A model generated the notes under the pieces. The model was not told the origin of the DNA. It was given only the letters and a program-made list of their open reading frames with translations, and did no database searches. This document shows, in pieces, positions 1 through 64,000 of a stretch of DNA of 64,000 nucleotides. Source of the stretch: Fistulifera solaris (lineage: Eukaryota). The position numbers were made by a program, and so were the translations under genes. Location of the stretch: assembly GCA_030295235.1 (NCBI GenBank), contig AP026123.1, positions 1,178,001 to 1,242,000 on the forward strand. Direction: 5' to 3'. Numbering within the stretch: position 1 is the stretch's first letter; every line of letters starts with the position of its first letter.

Positions 1-226
1 TTTAGTCACTACGAAGGCTGTCGTAAACCTACATTATAAGCTATAGTCGCTTCGTAGTTATCTTGGCGTGGATCGCTCTAACCTTATCGGACGAAACTCA
101 AACCCACACACACACAAAATAATAAGGACGAAATAATAAAAAGCGGTGCACGACACAACACAATTTTTCTTGTTGTTGTTGCTCTCATTATATTTTCTTA
201 GAAGCTCCTATTGCTTTCATTCCAGA

Positions 227-1000
227 ATGAGTACCTACAGAGCGAAGATTATTCTGCTGGGAGATTCTCTGACGCAAACATCTTTCGAAGGATGGGGCGG
301 TCATTTAGCGAATGTCTATCAGCGACGAGCGGATGTCATCAACCGCGGCTTTTCCGGTTACAACACGAACTTCTTTCTCCGCTTGCCCATGGAAGAGTTT
401 CCTTGTGATAACTCGCTCGTTACTATTTTCTTTGGAGCCAACGATGCATCGCTGAAAGATGAAAATCCGCATCATTATGTTTCGCTTGAGGACTATTCGC
501 AAAATCTCAAAACGATCTTGGAGCGTGTACGACAAACGTACCCGCATTGCGGGAACAATATCCTGTTCATAACACCTCCGCCTGTCGTTCATGAGCAACG
601 GTTTCAGTGGCAGAAGGAAAAGTATGGCGACAAGGCGACAGGTGTCTTGGAACGGACATTGGAGAATGCGGGCAAATACGCGGCGGCTTGCAAGAAGGTA
701 GCTGCCGAGGTGGGTTTGCCGTGCTTGGATTTGTACACGACCATGCAACTAGAAAACGAATGGCAGCGTTTCTTCAATGATGGTTTGCATTTCTCGGCCG
801 ACGGACACAAGTTTGTGGGTGATGCTTTGGTGAACGCCATTCAAGAGCACTTTCCGAGTTGGACCGTGCACGCAGATCCATTGACCGGGCAATGGGCCAA
901 CAGTGCTTCGACGTGTGAAGGGTTATCCAGTGGCGGTCCTTTTCACGATGAAATCGATCATTTGGAACCGGAGAAAGCATTTGCGAAGCACTTTAAATAG
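227..1000 (+). CDS. SGNH/GDSL esterase, IAH1 (isoamyl-acetate-hydrolysing esterase)-like
   Basis: Blocks LLGDSLT, NRGFSGYNT, FFGANDA and DGLHFS all present; first ATG at 227. Confidence 0.9.
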   Translation: MSTYRAKIILLGDSLTQTSFEGWGGHLANVYQRRADVINRGFSGYNTNFFLRLPMEEFPCDNSLVTIFFGANDASLKDENPHHYVSLEDYSQNLKTILERVRQTYPHCGNNILFITPPPVVHEQRFQWQKEKYGDKATGVLERTLENAGKYAAACKKVAAEVGLPCLDLYTTMQLENEWQRFFNDGLHFSADGHKFVGDALVNAIQEHFPSWTVHADPLTGQWANSASTCEGLSSGGPFHDEIDHLEPEKAFAKHFK

Positions 1001-1209
1001 GCTTAAGACGGCGAAAACATGTTTACACTATCTATCACATTCTAGGGCAAATGCTGGAAGGTTCCTTGATTCAGAAGAGGCCTAGGAGCAATCAGATAGC
1101 ATCAAATGCTCCAGAGCCAAAAAACAGAACGATCTTTTCAGAACGACTAAAAGGACAAATGAATTTCGTTCTCTTTCCTCTGTTTCGCTCTCCATTACGA
1201 AATACTTGA

Positions 1210-1985
1210 TCAGCGTTCCTTGAGCGGCGCAGATTATAAATGACATGCGACCAGGTCGTCCCTTTGCTTCTCTAGTATGCAGAAAACAACTGCTTTTTCA
1301 ACTGATATACTTCTCGGATCGCTCGATAGCCTTCCCATAAATGACAAATGGCATCCTCTTTCGTCGAAACTACTTGAATAACGGTATGTTGCCCGACCAC
1401 TGTAATCGATCCGCCTTATCAATGAAGGACGGCCTGAGTCAGTGGCGGCTAATGTTAAATGCTCGTATGATTCATGAATACGTAAACATGCCCGTCATCC
1501 CTGTCATTCAAGCCGGCGGCTACGCAGAAACTCGAAAAAACCCCGTAGCGAATGAGCTGCCCTGAGATCGGATCTGATTGTTCGTAAGTATTTCACAGTC
1601 CTCAGTGCATCCTAACAAGCCTATCAGAACCGGTGAGTTGGGCAGCGTTTGCTTGGATACGAAAGTAATTTGAGATTCCAGCTGTGAAAAGTCCACGGCA
1701 ATGGACCCATCCCTGGAGAACATCGCTTTAGATACGGCGCTGCTTGTAGAGCTGTCGACCGGATTGGTGCTCACGGCGGCCCGAATTCGCGATGAGAAGT
1801 GATGAGGAGTAAGAATATCGTATCCACTGTCTTCTAGTATCCTCTTATGTGTAGCTTCTAAAACAAAGTTACGGCGGAAACCAAGCCACCGTTGAGTTGT
1901 TGAGGGTCAAGTCGGCGGCGACAAATGCTACCGAGCCAACCCGTCCTGATATGCAGGGATAAACCCCTACTGAAACGATTTTCAT
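1210..1985 (-). pseudogene. Decayed copy of the 20S proteasome beta-6 gene at 44893-45805
   Basis: Fragments VSKAMFSRDGSIAVDFS, KQTLPNSPVLIG, VVFCILEKQ and SAPLKER* match the intact gene; many indels and in-frame stops. Confidence 0.85.
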
Positions 1986-2069
1986 CCGCGGTCTGCGTCA
2001 AGGGCTCTGCTTGACGTCGTCCATTGTGAAAGGTTCCGAAAATTTATAAGCATTTCGGTTTTCCCCTTC

Positions 2070-2385
2070 AAAGGTCGCGTGAATGCACGACAATGAAGGT
2101 GAAAATAATGAGCAAAAAAATCCTGTGCTATGCCCTTGTATTTTGAGCCGAAAAGCACGGTTTGGCCACACTATGCTGTAATAGTATAAAAAAAGCGAGT
2201 GTATGCTTTTAAGTATCATGTCTCTCGTAACGGTACTGAAGATTCGGATCATGTCGCAGTGTGCCTGAAAAATGTCGCTGAGGACGCACGGACAGACTGG
2301 ACCCTCTTGGAGACTCGTGACTCAAAGGAGAAAATGCTTTACAGTGACAGATACTGTAACTTTAAATACACGGGACACGACTTTG
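2070..2385. repeat. ~300-bp promoter-region repeat, copy A
   Basis: Shares blocks AAAAAATCCTGTGCT...GCCGAAAAGCACGGTTTG, GTCGCAGTGTGC, CGGACAGACTGGACCCTCTT and CACGGGACACGA with 11277-11600 (+) and 44465-44810 (-). Confidence 0.9.
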
Positions 2386-2522
2386 TTGAAACAAGGCCAT
2401 CGCGACAATACGTTACAACGCAACAACATTACACCCGCATTATTGTGTTTTGTTCCTTTTAGATTTTATACACTCGTCTGTTCATCATTATTTACTCCAG
2501 GTGCAAACAGTAAAACTGAGCA

Positions 2523-4065
2523 ATGGCACAAGTCGACAAAGGTTCTATGGGACAACAACATGCCGCTGGTCAGGTGGAGGTGATGGAACTGACCGCATCG
2601 AGTCAACAGCAGAGGCAAAAGCATGAAGCTGTGTTACTCGATTTGGCTGCTAAAAAGGTTGCCGCCACGGTAGATGTTCCTACGCTTCCGGAGCAAGTAC
2701 GCGCTACCTTGCGTCAGCTGGGATTGCCGGTTCGTTTGTTTGGTGAAAACTTGGCGAATGTGCGTGACCGTCTGCGAATGGAACTAGCGCGGAGACAAGT
2801 AGGCGCAGAAGAGATTTTGAAACAAGAGGAACAAATCAAAAGGGAGCAATTAGAAGAGGAGGAGGAAGTTACAAAGTATACTCGAGCTACGCCAGCGCTT
2901 ATTGAAGCGAGACAGGCGATGACGGCGTTTTCCGTTGGTCGTGCCGCGAAAAGACTGAATGCCGAGCGTGAACTCCGTTCCTTGGCGTTAATGCAAAGAA
3001 AGCGAAACAAAATCGTGAGCGAGGAAGATGAAAAACAACAAGCGGTAGACGATAGTATCCTATCTCAGCTGGATGCAAAGTGTATAAAATTAAGCAGGCA
3101 ACTTCGACAAGTTGGTTTGTCTGGATCTCAGTACGGAGACAGTCGTGCACTTTCGTCGATTTGTACGCAATCAGTGGCGGGTATACCGCTTGTGGCGACG
3201 GCGAGTTGGTCTGGATCAATACATCTCTGGGATGGGAGATCCTCTGCCATTGAACCCTTGGGGCAAAAGACTTTGTGTCACGAAGACCGTGTAATGGGTA
3301 TCAGCATGATTCCCCTCGATCACGACGACGCGCTGATAGCGACAGCTTCAATCGATATGACTGGTAAATTGTGGAAAATCACAAAATCATATGTAGTTAT
3401 GAACGAAGATGAAGAAGAAAGTGCGGAGAGCAGCGTTTTTAGTATCACTGAAGCTTCACATCTCACAGGTCACGCCGCTCGTTTGTGTAGAACTGCATTC
3501 CATCCAATGAAACGGCACGTGGCCACAACAAGCTTTGATCATACGTGGAGGTTGTGGGATGTAGAGACTGGGAAGAATATCCTCCTTCAAGATGGGCATT
3601 GGAAGGAATGTTACGGCGTCGGATTTCATCCTGACGGTAGCCTGTGTTCGACTTCGGACTTTTCGGGAGTCGTCCACGTGTGGGATCTTCGAACAGGAAA
3701 GTCAATCAAGCACTTTATGGGACATGCGAAACGGGTACTCAATACTGAATTTCACCCAAACGGGTTCCAGTTGGCCACATCTGGTGACGATGGCACTATC
3801 AAAATCTGGGATTTGCGCAAAAGGAAGATGACTGCCAACATACCTGCACACTCTAATTTGATCACCAACACTCGTTTTGATGCAACAGGAGAATACATGG
3901 TGTCCTCCTCTTTCGATGGAACAGTTTGTCTTTTGGGGGGCGAGGGATTGGAAAATGCTGAACCGATTGCATGGCCATGATGGAAAAGTCAGTGGTGCTG
4001 ACATACTAGAGGATCACTCTATTATATCTTGCGGTTTTGACAAGACTTTGAAATTATGGAGCTAA
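2523..4065 (+). CDS. PRPF4: U4/U6 snRNP protein Prp4 (PRP4 motif + WD40 repeats)
   Basis: VRATLRQLGLPVRLFGE...RDRL PRP4/SFM motif followed by WD40 repeats. Last repeat (LHGHDGKV...DKTLKLW) lies in another frame after the TTTTGGGGGG run at ~3931-3940. Confidence 0.9.
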
Positions 4066-4535
4066 TTAATTACAGAAAAGTAGTGCGTCTGTGTCGGAAG
4101 CACGTAAAATGTAATATTCAAACTTCTTAGTATTTTACTACGAGCTATAGAAAGAATGGGCACCTAAAGCGTTATTTTTCGTCACAATCATTCACGACAA
4201 CAACATGGATGAAGTCTCAAACGTGGCTTGAAAGATTATCTTTGCTTCTTAGACCTGAAAGTCGGGAGTATTTATTTATACAAAAGAAAACTACCATCAT
4301 AGATCGTTTCCGGGACTGGAATATTATTGATTCACAAGAAAAATAATATACACTTCCAACGATAGTCCATGCCCGACCTGCCTCGACCAAGGTAACACGG
4401 AGTATAAAAAAAGGACGATGATGATTATTATTTCACAATAACAAAAGGCGGGCCTATATGATCATATATTGATGAAAGCGTTCATATCGCTTCATTCGCA
4501 AAGCCTTAATATTATGATTGCAATTGACCTTCAAA

Positions 4536-6212
4536 ATGGAGCCCGCCTCGTCGTTACGCGCACAGCCACAAGTAAGGGAGCAAGAAAGCACGGTAATGCT
4601 GCGCGGTAGAGAAAAGCGTCGACACCTTGCGGCTTCAGCAATCGACTTGCGAGACCCATTTGAACTTATTTCGTTGGCTGTTCGTTTCGATGAAAGCACT
4701 GAAAACGAGTCTCTTCTAAGGACGCCGCTGGAAAGAGGAAGTTTTTACGATACGCAACAATTTGTTGAGGTTCTCGAGTTCTTGCGAGAGCAAACGAAGC
4801 CCCATTCAAAAAGGACACAACAATCACCGTTTCTCGAGAAGAATCGGCTTCTTGCAGTAACGCCGATAATTTTGTCGGGTGTGTTATCCACTATTCAGAG
4901 TCAGCGCGAGCTGTCTGATAAATGTCCTTATTCGATGAGTCTTTCATCGGAGCTTGTCACGGCATGCCAAACCATGCGACACGCAGCGTTATCAAGATTG
5001 CGTACGAAAAAGCAAAGAGGACGTACGCAGCGAGTGATTATCCCATTTTTCTGTGTTACTGTTCTCATCTCCATTTACGTGGGAAGCTTGCTAGAAATGA
5101 AAGAGCTCGTATCAAAGTTGGGTTTTGTTGATTCGTGCATGGAGGCCGGGCTGAACGCTGAGAATGCTACGAACGAACACTACCATAAAGTCTGTCGCAT
5201 CTCTGACGCGTATCTTTGGGATCAGTACAAAGCCTACTCGTTGAAACTTGAGGGGTCGTGCTCTATCGGGAAGCATCTATGCTATCACAACTTGTTACGC
5301 GACCGTTATCGAGAAGCTCCATTTTCGATGCATGCCTCCCTTTCACAAGAATTGATTACGTTGGAAGAGATGGAATCAAGTTCGTTTTCAGAACTTATTG
5401 CAGGATCAAGTAAAAGGACTAGGACAAAAGAAAAAACAGACATTTCGTGGTTGGGTGACACAAACGTAAACAGAGCGCTGGCTGAAGCACTTCGAGAATA
5501 TTTACCTGCTAATACACATCTTTCTGTTCTGGATGTCGGTTGTGGCGTCGGTGGTACTCTGTATCCTCTCCTTTCCACTTATGCATCAACTGCTGAAACG
5601 AACAGAAACTTTCGCTATCACGGAATGTCTCTGAGTGGGGCAGAAATCAATTTCGCACGGCGCTTAGCCTCATACCATGACATTACAGCCGATGTGGCAG
5701 TTTTTGAGAAAAAGAATTATGACGCCCCTTTACCTTCCGCTACTTTCACGGCCGTTCTGGCTGTTGAGTCCCTCTCGTACAGTCCGGATATCAAAGCAAC
5801 GCTGTCAAATCTGCTAAAGTCAGTACAAAGAGGGGGACTTTTGATTATAGTTGATAAGGTGATTGCTGCAAAAGCTCAACAATCATCAGCGGGTGCTGAT
5901 CCGCAGTTTCAAATATCGTCTATCTCGCATACTCAATGGATGACAGCAATAAAACATATTGGGTGTCAGCTCGAGCTCGCCCGCGACCTTAGCTTAGAAT
6001 ACGAAGTATTGTCGAACGAGCGTTTTGATCAGTTTTCCGTGTATTGGCACTACCGGATTCCGTTCTTGTGGGCATCGAAGAGCTCAGCAGGTCGTCGTGT
6101 CGTGGAGTTGACAGAGGATCTTGTTACTGTTGTTAGAGAAAAGGCACAGAGACGTGAAGCTTTTCGGACGGCTGGTGCTACATACAACATGTACATATGT
6201 CGCAAGTTGTAA
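4536..6212 (+). CDS. Membrane-anchored SAM-dependent methyltransferase
   Basis: Hydrophobic helix VIIPFFCVTVLISIYVGSLL; class I MTase motifs VLDVGCGVGG, AVESLSY and GGLLIIVD. Confidence 0.75.
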   Translation: MEPASSLRAQPQVREQESTVMLRGREKRRHLAASAIDLRDPFELISLAVRFDESTENESLLRTPLERGSFYDTQQFVEVLEFLREQTKPHSKRTQQSPFLEKNRLLAVTPIILSGVLSTIQSQRELSDKCPYSMSLSSELVTACQTMRHAALSRLRTKKQRGRTQRVIIPFFCVTVLISIYVGSLLEMKELVSKLGFVDSCMEAGLNAENATNEHYHKVCRISDAYLWDQYKAYSLKLEGSCSIGKHLCYHNLLRDRYREAPFSMHASLSQELITLEEMESSSFSELIAGSSKRTRTKEKTDISWLGDTNVNRALAEALREYLPANTHLSVLDVGCGVGGTLYPLLSTYASTAETNRNFRYHGMSLSGAEINFARRLASYHDITADVAVFEKKNYDAPLPSATFTAVLAVESLSYSPDIKATLSNLLKSVQRGGLLIIVDKVIAAKAQQSSAGADPQFQISSISHTQWMTAIKHIGCQLELARDLSLEYEVLSNERFDQFSVYWHYRIPFLWASKSSAGRRVVELTEDLVTVVREKAQRREAFRTAGATYNMYICRKL

Positions 6213-6898
6213 TTCAAAGGTGATTTTGATAATTGCTTTGGCCTGACTTGCGACGAACTCGACTATCTGCCTTACAGCGGCGGAAGTATGTTGTGATAAG
6301 ATTCCGCGCCGATCCGGCTCTTTGAGTTCAACCAAACTTTAGCGTGCAACAAATTGGCGTCCTCACAAAGTTTGGTGTTGACGTTCATTCACAAAGTAGC
6401 CTCTTAAAGCAGCAAATGATGAGAACATTTTAGTAGCAACGAGAGCGACAAAAGTATGACCTGGTGTTACTTGAAAATACTGGTGTATTATTTCGAAACT
6501 ACATTGTAAATTATAACAAGCCATTTGCCCTTGACAACTTTTATAAAGTCTTTTGAGAAACAACAGAATATTGTTTCCTATTCACCCGTGCAAGCGATTG
6601 CGTGTTGACGGTTCAATTGCATCTAGCTATTTTATCCAAAGACCAAAAGACTGTTAGAAGGGTGATTGAAACTCAGTCGTGAAGAAAATTGCTTACATTT
6701 TTCGCCATAGTGGAATAATCGCATCACAAAAACTTCGTGAACACAAGAAGTGCTGGCTTCGCCGTAAAGATGATTGAGAAGCAAAGATCATCAAAGATGT
6801 TGGATATGAAGTAATGTCATTATTTCTTTGTTGACTTCACGAGTCACTTTGTTACGTATTAGAGTGTTTTGGAAAGATTTTTTAGTAACTGATTCGCC

Positions 6899-8067
6899 AT
6901 GGTGTGCAAGGCGATTCTTTGTCGATTGGCGCTGCTTCTGTTTACCTTTTCGGGCGTGAAATCGCAATTATTCGATCCTCCCACTCTTGGAAGAATATCG
7001 AATAATTATTTTGGATCTAGAACTTCCTATGCAGTCAAACCCCAGCCCTCGCGGCAACAATCAAATCCAAGGCATGGAAAACCTGTCGCCACGGATCAAA
7101 TTGGCGACCAAGAAACGAGGGACATGATCAACTCTTTTTGGCTAGAGAATCGAGAAATTCGTTCATTGGTAAGATTTTGTACTCCAATCCGCAACGCTTG
7201 TTCCAACTCTCACTCGTGTATATCGTGAATCATGTAAAGCTAAGGTATACGGGATATTGGCAGCTCAACTCATCTTCACGGCTTTATCGGTAACAGTATT
7301 CGGAACAAATCCAGCGATAAAGCGATGGATTCTCGGTTCCGGACTCGGCATCTACGCCCCGTTGGTGTGTGCACTAATCTCTCTCTGTACGGTACTGGTC
7401 ATGACCTTTAGCACCCATGCAAGACGGTCCTCGCCGCTCAAATATAACCTTCTTGCTCTCTTCACTTTTGGAGAAGCAATAAGCGTCGGGTTTGTGACAA
7501 GTTTCTACAAATTTCGTTCGGTAGTGACGGCTATGCTTGCAACGGCGCTTGCGACAACTGCTATCTCTGTTTACACTGTCAGGCAAAAGAATCCTAGATA
7601 TGATTTGACACAATGGGGGCCGCATTGTCATCGTAAGTATCACGGATCTTTTCGATTCTGCAGAGTACCCTTGTTCTTCTGCACTCAAACATCCTTTGAA
7701 GTTGTGGTTTGGTATTTGTTACTCTTTCTTTTGTCAAGCTATTGCAGAGTTTTGGTACCATTCCTACTATTATCCCGTTAAACGATTCCTTGTTTGCTTT
7801 TCTGGGAGCGTGCATGTTTTCATTTTACCTTGCACACGACACCAGGCTCATCGTCGCCGGAAAGCATAGCAAGTATCGGATGAATAATGAGGACTATGTT
7901 TTCGGTGCGAGTAAGTGACCAAACGATGTATGGCAACTTTAGTCATGCATTTCTTCCAGCTTCAACTCACAATATTTGTGTCCTTGACAGTGACTCTGTA
8001 CATGGATATCATATCCTTATTTTTGCAACTCCTGGACCTTCTAGCGGATAAAGACAACAAAAAGTGA
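6899..8067 (+). CDS. Bax inhibitor-1/LFG (TMBIM) family membrane protein, multi-exon
   Basis: VYGILAAQLIFT, PLKYNLLALFT, FSFYLAHDT...EDYVFGA-TLYMDIISLFLQLL. Introns ~7169-7244, ~7633-7700 and ~7910-7990. Confidence 0.85.
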
Positions 8068-8818
8068 CCAAGAAGAAGTCGTCATTGATACGATTTGACG
8101 CTCGAGCTTGAATTCATGTAAGCCGGACTGTCATTGAGCTAAAGGAAGTTGATAAAGAAAGTATGATATGGAGGTAACGAAGTATTTTTGGATTGAAGTT
8201 CGTCCTGCTGCTGCTCATCGTTATTTTTTGTGAGTTTGTGAGTACCGGTACCTGGTAACCAGAGTAACCTTAACCGAATCCTGGTGCGAGGCAGTGCCCG
8301 TTTGGTTCCGAGTTCCAAGTGCCGATACGGTATTGGTGATGTTTGTGTCATGTGTAAAGTACAGTGCGGCGAGCGGCGTTTGGGATTGCGTGTACAGCTT
8401 TACGCAGTGTGATAAAGTGCGTTTAGTGTCCAATGACTCAGTCCCGGAGTCCTCGTGAAAGTTTCTATAAAGTTGGAAGTAGAGATTAACGTTTTGCTAT
8501 AAATATTGTTTAAATAAAAATAGTCTTCGTCGTACCGTCTTTACTATTATGCACCTTTATAATTTCTTCATTCCCAGTCCATTTTTTCAGCATTGTCCAT
8601 CCGAAATGGTGCAATAAATCCAAAAACTCCTGTGGCCCCGGACTTCGCACCTCGCCTTGTAAGCTTCGATATTTCGAAAAAACCGGCATTAGCTAGACGA
8701 AAAAGGAGCAAGTAGATGGTCAAGGAACCACATTTCCTATGACAAGGGCAACAGTTTTACCAATCTTAAAGTGTAACTGCGTCCTTATTGTCTTTGCTCG
8801 AGATTAGTTCAATTGCAG

Positions 8819-10392
8819 ATGAATTTTTCGAGCGGAGGGAGGGGAGAGCAAGGAGGAAGAGGTCCTATTCCGAGGCTATCCTCTGGCGAGCAGTCGTCAC
8901 CGGAGGAGTCGTCCCCTAACAAAGCCATCAAACCAAAATTCACGAGGGACAGTAGAATCAGTCCGTCAAAATCGTTTCAGAAGAGGATATCACAAAGAGA
9001 AGGCGAGCCTATCGGCACAAAGTTTCGAAGCGATGAAGCTATCTCTTCTTCTTCCTCGAAAGAAGATGTACATTCCTTGGCAGTTGAAAACGACACGAAG
9101 CCCCTTATTTCGTCTCGGTTAAGAAAAGCTTCTATTGGATCAAAGTCTGATGTCTCGCGTACTTTTGCGACTTTGGATGACAAGGATTCACGGTTTGCTG
9201 GTTCTAGATCAAAAGACTTTTCGCCAGATCATGATATAATACCAGTGTCACGGTCCAATCGAACAAGCGAAGACACGAAAAGGACCCACTATCGATTCAC
9301 TGCCCCACAAAGACGAACACGTTCGCTGGATGGTGCAGACATTGACGAGATAATAAGTCGTGAGATTCTATCTCCAATGGCAAGAAGGACAAAAGTGAAG
9401 ACGATGTTGTCGATAACGCACGACGGCCCGTGAGAATCACTGGGAGGAGACGGTCATCGACAGGTGAGAGCCCAGAAAGAAGAATACCGTCGAGGTCATT
9501 TCGAACTTTGGTTCGGCGAGATCTTGTGTCTTCAAATGATTTTGTAAAGGAGAGAGAGCGTTTTGCTGGTTCTGAAAGAACAAATGATGAGGAAGGTCGT
9601 CGATCGAGTTTTTCGAGTCCAGCACGAAGTGCAACAGGTAACTCGGTCGCAAGGATGCTTCGCAGTTCCAGCACTGGTGAGTTTTCAGGTGGTTCGCTTA
9701 TTGGTGGAGACGCCTCTTCGGTCGGTTTAAACCAGCGGGGAGAACGCGATGTGCCATTAGTTGACACTATTCCTAGTGCTTTGCGGACTCCGGAGAAAAG
9801 ATACCGACGACAGCGAGTTGCATTACCAGCGTTTCTATTTGATCCAGTTTCTGACAAATCGCCTGGGGCTAAAACTCCTTTTTCGACAAAATTAATGGAG
9901 AGTACAAGCTCGGACTCCAGTGAGCAACGTCTCGCACGAAACAAAGAAGGTGTTGATGTTCGTTTTCAAGCAAATTTGCCTTCGTGCCCATCTGTTTCAA
10001 CGTTTCTTGCTGATTCATGCGTGGTCTTATTTGACGGGGCACCTAACTTGCCGCAGAGAACTGTTGATGACCTTGAAGCTGGTGGGCTGGAACCTCCGAG
10101 AGAAGACGAATCAAAGTCAAAGTCGGAGGCGCCATTGTCATTCATCTCGTTTTTCTTGAACGAAGAAAACGATGAAAGGAGTTCAATCACTGTCGAATCT
10201 TTAGAGGATGACAATAAATCGGTCAGCTCCTATTGTCCCTCCATAGCAGACTGCATTTCGACTGGTACCTCAATGGCAGACGAAGCCCCAAAAATGCCTG
10301 GACGCGGGGTTTCGCAGCTCAGCATGGAAAGTGGAAATGCACTAGGTGAGATGGACGACGATAAGTCCGCTTATGAGTCGCTGAATGAATAA
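8819..10392 (+). CDS. Ser/Arg-rich low-complexity hypothetical protein
   Basis: Two long adjacent ORFs of similar composition joinable by a 1-nt frameshift near 9390-9430; no recognisable domain. Confidence 0.55.
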
Positions 10393-10535
10393 AAAATTTT
10401 GGATTCAAAATGAAAACTACGCGAGTTACGTACTGCCCTTAATGCTTATTGTCCGGTCGCTTTGGAAAACAATCTTAAATACTTTCATTGGTATCATGAT
10501 GGCGGATGGTCTATGCCCCCAAGAAAGCAACATCG

Positions 10536-11146
10536 TTACCAGTTGTATTGCCATTTGCTTGTATCGCCTCCGAGACGTTGCTGTATGTGTGACGCAGATT
10601 CTGTCGCTTCGACTCGCGTCAATGAATCCTTGTGCAATCTATCCTGGTCTTTGACAGCTTGTAAAACTGAATGAATATTGGTTTCTAGCACCATACCACC
10701 CATCACAATTTCATCTAACACATAGTGAACCTGCAAGGAGATAAAAAAAGTGAGAAGATTTTAATGGATACGCCGAATGACTAATCTTTATCACGTACTC
10801 TGTCAGAGTGAAAAATCAAATCGAGCTCGCAAACTGACTCGAAGCACCGATCTAAGGACTCCACAAAGACTTGAATAAGATCCAAAATTCCTAGGTCGGA
10901 CTCTTGACTATCAACGGCAAATACAAAGAAAAGTGTTGCGTAATGGCGGTAGATCAATTTGATGTTGTCTCCCCATTCTGGAATGGCTCCTTCCAAATAA
11001 TTGCAAAATGAATCTGGTCTTGCAGCGACCTGTTGAAAGACTCTACGAATAACACTCTGTTGTAAAGATTCAGACTCGACCGACTGGTAAAACTTTACAA
11101 GACGAGGCTTGCCATGATTGTTGACTATTATTATTCCCTTGATCAT
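10536..11146 (-). CDS. AP3S: AP-3 adaptor complex sigma subunit
   Basis: MIKGIIIVNNHGKPRL, YRHYATLFF, LDLIQVFVE, VCELDLIFH, VHYVLDEIVMGGMVLETN; GT-AG intron 10731-10798. Confidence 0.93.
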
Positions 11147-11276
11147 GGTGTCGTCTCTCCTGTCTCTGTATCACGCTTGAGCGGCTTTTATTTACTCAGT
11201 AATGTGTTACGAACAATCAAAGGATTCTCTTTGTTGTTACGATTCCAAGAAAGATTGAAAAGAGATCGCTTATTAG

Positions 11277-11600
11277 CTTCAAAGGTTTCTAAATGGCACA
11301 AAGATGAAGGTGAACAGCAATGGGCAAAAAATCCTGTGCTATTATGCCCTTGTGTATTTTGGGCCGAAAAGCACGGTTTGCACACACTACGTCTTAAGTG
11401 TACTAAAAAGTTAGAGTGAGATTTGAGTTGTGTCTATATCGGAACGGTAATCCTAAATAAAGCTTTTGTCGCAGTGTGCATTTCAAATGTCGCAGGGGAT
11501 GTACGGACAGACTGGACCCTCTTTAGACTCGTGATCCAGAGACAGATAAGTTGGACAGTAACGTAAACTGTGGTATCCAAATACACGGGACACGATTTTT
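11277..11600. repeat. ~300-bp promoter-region repeat, copy B (direct relative to copy A)
   Basis: Same conserved blocks in the same order as 2070-2385. Confidence 0.9.
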
Positions 11601-12172
11601 TCTTTACACACCAGACGCTATTCCTTGCATGCTGCTAAGAATATGATCCAAGTAAAGTCAGTGTATACACGCTGGTAACTCCTGATAATGAACCTAGTGA
11701 GCATGAACCCATACTTTGGCCTGCGACGAATGGTAGTCGCGGCGAAGGCAGCTGACACTGCGGGTGTGAACCTGGTAATGGAAGAGGGGCGACTAAAACT
11801 TCTATTGTTCTTCAGAATAATCAAAACTATGCTTACAAGGTCCTGTAATTTTCTCAACGCCTACTTGGCTTAAAACTAACCATTTTCACAAGCAAAAAAT
11901 TCATCCCATTGCGACTCTTTGCTAGTAAGTTGTTCAACTTCGTACATCTCTATGGTCGTTGATAGCGCATCTTGTACATATCTACTCCGTCGCACATCAA
12001 ATCAAATCATTGTCCGGATGACGATCTTGGTTGCTCTGTCTCAATTAGAGTCCAAGCACTGATAATCCAGTTTGGGTGGTGGGAAAGGGAAATGGAGGAT
12101 GAGCGTTCACAGTCAACGAGCGCTATCATTTTGTCATGCGAAACAGCCCCTATCCAATAAATGTTATGTAAA

Positions 12173-13219
12173 TCAATCAACTTTGAATTCTTGAAGTGCC
12201 TTGAAATACTCTTCGTCGATCTTGCCTTCGCCGTCCTCTCCGTCTTCAGGATCATATGTTACTCTGGGTTGATATGCTGGATAGTCTCGCCAGCTCATAG
12301 CATCCTCGACTCGCGCTTCATTCCAGGGTATGGATACTAAAATGTCTCGAAGACTCCGTTCGACAATGTCAAGACAAAAAACTGCTTCATATGGTTCCAG
12401 TACTCCCAGCATGAATTGCAGCTCGTCCAGTGCCTCTTGGGCATCCGCCAACGCCCCACAATGTCTCCACGCGCAGGATCCCCAATCAAAGCCTACGATA
12501 CCTTCCCCTGATTCTCGAATTAATGGCGCATCGATCGATCGTCGCAGGAAGCTAGCGGCCGGTTCCAGCTGAGTCAATGGCTCGGAGACAAGTTGAAGGC
12601 GAACCGATTCCCATTGGTAGTCGTCTGCCAAGCCTTTTAATCTCGTCACACACTTCAAACATTCTAGCACAGTGCTGATTGCCTGTTGTTGATCCATCGC
12701 TGTTGATACACTGCCTCGCCACCGACGAACTCTCTCTTGTCGATGCGTCAACATAACTTCGTTGTAAGAAAGAATTCGATCATTGAGCTCATCTGGGTGA
12801 CGGAGACCTTCGCGTTCTTCGCGTCCGAAGCCCAGTCCATGAATGGTATGCGCCCCGAAAGTTTGTTCCCATTCTTGCGATGTTCTCTGTCTAGATGGTA
12901 AGACATTTGTGCAGAGCACATCTTCCCAGGAAATGAATAATAAAGCCAGCAATGTAGATTGGAGTATAAACAATGGCAACGGCGCGATGAATTTGACCCG
13001 GTGAATGAACTTGGAAGTCTCCGGAGCAGTTCGTCCAGTTACCTGGGGTGATCGTTCTTCGGTAAACGAAGATTTTGAGAAATACATAGATCGTATTTTT
13101 CTTCGCAATTGCGGAGACGCCAACGTGAGGCCCCATTGAAATGATGCTTCGACCGAGGGAACTGTTGATGATAGCAGCGTTGCGCTTACACTACAACACA
13201 GCACTTGACTCATCCGCAT
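12173..13219 (-). CDS. Hypothetical protein, probable plastid-targeted
   Basis: 348-aa ORF; N-terminal hydrophobic stretch ending VEA-SF followed by a basic, Ser-rich segment. Confidence 0.65.
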   Translation of the reverse strand: MRMSQVLCCSVSATLLSSTVPSVEASFQWGLTLASPQLRRKIRSMYFSKSSFTEERSPQVTGRTAPETSKFIHRVKFIAPLPLFILQSTLLALLFISWEDVLCTNVLPSRQRTSQEWEQTFGAHTIHGLGFGREEREGLRHPDELNDRILSYNEVMLTHRQERVRRWRGSVSTAMDQQQAISTVLECLKCVTRLKGLADDYQWESVRLQLVSEPLTQLEPAASFLRRSIDAPLIRESGEGIVGFDWGSCAWRHCGALADAQEALDELQFMLGVLEPYEAVFCLDIVERSLRDILVSIPWNEARVEDAMSWRDYPAYQPRVTYDPEDGEDGEGKIDEEYFKALQEFKVD

Positions 13220-13628
13220 CTTCGGGCAATCAATGAACCTAACCAGAGTTAATGTCGGTGGCAGTGCTCATTAAATACTGCATGGTAAATGACGACTGAG
13301 ATACGGAATGATAAAAGAAATGCAGCAAAGTTTTTTTGTCATCCGCGCAGCATGCATTTCTCCAATGGGGTTAGAGGTTGGAGGTCCGAGTCGTCGTCGT
13401 AGGTCTGCAGGAATCTGGAATCTTGATCGCTGAAACTATCGGGAGAGAAACGACACTACTTCCTTTAAGATAGTCGCACCTCCCCCCTCAACCTCAACGG
13501 ATTGAAACGTAGCAGGCGAACAACACGAGCACTTGCATTTGTTATGTTCATTGTCATCTTGCATCTATCTATTGATTCCAGTTCTCCCTTTCCATTTTGT
13601 AAAAAGCTATCACCTGATACAGAGAAGC

Positions 13629-16600
13629 ATGAAGACTCACCTGTCGCATATCATGCCGGTTTGGCGAGCCAGCGAGATATTGACGCGTCCCATCGTGCAC
13701 CGCATCGTCCGCACTTTGCTCAGTCTCCGCCGCAACTCGAATCCCAACCATCCAGAGGATCTAACCGGCGAATTAGAAAACTTAGTTGATGCATTGTTCT
13801 TCAAACCTTTGCATGAGATTGTTTCTTCGCCGCTGGCGGGTGAGTCTCCCGTTCCGCCGGGGATCGAGGGGCCATGAACAAGTGGTTGAAAACAAGACAA
13901 TTAGCACTCGATAAGGCAACACTGATTCAGTTCCTTGTACCGACGAATGTACAGCCGCATTCGGGATCTTCGGGTCATATGGGACTCTTTGACTGCTTTG
14001 TTTACACTTTACAAGGACACTCGCCGTCATCTTCTTCCCTCCCTATTATGGGGGAGCGACGGGTCAACTGGTTCTCCTTCCGGATGTTTTAATCTATTTG
14101 GCAGTTTGCAAGCAGTATAGAGACTTTCAAAACGAACAAGTCCGCATTCGAGCGCAAGCGAAGGATATGAAAGACGGAGAGAGAGTGGCGAGTGGTGACC
14201 ATGACAAAATTATCGTCACCATGTCGTTACTTGCCTACAGGATGTACGATAGCTATCAAAAGAAAGGGAATGTTGCTCGAGACACCGTTCATCGGTATAT
14301 GACAGATGTGCATGGCGAAAATTCGTACAAAGAACCGAAAGCGCAAGCGCTGCTGGATCAGATTTTCGACGATACGATACACGCCGCGGGATGGTTGCAA
14401 AAATCGATTTCGGAGTCAACTTTTTGTGCCAGGATTCTTTCGACGCACATTGGGCGACCTCATTTGTTACTGGATTGGATGGCGAATTTGGCGTGTGCTA
14501 TGATTCCTCCGACAGAAGATATACCGCTATCGATTTCCGCGTTTTTAGAGACGATGGAACAAAAGCCACGTTCCCTGTGTGATATATACTCGTTGGCAGA
14601 CAACCGGATCTTTGAAATCAAACGACGATTTCACTCGATGGTACAAAGCAAGTCGGAAGTCATTCATGGTGATCCGATGGGCTCGGCCGCTGATTGCAAT
14701 GAAAATGGACCGTCGTCGATGTCACTTGAACAGCCGCCGGAGAGTTTAAACCAGCCTAAGCAAGGCATTTCAATGAAAGCCTTTTGTAGAGCCTTGTCTT
14801 CAGAGAATGAAGAGCTGGGACATGGAGGATACATGCAAGAATCTCTCGCAAAACTAGTTTTCGCAGGCGTGGCCTCCACTAGCAGTTCCGAGCAGAGTGG
14901 ATATGACGTAGATACGGAAGGCAAAATTTCTTACCTGACGCTTTTCGATGTTTTGAAGTTTGGTTGCACTGCTGTTCGAAAGAATAAAAGCATGGATGAG
15001 AGCATGGATCTTCCACTTTTACGGTTTCTATACCGCGTTTTTCAGCACGACGAAAGTAGCGGTAACAGTTCTCCATGGGTTGTCTCCGATGGGGGCAGTC
15101 CGACCGATTCGAAAGGTGTAATGACCAGGTTTCATGTTGCCCGGATGCTTGTGGAATTGATGGATCTTTCTGACTTTCGGCTCGAACGTGATAGTCCAAG
15201 GGACATTGACTCATCTCCGGAAGACAACATTAAAATAGTCAGGTCATTAAAAGATCCGCTTGAGGAGTCAATAATCGACGTCGAAGAATGTGTTTTGCAG
15301 GGTTTGATGCCTCCTACGGAAAGCGAGACGAGCACCGTCACGTTAAGGGAAATTGTTGATATCGTGTTGAACGACACTACTGTACCCAACGAAATGAACT
15401 TTGATGAATTTTGCAAATGGAACGAAACGCGATTTTCGGAGAAAGGACCGCCTTCTCGCTTAGGGCAACTCATGCTAGAACTGCGCATAGTGGCTGGGGT
15501 TCTTTTCGGCATTCCCCCAACTCTTGCATCAATGGAAATTGCCCTGATTTCTGAATTGGAAAGGCGGCATCGAAGTAGATATCCTCAGACCGAAGTATCA
15601 CGTCGCGGTCCTCGAGGGACTGTTTGGAATATCATTGATTCCGCTTGGTTTGGAGATTGGACCAATTTGATAAAGCAGGCATCTGGGACGCCTGCTGATG
15701 GCAATGATGGAAGGGGTGTCAAGGACAGTGCTCTCGTAAGAGGCCTACGCCGAATAAGTAATACCGGTCTGTTATCAGAAAATGGTAGTTTGGCTCTACG
15801 CTCGGATATTCGATGGAAGCACGATTATGACATTTTGCCGCCGATGTCTTGGTCTGCGCTCCAAGCGTGGTACGATGGAGGTCCGCCAATTCATCGTACG
15901 GTAGTCAAATACATATCAAGCTCTGGGACAGCTTCTCCGCATGCGAAAACGCCGAGAATTATGACGGAGAATGAAATCGAGCTGCATCCGCTTTTCATTT
16001 CCATATACATGTGCGATGCAGCTTCTAGAGGCGAAGCTCGACCATTTCAACAAAATTATCAGGTCAGCAGGGTTAGTCCGGTGGGAGTGCTCTTGGTTCA
16101 GCTTTGTCGTGAGCTTGAAATAGATCTTTCATCTGCGAGAATTTGGATGTTAAGTATCGAGCCTGGCGCAGTCGAAGAGAAAGGCGGCAGCCCCGATTGG
16201 ATACTTGATCTTGATTCCAGTATTTCTGACCAGCGTAAGAAGCGTGGCACTACCGATAGCTCAAAGATGTCTCTTCTTTTAGAGGTGAAAGATGACAAGA
16301 CAGGGCTCTGGCCACGTGGTATTGATGGGAAGGAGTGGGCGTTTAAGAAAAGGCCGGAGGAGGACCGCGTTGTTCCCGAAATTGGGGACGGAGTTGTTGG
16401 ATTATATAATATGGGGTAAGTGCGACCGTGGATTCGATAAAATGCACTTTGAGTGGTCACTTCTAATCCGGCTACTTTTTCTCGATTGCAGCAACACGTG
16501 CTATTTGAACTCTCCAATACAGTGCATAAGCCACACGCCCATATTTCGGGAGTATTTCACATCGAGGGCATATCTTAAGGACATTAACACAACAAACCCT

Positions 16601-18908
16601 CTCGGATACGAAGGGCATCTGGCGCAAGTAACCGCAATTCTAATTAACTCGTTGTGGAAGCGCTTTGGTAACCAGTTGTCTACGACAGGTCACATGAAGC
16701 GTATTACAACACCAGGATCGTACGCTCCGGTGAACTCGCCTGCTTTAACACCCAAAACCTTCAGAGATTCGCTTGCGAAATTCAACGACCACTTTCAAGG
16801 TAACGAACAGCATGATGCACAAGAGTTCTTAACGTTTCTTCTGGGTGGTCTATCAGAGGACCTGAACCGCATTGTGGAAAAACCATACATAGAAGCTCCT
16901 GATTCAGATGGACGACCAGATAGCGAGCTGGCTGATATATGGTGGGCAAATCATTTGAAGAGAGAAATGTCAATTATTGTTGCCTTTTTCACAGGCCAGT
17001 TTAAAAGTCTGCTCACATGTCGTTCTTGCCTGTACGAAAGCGCAAGATTTGAACCATATCTATATTTACAACTACCCTTACCTGAAGACGATCATCTTGC
17101 GGTTTCACTTATTCTTTATGCGAGACGAGGCGGGGGAGAGCCGATGAAATATTGTGTAAGGGTCCATGTAGATGGGACTCTCGGAGACGTTTTGATAGCA
17201 TTGGCAAAGGTGCTTGTTGACGAAGAGATAGAAGAGGCAGCCATCTCAAATGAAAAGTCGGAGAAAGCTGTTGTTGATATTGAGCAGGTCTACCAAGACA
17301 GGGCAGGTGACCTCGCTGTGGTTGATATGAAGGATTGCTACATATCGAAAATTGCTCCGGTAAGTTTCGCTCGTGACGTAAAAATTTTGTAGTTATCTAT
17401 TCTCATGTCTTATTTCAATCTTATAGAAATCGTGGGCACTTCGCGATCTTCAAAACAAGGATTCTGGTGATTTACCGTTGCTTCATATTTTTGAGTTAGA
17501 TCCAATTTCGAGCTCCGGCGCTGGAGGAGCAACAGAGGATCAAGTTTTGGATAAAGGGAGCGGAAACGAACTGAATGACGGCGAAACGAATCATGCACAA
17601 AAGAACGTGGCATTCTTGGCAGTATCTCAACGAAGATCCGAGCTTATTACACATGACCACTTGCACCCACTTGGTCACCGTTTAATTGGAGTCCCTCTGT
17701 TGATTCGCGTGAACAATTTTAGCTCTTGTACAGGAGGTGCTCTTTACGACATCATAGCTCGCAAGCTTAGGGACTTCGTACCAAAGTCCGCCCTTCGGTT
17801 TCTTTCAGAGAGCGCTATGAAGTCAGAGACCCAACATGTGGACGAGTCGGTAACAGCAGAAACAAGGACGTACACGGATACGGAAGAAGTGTCTGGTGGA
17901 CCCGTTCCTCGGTACGGATTTCGTTTACGAATAACAACAAGAGATGGGAAACGATGCCCAAGTTGCCCTTGGTATGAATGCTGCATTGGTTGTTTGATTC
18001 ATGACAACGATAAGACAACTGACGTCATGGATGGTGATAGCATTGCAGTTGACTGGCATTTTGCCGTCGATGTAGCGACATCAGGGTTTGGTATGAGGCC
18101 CTATGCAGGAGATCCTGTCGTGAGTCAGACTCAACCAGCACGTGCCAGGCAAGCTATGTTTAATTTCAAAAGTCACAGGTCTTGTGGAACCGGCGAAAGA
18201 AAGGGTATGCATGCGGGCTCTGTCACGCTGGAAGATTGTCTCGATGCATTTGCTAAAGAGGAGAAAATTCCTGAGGCTTACTGCTCGAGATGTAAAGACT
18301 TCAGAGTACAGACGAAACGTATGAGCTTGTGGCGCCTTCCTCCAGTTGTCATTATCCATCTGAAACGTTTCCAATTCACACAGCATATGCGGAGAAAGCT
18401 TCGTGACCTGGTTGTATTTCCAATCGAAGGTCTTGATCTGTCTCGCATTATGGCAGAAGAATCGATTGGATCGACCAAAAGCGAGAAAGATACACCAGTA
18501 AACTCAAATGGTGCCTTAAAATCAGAGTCAGCTGGAGAGAAACAGGTTGACGAAGATGTTGACGAGCCAAGCGAAACGCAGTCCATCAAAGACGATGGTC
18601 GATCTGAGAAACTTTATGACTTGTACGGAGTAGTTCATCATCAAGGTGCACTATCTGGTGGTCATTACGTTGCGTCCCTTAAATCAGAGATTGACGGGCA
18701 GTGGCGACTGTACAACGACGCTCAAATTTATGAAATTCACGCTAGAGACGTTGTCGATTCGAGCGCGTATATTTTGTTTTACATGCGAAGGGATGTTCGA
18801 AATGCAAAACTTTCCGATTTCTGGGACGTCCGTGATGGTGCTGGTGTCAGCGAGGAAGAAATCGACAAGATGATGAAAGACAAGGCCGGCCGTTGTGTCA
18901 TTAGTTAA
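13629..18908 (+). CDS. Large ubiquitin-specific protease (DUSP + USP; USP32/USP15-like)
   Basis: DUSP (IIDSAWF...ISNTGLL...WSALQAWYDGGPPIHR), Cys box GLYNMG/NTCYLNS split by intron ~16416-16490, QHDAQEFL, His box HHQGALSGGHYVA. Intron ~17360-17425; frameshifts near 13860 and 14090. Confidence 0.9.
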
Positions 18909-18994
18909 AGGTACATAACGGTTCTAAAAGCTTGTCTTTAACTTTAGCGTGCCCTATTAGCTCTTTATGAAAAAGGAAAGCAACTCATACTCTG

Positions 18995-20034
18995 TCATAT
19001 ACCAATGCTCTGCAATAAGTCTTCCCACCACCATAAAAGACGTGATGTGAGCAATGGACGTTCCAATTCCTCTTCAAAAATTAAATACTCTTCCTCTTCC
19101 GCGTTACCGGCTCCACCTCGAATGCGTTTCCTACGTTTGATATCGGGAAAGACAGATAAAAAGTGATTCCCTGCCACCATTTGCTCACCTGGCTGAATGT
19201 CAGGAAAACGAGAGTCGGCCGACAGAATGTGAAGCGCTCTTTTCCATCAAACCTTGGTGAACCGAAGCAAGCCATCCGTTTCAAAATAAATGTAGGTTTC
19301 TTTGGCTGATCTGTAGCATCTTCTGCGCCCGGGCTTTCCATCGCAAGTTCGTACACATGAATCGGTCGCTGTAGGATGTTACTCAAAGCGACAATTTCGG
19401 GCCCACCGCCCCTTCCAGCATGGGTCAGTTTCCATGAGTTGCAAGAGCTCAATAATAACAGCGCGTTCAAGTACCTACCACACACAATCCTCTTCCATCG
19501 TTGCACAATATTCTTCCGGAGTCAGATCATACTGTTGTGCAGCTGAAGTGACTAATTCGATTGCGCGCATGGACTCTTTTCCCTGCAGAAACAATTTTCG
19601 CTTGTTCTGTCGTAAACACGCTACCGCCTTGGCTCGTAGGCTTCGCGAATGCTCGTACAACTCATCCAGACGATTGGGCATATCCCAATGAGTCCCATTT
19701 ACAGCATGTTGTAAACACAGACTGAGCGAATGAAACAAGCAGTTCCCATCACCGGGCACTTGTCGAATCTGGCAGGGATGGTTCGTGTGATAGACGGTAC
19801 GCATAGGAAACTCTTCTTCCCAATCGCCCTTCTTACGACGGAAAAGTCCCTTCAAAAATCCTTTTTCATCAATGAGAGCACTCGGATTCCATGGAAGTTG
19901 ATCTACATTATTATTTCTTCGGCGCGATGATGGGGAGAACGCATGTTGTTGTGACGATCGGGGAGACCGTTCCGACTGAACGCAATCGGAAGCGCCGCAG
20001 CTGCCAGGATCAAGTGCAAAAGCTTTTTCATCAT
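18995..20034 (-). CDS. OTU-domain deubiquitinase with putative N-terminal signal peptide
   Basis: PGDGNCLFHS Cys motif, WGGGPEIVALS after splicing an intron at ~19412-19478, GNHF His motif; frameshifts near 19935-19965 and 19235. Confidence 0.85.
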
Positions 20035-20525
20035 GATGAAGAGTTACAGTCAACGTGTGTCTCGGCAAGAGAATTGCATTAGGGTGTCATCAAACAAATC
20101 GCAAAATGATGCTGTCGTTGAAAAACAGCCAACACCTACTTCCACGGGACACGTTCGTGACTCGTGACTCGGATTCGGATGGGGAGGTTTATTTCACTCA
20201 CTCTGCACTATCACCTATGAAGTAGTATTCCAAAGACTATACACATATCTAAAAATATTGTATTTTCCGTTGTTGATATTTTTAGAAGGCACTTCGAATG
20301 ATGTTATGTATGTGGTGAGTGGTGTGTGGTGAGTGGTGAGTGCCGAAAGGCGATGATACAAGAAAGTAGTACCTGGTACGGCAACCATTGTTTTTACGGC
20401 GTGCAACCAAGAGATAAGCGTGCAATGGGAAAGAAAACCGAATGAATGCAATCTGACATCAGACGTCTGGAATACTTTGCGATTAAACGCAAGCAATCTT
20501 TTTTACCATTTCATTGCTTATCGCA

Positions 20526-23500
20526 ATGTCAACAGCTAAGAAAGGCATCATGGACCCAGAAAAGCACGCCGACGACATATATGCTCCTGAATGGATCATG
20601 AAAGGCTCCGCTTCTCGGAAGCGAGGGGAATCGTCCGCTTCCGTTTTCGATCCTTTGGGAACTCCGAACACGCATTTAGAGCACTTGTCCGACTCAGTAT
20701 CCGCTTTGGTTTTCTCTTATCTGTCGCTGGGGGAAATTGTTCAGCTCAGTCTCGTTTCAAAGTGCTTGCGGAAGGCTACTCGATCTCAGGAACTTTGGAA
20801 GCATCTTATGACGTATCGATGGAATATATCGAAGCAAAGCGATCAAGGCATCTCCGACTATTACACTGCATACCGCAACGCACATTCAAATCCTCATGAT
20901 CTGTGGGTCACACATTGGAATATCTCCTTTCCTTGCGATGGTGTCGCTCCCGGACGATGTTGTATACCTGAGGAACGAAACTTAAAGCGCCGTCGACGAA
21001 AGAAAAAAGACGGCTGCGACGATCCCTTGAAATCGTGTCCTCGTTGTCGAAATTGGAAAGATCTTGATAACCTCGTTAGCAAGAATTCCATAATTACGAA
21101 AAGCACACCACGCGAAGCGATGGCGATCGCAACTGGGTGTACACGTCAAAAATGCTGGCAACCTCCTTCGCAACTGGAGGAAGGCATGTCACCCGATGCT
21201 GCTATACAAGCCTTCGCGTGTGCTGGGACTTTTCACCGGAAATTGAAAACCGATCAGTACAGATCGGACTCAACGAGCTTCTTGACGGATTTGCTTTTCT
21301 TTAACATTACTGATCCAGCCACGGAAGCGGGACAATGGGAACTCAATCAATTACTTCAAGAGGCCCTGAGTGATACGATGAATCATGGTATCGATAGGAG
21401 ACCGACAAGTGATGCGTTGCACGAGACATCCCATCATTCGTGGCACATATGCCGCTTGTCGAATCCCGACTTTTACCGTCCCCTTGTCTTCCAGACTGGA
21501 ATCCAAAGGCCAGAATGTTTCGCGGTGTATCCTTCCGAAGGTTACATTGAACCCGGAGAATCTATTTTTCTAACAGTGGGTATTCGCCCTTTGGGCAGTG
21601 CGTTGGCTTATGCATTCGACGCTTTAAATGTTCAACGCGAAGGCCTGAACGCCGCATGGGCTGACTTATACACAGAAGAGGCGCATTTGCCTATGGCACC
21701 CATTTTAATTCGTTACGCGCATGCAGCTGTTCATCCCTGTAAGGCTGATCCTCTGTATGATCCTTTTCGTCGGCAGCCCTACGAGGAACGGTCACACGAT
21801 GTCGAAAGCACAATAATGAAGAGCAACAAAGGTTCACAACTCGATTACTACTGGAAACAGTTGACAGCTCTCCAAGATTTCAGAAGCATCCGTCTTTCAG
21901 TCCACGTTCATTCTCATTACAGCTACAGTGACTTCGCGAGGGCTACATGCCAACCTTGGAGTCGGGAAACATACAATTCTGGACCTCTGTTCAATTCACC
22001 TGAGTTGCGAGAGCACTATTTGGAAACGTACTCGAAACTCAACAATCCTCCTGGTGACTTTGAATGTTCTGCCGATGGTTCCATGCAGTATCAAGTGGAT
22101 CCATTTCGCAGCGAAGAACCTTGTCTCGATTGCGGGCAAACGTGGGGACTTCGAGAAGAGGAGCTCGCACATGCATTTTTCGTCCATTTCAATGATGCCG
22201 TGCACTTCATTGAAAATCGACGTTTCATTTTGCGTAATTCGTTACGGTGTCTTGTTCGGATGTCGGAGGGCGATGGTGTACTGGGCAAGGCAGCGCGTCA
22301 TTCACAGCTTCTAATTGCCATAACCAATGTGCTGTACAGCATTAAAGCCGCGCCGTGGTCTACCAAACAACAAAAACAAAAGGTGCTGCAGATTGAAGCA
22401 ATTGTTGATAGTACGTATAGACAGATTCGGGTTGGGGCTACTGAGGATTGGCCTACTTGGCGCAACGCGGGAGTTTATCGATTTGCCCTTTGCACGGACT
22501 CCGTGTTTCAAGGTCCGAATCTTGAGCATCATAGTATCGATACCGAATTCAAGGATGAGCCTGACTATCTCGATGCCTTTCGGCACTTGGCACACAGGTG
22601 AGTGTTTTGAGACATTAAGTTTTCTGATGACCGGTTCTTTCTCCATGAAAGCGTCTCACGTCTAATTGCAGTCCGGGTCACTTTTGTTTAGGTCCGCAGG
22701 AAGATCCCAATCATCTCTCGGAAGCTGTTGTTGCTTCATCCAGGAAGTACAGTAGGATACAGAAAGGCCCCGCAACAGATGTTTTCATGGATAACCCCGT
22801 TTTTGCCTTTCAAGTAGGAATTTGCATGATCAGAGATCCGAGGTCGCTCTTAGTGCACGGTATATATGATCGAATCAAATATCCGGGGACTGTGGTGCGG
22901 CGCCCAAGATTGTCTTGCGTGAAAAACGAAAAGCCGAGAGTGATCGCAACAACTTCGTTTGCTCGTCTTCAACCTTTTCAGAAACAAAGTTAAATTACTT
23001 TTGCCTTCAGGAATACCTGGACCAAAATACAATCTGCATGAAGGATGAGGAGTTAACTTATCGAGCTAGATCTCTCGTTATCTACGAGGACGGAATACCG
23101 CCACCAGGAGTGGGTCGATTTCCTCTCAGTCAGAGATCACCCAGCTTAGCAACAGTTTTAAGTGATCCGATTTCTTTAAATATCGACGATGACAAAGAAG
23201 TCGGCAACTTACCCCTACAAGGTCCTGGAGAGACCCGTGCTGCCGCTCGTGCAGCACCAGTGCGAGAACCAATTGTGTTTGTGAATGACCGAGGTCCGCA
23301 GATCTTTCGACTTCTATGGGTCCTTGGTGCTCAGCTGGGCTTAGCAGTTATAGATAGTCCTGAAGACGCATCTGTTTTCGTTGACCGTAATATACTCATT
23401 GCATCCCAATGGGTGAGTATATCGCTGATGGCAGCTCCTCTCTTTTGGACGCTATGTGCACGCTTTTTCCAATTTATACCATCGCAACCTATAAATTATT

Positions 23501-24566
23501 CACTCGAAGATTTGCCATTTCAGCTTCCAAACAAAATGAGGTTTCTCACAGAGAAGGAATGCGGTTGCTTTGCTCTGATTCTTTTACTTGTTTGGCTCGC
23601 GCTCGGTAGATGGACCGAACGTCATGTAGGACGAGATTTCTTTCGCAGTATGCTTGAGCACGTGACACCACATGCAACGAATACGAAAAGTTTCACTCGG
23701 TTACAACGCTGGCGATTCCGCGTACTTGATTCCCTGCAACGTTGCTGGGACTGCTGCTGTCCTTTGTTTCTGCAGCGTCAAGTCTTTGCTCCGCACTGGA
23801 ACAGGCGATCCAGGGACGATCTTTGGAAACACATCGCTTTTTGGAAAAGTCTTCAAGTAGAAGAGAAAAGAAGATATACCCGGCCAAGTAGTCGGAACGG
23901 AGACATGTTCGAAATCGGTGAAAACGAAGTTTGTGAAATTGGTTGGAATGATTCTTCCAGCGTCAAAGTCGCTCTCGGACTGATAGTGGCCATTGGAAGT
24001 TTCTGTTCCAGTTCTCCTCATTTTTGGTTGAACTTGGTGACAATTTTTTCGTGCAGCATCAGTTTGGGGATGAGTATTTCTCTTCACTCTATGGAGAAGG
24101 GGAGACCAGGAGTCAATGTGAATAATACTGACTCCCTTCTCAAGTCCGTCAATCTTGCAACAGTCGTCATCTTGGCGTTTCTCTTAGGACAGCTAGTCGG
24201 AAGTTCGGGTGGGACTTTGTTTCTTGCTGAGTTTGTTGTCACATCGATCAGTTTGATTCTTGGAGGAGCAGGGACAATATCGACTGGTGCAATGGAGTCT
24301 TGGGGCTGCTTCTTTGCCTATCCTCCACTGCCTTTTGGGGATATTTGTTCGGCAGAGTTGCCTTGATGGACGGCGTCAGACAAAAGCGAGGCGGATACTC
24401 CTCTATTCTTTTGTCGAAAGCGGTTCTATTTCTTTTTCTGTTCTGGGGTTTGATTTTTTGCTTGACGAACTTTCCTTCCCCAGTCAGCCTGATGATAGTA
24501 GTACCACAGATGCCAGCCGAAACAAAACATGCGCGGGACAAACTGTCAGCAAAGCTACTGCAGTAA
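20526..24566 (+). CDS. F-box + MSP-like domain + multi-pass membrane protein
   Basis: F-box LEHLSDSVSALVFSYLSLGEIVQLSLVSKCL...LW; MSP-like RLSNPD...LVFQT...VYPSEGYIEPGESIFLTV; several C-terminal TM helices. Intron ~22598-22670; frameshifts near 22915 and 24312. Confidence 0.75.
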
Positions 24567-24653
24567 GTCAGTTAAGTCCGTAGTATTGAAATTTAATTGA
24601 CAAACACGAATTATACGCTAAAGATGCTAAACGCTACTGCTTCGGACAAATCG

Positions 24654-25766
24654 TTACAGAAAATAATCAGGTGGAGGATTTTTGATAGGCACTCCTCTGG
24701 CTTTCCTGCGGAGCAGCATCGAATATTTTGAAGCTCCGCTCCAAATTTTCATCCAACTCTAGAATGGCCGCAACATTTCCACAGCGGTAACAGTAATTCG
24801 GTGCACTCCATACCGTGACAAGAGCATCATTGAACATGGACTTGTGTCCTTCCATTACCAGCTGATGGGCTCGAGCGATCAACTCAAGATCATTTCGTTC
24901 GTTGAACATGGCCACAATATCTCCACCAAACAAATATCCCGCTCCTCGGGGTGATAAGCCCCAGCCTTCCAAATCTTCCGGATCACTCCACATGAGATCA
25001 CACATCGCGCCATCATGCGGTACTTCCTGTTTCCGATCAATGACTCGAATCTGATCCAGAGTATTGATGCTGGGACTGAGGCCTCCGTGAACGGTGAAAA
25101 TTTTGTCTTCGATAATGGCCGAGAGCGACAAGTAATCGAATATTTCCGTGCAATATCGCCATACGTTGACCGAACCATATTTCCTGAGACACTCGTCATA
25201 AAATCCATATACTTGAGTAATTTGTCGCGATTCGTGATTGCCTCGGATCAGCGTGATACGGTCGGGATACCTAACTTTCAACGCCAGAAGTAACAGGAAG
25301 GTTTCCACCGAGTAATAGCCCCGATCGACAAAGTCTCCAAGGAAAAGGTAATTCTTGTCGGGACACTCGCCCCCGACTTTGAAGAGTTCCACCAAGTCAT
25401 AGAACTGTCCGTGAATATCACCGCAGATCTGTAAAGGGTAATATGAGTATTTGTCTGTCAGTTAAGATAACCATTTGTGTGACATACCGTGACCGGGGCA
25501 TCGACGCGTTGTACATTGCTCTCGTCCACCAGAATTTCTCTGGCTCTCAGACAGAGCGCTTTCACTTCTCCCTCTCGCAAATACTCGCACCGTTTCAGTC
25601 GTTCAATCTGTTCGTCGAGACAGGAATTTCCCTGCACCGTCGTGAGACCGCTCGCGGTAATATTGGTCGTCCACTGCGACGGCGGAGTCGTAAGAATGGG
25701 ATTTTGCTCGGGCATGAGCGTTGCCGTGTCTGCTGCACTCATCGTTGTATCGTATTGTTGTATCAA
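24654..25766 (-). CDS. PPP4C: Ser/Thr protein phosphatase 4 catalytic subunit
   Basis: GDIHGQ, GDFVDRG, RGNHE, SAPNYC; PP4-type [18 protein letters not shown]-terminal PPPDYFL* is recovered by removing one A near 24712; intron ~25430-25487. Confidence 0.92.
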
Positions 25767-26338
25767 CTCTAGAGAAGAGACGCAGGTGCCGACAGGTTTG
25801 TCACAACGCGCGAAAAGACCTGCAGATTGTTATGTCAAAATGAAGGACAACTAAAAGACCAGTATATTGATTTCTACTTATTCTGCTTTTTCTTTAGTAG
25901 CGTTAGCGTAGCAAAGGGGTATCGCTTCAATTGCAGGATCAGAAACGATGCTAAAATGTTATTCACTGGAAGAATGGTCGACGATCGCGCTCAAAGACAT
26001 TTTCATTGCACCATGGTCGTTTTTTATCGTGCAACGAGGTGCGGCGGCGGGAATGTCGCAACGTGAGCGAGCATTCAAAAATTACGACTCTATATAACAA
26101 AGTGTAGTCTCGTTTTCTTTCTCTTCAATTCAACGCACATCCCTATTCCTAATGCGAGGCAAAATGAGTTATTGATGCCGCCAATTACACGAGCAAAAAC
26201 ACGAGAGACACAACAAAAACACAACGGATACTCCCTTGCAACTAAATAGTCTAACAACCTTACAACAATCGGAACAAACTTACGATTCGATCGAACTTGC
26301 TTATCAAACTTCAAACTATCCTTCACCCGGCAGAAGTC

Positions 26339-29129
26339 ATGTGGGGGTCTCCAGAGGTTCGTAAAGAAAACTGCGCCTTTCCTAGTCGCATTTTGCCTGT
26401 GATTTTCTCACGATCAAGTTCATGTATGCTCGTTTCCTTCTTTTACCGCTGGTTTACACATATTAACACATAACAGAGAGCTATTCGCTTGGAAGATTCG
26501 GATCATTTAGCAGTACTGCTATTTCAAATATCCGGTCCGTCGCATATACCGTGGAAAGACCAGCGATGGCAAGAATTGTTGCACGGCTATGACGTTTGGG
26601 TGCACGTCGAGCAACGCCAGGGAGGACCCTTGGAACGCGCCGGTCAGGCACTCGCGCAACATGCTCCTCGATCGTCCAATTTGGCGGCACTGGCGCTGCA
26701 CGTGACGCGGATGGTGGATGCCATTTTGCCGAATACAGAACAGGCTTTTTCCGATCGCATTGCCATGGTCGGCCGCGCTCGAGCGACGGCGGGGACTTTG
26801 AATCTATTTCGTATTTTAACACACGCGGTGATTGCGAATCAACCGTCTATTGATTCGCCGGAATATTTGAGTCAGTGTTTTTCGTATCGAAACCGAGACA
26901 ACAATCACGAGCAGAACACCGCCCCGGATCTTCTCTCGGCACTCTTACGATTTCTCACACAATGCTCGGCTGCAATGAAAGACATTCCGGAAATATATGA
27001 TACTACGGCATTAGTACTTGACTGGCTGCTTGTTGCTTTGTCGACACAGTTGTACAAACCCATGATCAGTAGTTTTCAGCGAAAAAATGGAGGCAGTGAT
27101 TTGTTTTGGACATTGCTCATGCAACAGGCTCGCTTACACGCCACACTTCCGAAAACCGACGCATCCTGGACACCAAGAGAGCTAGTTTCTTGCTTAATGC
27201 AGTTTCAACTCGATCGGTTGGCAGCGCCAGCCCGGTCCATTCAAGAGCACAATTCGAGTCTCGCGAAACAAGTTGCCGCAGCCAAAGGAGAGAAATGTGG
27301 ACCCGACGGACTCTATGAAACTCATTTGATTGTGACGGCTAGCTCCAAATCGACGACCAAAGTGATTGAGTCCGCCTCGTCGACGAATACATCACGCGCT
27401 CTTGCCAGATACCAGTCCCGAAGTTCGGCTAATGTATTTATTGATGCCACCAAAGGAGCTTTGGTCCTCTCGAGTACTATAATCTTACTACCATTTCGTC
27501 TTGTGACACTGGCGCTGGGACTTTTACGACGCGGGGATAAGGATACGATCAGTTGCACAAGACGCAACTGCAGTCGTCCTTTTGAGATCCAGGAGGACGA
27601 ATGATGTCCTGTGGCTAACTGAAGCCCCGTAGCTGATCTTGCCGGTAGCTTTTTGCTCTTAGTCCTCAACAATGAACGTGCCGGAAGCAACGCATTCCGA
27701 AATGAGCTAGCTTCCTTGTCCGACAACCGATGGGAAGGCGACACCGATCTGAATGGAGGATTGCCGGATCTTCCGAATTTAGGAGATGAAATGGCACCAC
27801 TCGTGACGGAGGGAACATCGTTATCATCCCGCGTGACGCATGACGAAAATGCCTTCTTGATGGATTTCGAACGGATTTTCGCCTCATTTGGGACGACAGT
27901 TCATAATGAAGTAGGTGCTTTGCTTCTGTACACAATACTTCAGGCGTCACCCAAATTCTCGGAAGCGATCGCCGTTCGATCGGATTTGGACACCGTTGTC
28001 CTACCTTTGCTGAGGACACTGTATCTTTCTAGTTCAACTCGTTTTTACACAACAAGCACCAGCAGCAGAGGGAAGGATGGCGAAGCCGCTAAGAAGCTCA
28101 ACATACGGAACTGTCCTTTTCGTTCGCAGTCACAACTCTATGTCATGATCATCTTGCTCCTTCTCTTTTCTCAAGATACTTCTTTTGGGGCTGACGCTTT
28201 TCGACGAATTTCGATACAATCTATTCCGTGGTACAAAGAACGAAATTTAAAGACAATCAGTTTGGGATCAATGATTGTTTTGTCAATGCTCAGGTCTCTG
28301 ACATTCAACTTGAATCGCTTACAAGATCCATTTCTTTTGAGTAACTGCTGCGCTGTACTCTTGAATCTGGCGCCTTCAGTTGTTGAGTTGCACGATTACG
28401 CTGCGATGAGATTGTCAGCTGTCACTGTAGCCTGCATCAAACGATACGCAGAGTTGGTGGTTGAACATCCGAACGATGACGAGGAAGACTTATCATCGCC
28501 AAGAGCCATGAATGGAGAAGTCGCACGAACGCTGCTGCAAGTTATCAAACATTGCGTCGGTTCGAAAAATATTGATCGTAACCTGCATCTCATTTATGCT
28601 CTAGTTTACCATCAAACTGATTTCAAAAAGGTATTCACATCGAATGGTAAGAAATCAAATCATCCTGGCAAACCGATTGAAAGCTGATTTCTGACTCTTT
28701 CCAAAAATTACATCCACTTCAGTCTGCCCATTTCGTAAATCAGAGTATTCATCGATTCAGAAGGTAATTGACGCCGCTAAAAGAATCATTGATGAAGGAG
28801 ACGACGCTAGAACAGCTGCCAAAGCATTAAAAGTGCTATTAGATCATGCAGAAACGCTAAAGCAAGTGGCGACCGATGCAAAAAAGCGTTCGAGTACCGA
28901 AGATTTGTTCACCTACGAAGAAGAATCCGATCCGGAAGTGTTTTTCGTGCCTTATGTGTGGGAAATAATTGTATCAGTGGTGACGTCGAGCTCGATCGAA
29001 TGGGATACTGACAAAATCAAAGTATTTGCCTTGTTGGACGATTCATTTGAGGAGCTTCCTGTCGGCCTTATGGATGGGCATCAGCACGATACGACTAAGT
29101 TTTCGATGGATGTTTCAGATGTGGTCTAA
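26339..29129 (+). CDS. DYM: Dymeclin
   Basis: IILLLLFSQDTSF, WYKERNLKTISLGS, LQDPFLLSNCCAVLLNL, NLHLIYALVY, FTYEEESDPEVFFVPYVW. Introns ~26423-26478 and ~28647-28722; frameshift near 27535. Start uncertain. Confidence 0.85.
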
Positions 29130-29329
29130 CGTGGAAACGTTTAATTACCTTGAATACCACCGACGACTCCGTCTTAAATTTTGCTCCGTTGAGGTTTACG
29201 TAAATTCAGTAGACATGCGAAATTTTGCATCCTTTTCTTTTCCACCTTTCGAGCAGGAAATGATATCAAGTCTCAGTTATTGGTACCCGTGCCAAGTTTG
29301 TCCTTGAAAAAGTGTCTATGTTGGTCAAG

Positions 29330-29930
29330 GAGATGTTGGTAAGAGTTTTGTTGACACGCCGAAATGAAAATTATTAAAATGGTAAAGTAGTTGTGGTCGA
29401 CTCTAGAAAATACCCGGCCCCCCTACGTTGACAAATTGCTTATGGTGCCTACGTAAAATTCTCGGAGACGTTCGAAGCTTTGGAACTCTTGACCTCCCCC
29501 TTGTTTTAAGTTAACGTTGATAATTGTGATTTGGGACAAGTAAAAATTGGATACTTAGCTGGAAGTTAAATTATCCGTTTGAGCATTCCCGAAAACAGGT
29601 GCAGTTACGATTGTGAAATATCCGGGCACCCCCTCCGTCGATAAATTTCCCTACGAGGCCGACGTGGTTTTCTACGTAGATCCTGGAAGCACTGCATCAC
29701 ACCTGTCTTCTGGTTAATCAATTCTAAAATGGGTGTGAAATATTGGCTGAAAGCACGATTATGACATGTTGGTATTAGTTCCGATGAAATTTCGTTGCAA
29801 ACCCACCCGAAAATGGGTGCGGAAATTAAATTGTAATGTCCGGAAACCCCTAGTCTACATCGATAAATTTCCTAAGGCGCCTACGTGAATTTCTCGTAGA
29901 CATTCGAAGCGTTGCAACTCTTGTGCTTCA
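29330..29930. repeat. Degenerate tandem array (~3 units, ~210-225 bp) of the satellite family also at 33457-34190 (inverted)
   Basis: Cores at ~29410, ~29618 and ~29838 (ATCCGGG..CCCTCCGTCGATAAATTTCCCTACG.GGCC.ACGTGG) match the reverse complement of the 33.5-34.2 kb units. Confidence 0.85.
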
Positions 29931-30009
29931 TTTCTTATCGACGATTGTAATTTCGACAATAGAAATTTCCATGATGTTGGTGAAATGTTCGAACGAAAAA
30001 AGCTCTAGT

Positions 30010-30875
30010 TACAATGATAGATCTAAAGCTGATTATGCTCTCACGACCTTGGAATTGCGATCAGCCGGCAATTTGTCTTCGAGTCCTGACCCTCATGTTT
30101 TTACTATCATCCAAACAGTTGGTTGCACCAATCCACGACTGGATTTCAGCCATGAGACTGCATCGATCCTTTTGTCCATGCAGCCTGCAGCGCGAATTTT
30201 TTATCTTTTTCGCGTTTGATTATAGTTTCATTACAATAATAGATCTAAAGCATGCTCTCACCTTAGAATTTCGCGCAATTGCGATTTCAGCCGGCAATTT
30301 GTCTTCGAGTCCTGACCCTCATGTTTTACTATCATCCAAACAGTTGCTTGCACCAATCCACGACTGGATTTCAGCCATGAGACTGCATCGATCCTTTTGT
30401 CCATGCAGCCTGCAGCGCGAATTTTTTATCTTTTTCGCGTTTGATTATAGTTTCATTACAATAATAGACCTAAAGCATGCTCTCACCTTAGAATTTCGCG
30501 CAATTGCGATTTCAGCCGGCAATTTGTCTTCGAGTCCTGACCCTCATGTTTTACTATCATCCAAACAGTTGCTTGCACCAATCCACGACTGGATTTCAGC
30601 CATGAGACTGCATCGATCCTTTTGTCCATGCAGCCTGCAGCGCGAATTTTTTATCTTTTTCGCGTTTGATTATAGTTTCATTACAATAATAGATCTAAAG
30701 CATGCTCTCACCTTAGAATTTCGCGCAATTGCGATTTCAGCCGGCAATTTGTCTTCGAGTCCTGACCCTCATGTTTTACTATCATCCAAACAGTTGCTTG
30801 CACCAATCCACGACTGGATTTCAGCCATGAGACTGGATCGATCCTTTTGTCCATGCAGCCTACAGCACGAATTCT
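30010..30875. repeat. Near-perfect 225-bp tandem repeat, ~3.8 copies
   Basis: CCGGCAATTTGTCTTCGAGTCCTGACCC recurs at 30065, 30291, 30516 and 30741. Confidence 0.97.
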
Positions 30876-31246
30876 TTCTCTTTTCGGCGCCACTAGCGCT
30901 GAATCAATCCACAATGGTTGATACTACATAGTAATCACATTTCTTAGAAAGTTGTCAAAGGCTCGATTTTTGAAAAATAGCGATACTTGTAAGGACCGAA
31001 AAAAGCCCACAGTACTACGACCTCTTACTATCGGATCGGTATTCATTCGACTCAACCAAGCTTGATTGTGCTGCGTTTAACCTTACTGTCGAAAATAACG
31101 TTGCTGCGCCGCACCGCAGTTTTTCTTTTGATTGACGAGCAATACCAGTCATTACTTCGTATTTCGAAAGGACGGACTTGGAAGAATAATCAAAAAGGTG
31201 AACAGTTTTCATTTATATCGAGTAAAGCAAACTTAAAAGGTTAAAG

Positions 31247-31871
31247 ATGAGCGACTCCTACAATCATGAACGCTTCATGAAAAGCTGCGCCTCTCGTGCG
31301 TGGAGTTCAATGGTAAATTGGTTTCAACGTCTCGATTCATTTCAAAACAGCTAGGAAAGGTGTGTTTCTCATTATTTATGTTTTCAAAATACAGATAGAA
31401 GGAGGAGCCCTGGGATTTTGCGTCGGAACCGCAATGATGGCGTGGTATCCGGACCCGGTTCATTACGACATTAAAAATACGGTGGTGGCCCGAAACATCG
31501 GATTGAAGACCGCCCTACGCACCATGAGAGGCCCCATCTTGTGGAGTGCGTTAGTGTGCGGTACCTTCAGTGGCGTGGAATGTATTATGGAACAGTTGCG
31601 TGACGAAACGCATGCTTCCACGTGGGTCAATTCCACGGTCGCGGGCGGTGTAGCCGGCATGGTGCTCGGCAGTATGTCGCGACGCGTCGATGTCATGGCG
31701 GCTTCGGCCTTGGGAGTTGGAATGTTGACGGGTATGGTCGACTTTAATGGCAGTCGCTTTGCTACTACACCCAAGAGAGTGACCGGATTGGAGAGTGCCG
31801 CGATACGAAAACAGGAACAGATGGCAGTGGATGCACTCAAAGAAAAGTACCCGGAATTTAAAGGCCTCTAA
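31247..31871 (+). CDS. Tim17/Tim22/Tim23-family mitochondrial inner-membrane protein
   Basis: Exon 1 MSDSYNHERFMKSCASRAWSSM, intron 31313-31395, then GGALGFCVG, GTFSGVECIMEQLRD and NSTVAGGVAGMVLG (GxxxG helices). Confidence 0.8.
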
Positions 31872-32023
31872 ACTCTTATTGCAATACCTATTACTTTACG
31901 CATTCATTTCGTATTTTCAAACGGTCTCATGCTCTTCCGGACGGTTTGGTAGGAGTTCGTTGCTGTCACAAGGACAAGATCGAATTGACAAAAATGTGAG
32001 TTATAGGCTTATACAGTTTCGCT

Positions 32024-33315
32024 TTAATCTGATTGCTTCTCTTCGACATCATTGTCTTCGTCATCATCAAGGATAATCCGTTTGACCTCATTTTGCATAA
32101 GATCCGCCAACAATTGGTAACCTTTCACGGAGGGATGCACGAAATCTGTCATGAGCTCTTGCATTAAATGCAATGACTGTTGTTTGTGATATTGATTTCC
32201 CATACTGCCAATAAAAAGATGTGAAGCATCGAAATAAATCATTTGTGTGTGATTCGTGCAGAAATCTTCCAGTTCCTTGTTCACAGCTTCGATCGAGGGC
32301 CAGAAGTGATAACGCTTCTTGGCCTTTTCAACAGATTTGGCTTTGGAGCCAAAGAATCGGGATGTTGACGATTCAGTGAGCACCCCATCGTGCGTCGAGA
32401 AAGGTAGCATGCCCATGATGACCACAACTGCATCTGGATCGTGCCATGAAAGATATTCCGCGGTATTCAGAATGCCAAGAACGGTGGCTTCTTCGGAGCA
32501 ATATCCTTGTCGCAGATCATTGCTACCGGCCCAAAGCCAATAGATGCTCGCCGAAAGGTATTTGGGAAGCTCTCCGTGCTGAAGACGCCATAGAATATTC
32601 GAAGTCTAGTCCAAGATTGTGAGACGAATCACAGAATCGCCAATGTCGCTCAATATACACTGAATGACCCAGAGCCTACGACGCGCAATTGTTGACTCAC
32701 CTGATCCCCCGCTATCCCTAAATACAAGACATCCCAGCCAAAATCCCCCGCTTCAAACGTGTTTTTGAATACACTGCCTACTTGTTGACTTTCACCATTG
32801 GACATTCCTAGTTGTTTTCCGCCCATTTTCTCGACCATTTCGTCACCGACAAAAACGACATCAAACGGTTTGTACGAACTCTGTTTCGCGACGGCATCTT
32901 CCACATACTTTTTGTTGGCTTCATGCGCTTTTAACCATCCATTGAGATGCGAGTTGCTCTCCGGCTCGGTAAAATCAAGACAAGTACATTGGTCATCGCC
33001 GCCCCACAAACACCAGTGATCAATTTGCGATGCCTGAAACGAGTAATGCTTGGAAATGTGTGCGTAATCGTGTTGCAGCCGATTTCTCATGACCGGTCGT
33101 CGGAAATTGGGTACCAGAAACGACATGATGACACCGATGATGCAAAAGAAAAGAAATGCGGTGATTTTGGGATAATACTCCATGTAGAGTTTAATGAGTG
33201 TCCACAATTGCTGCACGAGGATTGACAAAGAGGGTTTGCTCCGCGGGGCGGCGGGGCGTAAGCTTTCCATTTCCATGGGCTGTGCCGCATTGTTGCGTTC
33301 TCCTAGTGGCACCAT
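32024..33315 (-). CDS. Type II membrane SGNH hydrolase-fold protein (PAF-AH Ib-like)
   Basis: TM helix, then VVFVGDE, LGIAGDQ/TSNILWRLQHGE (intron ~32606-32700), GSND and DFVHP. Confidence 0.8.
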
Positions 33316-33456
33316 TGTTGAAAATTAAGCGTGCGGTTTGATGGTGATAATAACAAGAATTTGAATAGACGATACACAGAGGTGCGAATGATAAGCTCGA
33401 ATATTTTTTTGCTTTCGGTCATCCGTGGCGTTTGGCGTGTGTCCCGCGTCCGCCGC

Positions 33457-34190
33457 ACTCGTAATGAATGTTTACGCGTAGAACCCACGTAGGCCTCCGT
33501 AGGGAAATTTATCGACAGAGGGAGAACCCGGATATGGAAAATTTTGAATGCATCGATTTTCGGGTGTCAATGGCAGCTTCATCATGAATATCACCGCCAA
33601 AGGCGTTTTTGCGTTTTTTAAAACTTTAAGGAAGTGCTATTAGGGCCGAAACATCCAAAAGGATCATTGATGCAACGCTCGTAATGTCTTCGCGTAGAAC
33701 CCACGCAGGCCTCCGTAGGGAAATTTATCGACAGAGGGAGAACCCGGATATGGAAAAATTTTGAATGCATCGATTTTCGGGTGTCAATGGCAGCTTCATC
33801 ATGATTATCACCGCCAACGGTGTTGTTGCGTTTCTTAAAACTTTAAGGAAGTGCTATTAGGGCCGAAACATGCAAAGGATCATTGATGCAACGCTCGTAG
33901 TGTCTTCGCGTAGACCCCACGTAGGCCTCCGTATGAAAATTTATCGACAGAGGGAGAACCCGGATATGGGAAAATTTTGAATGCATCGATTTTCGGGTGT
34001 CAATGGCAGCTTCATCATGATTATCACCGCCATCGGTGTTGTTGCGTTCCTTAAAACTTTAAGGAAGTGCTATTAGGGCCGAAACATCCAAAACGAGCAT
34101 CGATACAACGCTCGGAATGTCTACGCGTAGAACCCACGTAGGCCTCCGTAGGGAAATTTATCGGCTGAGGGAGAACCCGGATATGGAACA
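33457..34190. repeat. 216-217-bp tandem repeat, ~3.3 copies
   Basis: CGCGTAGAACCCACGTAGGCCTCCGTAGGGAAATTTATCG (with a few substitutions) starts at 33475, 33691, 33907 and 34124. Confidence 0.97.
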
Positions 34191-34374
34191 TGATGTGACT
34201 GAGCTAATGCCGATTAAACAAACGAAGGTTACTTTGTATCCGACTGCAATTAACGCTTCGCAGAACTAAAAAGGCAGAATTATTGTGATATATCGTGGAG
34301 TATGCCGCGTGCTAGGAGTTTTGTTGCTGATTATAGATTGAGTTTCAAACGCGCCGAGTAATCATGAACGGCCG

Positions 34375-34752
34375 TTAGTTAACAAGGAACATTCCTTTTG
34401 GGAGGAAATGGAAAAAGTCATCCAAGATGAGAGTGGAAGGAACCGCAATGAGCAAGGCAGCCCACCAGTCCATCACCAAATTCGTGTTGGCCAACATAGC
34501 CGGACCTTTCCATTTCACTTCTCGAATCTCTCCCGTATTCATATCTTTAACGATAGAGCCTTGAGAAACGGATGGAGATGGAGCTTTCACTTCGGGTTCA
34601 TCCATGGTGGCCAGTGGCGCGGGTTTCTCGTCGTCTTTGGAGAACATAAACTGCTGTGTCGAAGTCGCTACTTTTGTAACGCCAAAGCGACAGGAGGTGG
34701 GAGTAAAGGCAGAAACTACCGATACTAACAAAAGAAAGCGGAATAGATGCAT
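34375..34752 (-). CDS. Small plastid-targeted membrane protein
   Basis: Signal peptide ending VVSA-FTP (ASAFAP-type), transit-like segment, C-terminal hydrophobic helix followed by DDFFHFLP. Confidence 0.7.
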   Translation of the reverse strand: MHLFRFLLLVSVVSAFTPTSCRFGVTKVATSTQQFMFSKDDEKPAPLATMDEPEVKAPSPSVSQGSIVKDMNTGEIREVKWKGPAMLANTNLVMDWWAALLIAVPSTLILDDFFHFLPKGMFLVN

Positions 34753-35185
34753 TTTAATCTATTGAGTGATTTTCCAGAAAGACGATGAGAAGTAAAGAAA
34801 AAGTGTGTGCAACAAAAGATCCGCCGATGCGCGTGTCTTTTCAATGCACCGATAAGTTCAACTTGAAGCCATCGTCCATCGTCGTCCGTTTGTTGGTCGT
34901 GCGACGTCATGAGATGGCTACGGACGCCAGATGGACAAAAAAGTAATCTTCTTTTGCATCATAGTAAATAGTAGGCCTAACCTTATTGTAAAAATGTTTT
35001 TTTGTCGTCGCTCGCCGCGCATCTTTAATTGCAATCCATTCTTTGTGACCTGTATACAAGATTACCTAAAACTATCTTTCAATTTCCATTCTTGAATTAC
35101 AGCCAACTCATTCCTTACACGCACAGTAGCACTATGTTTTAGAGGGTCGATGATTCGGGCAGCATAGCGGTAGCTCATGTTTGCG

Positions 35186-36393
35186 ATGCGCATCTCCATT
35201 GCAGCATGGAATCTTTGTCTCTTCTTCGCATTCTTCGCAAATTATCGATCCTTTCGCTTTTGTCACTCCTGGACTTCCCCGTACCGTTACACGAGAAAGA
35301 TTGTTGAGAGGAAAGCAAGTCGCCAAGCATGGATGGACGCTTCTACGACGGTCGTGACACAGCCCCTTTCATCAAATCTCTCGATTACGTCCCCACGAGC
35401 ATGGTTAGAATCTATGCCTTCCGGAGCCTATACTGTTCTACGCTGCGATGTCATCCACACTGTCGGATCGCCGACTATCAAAATATGGGGAAGAGACTTT
35501 CATCTGCAGAGGTTAGAGCAATCCTTTCGAGCACTCCTGACAATAGACGACGACAAAAAGGTTCAGAAAATATCAATGCTACGACTTCTGAGGCTATCCA
35601 GCAATCCGATCGAGTGATACAAGCTTTGATATCTTGCTATGAACAGCAACTTCCGAGTGAAATAGCAAATTCAAGTCGCCTGCTATGCGATTCATACATG
35701 CTGACTCTACTATGGATTCAAGACGACGCAGCACTGCATGTGAGAGGTCATATAACACCCTATCAAACTGCTTGGGATCCAAAAGAATATAATCCTTCTT
35801 CATGGAAATCCGTTCTAGCCCACGACCCAACTTTAACACTGCCGTCTCGAAAGGAACATTGTCCAGAAGCGAAATTATCGTCTTGGTGCCATTTAAGAAA
35901 GCCTCTTGAAATGCATTTCAAAGTCCCTCATGCTGCAGATGAAGTATTTCTTCTGGACTACAAAAGTAGAGCTACGAAGTCGCGCGATTTGAATAAAACG
36001 TTGGAATTGTCCAATGTCGGAATTCTGGAAGGTTTGACCAGTAATGTTTTTGTTGTCCATCAAGACGGGACTCTGTACACGGCCCCCGATCATACAGTGT
36101 TGGGAGGCTACGCACGACAATTGGTGATGGAAAGTGCCATTCGTTTAGGAATGAACGTAACTTCCTCACAGCCAATCAGTTTGGCGGATGCAGCCTCGTG
36201 GACCGAAGTTTTTGTGACATCTGCGATCAAACTGATTACCCCCATTGAGTCGATTATAATTCCACAACATGACAACAACTCCCAATCCAGTGCAAGTGGA
36301 TTCCTGTGGTCGCAGCTGGCTTGTACGACAAATCAGCGTGTATGGAGAACCATATACAACGACATTCTGTCCCACCAACTCAATAGCAAGTAG
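35186..36393 (+). CDS. Aminotransferase class IV (ADC lyase/BCAT/DAAT-like)
   Basis: GAYTVLR, FHLQRL, EAKLS, DEVFLL, ILEGLTSNVF, VLGGYARQ, EVFVTSA; frameshift near 35560; signal-like N-terminus. Confidence 0.8.
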
Positions 36394-36418
36394 ATCTAAC
36401 ATTTCGAAAAACGCATCT

Positions 36419-38057
36419 TTACGAATCTTGATTATCTTCTTCCACCAATTGGTTGTCTTCGCCTTCAGCAACAACGTCGCCATCATCAAGCTGCGCCAAA
36501 TCACGTTCTAAATTCAACAGCTCCGCCGCAAGTTCCGGGTCGTTGGCAAGCTCCGCTTCAAAATCGGCATCTACATCCTCCCCCTCTTCATCGACTTGTT
36601 CTTCATTTATGTCATCGAAGAATCCCATTCGTCCAGCTGTCTCCTCCAACTCTTTCTGCTTTCTTCCTTCCTTGTACCTTTTGCGGCGTTCACGTTTCTT
36701 GGTCATGCGCTTCTGACCCTCTTGTTCGTCCACACCGACGGCGGCCGTCTCCTTGTTACGAGGAGCTTTCTTGACCAGTACCACATCCGGCAAAGTGAAT
36801 CCCCCGTGAAGCTGCTCTTGCATTTCCCAATCATCCGTTCCGACGGAGTTGACGAGATCATAACCCAAGACAACGTCACCCGCCGCAATCCAGTGTCCCA
36901 AATGTGTCACACAGGCGAACATCTCATCGTTGACTCCAAAATCCGATTCGCGCGCGACCGTCACATCCGCCAAGGCATACTTTTCAACACCACTATGGGG
37001 TCCTTCGTACAGCTGTCCACTCGGGGCCTGTTCATCGCACAATTCGACATCTAGTACCACGAACCGAACCAGCCGATGTCCAGCTTGCAACATTTGATAG
37101 TGCTTTTCGGTTTTGTAATACTGATCGGCCGACAACTCCATCATGCTATCGGAAACGTGCGTTCGTTTCGGTGAAGCACCAACAAATTGAATGGTGGAAG
37201 ATACTTTCGTGACAATGGCGAGACTCCCAGCCAATTTGGAACCCGCGGCTTTTCGATGAATCAAGACTAAATCATCCCGACACAGTGGTACCATCTGCGC
37301 CATGAAGGTCGTCTTCATATTGGCAGTGTTACTGTGATTGTCGGCCGATACCATCTTGGTCGTTCGTTGAATCCGCATGGCCGCCACGCGTTGTAAAAAA
37401 ATTCGTAAATGTTTGTGCATGCGTATTGGATAGGAAGTAAAAATCAAAACCATTCTTCTTGGTATCGACTTTGAGTACGTGTTGTCGAATGGTCTTGTTT
37501 TTGGCGAGTGCCATTTCCAACGCCGCCAATCCCTTTTTGCTGTCATTCCGTACTTGCCGCACTTGCACCAACGCATGCCACGTCCGATTGGTAAAATCAC
37601 GATTGCATTCGGGGCACATTTGAAACTGCACATGCAATTCGACCATGACACGCTGCTGTACGACCACGGACAACAATTCGGTACGCACCGTCAATCGAAC
37701 TTTGAGACGCATACAATGCGGTTCGGTCCAGATCCACGAGGCATCCACTAACTGTAAGTCGTGTTGATTCAATGCCGGAATGTGTTTTAAACAAATCGAC
37801 AAAAGTTCCGGTGACTCGTGTTCCGCAAACTCGTAACGCGTCGGTGTCCGCGCAAATCTTCGACAATTGCGACATTGATGAATGACAATATGCTTTTGCC
37901 CCGCTGGTCCCCGTTGCAATCGTTCCGTAAGATTGAATTCTTGTGCCAAACACGTCGGACATTGATTGGCGGCATTCGGCAGTATCATGGTTCCGCAGAC
38001 ACAACAAGGAATTTGAACACTGGTCAGTACGGGGGGAGTCGTTGCGGTAGGTGACAT
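36419..38057 (-). CDS. NMD3: 60S ribosomal export adaptor NMD3
   Basis: CCVCG...ANQCPTCL, CRNC, ESPELLSICLK, WIWTEPH..RLKVRLTV, CPEC...WHALVQVRQ, GFDFYF, VPLCRDDLV, THLG; frameshift at the A-run near 37395. Confidence 0.93.
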
Positions 38058-38737
38058 GTTTGTTTTCGATATGAGTTCGTTTGCTTGTGTCTTACAACAA
38101 TGAGCTTCGCCTCTTACTTTAGAATTTGGTAAAGCTAACTATTTCAAGAGGGATAGATAAGCACGAAGAATGGACTATTACAAAAGAAAATGGGGCGATC
38201 TTTTGTTTTTTGTGATTGACAACAACACGCTTATTTATTTGGAGGGAAAATTTTTGATGTGGCGTCTGACCATCGCCCTTGAAGTTTCTTACTTGTTCGA
38301 AAGGGTTCGAAATAAAGAATGCGAACTCTTTGTTGCGCCAACGTCTTTGCTTCATCCGTTGATGTCTCGGCAACCACACTTCTTCGCTTCGCTTTTCTGG
38401 GTTCATGGATGACGTGGCCAAGTGTCTTGAATGCCGTTTAATCTCTTCATTTCATAGTAGTTTCTGTCGCAGCATGTTTTGTTTCTTACAGTCTATAAGC
38501 CGCTCCGACACGAAACTAGATGGAGAATGCTCGAGAAAGTACTCGCCTTCCTTACAATGTTCGTTTAGTGTTGTTTGCGAACTTCCGGAAGAATTTTGAG
38601 AAGTTTTCTGCTCGATCTTCTCCCACGAGAGGATCGTGTGTCCACCGATCGCCCACATTCGTTCATCAAGCCATCTCACAATCACACCCTTTCTCATTAA
38701 CTCGCTTTCCTAAGCCTTTGATTCACTCTTGTATAAC

Positions 38738-40071
38738 ATGAAATTCTCCACTGCTTTGCTCGCCGCGGCTGTTGGTACTGCCAGTGCCTTTGTTCCCGCT
38801 CACATACAGAGCAAGGCCCAATCGACCGCCTTGTTCGGTGCCGTCCGATCACTCGACCGTTTGACGGGCCGATCGCAATTAGATCCGGTCGTCGTCGATC
38901 GATACAATGCCATCCCTTATCCCAAAGACCTGATCTTGGCAGAATACGTCTGGGTGGATGCTGACGGAAAGTGCCGATCCAAAACTCGTACTCTTCCTGC
39001 CAAAAAGGTACGTTTCATATGAAGGACCGTCGACAAACATCAACAAAGTCTTTTCTCACCCACTTGTGTAACCACCATTATAGGGCGAAGCCGTTGAATT
39101 ACTCCCCAAATGGAACTTTGATGGTAGTTCGACCGGTCAGGCTCCCGGTGATGACTCGGAAGTCATCTTGAAGCCCCAACGCATCTTCAAAGACCCCTTC
39201 CGTCTGCGTCACGACGGCATTGACAACATCCTCGTCATGTGCGATTGCTACACACCCGGCGGGGAACCCTTGCCCAGCAATCACCGCGCCAAAGCCATGA
39301 AATTTTTCGGACCCAACGAAGATCAAGAAATCTGGTTCGGTTTGGAACAAGAATTCACCCTCTTCAATTTGGACGAAAAGACGCCCCTCGGATGGCCCGA
39401 GGGCGGTATGCCCTCCGTCCCCAGGGTCCGTATTACTGCAGTGCGGGACCCGAAAACAACTTTGGACGTTCCATTACCGACTCGCACTACAAAGCCTGTC
39501 TGTACGCCGGCATTAACATTTCGGGCGTCAATGGGGAAGTCATGCCGGGTCAACAAGAATACCAAGTCGGACCCTGTGTCGGTATTGATGCCGGTGATCA
39601 ACTCATGATGAGTCGGTACATATTGCAACGCGTCTGTGAAGACTACCAAGTCTACTGCACACTCCACCCCAAGCCCATTGTACAAGGGGACTGGAATGGT
39701 GCCGGTATGCACACCAACGTCAGTACGAAGAGCATGCGAGAAGAAGGGGGATTGGAAGAAATCAAAAAGCCATTTACAAATTGGGAGCCAAGCACGCCGA
39801 TCATATTGCCGTATACGGAGAAGACAACGAATTGCGTTTGACGGGAAAGCACGAGACGGCCAGCATTGACAAATTCTCGTACGGTGTCGCCAATCGTGGG
39901 GCCTCGGTGCGCATCGGCCGTGACACCGAAGCCGAGGGCAAGGGATATTTTGAAGATCGTCGGCCCAGTTCCAACGCTGATCCGTATATTGTGACGGGAA
40001 AGATTATGGAAACCATCATGTCCGACATTGACGCTCCCGTGATTGCTCCTCTCGACAAGGAACAGGCTTAA
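38738..40071 (+). CDS. GLNII: Glutamine synthetase type II, plastid-targeted
   Basis: Presequence [75 protein letters not shown]. Intron ~39008-39083; frameshifts near 39418 and 39766. Confidence 0.95.
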
Positions 40072-40246
40072 ACCAAGTAAAGAGAATGTGACAAGATATT
40101 GTTTCGAGTTAATATGAACAAGAATAGCCGCTCGACGTGTAGTGAACAAATAATAATTTTATAATGGTTGTTCTATCCGTTATCACTCTCCAATGTTTAA
40201 AGAAGGGTTGGTTTTTTGAACATTGTGTGATTAATCTAAATTGTGT

Positions 40247-40984
40247 CTAGGGAAAATAAGGACGCCATCGCACGGGACGCTGGACTCCCAAGTCGGTCAC
40301 CAGTGTCTGCAATCGATCGCGATGAAGGGTGTCACGTTCCACGGCAGTGATTTCGACGTCCAAACCAACCTGGACCGCGCAACGAACAAACGATAAAACT
40401 CGTTCGTGGCCATTACTTTCTAGAGGCTGCATCCATTCTTCGTATTGCGATTGATCACTGGATAGTAGAGCGACACTCAGAGATGTGACACCGCAATCGA
40501 CGAGTTGTTGGGCATCGCAACCTGTCGATAATCCGTTCGTGACAACTCGTATCTTCGGTGCGTGTGTTTGCGACAAGGTTTTCGCGACTTGTTGCAACAC
40601 CGACATTCGCAAAGTAGGTTCTCCTTCTCCGGCCAAGACAATTTGTGCATATTGCTTTATATTTGATTGTGTGATCTCTTCCAGAAGCTCCGCTGCCGTC
40701 GGTCGCCGATCATCGGGCAAAGATGACACACGCTCCAGAGGATCCGGTAATCTCTGTGGGGCATCTTGCATATCCAGCCACCGACACCACGGATCCCACC
40801 GCACCGTCCCCGCTTCCACATCCCGGACACGACACAAAGCAGCAACGACAGAAGGCGGTAATCGAAAGCCGGGTCCTCGTGTTTGCGGCAACGTCAAGCT
40901 TTGACAACGACTCGTCAAAGGAATGTACAAGGAATGACCCAGTGAATAGGTGAAACCTGCCATGGATGGAGTCGTCCATCGCAT
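40247..40984 (-). CDS. TatD-associated radical-SAM-like protein with degenerate cluster motif
   Basis: YSLGHSLYIPLTSRC, IVLAGEGEPTLR, IRVVTNG, LSVALLSSD..QYEEWMQP, terminal RWRPY; intronless. Confidence 0.75.
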   Translation of the reverse strand: MRWTTPSMAGFTYSLGHSLYIPLTSRCQSLTLPQTRGPGFRLPPSVVAALCRVRDVEAGTVRWDPWCRWLDMQDAPQRLPDPLERVSSLPDDRRPTAAELLEEITQSNIKQYAQIVLAGEGEPTLRMSVLQQVAKTLSQTHAPKIRVVTNGLSTGCDAQQLVDCGVTSLSVALLSSDQSQYEEWMQPLESNGHERVLSFVRCAVQVGLDVEITAVERDTLHRDRLQTLVTDLGVQRPVRWRPYFP

Positions 40985-41370
40985 GCTTCTCTTTACTCTA
41001 TAAACCTTCTTTCCGTGTCTTTCTAGTTTGATACAACAGGCTCAAGCAAACAAGGATGAATATCGCAAGCAATGTTGCATTCTTTATTGTTTTCCTCGAT
41101 GATGCGCCTCAGTCTCCGGGTTCCATATGTAAGTACCTGTCCGACGTGGAACTACTATGAAGCTTTTAGTTGGTTAAGGAAGTCTCGTGACTACATCCAG
41201 TCTTGGCGAAAACGGAAGACACTTTGGCCGATAGTAAATTCAGAAATGCACGAAAATGAAAAACGTGACATTTTTCGCGTTCCGGCAAGGGAGATCTTGA
41301 CGTTGTTTACATAGCGTATACCTGGTAGTTGGTGTTGGAGCGACAATGCATACTGGGTGCGGTATAGACC

Positions 41371-41450
41371 CCAGATTTTCTGTTGATGTGAATACAACAC
41401 ACCGCCAGATTTTCTGCTAACATGGCGGCATCCCGGCACCAGATTTTCTG
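41371..41450. repeat. Three 12-bp direct repeats CCAGATTTTCTG at exact 34-bp spacing
   Basis: Copies start at 41371, 41405 and 41439; partial fourth copy near 41484. Confidence 0.9.
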
Positions 41451-41561
41451 TGGACGTGAGGACAGCACAAGCACAAAAAAAGCCCAGATGATTATTATTT
41501 CAAGTGTTTTGTTGTTGATATTCAAACAATCTTCTTCTGCTGCACTTTTACCGCTCGAAAA

Positions 41562-43077
41562 ATGAGTCGAAAGGACGCGCATTTCTGTTCTTTTTTATGC
41601 ATTCTGTTTTATTATTCGCTCGCGGTAACCAGTGAAAGGGCGTTACTTTCATGGCCATGCCGGAAGACGGTGGACGGGAGGATGCGAGGCGGTGCTGTCG
41701 CACAAACATCGGAGACGACTGAGGCGTATCAACTATTAGCCACTGCCCTACAATCTCGTTTAAAGTCAGAGACAGACGAATTACCCGACGCAGATGATAT
41801 TGTCACGGCACTGCAATCACTCGCTGCCGCACAAAAAAACATTCAAAGGACTCGATGGCGCCGCACACGAAGCGTATCAGCGCACTCAACCCCAGCAAAA
41901 GATTGAGAATGTTTCGGGACGAGCTCGTCGCAGTGCAGCTCGACTGGGAGCGACAGCGGATGGATTAGCGGCGTGTGAATGGTGTGATAGGGCCCTGCAT
42001 CACTATGACACAGAGCGTCATCAACTCTTACTCAATACGACAATTCATTCGCAAGGAATTCCGATGCGTATTGTTGTTTTATATGAACCAAATTACAATG
42101 GTGGATCCGGAGCGGATCATGGAGGTCTTAACGAAGACACGATTTCCCCCGCAACGACGATCGCAAGGACGAATCACCATTGTGATAGTAGAAGCCAAAC
42201 CCATGTCACTGCAAAATGCATCCGCATCTTGGACAAAGAACCCATTCACGTTCGGACCACGAAAGATTTGACCAATGAAGTGGCATCGGTGCAACCGGTT
42301 TTGTACAAAAGTGCCGCGCAAGTGTTGACCACCGTCGAGCCATTCCTCCGTGCGCACAACAATCAAACCGCCATTCATTTCGTCGGTCATGCCTTGACGG
42401 GAAGTATTGCAGGCATCTCCGCTGCGATATTGCACGGTAGTTTGCCCATGCCCAAGGACAAGAAAGGGAAGCGTGATAAAACAAAGTTGGATACGCACAA
42501 TGCTACCATCATGGAGACCAACAGCACGAGCGGCAAGACGCCATTGCAAGGTTTCGGCGCCGGTCGATCGTCCGCTGTTCTTCTCGGGGCCCCGCCACCC
42601 TTTTCGGCCAATGTGGATTCCATGTTCATGGTTTCTTTACTTTACGGCGATGATATTCTCGGTCGTATGTCACACGAATCCTTGGATCGACTTCTACAAA
42701 GAACCCGGCGGGCAATGAAATCCAAAGGACTGGTGTTGAAACAAATGAACTGGATGAGAGATACGGTTTCTTTGGCGACTTCGAACATTATGAGTCACGC
42801 CTATGGCAGTGAAGGAGAAGAAGAGCGATTGGCCATTCCTGGTCGAGCCTTCTTGATTCGACCGCGAAGGTTAGGAAACGTTTGTAGCATGCACGAGATC
42901 GGTTTGCAACTCAAAGGAGGAAGGGAAGCATTACGGGCTGCTATTCTGTGGCAACTCCACGATGTGTTGCTCACAAAAAGTTTCTGGAAACATCATGAAC
43001 TCAATTCATACATTCATGGTCTAGATCGAGTCCAACTTCGTGGTGTCAACGACGACGATGATGACGAGAACGAATAA
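41562..43077 (+). CDS. Lipase class 3-like protein, signal peptide-bearing
   Basis: IHFVGHALTGSIA nucleophile elbow, GAPP, YGDDILGRMS, terminal HHELNSY; frameshift at the A-run near 41835. Confidence 0.7.
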
Positions 43078-43195
43078 ATTTATTTCAAACCGTCGATCAA
43101 TCGATCGGAACGCTGAAATGACGATTTCGCTAGTTGACTGTTTGATTTATATATAAAGATGAACCTATGAACTGCCAAGACGCATCATTGGATGA

Positions 43196-44332
43196 TCACC
43201 AAAACAGCTCTCCGATACGCTGCTCGAGCATTTGTTCAGCTCCTGGCACGCGAAGGAAACACCGGACGCAATAAGGAATGATATCTTTCACTTCCGACGG
43301 CTGACCTCGATCATATCCTTCTGTGCGTTCGTTTGATGCGAGCGGAAGCGGATTCAGAATCGCCGGTAACATGTATGGATTGTTGCGATGGATAATATCT
43401 ACTAGTTGTTGAACCTGTTGTCGTTGACTGTCTATTTTCACGTGATCAACGTCAATCAGCATTTCTTTTACTGTGTCCTTTACTTCTTGAATGTGTTGTC
43501 CGCCTGTTGCTTCAAAAGCCAAATCGATCGATTTGAATGTTGCATCGTACGTAGCAACTATACCACATTTGATGATGAGAAGGGCAACAAGAAATGCCAA
43601 CGGCACCAATGGACTGTTTACAGTCGGGCATTCATCAAATATGCTGAGAAAGCGACAATTTTTCTCGCGCGGATAGATCCAATCACCCTCCTGAAACGCA
43701 ACATGACGACTCATCAACTCCATAATTGTTTCTTCGTCGGCATCAATCATGTTCAGATGATATCGGATATAATCAAAGGCGTCATCGTCGCGATGAAGGC
43801 TCAGAAGGATGAAAGGAGTCACGAGATGCGTATCGAAGGGTCCATCTACGTCCAACCTCTGGAGCTCGAGAACGTGATACAGCGCCATCTCCCAAACATC
43901 CTTTATGTCGACGACGGATGCTGCAATCCAGTAGGCATCCACCAGGTTGCTACGAGCTGCCATATACACCCTTGTGTCCTCCCACTGTCCAAAAGTCCCC
44001 ACTTCTGTTTCAAAAAGGTTTTCCGAATTCGCAAAACTCGCCCGTCGTAGCGGAATCGCCAATTGTTCGACGTGTTTCAAAGTCTTAACAACCGCTAAAC
44101 AAATCTCCTTGTGGGCTCCATAATGAGCTTTCTGGCACTTACTATTGCAATACCAAGCCGCGTGACAGCGCGAGCAACAGCGCAAACCCATTTCCGGTCG
44201 ATTATGACAATTGACGCACCAAGGTTCATCTTGAAAACGAGGATCTTTTCCCTCGTAAGCCGGCACATGGTCACCGGTTTGTATAGGCTCAAAATTAGCA
44301 AACAAAGCTCCGACGAATGCTGGCGATGGCAT
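43196..44332 (-). CDS. MYND-type zinc-finger protein
   Basis: CVNC...CCSRCHAAWYCNSKCQKAHYGAHKEIC. Confidence 0.85.
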   Translation of the reverse strand: MPSPAFVGALFANFEPIQTGDHVPAYEGKDPRFQDEPWCVNCHNRPEMGLRCCSRCHAAWYCNSKCQKAHYGAHKEICLAVVKTLKHVEQLAIPLRRASFANSENLFETEVGTFGQWEDTRVYMAARSNLVDAYWIAASVVDIKDVWEMALYHVLELQRLDVDGPFDTHLVTPFILLSLHRDDDAFDYIRYHLNMIDADEETIMELMSRHVAFQEGDWIYPREKNCRFLSIFDECPTVNSPLVPLAFLVALLIIKCGIVATYDATFKSIDLAFEATGGQHIQEVKDTVKEMLIDVDHVKIDSQRQQVQQLVDIIHRNNPYMLPAILNPLPLASNERTEGYDRGQPSEVKDIIPYCVRCFLRVPGAEQMLEQRIGELFW

Positions 44333-44464
44333 GGTACGAGCTTTATAGTGCTTTGTAGGTAAAAACAACTTTATTGTTGTGCGCTTTATGCGTTTGTGTG
44401 TTCCCGAATGATAAATGCCATATCATGCGCTTTTTTCTTCGTGTGTTTTCCGTGTGCCTAATAA

Positions 44465-44810
44465 AATCGTGTCCCGTGAAAGTTGGATAACAGTATTTGT
44501 CACTGGAAACAACTTATCATCTATGAGTCTATGAGTCATGAGTCGAGTCCCAAAGAGGGTCCAGTCTGTCCGTGCGTCCTCAGCGACAATTTACATGCAC
44601 ACTGCGACATGGTCCGAAACTTCAGTACCGTTACGAACTATCAGCTACTTTTGAAACCCAGACCAAAAAATTTGGTACGGAGTACTTTTGAAAAGTAGTG
44701 TGATCAAACCGTGCTTTTCGGCTCAAAATACAAGTGCATAAGCACAGGATTTTTTGCTCATTACTCATTATGATTTCCACATTCGGTTTCGTGCATTTAA
44801 GCGACCTTAA
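44465..44810. repeat. ~300-bp promoter-region repeat, copy C (inverted); divergent promoter of MYND and beta-6 genes
   Basis: Reverse complement carries the same blocks as copies A and B. Confidence 0.9.
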
Positions 44811-44892
44811 AAGGGAAATAACGAACTTCATCCCATTTTCGAAGCAATTCACAGTAAAAGAAGCCAAACAGAGTCTTTGTCGAAGACCGCGC

Positions 44893-45805
44893 ATGGAAAT
44901 TCGGTACAATAGGGGTTTTATCCCTTGTATAATAGTATGGGTTTGCTCGGTGGCTTTTGTCGCCGCCGACTTTGACCCTTACCAACTCAATGGTGGTTTG
45001 GTTTCGGCCGTGGCGGGACGTAACTATGTTGTAATGGCTACAGATACGAGATTGGTAGGAGATAGTGGATACGATATCCTTACTCGTAATCACGTTTCAT
45101 CGCGAATCTGGACCGCCGTCGACACGGACTCGTTCGACAGCGACGTATCTAAAGCGATGTTTTCCAGGGATGGGTCCATTGCCGTGGATTTTTCAAACGC
45201 TGATTCCTCGCAACTGAACTCACATACTATTTTGTTAAGGAAGCAAACGCTACCCAACTTACCAGTACTGATCGGCTCCTCAGGATGCAGCGCTGATTGT
45301 GAAATGCTCAAACGAAATATACGATCCGATCTCAGGGCAGCGAAGCACTTCACGCAATGTACAGCACAAGTCGGAGAGGTCGCCTTGCTACTCAGTCAAA
45401 TGCTTTATTCACGACGGGGTTTTCCGTATTACAGTTTTTGCGTAGCTGCCGGATTGAATGAGAACAATGAGGGGCACGTCTACGTGTACGACGCCATTGG
45501 TTCTTACGAGCAAGTAGCAGTAGCTGCCACTGGATCAGGTCGAGAACTCCTTCAACCCATCTTGGATCGAAAGTTTCGGGCCATAATTGCCGATAAGATG
45601 GACCGATTACAGAAGTGGGGCAACATACCGTCATTTCAAGTAGATGCAACGAAAGAAGATGCCATTTCTATACTACTGGAAGGCTATCGAGCTGTTTCGG
45701 AGAGAAATTTCCGTTGGGGACACAGTTGTCTTCTGCATACTAGAGAAGCAAAACGATGGTCAAATTGAATGTCAAATATGGTCTGCGCCGCTCAAGAAAC
45801 ACTGA
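44893..45805 (+). CDS. PSMB1: 20S proteasome beta-6 subunit (PSMB1/PRE7 type) with N-terminal hydrophobic extension
   Basis: FDPYQLNGG, AVAGRNYVVMATDTRL, LLSQMLYSRRGFPYY, VYVYDAIGSYE, GSGRELLQPILD. C-terminus ISVGDTVVFCIL...APLKKH* lies in another frame after ~45705. Confidence 0.9.
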
Positions 45806-45877
45806 TTTAATAATAGAGATTCAAACACAGAACAAAGACCGCAGTTACTCCGTACTCTTTTACTTGTTTTGAAAAGC

Positions 45878-48304
45878 TCAATCAAACTTTTTGGCTTTGG
45901 CTACTTCTCGTGCAGCATCCAACGCTACTTGATCGTTCCTAGGTCTCTTCTGAATTAAGGAACCTTCCAGCATTTGCCCTGGGATGTGATATAATATGTC
46001 GTGTCGTCTCTTGACACCCTCGCATTCCAGCGGAGTAGCAGATGACTGCGGCAAGGGGACGCTAGGGAAACGAGAGTTATCATAATGTGGCACAGCCTCA
46101 CTGTAAGGGCCGAAAAGCTTTTCCCGCATCTCCTTTTCTTTTAATGCAGTCTCCGCTACAATTCTACCAGAATGAACCATTTTGCGAAAGAAATCACTTT
46201 CTAACATTGAATCAAAGTCCGGAACACAAGGCTTCCGGCAATCACCCCGTTCGATTCGATCAAGAAGTTCGTCCTTTGTTTCATACCACGAATGGACCCA
46301 TAAAATGTCGACGAGTTTCATCCAAGGCCCAAGGAACACCAACGCTAATAGTCGGATGATCCAAAGTACAAGCGTATTGAAAGGGAAAATCAACCACAGT
46401 GTAGCTAACATGAAGCAGTTAGTGGTCACTACATCGGTGGCGTAGCTTTCCCAGTTGATAAAATTTCGAATCAAGCGGCTGGTTTGGCAGAGAGATTTGA
46501 CCGCAGTATGCAAATAGGTCAAACGGTTCGCCACAAACCTTTTGATGATTCGAAAATCTATCTTGCTTGCAGTATCAGTTGTCATATCAAAGCTTGATAG
46601 ATTTGTTTTGCTGTATATCCTGTGGACTTTGAGAGCGAAGCGGAACAGAACCGTGATGAGCTTCATCATCCGCTCTGTCTTCATGGCATCGAGCTGCTCC
46701 AGTTTATCATCTTCCTCAACGCCTTGGTTTGGTTCGATCGTAACTGGATTAAAATGTGATCGACCTGAAAGGGCCATCATATTGACTTCTTCGCTTTTCT
46801 TGACTTGTTTCCAAGGAGAGGGATGCCGACTCAAATGGTAGTTTATTGAAAGCAATATCCAGGATATACCGTAAAGATAGATCGGAATCACAAGATCTGG
46901 GCGCTCAATCAAAAGCAAAGAACCAGCAAACAATACAACCGAGTGGAGCGGGAACCATACCGATCGCCCTTTACCGTATTTAAGTCGACCTCTCCACAAA
47001 AAGATCTCGAAAAAGACATCAAGAACGTAGCAGAGATTCTTTCGGTAGGAAAGAAGCTCTCTCAAATAAAGTTTGAGAGTATCTATTGTCACTTCATCCA
47101 TGTCCATAGATCCCCTCGTGATGTATTTGAGAACACGATACGACTTCTCATTGTCGACATTAATGACACAACGAGGAGCTGTCGCAAACGTCAGTTGCAT
47201 GGCCTCACTTTCATCTTCCCATTCGACTCGTAGACGAATGCATATGGTACCTCTAGGCTCCGCATCTATTTGATCCGGATCGTGATGGAGCTTGTAGTGT
47301 AGGATATACTCTGTGTTGTTGCGAAAGAAGGAGGTATTGATCACAACACGGCCGATTGGATCATGGTGATCCGTCAGAACATCATCGTAGTCGAAAACGC
47401 CCAACATAAGGAGCGATGTGGGATGTCGCACCTTAAACATAAATGCTCGGTTTGTCCAAGGAAGCCAGTGAGGATTCAGCGAGTTCCAGATTATGTTCGT
47501 CCGTACCATAGCATCCTCAAAGACAATTCCGACGAAAGGATCCGAAACAAAACTCGACTGAGCAAGGTCCATATTGGGCAAGCCGTGGCAGCTCAAAACT
47601 TCTAAATAAATCGTTCCGAGCCTACCATGACCCACACTTATCCAATTGTGGCTGGGTTTCATCGTTTCTGTCTCTATTTGCTCTTTCATGAGCCACTGGG
47701 TCTCCTGTCGTGGTCGACTCGGATCCGGACCTGGCCTGACCAGAAAGTACTCTTTATCCTCGATGAATTTGCGATGACGACGAAAGCGTCCATTGTAAGC
47801 AACGGTACGAAAATTGATGTCGGAAGCCAGACCTTCTATATCCACATGTTTCGTTCGCTCAAAGAACAAGATGTCGTCTTCCGTGGCAGGTCGAGAGCGG
47901 AACGCGAGGTACGCATGATTTTCGGTTGGTGACAAAATCATTCTCTCTTGCCTCTCTCCCCGACCATTCAAGAGTTCTTCAAACATTAATTCCACCTTTC
48001 CCACAGTGATGAATCGATAATGAAGGGATATAGACACTTCACTGGTCGTATGCTTTCTCAAAGCTGTCTCTACGGGTATCTTTAAAGGACACAGAGATCC
48101 TGTCAAGACCGTCCATATAGGGCTGTCATCGTCATGAACGACTTTCGTGCGATGGACTTCCGTGTCATTGATTTTGACGACACAGTACAGGTCCATTACT
48201 CTCCGAAAACCCATTGCTCCCACAATTTCCAAGAGGACAGGGGTCGTTTGCGTCTCAAACACCTTGCCCGAGAGGCGCTCTTCGTTGCAACAACACCGAA
48301 ACAT
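45878..48304 (-). CDS. Multi-C2-domain membrane protein (MCTP-like)
   Basis: Two C2-like domains (DLYCVVKI...RTKVV..DDSPIW; LEVLSCHGLPNMD..SDPFV...NSLNPHW...GVFDYD..HDPIGRV) followed by TM segments. Confidence 0.8.
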   Translation of the reverse strand: MFRCCCNEERLSGKVFETQTTPVLLEIVGAMGFRRVMDLYCVVKINDTEVHRTKVVHDDDSPIWTVLTGSLCPLKIPVETALRKHTTSEVSISLHYRFITVGKVELMFEELLNGRGERQERMILSPTENHAYLAFRSRPATEDDILFFERTKHVDIEGLASDINFRTVAYNGRFRRHRKFIEDKEYFLVRPGPDPSRPRQETQWLMKEQIETETMKPSHNWISVGHGRLGTIYLEVLSCHGLPNMDLAQSSFVSDPFVGIVFEDAMVRTNIIWNSLNPHWLPWTNRAFMFKVRHPTSLLMLGVFDYDDVLTDHHDPIGRVVINTSFFRNNTEYILHYKLHHDPDQIDAEPRGTICIRLRVEWEDESEAMQLTFATAPRCVINVDNEKSYRVLKYITRGSMDMDEVTIDTLKLYLRELLSYRKNLCYVLDVFFEIFLWRGRLKYGKGRSVWFPLHSVVLFAGSLLLIERPDLVIPIYLYGISWILLSINYHLSRHPSPWKQVKKSEEVNMMALSGRSHFNPVTIEPNQGVEEDDKLEQLDAMKTERMMKLITVLFRFALKVHRIYSKTNLSSFDMTTDTASKIDFRIIKRFVANRLTYLHTAVKSLCQTSRLIRNFINWESYATDVVTTNCFMLATLWLIFPFNTLVLWIIRLLALVFLGPWMKLVDILWVHSWYETKDELLDRIERGDCRKPCVPDFDSMLESDFFRKMVHSGRIVAETALKEKEMREKLFGPYSEAVPHYDNSRFPSVPLPQSSATPLECEGVKRRHDILYHIPGQMLEGSLIQKRPRNDQVALDAAREVAKAKKFD

Positions 48305-49059
48305 CGTTTTGTCAATTTTTGTTTCACTCTTTTATTCAGCACACGTTCCTTTTTTTGTTATATGAGCCAAAACGATAGGGATAGTTGGAAGTTAGACACT
48401 TCTTCCATAGGTTTCTTCTTTCGAAATCAATACCATAGGAAACGGAAGGTGTGCAGAATTCCTCTGACATGAACGAGAGAGGAAAAGAATGAAAATGCGG
48501 AAGATGAGGTGCAAAAGTTGACATCGCCGTCGTCCAATAACTGGAAATCGCCATTACTACACTAACGTACATAGTGTAAGATAGAGCGGTTTTGAGCCGA
48601 CTATGCGGCACGAAGTACTTCATCGCCAAAAGCTGGAGGCGACTTCAAATAATATAACTCATCACTTTTCGAAATGAAACTCCCTCGTTGCGACTTCGTC
48701 AAAAAGCAGTAAACATCCCTCTAAGGTCTCTAGATAGAAGAACAACGCACGCTGTTTCACATAAAAGATTATGAATGTAAGGTTTATGTCGCATACAGAA
48801 AAAACAGGAGGAAGTCGCCTCAATAATGCATGCGTTCGACGCCTGTTTCTGGTTCATAGCGCATCTAATGAAATCGTGATGCTGATGCAATAGTAGATGA
48901 GAGTTGCGATGAAAAATTGTGGCAATTTCACCCAGCGTAGACTGCAATCAGAGATGGTGTTCAATCCGCGGCCCGAAAAATTCAACGGGCACATTTCTTT
49001 GGTTCAATTCTCCTTCTTACTCGTTAACACAACCCAGAAAGAACTCAATGAACTTGCTT

Positions 49060-49686
49060 TTAAGTTTTTGCTTTGAAGACTCCAAAAATTTTGCGAACAA
49101 AACTGTTCCCTTTCTTTTGCCGTTTCTCTTCTTGTCGTTTCTTGGACTCACGAAGCAGAGCGCTCAATTCCGATTTTTCTTGTGCAGATGCTTCTCGTGA
49201 CTCGTGAATATGACGGATCGCTTCCTCCGCCATTTTTAATTCTTCGCTGGTAAAGCCTTCCTCCATTAAAAACTGGATACGCTCCGACTTTGTCGTACGA
49301 AGCGACTGTTTGGGACGACGCGTCAACTGACGTTGCGCTTCGAATTCTTCCATATTATAGTCGCTGGAGCGTAAGCTGTCCCAGGAGAGCGTCAAAGCTG
49401 GACCTGGTCCGCTGGGGAGAGCTCGAACACCGGGGTTGCAACCGAGTATGACCGGATGCTCGTGAATATGTACGCTATCAAAGGACACATGCCTCGACTT
49501 ATTCGTCGTCATCTTTTCATCATCTGTAGATGCAGATTGTTTCATTGCACTTTGAAGCGTAGCATCACTGTCGCCCAAAGCTTGCAGCGAGAGGGCGGAG
49601 GGATGAGACGACGTGATGGTCGAAGACGTTGAAATGCTCGAATCAGAATTCTCGATGAGCTCCTGCTCTTTCGATTCAAAAGTCAT
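49060..49686 (-). CDS. Small protein with RHVSF/GxNP..GP.LTL.W motif (putative PP1-docking family)
   Basis: RHVSFDSVHIHEHPVILGCNPGV...GPALTLSWD; paralogous to 53816-54322. Confidence 0.75.
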   Translation of the reverse strand: MTFESKEQELIENSDSSISTSSTITSSHPSALSLQALGDSDATLQSAMKQSASTDDEKMTTNKSRHVSFDSVHIHEHPVILGCNPGVRALPSGPGPALTLSWDSLRSSDYNMEEFEAQRQLTRRPKQSLRTTKSERIQFLMEEGFTSEELKMAEEAIRHIHESREASAQEKSELSALLRESKKRQEEKRQKKGNSFVRKIFGVFKAKT

Positions 49687-49834
49687 GGTTGAAAGGTTAG
49701 TGATGGGATAGTTGGCTGCGGTTTTTAGTAAATCAACTTATGCTTCGTAACGATGATACGATATGCTTATGCTACAAGATAACAGCAAAGATAGAGACTT
49801 CCGGTACCTTGAACATGAATGAAGAGAAAAGCCT

Positions 49835-49915
49835 GGAAACGACGTTAAAATTCTGCCTCGCCGTAGGCCCTACGTAGAAACTTGTACTGAGAGGCAGAAT
49901 TTTAACGTCCTTTCC
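49835..49915. repeat. Inverted repeat: 19-bp perfect arms (24/25 extended), 31-nt loop
   Basis: GACGTTAAAATTCTGCCTC (49841-49859) and GAGGCAGAATTTTAACGTC (49891-49909). Confidence 0.95.
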
Positions 49916-50099
49916 TGCGGAACCGAAATTTTCGCATGCACCTCGCACTTTTTGCGTCGTCGCTGTCGCAGAACAACGACAAGGCCATTATTATTCGCGC
50001 TTGAGTGACTCTATTCTGAAAAGTACAGGCCATTTTTTCTGCCGCTTATAAGAACACTGTGGAACATTACACTTCACACTTCACCACCAAATCCCTTAT

Positions 50100-51261
50100 C
50101 CCTATACCCAAAAGGGGGTTACTTTTTGGACCCCCCTAAAATTTTACTACCAGGTACTGAGAAAAATAAGGGGGGGTCCAAAAAGTAACCCCTTTTGAGC
50201 AATTTTGTGTAAAACAGATCTCAGTCAATATTTTATCTTTTTTTATAAATCCAATTGCATGTAAAACGTCGTAAAAGTGGCTGTGACCGGGCAAAAATCC
50301 GATTTCCAGGGTGCTTCGCAAACCCAAAATTTGATGTTTTAAACAACGACCATTTTTTCGTCGTTTCATTTACCAAATAAAATCATGCCATGCACAACAA
50401 GAAACCAACTCCTGGTGACAATTTAGACAAGCAAAGATGGCTGGGATACGGTTGAGTACTCTAAGTCTTCATTTGAGCTCTTGACGCAGGATGAGTGGAC
50501 GGCAATAATGTTATTCTTTGCCCAACAACCGAAATACATCCAGAACAAAGACTTTGCTGCTTCGCCAGACAGATCTGTTGCATCTGCTACTCCAAATACA
50601 TTTATTGACAGTACCAGCAATCGATGGTTGTGAAATTAACGTCAAGTCATTGAAAGCTTACAAATACAGAGCAACATCAAAAGAAAATAGAATGTCCCAA
50701 AACAGCTGATTTTCTCGAGCAGAAACACGGTTGCTACAATTGACAGGTACAGAAAAAGATACCAGAGGCATCCTGCGTGCTATTAATTGAGCTTTTTTCT
50801 CGGAAGATGGCATTCAAGTATCGGTTGTTTGCTTTCTTAGAGGATCTTTGCAAACATGAAGTAAGGGCTTGAAAGAAAACGATGAACTTGGCCACTCAAC
50901 AAGCAAGAAAAGAACATGGTGATTAACCTGTATAGCCGCTATTAACTATGAAACATAGGAGACGACGTAATTCAAGCATTTATCACTAGATTCAACATCC
51001 TTTAGGTCTATCTTAGTTCTTCGTGACAAGCCTTAGCTTCGTCAAGCGGTACTGAAGCGGTACTGAAATTTCTGTCTGAGTACTATTATCGCTGGTTTCA
51101 TATAAAACTAGTACTGAAACTGGTACTGGAGTGGTACTGGAATGCTCATAATACAGTGCGTCTTGTGGGGTCCAAAAGGACCCCCCTTTGGACTCTGGTA
51201 CTGGCGACACAAATCCTACGTGAAGGGGTTACTTTTGGACCCCCCTTGGCAAAGTATAGGG
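50100..51261. mobile_element. Non-autonomous piggyBac-like DNA transposon (1,162 bp)
   Basis: Termini CCCTATAC / GTATAGGG, flanked on both sides by TTAT (50096-50099, 51262-51265); four subterminal GGGGTTACTTTTGGACCCCCC-type repeats; no intact transposase ORF. Confidence 0.85.
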
Positions 51262-51413
51262 TTATGGAGGCTTGAAAAATTATTTTGCTCCTTGTTTTTC
51301 ACCTTGGCCTTTTACCATCCTCGTTTTCTGATTTCTTATCAGTTCTTTGATCAAACATTGAACGATGACATAGCAGAGTCGAAAACGATAACTTACTGGT
51401 TGAGTGTTGGGCG

Positions 51414-52840
51414 ATGGGAGCGCTGAGTAAACAAAGGAGAGTCAGCCGGATCCGAATCCGACCGCGTCAAGTTGTGCTTGGTTTGAGTTTAATGACATGC
51501 TTTCTGTTCTATTATTCTGCATCACATTCCTCGTTACTAAGCTCTAACGAAGTAACACCAGAAAACCTCGATCATCATCATGCCTCGTCGAAAAATGAAC
51601 ACGCAGCAACTGAACACCAACTACCAAAGTGGATTCTGGACTATTTTGAGTGGCACAAAGAAGTGCGCCGGCAGTTTCCCGGATCGGAATTGTTTCAGAA
51701 CCCAAATGCGCCGCCCATCCTCATTCGAACGTGCCTTGGATTATGTGGAGGATTGAACGATAGGCTCGGTCAGCTTCCGTGGGATATCTATCTTGCCAAC
51801 CAGACGGGCCGTGTGTTGTTGATTCATTGGCACCGACCAGCGCCGCTCGAACACTTTCTTACACCCAATGAAATTGACTGGACGGTTCCACGAGATGTCG
51901 AGGGATTTTTCAATGAAGAAGGCACCATAGTATCTCGAGAAGGAATGCGCAAAGCTCGAGCTATACCAGACTTGTTTGACGGGTTCGCGAGCGCCAATCC
52001 GGAAAAGGATTTCTGGAGCGAACACTTGGATCATTCTTTGCAAAGGGCTACTAGCGGAAAATTTAAGAACGAAAAGGTTTTAAGACATCGCATTTTGGGC
52101 CACATCAATGAGGAGGAGCTTGAAGCTCGATTGAGGGCCCTCGGAGAGACCGACACAGTCCACTGGACACCATCTTTCGGAAAGATATTTTTCGCCTTTT
52201 TCAAACTCAGTGATCCTATCCAACACAAACTCGAATCTGTTTTTAGGGAACTTGGGCTGCGACCAAGAGAGTATAGCGCGGTTCACTGCCGAGTTCGTCA
52301 TCCGAAAGCCATGCCCCAATCTATGATGGTAAAAGGTAAAAACGAGGATTACCCTGCGGATAAATCTGGTCTTCCTTGGGAAGGCAAAGCGAAGGAATTT
52401 GCAATCGAGACGGCAACGAAAGCGATCAAATGTATAAAAGCGCGACTAAGAAAAAAGGAGAAGGTCTATTTCTTTTCTGATTCAAATGACTTGGTCCGAT
52501 ACATTGCGCACGATTTGCTGAAGGAGGAGAACACTGCGGTAACCACCGTGGAGAAAGAAGCCGAAGATGTTGTAAGGACCATGCACATTGTGGCAAGAGA
52601 TGCGCTTGAGGAAAACGCTCATATTGACCGACAGAAGGGCCGTGATATTCCTGCATATTATGGCACTTTTCTTGACCTCTTTCTTGCTATCCATGCTCGA
52701 TGCCTGAGCTACGGCATCGGGTATTACGCCATTTTGCGGCAAAGATTTCTGGCACGCAGTGCAAGCTATTGTATCAAGAGGAGTATTGGGGTGGGGAGGA
52801 TAATAAGAGAGCGAATAGCCGCGTCTGTCCGGTTGATTAA
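51414..52840 (+). CDS. Type II membrane glycosyltransferase, fucosyltransferase-like (GT-B)
   Basis: N-terminal TM; CGGLNDRLGQL, AVHCRVRH and VYFFSDS motifs. C-terminus (AAKISG...CPVD*) follows a frameshift near 52733. Confidence 0.7.
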
Positions 52841-53815
52841 AATCTGATGTACCAAGTACGGAAGTAGATGATGTACCGATTGTCAATGCAGGTTAGTCAT
52901 GCAATAATTGGAATTGATCTTCACTTATAGTGAACAGAAGCTACATCAATCATTTTTGTTTGCCTGGATCCTAGATGTAAGTTAGTAACCATAGTCTGTG
53001 ATGTCGTCGCTTCGTCTCGACTGTTGACCGCATAGTGGACCATTGTGCTACGTGGTATCACGTGGCTGACGTAATCTCTTTCTTGCTTTCGTCATACACG
53101 TAAGTATTGTCATGTGTTCCTCCTTCTTAATGATCTATAGTAAATAGATACATTCTTTCTACTAGAGGATTGTATGTAGTCTTGACATATGGCGTATAGA
53201 CTGTGAATGTACACGTTTCGTTTTCGCCACGTCAGTTGAGCCAGCGGCAAGCGGCAAGCGGCGATTAGAGGCGAAACATTTCCTATGGCCGAAACCTCAA
53301 ACCGAACCCTTCCCAGCGTTTCCCAACTCCCAACCACGCAAAAGGTTCGTACACTCTTCGCACACTCACACTTGCCGCGTTACTACGTCTACGATTACGA
53401 CGTCGTTCTTTTCTCCGATTTTGAAAAAGCAACGTACGTCCGATGATTTCGCACTGTATGCTTTTTTAGTGTACACCTTTTTTTGAAGAGGCCGGCGTGG
53501 CGCATTTTCGCCTTTCGTGGCGATTTTTGCGCTCTTCACCTTTGCCCGCAGACCAGGACCAAACACCCTCACAAAAAATCACGAACCCTTTTAATAGGCA
53601 TTTGACTCCTACATTAGACAATAGTATTATTACTCCTCAACAGCTGGCTGCGTTCACTTCGCCCTTTGCGGCAGTGGAAGCTTCAAAGCTCAATCAAACT
53701 TACTCTAAGAACCCTCCCTTACGCGCCATTTGCTCGTCGCGGTGAATCTGCTCGCCGATCGCCAACCGTCTTCGTTCTACGGCTTTCGCACCGACTCTTA
53801 CCGTAAGCAACAATT

Positions 53816-54322
53816 ATGGGTGTTCGAAAGCATTTACGCTGTCAAATGACACGTGCTTTCCTTGGGAACAACGCTGAGATGCCTAAGGCGATGAAGATTC
53901 AACGTGTTTATTCCTCTCCGAACGTCGAAGACTTGCAACAAACGTCAAGTGAAAGCGAGTGCGAGTCATCGTCACACATGGTGCCAAAAAGCGTACTTCG
54001 AAAGGCGGTTTCATTCACGTCGGTTGAGATTCGCGAGTATAATGTCATAGTTGGCGATCATCCATGTTGCGCTTCCGGTTTCCCCCTTACGCTCGATTGG
54101 GAATATCGAGAAGTAAGCAACATTGAGGTCGACACCTACGAAGAAGTCCGATCGCCCCGTCGTCACAAGGAGGATTTGAAAATTTCTCCTGAAGAACGCT
54201 GTCAACTGCTTACGGAGGACTGCTCTGCAGACGATTTGCGGAAAGCACAGCGTCAATTGCATCGAGCCCGCTCATGTAGTGCTAAACTTTGCGAACGCGT
54301 GAACTCTAAATTTTTCAGCTAA
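53816..54322 (+). CDS. Small protein with SVLRKAVSF/GDHP..G.PLTLDW motif (putative PP1-docking family)
   Basis: KSVLRKAVSFTSVEIREYNVIVGDHPCCASGFPLTLDWEY...R; paralogous to 49060-49686. Confidence 0.75.
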   Translation: MGVRKHLRCQMTRAFLGNNAEMPKAMKIQRVYSSPNVEDLQQTSSESECESSSHMVPKSVLRKAVSFTSVEIREYNVIVGDHPCCASGFPLTLDWEYREVSNIEVDTYEEVRSPRRHKEDLKISPEERCQLLTEDCSADDLRKAQRQLHRARSCSAKLCERVNSKFFS

Positions 54323-54649
54323 TTTGCGAATAATGAACATATAATGCGACATTTGACTCTTAGAAAGCAAGCTATAGTAGAGTGTGCTCACGTTACTAGC
54401 TCCAAACACAAAAGAATCAATAGCTTTACGATGCCAAAGTAGCGCTTTCACTTGGAAATACTACTTCACGGAAAATCCGCTAAGGCGACTCTGCAAAAGT
54501 GCCCGAAAGGAACCACACGCTTTTTGAATTGGCAGATCAGAATGCATGCTGGTGTAGCCAAACTAGACGACCGGCCCCTTTTGTCAAGCAGTAAAATCAA
54601 GCTTCTACTTTCTGGAGTGAAATAGCTCAACACAAAAACTGGGATAGCA

Positions 54650-55255
54650 TCATTCCGAATTTCGACGAGTAGCTGAGGGGCGCTTCTTTCTCCTCGCCAT
54701 TTCTCTCCCTCTATAAGGACCCGACTCAAGAACGCTTGTTGCGTGTAGTTGCATTTGCTGTCGGTAAAATTGCGCCGCTTTCGTTTTGTATCTCAAACGT
54801 ATTACGTTTTCCTTGTTGATTGCTTTGTTCTTCTTCACCACGCAATCCTCCACAGTCAAGGCGTGTCGAACAAAAAAGGTACTGAGCTGCTCATTTCCTC
54901 CTTCTAGCATCGCTATGACCTCATCCAGGTTCCATTCATCCATTTCGATCGATCGTACTTTCGATACTTGTACGCCGAGTGACCGATGATGCCCGCTACA
55001 TTGCAAGCAGACTAATGCTCCGAAACTAACAGCAGCCCATTGGGGATCACGACCACCGCAGTCAATGCATCGATCGTTGCCTTCTATGCTTTTTAACAAA
55101 GCCAAACAGGCTGGGGGAAAACTTGGATAGCTACTTAATCTTTCGGAAAGACACCTCTTTGCTTCGAGCTCGGCACTTGCCATGTCGACCAAAGGTATCC
55201 CTATATCGCTTCGTTCTCTATCATCAACGTCGTTTAATAAAACTGTCTCTGACAT
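54650..55255 (-). CDS. ArfGAP zinc-finger protein
   Basis: GNDRCIDCG...PQWAAVSFGALVCLQCSGHHRSLGVQVSKVRSI.MDEW...GGNE...RYKTKAAQFYR. Confidence 0.92.
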   Translation of the reverse strand: MSETVLLNDVDDRERSDIGIPLVDMASAELEAKRCLSERLSSYPSFPPACLALLKSIEGNDRCIDCGGRDPQWAAVSFGALVCLQCSGHHRSLGVQVSKVRSIEMDEWNLDEVIAMLEGGNEQLSTFFVRHALTVEDCVVKKNKAINKENVIRLRYKTKAAQFYRQQMQLHATSVLESGPYRGREMARRKKRPSATRRNSE

Positions 55256-56207
55256 CTTCTGCTTATATAATGTCTCTAAAGTGGATCAGAAAACAACGTC
55301 AGTCGAAAACCATGAAATGATAAACAATATATTTCACGCGCTTAGCAAACATTACAGAAAGCAGAGTGGCTCTGGAATCGTTTCTAAATTCAAAACACCC
55401 TATGTATTTGCGTACATCAATCGATTCGAGCTATTGGGCATTCTCAAAATACTCCTCTCCGAAGATTTTTCAAAGAAGCAACCGATTTGCAGAGTTTTTG
55501 ATGTCAGGTATCATTGACACTCTCCGACTTGTAACGTTCTCCGCTGTTTCAAGCGGCTTCCAGCCTCTTCGCAATGAGGAACTTACAGAGTTGAAGCAAC
55601 TGCTTTGTTTGGTTCTTCTTTTCAGATTGACAAATAATGAATATAACACTCTTTGCGGCTTTTTGACAGCAAAAATGCACGGAAGAGGCACTAAAAATAA
55701 TAATTCACGCCACAAATTACCCTTAACCGTATCGTCGTACACCATTTTTTCTACAGTACCTTATCTTGCACCTTGACGACAACTAGGTCTAGTCTGGATA
55801 AATCTAGTCTACCGAACCGTTTCTTGCAAGGCTTATCCGAGTCAAAAGTAGATTGGAGTCGATTATTCATTTGTCGATGTTGCTGCACTAGAATCAACGT
55901 AGCTCCTGCTCGCAAGGAAAATTACAGCTTATCGCTGCAGCCAAACAGAAAGGAGTTTAAATCAATCATCCATAAGGCCGATATAATAGCATGTAGCAGT
56001 TATTAGTTATAGCACAATTATGATACACGACTCCTGCTGGACTTTCATCGCATTGCTTTTAACATCGATGCTTCAGTCTGGTTAGGGGGACGAATCTAGA
56101 TTACATCTGCTCTCTTCGGCTCATGTGAACACATGAGAGCGCATATGGTTGCGTGCAGATCGTTGTATGAGATCAACTGAACCGACTGCAAAATAAGGTG
56201 TGACAAC

Positions 56208-56803
56208 TCATCTGAATCGTCCATTTAATGAGTTGACAAAGTCATCAAGAAATCTGTAAAATGATGAAATATAGTGAGCTTTGAAATCTTGATATGCTTC
56301 CTTCAATACTGCAAGAATAAGACTTACCTTTTCAGATCCGTTTCATTGTAATAGAGATCCGATGGCGATCCTTCGGACGAATACTCATGAACTTGAGTAA
56401 CAAGTTCTTCGCAGAAATGTACCAGCGAGGAGCCTCGTTTTCGAAACTCGTAGTATTCTCGTCGAAATTTGCGATAGTCTTTTTCACAATAATAGAGCTC
56501 TTGCTTTTCGTGTGGCATTGTGGCGGGCCGTTCGAATTCTGCCGTCACTAGACAGGGAGAAAACGACACACTATATGAAGCAGAATTTGAAAATGAGCAT
56601 TCTGTGGAAATAGTCGAGGCGGTCTCGTCATCTGTCGATGACTGCCCCAGAGATTCCTTGGAAAATTCGAAAGAGAAATGCTTTTCGTTGTAGGACCGTG
56701 ATTGTTCTTCCAAATCGTTCCATCCCTTCACACAATTCATCACAGCATGTCTCGCCGACAAAGATGGAAGTTGAAGTCCGATTGTATTAGCAAAATGATT
56801 CAT
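56208..56803 (-). CDS. Hypothetical protein with two V-x-F...LYY..D..RF repeats
   Basis: SVSFSPCLVT...ELYYCEKDYRKFRREY and LVHFCEELVT...DLYYNETDLKR/FLDDF; intron 56254-56327 restores the second repeat. Confidence 0.7.
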
Positions 56804-57499
56804 GTTCACCCGGCTCTGAGTTTGATGGCTACGAACGAGTTCTTCGTGGCAACTTGATGGCTAGATTTGTGAGAGCGGGGTGAGTGAACAGTCCTTGACC
56901 ATCAATAAGTTGTCCTGCATCGATTCAGTGAAATGAACATGAAGTGGAGGAAAGGAGTCAGATTTTGAAATCATGAGGTGAGCCACAACGGGAGTGTGCA
57001 AATGGTAGTACAAATCGCATCTAGTCTAAGAGATAGTGTAGACTGCATTCGTGAAAGATTGGTTCAACGTGGACATGTTCACGTGGCGATTTTAGTCCGG
57101 CACACTCGCCTCATAGAAATCCTACGAGAGCGACGGCTGTTTATTTGTCCGACCGCGCTTGCTCATCCCAAAGACGGACAATCATGACGTCACCTTTGTT
57201 CCACCGTGTCATTGACTTTTCATTGGTTGCCGTGTTTCTTCATGCACGTACGGTGAACGGACGCAATGACCGTGACTGACTCTACCCGTGATTAACTAGT
57301 GTCAATAATTATCTCAATACAAAGAAATCTGTCCCGCGTACGTTATCTCTTATCTCTAATAACGTTGCCACCAAACAAAAACAAACAATAACAAACCACA
57401 AAAAGCAATAACGCGGCAAACAAACCAACGTTTTGATTCGAACAGTAACATTGATTATAAGCGATTCAATACGATACAAAGCTTTGCAAGAAAAGAAAA

Positions 57500-58024
57500 A
57501 TGTCAGCTCGTATGCGACTTACTAAGATCATGGCGAAGGCAGGCTCGCGCAGCAAGCTGAAGCCGGCGGCCGAGCAGGCGGCAGAGCGCACAAAGTGGAA
57601 TATTGTTCGAGGCGATAAGGTAGAAGTGATTGGGAATCATTCGGAAAAGGGGAAGCAGGGAGTGGTACTGCAAGTATTACGAGACCTGGATAGGGTCATT
57701 GTGGAAGGCGTTAATTTGGGTACCAAACACATCAAAGGCGATGCGGAGAGGGGCATCAAAGCTAGGAAAGTGCAGCGCGAAAGATCAATTCCGTATTCCG
57801 ATGTGAATCTAATTGACCCTGTTACGTTAAAACCCACCCGAATCACTCGGAAGTATCTTGAAGATGGGTCCAAAGTAAGGGTTGCGAAGAAGAGCGGGGC
57901 GATCATTCCTCGCCCTGAAATTCTGAACTATCGCAAGCGTCCAGTTAGTAGCCGTGTCACGGAATCCGACACGGTGGAAGAGGATGTGTGGGAACAAACG
58001 TATTTTCCCGCTGGATCAGTATAG
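57500..58024 (+). CDS. MRPL24: Mitochondrial ribosomal protein uL24m
   Basis: KWNIVRGDKVEVI...KGKQGVV (KOW), VIVEGVNL, ERSIPYSDVNLIDP, KVRVAKKSGAIIPRP. Confidence 0.92.
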   Translation: MSARMRLTKIMAKAGSRSKLKPAAEQAAERTKWNIVRGDKVEVIGNHSEKGKQGVVLQVLRDLDRVIVEGVNLGTKHIKGDAERGIKARKVQRERSIPYSDVNLIDPVTLKPTRITRKYLEDGSKVRVAKKSGAIIPRPEILNYRKRPVSSRVTESDTVEEDVWEQTYFPAGSV

Positions 58025-58093
58025 AATAATCTGTTACAGTATGCATTGAACTCTTATGATGCTTTATTATGACTTCACTTGGTTGGGAGCCGG

Positions 58094-59839
58094 TTACGAG
58101 GATGGCTTGGTCATGAATCCCCAAAAGTATTCGTCCCAAGGGTCAGGACTTGAGCTTGCTGAACTATTGGGTAAGATATCAGTGATACGCTCGATGATAG
58201 TTCTGAGCATTTCGTATTTTTCGATTGACGCGGAATCATCCCTGTTCTGACTGAATTTGTTTGCTAGACTTGTGACAGTTTGTTGGGTACTCAGAGCAGC
58301 AGCTTGCATTCCATGTTTCAGGTCCCTATGATCGGTTCTTGCTAGGTGATGCTTCATTGCTCTCCAAAGGGCTTCACTATCCAAAAGGAGATCCGGAAAC
58401 TTGAGAGACCGAAGAAAAGTGACCAAGAGAGTCGAGCTCGGCACTGACTCTAAATCGATGGCCAGACAAACTTCTGCGACAGAGAGTACAGAAGCACAAA
58501 ACGAAACATCAAGCTGATCCGCAAATGCTAAATCAGTCTCATTTACGAATGCGGTTGCGAGTCCTTTCCAAAGTTTCGCGGATAATTTGAGAGCGCTTTG
58601 TTGGTTGAAATGCGGTGATGTGGCAAATAGCTCCATGGCATCTGATGCGATCACGGCCAAACGCACAGCACTATACACAATGTTACCACTTGATGAGGTA
58701 TCTGTGTTTTCCGAGGCTCCCAGCACACTTGGCTCCAAACTAGTACTCGCTTTGTCGGGTTCCACTTTGTGTTGAATGCGAATAGACATCGCGCTGTCGA
58801 TTTTGTCGAGAGTCAATTCGACAAGATCGTGGATATACATTTCGACTTCACTCCATAGGTGAAACATCTGCCTACTTTGTTCGTTCTTATCGGTCGAGTA
58901 TTCGTTTTGACCCATGAACGAGCCGAATACACTAGAATGCTCTCCGCTCGAATGGACAGAATCTCCGTTCGTGGCCTTACAATAAGTCATCGGCAGAAGC
59001 TGTCGGATCATCAAAGCAATCAGGTTGTGCCACAGCAAAACAGTTTCTGATGTAGATGCTTCTTCTTCATTGAACGACATTGAAGCTGTTTTGATTGCGG
59101 ATCTCAGGTCACGAAAGCAATGCGCCAGACTTTCGCCGGATTGTTGTATCGGATTATTTTCGCGAGGATTGTTGCCCGGAGAGGAGCAATATCTTCCGCC
59201 TTGACTGTTATCCTCGTATGTGTCCCAATGATGCGTAAGAATCTTCAACCAAGGCAGGCAAATTGAGTTTTCGAATGAATTCGTTTTGCTTCGCTGCATC
59301 TGATGCTCTTCTCCGTACTTCAGGATCCGACGAAGTATAGAACGGAGATGCTCCGGATGATACGATACGGTGCTCCCGGCGAGAATATCGGTAGTAGTAT
59401 TCAGTACTGTAGTTGCGAGTTCAAGCGCGTAGTCGTCGTCGAAGGGAAACTTCAACTTTGTTACCAACTGAATCAAGCTGTTCTGCAACTTGTGCGAAAT
59501 CGGGAAAGCGTCATGTTGTGTGTGACTTTCTACAGCGGAGTATCTCTCCTGTATTTCCTGAATTTGTGTCAAGCATCGATGCAAATGCCGTAAGCATCGA
59601 CGCAAACTATGACGCTCCGACTGGTGATGCGGAAAAACTTCGTTGACGGCTTTCTCGATATCCGAAACGGAGCACAAAACACCGGAATTCGGTCGCAATT
59701 GCTCATCGCTCAGTAGGCCATCGAGACTGGTAAGTTCTTCAATCAATACAGTTAGTTTCACTTCCAGAGGCTCCATGTTGATCGTACTGCGCCTCCTTCG
59801 GTAACCATGGACGAAGAATGAAGACGGCGTTTTTGTCAT
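58094..59839 (-). CDS. Hypothetical protein
   Basis: Uninterrupted 581-aa ORF; no recognised motif. Confidence 0.65.
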   Translation of the reverse strand: MTKTPSSFFVHGYRRRRSTINMEPLEVKLTVLIEELTSLDGLLSDEQLRPNSGVLCSVSDIEKAVNEVFPHHQSERHSLRRCLRHLHRCLTQIQEIQERYSAVESHTQHDAFPISHKLQNSLIQLVTKLKFPFDDDYALELATTVLNTTTDILAGSTVSYHPEHLRSILRRILKYGEEHQMQRSKTNSFENSICLPWLKILTHHWDTYEDNSQGGRYCSSPGNNPRENNPIQQSGESLAHCFRDLRSAIKTASMSFNEEEASTSETVLLWHNLIALMIRQLLPMTYCKATNGDSVHSSGEHSSVFGSFMGQNEYSTDKNEQSRQMFHLWSEVEMYIHDLVELTLDKIDSAMSIRIQHKVEPDKASTSLEPSVLGASENTDTSSSGNIVYSAVRLAVIASDAMELFATSPHFNQQSALKLSAKLWKGLATAFVNETDLAFADQLDVSFCASVLSVAEVCLAIDLESVPSSTLLVTFLRSLKFPDLLLDSEALWRAMKHHLARTDHRDLKHGMQAAALSTQQTVTSLANKFSQNRDDSASIEKYEMLRTIIERITDILPNSSASSSPDPWDEYFWGFMTKPSS

Positions 59840-60130
59840 TTTTGTGGTGCGAAGATACGGTGGGGCTTTATGTACTATGTGAGTTTGTGTGGATTTCTGT
59901 AGAGGTGCGGTATCCGTTCGCTTATTCCCGCACCTTCAGCAGCTAGCAGAAAGCACCAGTGCGACAAGTATTTCATTCGCGCCAAAAATAATACGGAGTA
60001 GTCACGAGCTGCGTGTTGGAGACGTTATTGGCCGCAGCGCAGCGGATGCCGGATACGCCACGGGCACCGTCGCGTCGACGCGAGGGTCACAAAAATTGGA
60101 GGCTGGCGTAGCACAACAAGCTTGCGAACC

Positions 60131-61220
60131 ATGGCGAAAATCAGCGGAACTGTGAAGTGGTTTTCTAACAAGAAAGGTTTCGGCTTTCTTGCGCCCACTT
60201 CAGAGAATGCCCCGACCAGTGATGAGATCTTTGTGCATCACTCGAGCCTGCAGATGGTCGAAGGGGCATACCGAACTCTCGTAAGTCCAAACGGAATCTC
60301 GATTATAGGAACCTCGCATTTTCTCCTTTGTTGTACTTTCATCGGCATAGTTGCGCCTGTTTGGTAGAACGTGAGACCCATGAGAATTCCATCTGTTTTT
60401 GCAATCGGTGAAATGTGTCGAACTGACATTTTCAATCTTTTCTTATGCTTGTCGATTATTTGCTTACCAGGCTGAAGGATCCGAAGTAGAGTTCGAAGTT
60501 GAGAAGGATGACAGTGGAAAATTGAAAGCCATTAACGTGACGGGTAAGGATGGAGCTTTGTTGGAGCCGCCTTCGCGCGATAAGAAGCGAATTCGCAAGC
60601 CAAAGGCTGGAGGCAACTCGGGAGATGAAAAGCCGAGTGCGAAATCGGACAAGCCGAACGGTAAAGGAAAGGGAGAAAAGAAGGCCGCCCCAGCCCGTGA
60701 ACCTCCGTTTCACTCGGTCATTCCTGACGATTTGAAGGCCAAAATCAGTGAGAAAGGCGTCAAGCTCGTTAGAAACACAGTCGACGTAGCCTTGGGTGGC
60801 TCGAGAATTAAGCTTGGCCAGGGCGGATATGCGAGCCTTGTTGATGCTAAAGGTGTAGTCGGCGAGGGCTCTTACACTTGCGACGAGTCTGCCAAAATCA
60901 CCTTTAGCTGGGAGAAATCCTTGGTATTTGAAGGGGGGAGCGTGGAAATTAGGCGATGTCTCGAAGCTGTTGGGATCACTTTCGCTCGCTGATGGTAAGA
61001 TTGTTTGTCTTTAATTGCGCCATTGAATTGTGTTTACTGACAGTCTTTCCTCCCAAAAGATGCGATTACGACAGTGGGGGCTGACGAAACTCCAGAGAAG
61101 CTCTGGGGAAGCGATAAGCCCGACCCGAAGGACATGTTTGCGGAGCATGGTTTCAAAATGAAGAAGGTGATTCTTTCTCGTCCCCGAAGCAGTCGTTATC
61201 GTGGTAACAAGTCAGAATAA
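60131..61220 (+). CDS. Cold-shock domain protein
   Basis: GTVKWFSNKKGFGFL, EIFVHHSSL, YRTL/AEGSEVEFEV...KAINVTG. Introns 60281-60470 and ~60995-61059; frameshift at the G-run near 60935. Confidence 0.9.
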
Positions 61221-61903
61221 ATCTTTATTAAATATTAAGTTACAGATAAGTACTGTCTAAGCAATTGTGGAGAAGCGTTACCCACTTAGGAGTTAAAGAC
61301 TACTGCCGACTGATAGCCAATTTGCCTCGGAACTACGGAGTAAATTTTCAAACCCCCTCGATGATTGATTGTTGCAAGAATGTCAAAGTAAATTCAGATC
61401 GCCAGTTGCTAGTGAAACGCCTATCACGCTTAGAAGAGTGGCGCACATTCACACTTTGCACTAATTGATAGGTGTTTGACTATCTTATGAGCCAAAAGCC
61501 ACGCCTTGTAGCGCTTGTACTGTAGTTGCTGTCGCCCTAGTCCCTAGCTAGCTAAATTTCAAATTCGTTTGTCGTAGTGGGATTTTGTTCTTCATTAGCC
61601 CCAAACACAATCCTAAATATTTATTCCTAATTTAATTTTCCTGAATTGATTTCCCCTTGGTTGGCATGTGCGATTGATGACCACGACTATAAAGAGCAGA
61701 GTAGGAAATGCGAACCCTAAATTCTGGCCGGACAACGAAAAAGGGGCGGAGAACGGAAAGATTTCAGGTGCATCGTTCCGATGATAAAAGCAAACTATCA
61801 CAAAGCAGCGAAGATTGTATTCGGTTTGGTTTCTTTTGCAGAGAAATCGGAGACGTTTCTTGTAAAATCAATCACATTCCACATTCTTTGAAGGCAATCA
61901 ACA

Positions 61904-63297
61904 ATGTTCTTGTTCTTGACGTTTCTTCTGCTCGTTTGCAATGCTCTTCACAAAGTGAATGCACAAAGTGCATGCTCTGAGGCGGGCATATTGCTCTGTA
62001 ACTCGACAAACCAGTTGTGTCAAATCGAAGCAACAAGCGGTGGCGAGCAGCTGGAGACCTGCTACGCGTGCCGTGAAGGCTACATCGAGCTTGGCAGGGC
62101 AATGGACTCGGCTGGCTGTATCGATCTTTCTACTTTAGATCTTGACTCGTTTATCGAGCGTTTCAAGGCTCAGTTTAACGCCGAAGAGTCTCTAGTCACC
62201 AACGAAGAGCGTCTGGAATTGCTACAGGCTGTAGCGAGCTACGTTTCTCAGCACAATGCCCAACAACCTCCTCCTGCATTCTTTTTTAGGATTGAATAAA
62301 TTTTCGGCTGACAACAAAGACGAAGCGAAGCAGATACGAGGATATAAGCAAACGGACGACCCAGCTGTTCTTCAAGACCTTCCGCTTTATCAGTTTGGCG
62401 ATGAAGATGATATTCCTCCCGATGCGGTTGATTGGGTTGCGCAAGGAGCTGTTACCAGCGTGAAAGATCAGGGCCGGTGTGGTTGTTGCTGGGCTGTTGC
62501 TGCAGTAGGTGTTATCGAAGGCGCGGCAGCAATAACTTCCAACTATTCTTATCTACAAAGTGTCAGTTTTCAGCAAATGATCTCGTGCAGCGATGTGTAC
62601 AATCAAGGATGTGACGGCGGATTACCTGGGCTAGCGCTGTTGTATTCTATAGCAAACCAGTATGGTGGTATGTCAATCCTCAATGACTATGGATTCTCCG
62701 ATGAGCGAGGAGAAACAACAACGGAGTGCAAAATGACTGAAGATTTACTGAAGGTCGTTATTGAAGAACCTTCATTGGTGGTTTCATCAAGCGTTCCCGA
62801 GTCATTTAATACGAGAATAAACAAGATGAAGAAAGCGGTAGCCAAAGGGCCCGTCAGTGTAGCAATGAAATCAAATTGTAAAGAAATGAGCTCCTACAGA
62901 AGCGGAATCCTAACCTCTGATGGTGATTGCGCGTGCAGTCCTGATATGGGTTACTGTCTCGACCACGCTATCCTAATGGTAGGCTACAACGATTCGCACA
63001 ATCCCCCCTTATTGGAAGCTGAAGAACAGCTGGTCGACGGACTGGGGCGAAGACGGCTATTTTCGCATCGCGCAAGCAAACCCATCAGGGAACTTCTCTT
63101 GGGGGTTGTTTGGTGTTCTTGCTGAAGGATCCATGGTGAAACAAGCGTTCAACAGTACGGAAGGGACGTTCGATATACCACAAGAAACAGATCTACTTCC
63201 CATGTGGGCGATCATCTTCATAACAGCTTTGGCGGGTCTCATTTGTGCGACGATCTGTTCTTTTGCAGTCAATAAACTAAGAAGTAAGGAACAGTAA
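61904..63297 (+). CDS. Papain-family (C1A) cysteine protease with signal peptide and C-terminal TM helix
   Basis: LGLNKFSAD pro-region, VDWV..GAVTSVKDQGRCGCCWA, GCDGG, LDHAILMVGY, WKLKNSW..DWGEDGYFRI; frameshifts near 62285 and 63005. Confidence 0.9.
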
Positions 63298-63299
63298 AA

Positions 63300-64000
63300 T
63301 CACCAAAATTTCCACCATGACATTCTGGCTTTTGTTGTGTTTCCAGAATCTTCTGTTTGAGCAGTAGGGCTGGGTACCGGTACCTCATCCTCGTGCACAT
63401 TCTCAGTATCTATATCCCTGTTAACTCGTGTCGCCGTTTGCTTTTGAAAATCTTTTCCATCATTTCTTGACTCAATTGCTGAGGACACCTGCTCTCGAGA
63501 CAGAGAAGAAACAGTGCTTTTGATCATCTGGACCCACTCCGAAACATGAAAAGTATCTAATAAACTTCCAGCAGTTTGCGGCGATTCAGACTCTCTTTTT
63601 TCTTCTTCCCATTTCGATCTGATATCAGCCATGGCTCTATTTCGAATACCACTTTGTTTGGAATCAGCACCGTCCTCTATTGACGTGTCGATCCCAAGCC
63701 GACGTTCTAATTGTTGAATGCGACGAAGCAGAGTCTCGGTAGAAACTTCATCTGAATTGTGTTGCGTTGTAGTCGTGATTAGCGGTGGTTTTGTGTCAGC
63801 TCTAGTGGTTTCCTTTTCACTACTAGTTTCCGTTTCACCTTCAGGGGATGCTTTTCCTAAAACCAGGTTGCGAACGACGTTCAAGGGTGACCATGATAAA
63901 CCATCCTTCGCTCCATGTTCCTCATTATTTGGATGCTCACTCAAAATCAGCTGCTTCTCTTGTCGTTCTCTTTGCTGCTTCCGGTACTTTTCGACGAGAG
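63300..64000 (-). CDS. Hypothetical protein, 3' part (runs off window)
   Basis: Open frame to the window edge, with a coiled-coil-like segment (LLRRIQQLERRLG). Confidence 0.55.
   Translation of the reverse strand, partial: LVEKYRKQQRERQEKQLILSEHPNNEEHGAKDGLSWSPLNVVRNLVLGKASPEGETETSSEKETTRADTKPPLITTTTQHNSDEVSTETLLRRIQQLERRLGIDTSIEDGADSKQSGIRNRAMADIRSKWEEEKRESESPQTAGSLLDTFHVSEWVQMIKSTVSSLSREQVSSAIESRNDGKDFQKQTATRVNRDIDTENVHEDEVPVPSPTAQTEDSGNTTKARMSWWKFW

Follow-up and report, generated by a model that had tools for sequence, protein, structure and literature searches.

Two copies of a non-coding element, called P here, lie as direct repeats on the two sides of a nine-kb gene block, and a third copy lies farther along the same DNA between two other genes. 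Did the block enter this locus as an insert, or is it resident DNA that two repeat copies flank? The original prediction favored the former, taking P as a ~300-bp bidirectional promoter present three times with different partner genes, and the block as a circle that integrated at P into a copy of the proteasome beta6-P-MYND locus. In the whole stretch of 64 kb analyzed here (the window), P is best read as a dispersed, promoter-proximal repeat family, accompanied by an old segmental duplication that ends at P's end, which is ordinary in kind. Because P is dispersed and its copy A arrived with a dead beta6 duplicate, the nine-kb block between copies A and B is most likely ordinary DNA rather than an inserted circle.

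P measures ~320 bp (family range about 260-330 bp). Three copies were found in the window by blastn with Smith-Waterman limits, and an nhmmer profile of P detected no copy beyond A, B and C in the 64 kb at E<0.1.

2066-2384/2387, + strand: P copy A (blastn, Smith-Waterman, nhmmer).
2066-2128, 2129-2176, 2177-2221 and 2222-2249: P-left, block 1, spacer and block 2 of copy A.
2250-2322, 2323-2340 and 2341-2387: core (73 nt), spacer and hairpin-to-end in the right half of copy A.
11277-11599, + strand: P copy B (blastn, Smith-Waterman, nhmmer), spanned by single contigs (X1 11102-12779, X2 11119-12248).
44460-44765/44813, - strand: P copy C (blastn, nhmmer), taking up most of the 560 bp that separate the head-to-head genes beta6 and MYND.

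All three predicted copies are real. A and B are indeed direct repeats, both on the + strand and 9.2 kb apart, with C inverted. Pairwise identity within P is 246/322 (76%) for A-C, 218/314 (69%) for A-B and 225/320 (70%) for B-C, and amid this overall 69-76% the boxes are >90% identical. The three-way alignment, which had been proposed as a check, contains 192 invariant columns. An invariant 21-mer of P is present 3 times where 0.01 would be expected, and the expectation for a 24-mer of block 1, likewise present 3 times, is 0.00. The limits of block 1 and the core were set independently, as the points where other genomic contigs begin or cease to match. The right ends of the copies coincide (A 2384/2387, B 11599, C 44460/44463).

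No meaningful Pfam match came from seven ORFs that overlap or adjoin the P copies. When the core was translated across 60 aa, the product matched none of the proteins of 33-105 residues it was compared with, and no candidate shared three common 5-residue words with it. The invariant 21-mer of the core had 0 matches in public metagenome, viral and genome contig collections. A 22-mer of block 1 did match two metagenome contigs (L001, L002) that represent one bacterial sequence; the match is 23 nt within a phage-type integrase gene, the similarity extends no further, and it was taken as chance.

Contigs of four sequencing runs were compared with the window. Of these, X1 is a metagenome, and X2, catalogued as possible RNA, was treated as genomic DNA, since 92% of the words are present in it, intergenic ones included. 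The contigs of X3 and X4 behave like transcripts: they alone show a GT..AG splice (7910->7991), and X3 has a loose end in poly-A at 8197. The genes around the P copies are the following.

140..1000, + strand: GDSL-type lipase/acylhydrolase gene (Pfam PF13472, E=8e-24; X3 and X4 RNA-type contigs over 169-994).
2523-3980, + strand: PRP4 gene, for the U4/U6 snRNP WD40 protein (Pfam PRP4 PF08799, WD40).
4536..6212, + strand: class I SAM methyltransferase-domain gene (Pfam Methyltransf_12/23/31/25/11).
6893..8197, + strand: Bax-inhibitor-1 family gene (Pfam PF01027; intron 7911-7990; poly(A) site near 8197).
8777..10392, + strand: serine-rich ORFs with no recognised domain (ORF list; Pfam 0 families; RNA-type contigs over 9127-9689 and 10003-10267).
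10781-11146, - strand: first exon (121 aa) of the AP-3 sigma subunit gene, AP3S (Pfam PF01217, E=5e-34; top PDB matches AP-3 sigma-1, E=2e-47).
12173-13267, - strand: gene without Pfam family, its 3' end toward P copy B (ORF list; Pfam 0 families).
43196-44332, - strand: MYND zinc-finger protein gene, right-hand partner of P copy C (Pfam PF01753, E=7e-7).
44893-45768, + strand: intact proteasome beta6 (PSMB1-type) gene (Pfam PF00227; top PDB matches proteasome beta type-1/beta6, E=3e-27).
45878..48331, - strand: C2-domain gene (Pfam PF00168; tblastn).

At 3931 one letter is absent from all X2, X3 and X4 contigs, so an assembly indel of 1 nt has probably altered where the PRP4 ORF ends. A single gene interrupted by an indel or an intron may account for the serine-rich ORFs. 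Over the gene at 12173-13267 there is an X3 RNA-type contig (12076-12727) that runs on towards 11984.

The junctions are spanned by independent contigs with 0-1 mismatches: beta6 pseudogene/P-A by 781-2302, P-A/PRP4 by 2279-3227, and AP3S/P-B/next gene by 11102-12779. The layout is therefore not a mis-assembly, although one of the runs may be the window's own source. Contigs 82-93% alike also run along the whole stretch and may belong to a second subgenome or haplotype. One X2 contig of this class (1296 nt) joins 11205 to 11832 with undefined letters between. Separately, an X1 contig with a depth of 8.62 joins B's 11491 to A's 2281.

Each copy lies 80-136 nt from a start codon. The PRP4 ATG is 136 nt to the right of A and the AP3S ATG 131 nt to the left of B, and the equivalent flanks of C are 80 nt (beta6) and 128 nt (MYND). 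As predicted, A sits between a beta6 pseudogene and PRP4, and C between the intact beta6 and MYND genes. The ATGs of the latter pair are 560 bp apart, within the ~1 kb usual for divergent gene pairs; A has the same arrangement formally, with one partner dead, and B does not have it. The MYND remnant proposed as B's second partner is absent, as tblastn with the MYND protein gave no match in 11600-14000 at E<=10 and blastn gave nothing beyond 11599. Since the DNA to the right of B is the 3' end of the minus-strand gene, B has only one partner gene, AP3S. Thus, the claim that PRP4 and AP3S read outward from P stands as geometry, and the promoter part of it is putative. X3 and X4 have no cover over 1801-2700 and 11251-11700; being assembled contigs, they are uninformative on transcription starts or P transcription.

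A-C homology does not stop at ~300 bp but continues unbroken, from 1032 (possibly about 1006) to 2387, against 45992-44460 (blastn, sliding identity). The C locus was duplicated over 1.36-1.4 kb (C2-gene tail, beta6 and P), and copy A forms one end of the resulting segment, which is inverted relative to that locus and lies 42 kb away from it. Remnants of two genes lie in the duplicate.

1006..1110, + strand: C2-domain gene 3'-end remnant, left end of the duplicate (tblastn 982-1110, E=7e-11, internal stop).
1262-1985, - strand: beta6 pseudogene (tblastn with intact beta6, 40% identity over 254 aa, stops, 59 gap positions).

At the left end, homology is solid from 1032 (blastn pairs 1033-1420 with 45991-45592), with a weak tblastn trace from 982. 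The last ~110 nt of the C2 gene are present as a copy at 1006-1110, and the stop codon of the GDSL gene adjoins this junction. The beta6 copy shifts frame directly after the ATG, is interrupted by several in-frame stops and has lost stretches of ~40 and ~62 nt. Its divergence from the intact gene by codon position is 0.19/0.16/0.29. Divergence between A and C is ~30% in each neutral-type class, that is, beta6 third positions (70/239), 3'UTR/intergenic DNA (43/144) and 5'UTR (24/77).

A retrocopy origin of the pseudogene was rejected because the left junction has no processed-pseudogene tail (1000-1035). The copy also extends >400 nt into non-coding DNA upstream and takes in a piece of the neighboring gene. 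As the parent ORF is continuous, intron loss is uninformative here.

P is not limited to three copies, either. Its boxes recur at many other genomic places, as seen at 80% likeness in the contigs of X1 and X2. Summed depth in the bin 2251-2700 is 208.8 (X1) and 282.2 (X2), while most other bins have ~25 and ~40. On the right side of the core, at least 33 loose-ended contigs in X1 (6+10+11+6) and at least 19 in X2 (7+7+5) match 2250-2322 and are unlike the window thereafter. On the left side there are at least 11 in X1 and at least 16 in X2. The 30-nt consensus of the loose ends resembles the P flanks by eye, with CGGTACT before the core, and ACAGT and CCCGGGAC motifs behind it. Seven joints lead from 2129-2173 into 2249-2273 and skip 78-142 nt, so the distance between block 1 and the core differs in copies elsewhere. 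Within the core, the contigs of the window itself are broken in both runs (X1 781-2302 / 2279-3227; X2 1707-2302).

From the excess depth multiplied by 450, and divided by 73 nt and the single-copy depth, a copy number of ~75 (X2) to ~113 (X1) is suggested, which is very rough as summed contig depth is not copy number. P thus has many dispersed copies with unrelated flanks, as interspersed repeats do, by counts from contig ends and depth. Hundreds of dispersed copies of an ordinary SINE or MITE had been named as the outcome that would speak against the original prediction. The roughly 75-115 copies come close to this outcome, but no SINE/MITE hallmarks were found, as detailed below. Three copies in 64 kb exceed the chance expectation for ~100 copies in ~50 Mb (size from X2, 51.6 million contig letters), and some local process may therefore tie B to A or C.

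We conclude, with somewhat more confidence than doubt, that P is a short interspersed family of tens to about a hundred copies near gene starts, that copy A came by duplication, and that copy B is a separate member. In such a family, the copies would share conserved boxes with variable spacers between them. An old DNA-level duplication would have brought 1.36-1.4 kb of locus C (the C2 gene's last ~110 nt, the whole beta6 gene and P), inverted, into the short GDSL-PRP4 gap, after which the beta6 copy decayed. B, lying upstream of AP-3 sigma, would belong to the family independently of this event and be roughly as old. The intervening 9.2 kb would then be ordinary resident gene DNA, and the direct-repeat bracket a by-product.

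The duplication ends at most ~3 nt from where B ceases to resemble A and C, so its probable trigger was the homology of P-C to another P copy at PRP4. That copy would have been at PRP4 before the duplication, judging from the coinciding ends only. Break repair or template switching, primed at P, may have run on into beta6; alternatively, P's own mobility could have carried the flank along.

The duplicated pair allows the pace of change within P to be compared with that of its flank. In the core and block 1, A and C differ at 11/121 sites (9%), against 137/460 (30%) at the neutral-type sites (Fisher p = 1e-6). With the same benchmark, A and B differ at 24/120 sites (p = 0.04), and B and C at 22/120 (p = 0.01). 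In the less conserved parts of P, the three pairs differ by 26-30% (29/110, 33/110, 30/111), equal to the neutral 137/460. Box evolution is thus about three times slower than that of neutral DNA in the duplicated pair. The two main boxes are therefore taken as putative protein-binding sites within promoters of the flanking genes. The predicted selection on conserved blocks holds up statistically for the A-C pair, with gene conversion as an alternative; the slow divergence of the boxes fits constraint or conversion.

P could instead be a decayed non-autonomous mobile element with no host role, its boxes kept alike via master copies or conversion and its siting at gene starts reflecting an insertion preference. 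We regard this as unlikely, though worth serious attention. The multi-copy family with variable spacers and internally shortened members would be expected of such an element, as would the lack of coding capacity, of RNA family matches and of covariation. The spacers have diverged by 31/63 (49%), above the 30% neutral benchmark, fitting patchy conversion or unequal ages within P. However, A and C arose by segmental duplication and not by separate insertions, so the boxes should have decayed like the flank (30%), whereas they differ by 9%. The A-specific and C-specific branches are also equal in length (29 vs 26 sites).

Structural hallmarks of such elements are not found, either. There are no terminal inverted repeats, as the first 80 nt compared with the reverse complement of the last 80 give 8 nt in A and 8 nt with a mismatch in B. 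Target-site duplication is limited to 5-6-nt matches near the P ends, none of them at both limits, with the ends known to a few nt. No A- or T-tract lies at either P limit or at the left junction of the duplicate, and no tRNA head was detected (ARAGORN, 0 genes).

A bolder reading is that P is a genome-wide promoter cassette, with about a hundred copies near genes; purifying selection would maintain the core and the ~45-nt block 1 at each site as binding places for host factors. The repeat would also seed ectopic copying, which would have yielded the beta6 pseudogene and PRP4's second-hand promoter. This is doubtful at present. If true, one repeat family would wire many unrelated housekeeping genes to common control and shape segmental duplication in a diatom.

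A box cluster at 20143-20180, flanked by genes for an OTU-type deubiquitinase and an F-box protein, was considered as evidence of a ubiquitin-proteasome regulon and dropped because equal density occurred in 48/200 shuffled windows. It has CACGGGACACG with 1 mismatch, and GACTCGTGACTC and GATTCGGAT exactly, in an order different from P, and its colinear similarity to P is not above that of shuffles.

Circle integration at P, the mechanism first proposed, fares poorly. It supposes that a circular 9.2-kb DNA (AP3S-P-PRP4...) integrated in a copy of beta6-P(-MYND) by homologous recombination within P. The direct orientation of A and B agrees with it, and PRP4 leaves A's right end and AP3S leaves B's left end as MYND and beta6 do in C. 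The 26-30% divergence of B from A and C in the less conserved parts is also similar to the 30% of the duplicated flank, so all events of the circle model could share one age. B being about as old as the A-C duplication is likewise what a single complex event would predict. The same circular permutation would also be reached if an ancestral AP3S-P-PRP4 block had been duplicated in tandem and the two copies had then undergone reciprocal losses.

Several observations oppose the circle. Neither a MYND remnant nor homology to PRP4 or other DNA follows B on its right side; blastn with 1-3000 gives only 11277-11599 there. Integration would leave a mosaic, in which A-left and B-right are near C while A-right and B-left are foreign. 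But the informative sites of P (A=C 51, B=C 29, A=B 26) show no such crossover, with A=C leading B=C in each third of P (16, 24, 11 over 11, 10, 8). By sub-region, B is never nearer to C than A is, and A is the nearer one in both blocks and in the core. A crossover may have occurred at the outermost right edge of P. P being a multi-copy family, two copies 9 kb apart require no special event. Moreover, the circle needs at least three events (duplication, circle excision, integration), against one plus a resident repeat copy. Taken together, these make circle integration improbable.

Least probable is that P or its core is a multi-copy small non-coding RNA gene, such as a polymerase III transcript ending at a T-run (…CACGA TTTT): the sharp right end at the T-run in B and C, the strongly conserved core and the many copies would suit it, but A has only TTT at the putative terminator, Rfam 15 gives 0 matches in the whole window at gathering score and only a chance microRNA match (no tRNA/7SL/5S) within 1950-2550 at E<=10, nothing tRNA-like is detected, and consensus folds of the three copies have a positive (unfavorable) covariation term on both strands, with double changes at 3/61 and 3/57 pairs.

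The interspersed family plus duplication makes this locus a cautionary case, as the repeat-block-repeat layout resembles an integration scar and dissolves into a common repeat and a plain segmental duplicate. Of modest interest are the slow boxes between copies made by duplication rather than transposition, and the duplication that stops at the repeat end. If both hold genome-wide, they would offer a handle on diatom promoter architecture and bear on repeat-seeded small duplications in compact genomes. To our knowledge, few cis-elements are known in diatom promoters. A limited literature search turned up no such element, and the terms 'transposable', 'MITE', 'SINE' and 'segmental duplication' each occur 0 times in the main text of one preprint (10.1101/2021.11.10.468027).

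Among known systems, MITE- and SINE-like families are similar to P in being ~300 bp, non-coding, multi-copy and gene-proximal with internal deletions. P differs from them in having no terminal inverted repeats, no tRNA/7SL/5S-like head, no A-rich tail and only unconvincing target-site matches, and in boxes kept beyond neutral expectation between two segmental duplicates.

As in Campbell-type or Crypton-like integration, direct repeats bracket a gene block here. Unlike there, no recombinase is evident in the block (Pfam on the main ORFs gives PRP4/WD40, methyltransferase, Bax1-I and adaptor sigma), and unlike a Campbell-type product there is no crossover mosaic and no resident flank remnant beyond B. 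Compared with bidirectional promoters, C lies between head-to-head genes and A between the beta6 pseudogene and PRP4, whereas only one flank of B holds a gene start. P is also repeated genome-wide, unlike classical bidirectional promoters.

Mobile elements are known to move flanking host DNA, by 3' transduction in the case of retroelements or by Helitron capture. The present case is like these in that an element end bounds a copied host block. It differs from retroelement transduction in that the far junction lacks a poly(A)/poly(T) tract, and from Helitron capture in that no hairpin+CTRR or A|TC…-type termini were recognised by eye at P. The closest likeness is to segmental duplications that leave a unitary pseudogene and a duplicated promoter, as the copy is contiguous, includes parts of two genes with the intergenic DNA, and contains a decayed gene copy. 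Unlike in such duplications, one end of the duplicate here is the end of a dispersed repeat, which suggests repeat-primed copying rather than a random breakpoint.

Three copies of the non-coding element P (A, B and C, each ~320 bp) are present in the window, as the original prediction held. Their limits were set by blastn, Smith-Waterman alignment and an nhmmer profile made from copies A, B and C. At E<0.1 the profile detected no fourth copy across the 64 kb.

P copies and neighbouring genes
140-1000, + strand, GDSL lipase
2066-2387, + strand, P copy A
2523-3980, + strand, PRP4
4536-6212, + strand, methyltransferase
~6893-8197, + strand, Bax-inhibitor-1 gene
8777-10392, + strand, serine-rich ORFs, function not assigned
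10781-11146, - strand, AP-3 sigma (AP3S)
11277-11599, + strand, P copy B
12173-13267, - strand, gene, function not assigned
43196-44332, - strand, MYND protein
44460-44813, - strand, P copy C
44893-45768, + strand, PSMB1/beta6-type proteasome subunit
45878-48331, - strand, C2-domain gene

Copies A and B are direct repeats with 9.2 kb between them, and C is in inverted orientation. Identity over aligned positions is 246/322 for A-C, 218/314 for A-B and 225/320 for B-C, with 192 columns invariant across the three. A 21-mer is common to all three without change (0.01 matches expected by chance), and a 24-mer of P has 3 matches against 0.00 expected, so the likeness of the copies is far above chance level. 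Conservation is arranged in blocks, namely block 1 (2129-2176), block 2 (2222-2249), a core (2250-2322) and a terminal box (CACGGGACACGA), and the spacers between them are nearly saturated with differences.

The predicted gene names were upheld by Pfam and PDB sequence searches. At copy C, P is separated by 80 nt on its left from the beta6 start and by 128 nt on its right from the MYND start. The right end of A is 136 nt from the PRP4 start, and the left end of B is 131 nt from the AP3S start. As geometry, then, the claim of outward reading from P is correct for both PRP4 and AP3S.

The assembly was compared over 1-13500 with contigs of four public runs aligned at 80% likeness. X1 is a DNA metagenome that contains 94% of the sampled words, and X2 is an isolate-labelled run of 51.6 million contig letters that contains 92%, intergenic words included. 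X3 and X4 are RNA-like, with a GT..AG joint (7910->7991) absent from X1 and X2, and X3 has a loose end with poly-A at 8197. All junctions of interest are spanned with 0-1 mismatches (contigs 781-2302, 2279-3227, 11102-12779 and 11119-12248); therefore, the layout around A and B is not a mis-assembly. Covering contigs carry single-base indels relative to the window at 3931 (one letter absent in X2, X3 and X4), 7134 (an additional T in all four runs), 7614 (an additional G in X1-X3) and 13482. Assembly indels, rather than true frameshifts, therefore probably account for the unusual PRP4 ORF terminus and for the break-up of the Bax-inhibitor ORFs. Separately, a second contig set, 82-93% identical to the window, runs along all of 1-13500 in X1 and X2, the two DNA-type runs, and the RNA-type runs represent the GDSL gene solely by this variant, with 67 differences over 826 nt. 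This points to a genome present as two diverged copies (subgenomes or haplotypes) and to biased expression.

The homology of A and C exceeds P, extending unbroken from 1032 (possibly ~1006) to 2387 against 45992 to 44460. This duplicate retains what is left of the C2 gene's final ~110 nt (tblastn E=7e-11, stop inside), together with a beta6 copy that carries a frameshift directly after ATG, several stops, and deletions of ~40 and 62 nt. No T- or A-tract is found at the far junction of the segment, so it is a DNA-level copy rather than a retrocopy. Relative to intact beta6, the copy has diverged by 19%, 16% and 29% at codon positions 1, 2 and 3, and the untranslated parts of the duplicate by 30-31%. 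Third positions and untranslated parts together served as the local neutral benchmark (137 differences at 460 sites). Within the pseudogene, a 58-nt patch (1685-1742 against 45138-45195) is 95% identical in surroundings of ~72-79%; it falls in a lineage-specific beta6 insertion of ~50 aa where solved beta6 structures do not align, and could stem from gene conversion or from an embedded element.

Against this benchmark the boxes have evolved slowly. Core and block 1, delimited independently by the match limits of other genomic copies in the contigs, differ between A and C at 11/121 sites (Fisher p = 1e-6). The same boxes differ at 24/120 sites for A-B (p = 0.04) and at 22/120 for B-C (p = 0.01). 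Since A and C arose by duplication, the argument from a conserved master copy does not apply to this pair, and changes specific to A and to C are equal (29 vs 26) despite the dead left-hand gene of A. The predicted selection on conserved blocks thus gains statistical backing for A-C; the slow boxes fit purifying selection at both sites, and gene conversion among family members would fit too. The spacers, with 31/63 sites different, exceed the benchmark, and either uncertain alignment or patchy conversion may be the cause.

P belongs to a multi-copy family. The core of A draws many foreign contigs, with a summed depth of 208.8 (X1) and 282.2 (X2) in bin 2251-2700 and of ~25 and ~40 in most other bins. 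Among the loose ends listed, at least 33 contigs in X1 and at least 19 in X2 match as far as 2308-2324 and then diverge, and at least 11 and 16, respectively, begin their match on the left at 2250-2282. The window's own contigs split inside the core in X1 and X2, as a repeated word would predict. The short loose-end consensus resembles, by eye, P's own flanks, so that family likeness reaches past the core at <80% identity. Seven joints tie 2129-2173 to 2249-2273 with skips of 78-142 nt, so block 1 and core are differently spaced in other members. Excess depth multiplied by 450, divided by 73 nt and by single-copy depth (~20 in X2, ~10 in X1), yields ~75 (X2) and ~113 (X1) core copies; because summed contig depth is no true copy number, we give the family size only roughly, as tens to about a hundred. 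This size comes close to the hundreds of dispersed copies that the original prediction regarded as contrary to it.

The predicted observation is real except for one part, the MYND remnant beside B. The MYND protein has no match at E<=10 in 11600-14000, and no similarity continues past 11599 by blastn at word size 7. In an RNA-type contig, the minus-strand gene at 12173-13267 stretches its 3′ end toward B. Therefore, copy B has a gene start on one flank only.

This bears on the proposal that the 9-kb block was integrated as a circle by recombination at P in a copied beta6-P-MYND locus, which predicts A and B to be reciprocal mosaics with the resident MYND flank after B. Informative sites in P group A with C 51 times, B with C 29 times and A with B 26 times. 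A=C leads B=C in each third of P (16, 24 and 11 ahead of 11, 10 and 8), and in sub-region comparison B is nowhere closer to C than A is. With this lead, the missing remnant and the abundant family, nothing requires circle integration; it is unsupported, and would be viable only with a crossover at the extreme end of P and a resident duplicate ending there by chance.

On the right, similarity stops at the same place, within ~3 nt, for A-C, A-B and B-C (2384/2387, 11599 and 44460/44463; blastn and Smith-Waterman). If P truly ends there, the segmental duplication would have halted exactly at the repeat end. By the simplest route, copying would have been primed by homology between P at C and a P copy pre-existing ahead of PRP4; synthesis would then have passed through beta6 into the C2 tail, to be joined beside the GDSL stop codon. 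Where P is less conserved, each of the three pairs differs by 26-30%, equal to the neutral benchmark, so B is about as old as the duplication. Such an age fits a burst of family spread, and a single complex event predicts it as well.

P matches no Rfam family, and has no tRNA-like fold, no covariation support in consensus folds of either strand and no coding signal. Neither terminal inverted repeats nor a clear target-site duplication was found at P. Block 1 of copy B is matched exactly over 23 nt in two metagenome contigs (L001 2035-2057, L002 1436-1458), within a bacterial phage-type integrase gene; no likeness continues past these 23 nt, and the match is ascribed to chance. Three P boxes occur within 38 nt, in altered order, at 20143-20180, in the divergent gap between OTU-type deubiquitinase and F-box genes, with a USP/DUSP deubiquitinase gene just upstream (13993-18908). 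The ubiquitin-proteasome regulon hinted at by this cluster was dropped, as 48/200 shuffles were as dense. Other repeats in the window are a tandem array at 30061-30848 (3-4 units of ~225 nt, 99-100% identity), another at 33441-34186 (4 units of ~216 nt, 65-96% identity) that also matches a 38-68-nt piece at 29588-29655, inverted, and an almost perfect inverted repeat at 50111-50196 (35 nt, spacer 16 nt), rich in G-runs and C-runs (AAAGGGGGTTACTTTTTGGACCCCCC…).

The literature listings and preprint passages retrieved make no mention of an element like P. The history that fits best is one in which an old segmental duplicate ends at one copy of a repeat family that is dispersed and promoter-proximal, a third member lying at AP3S; the P boxes are candidate promoter elements.
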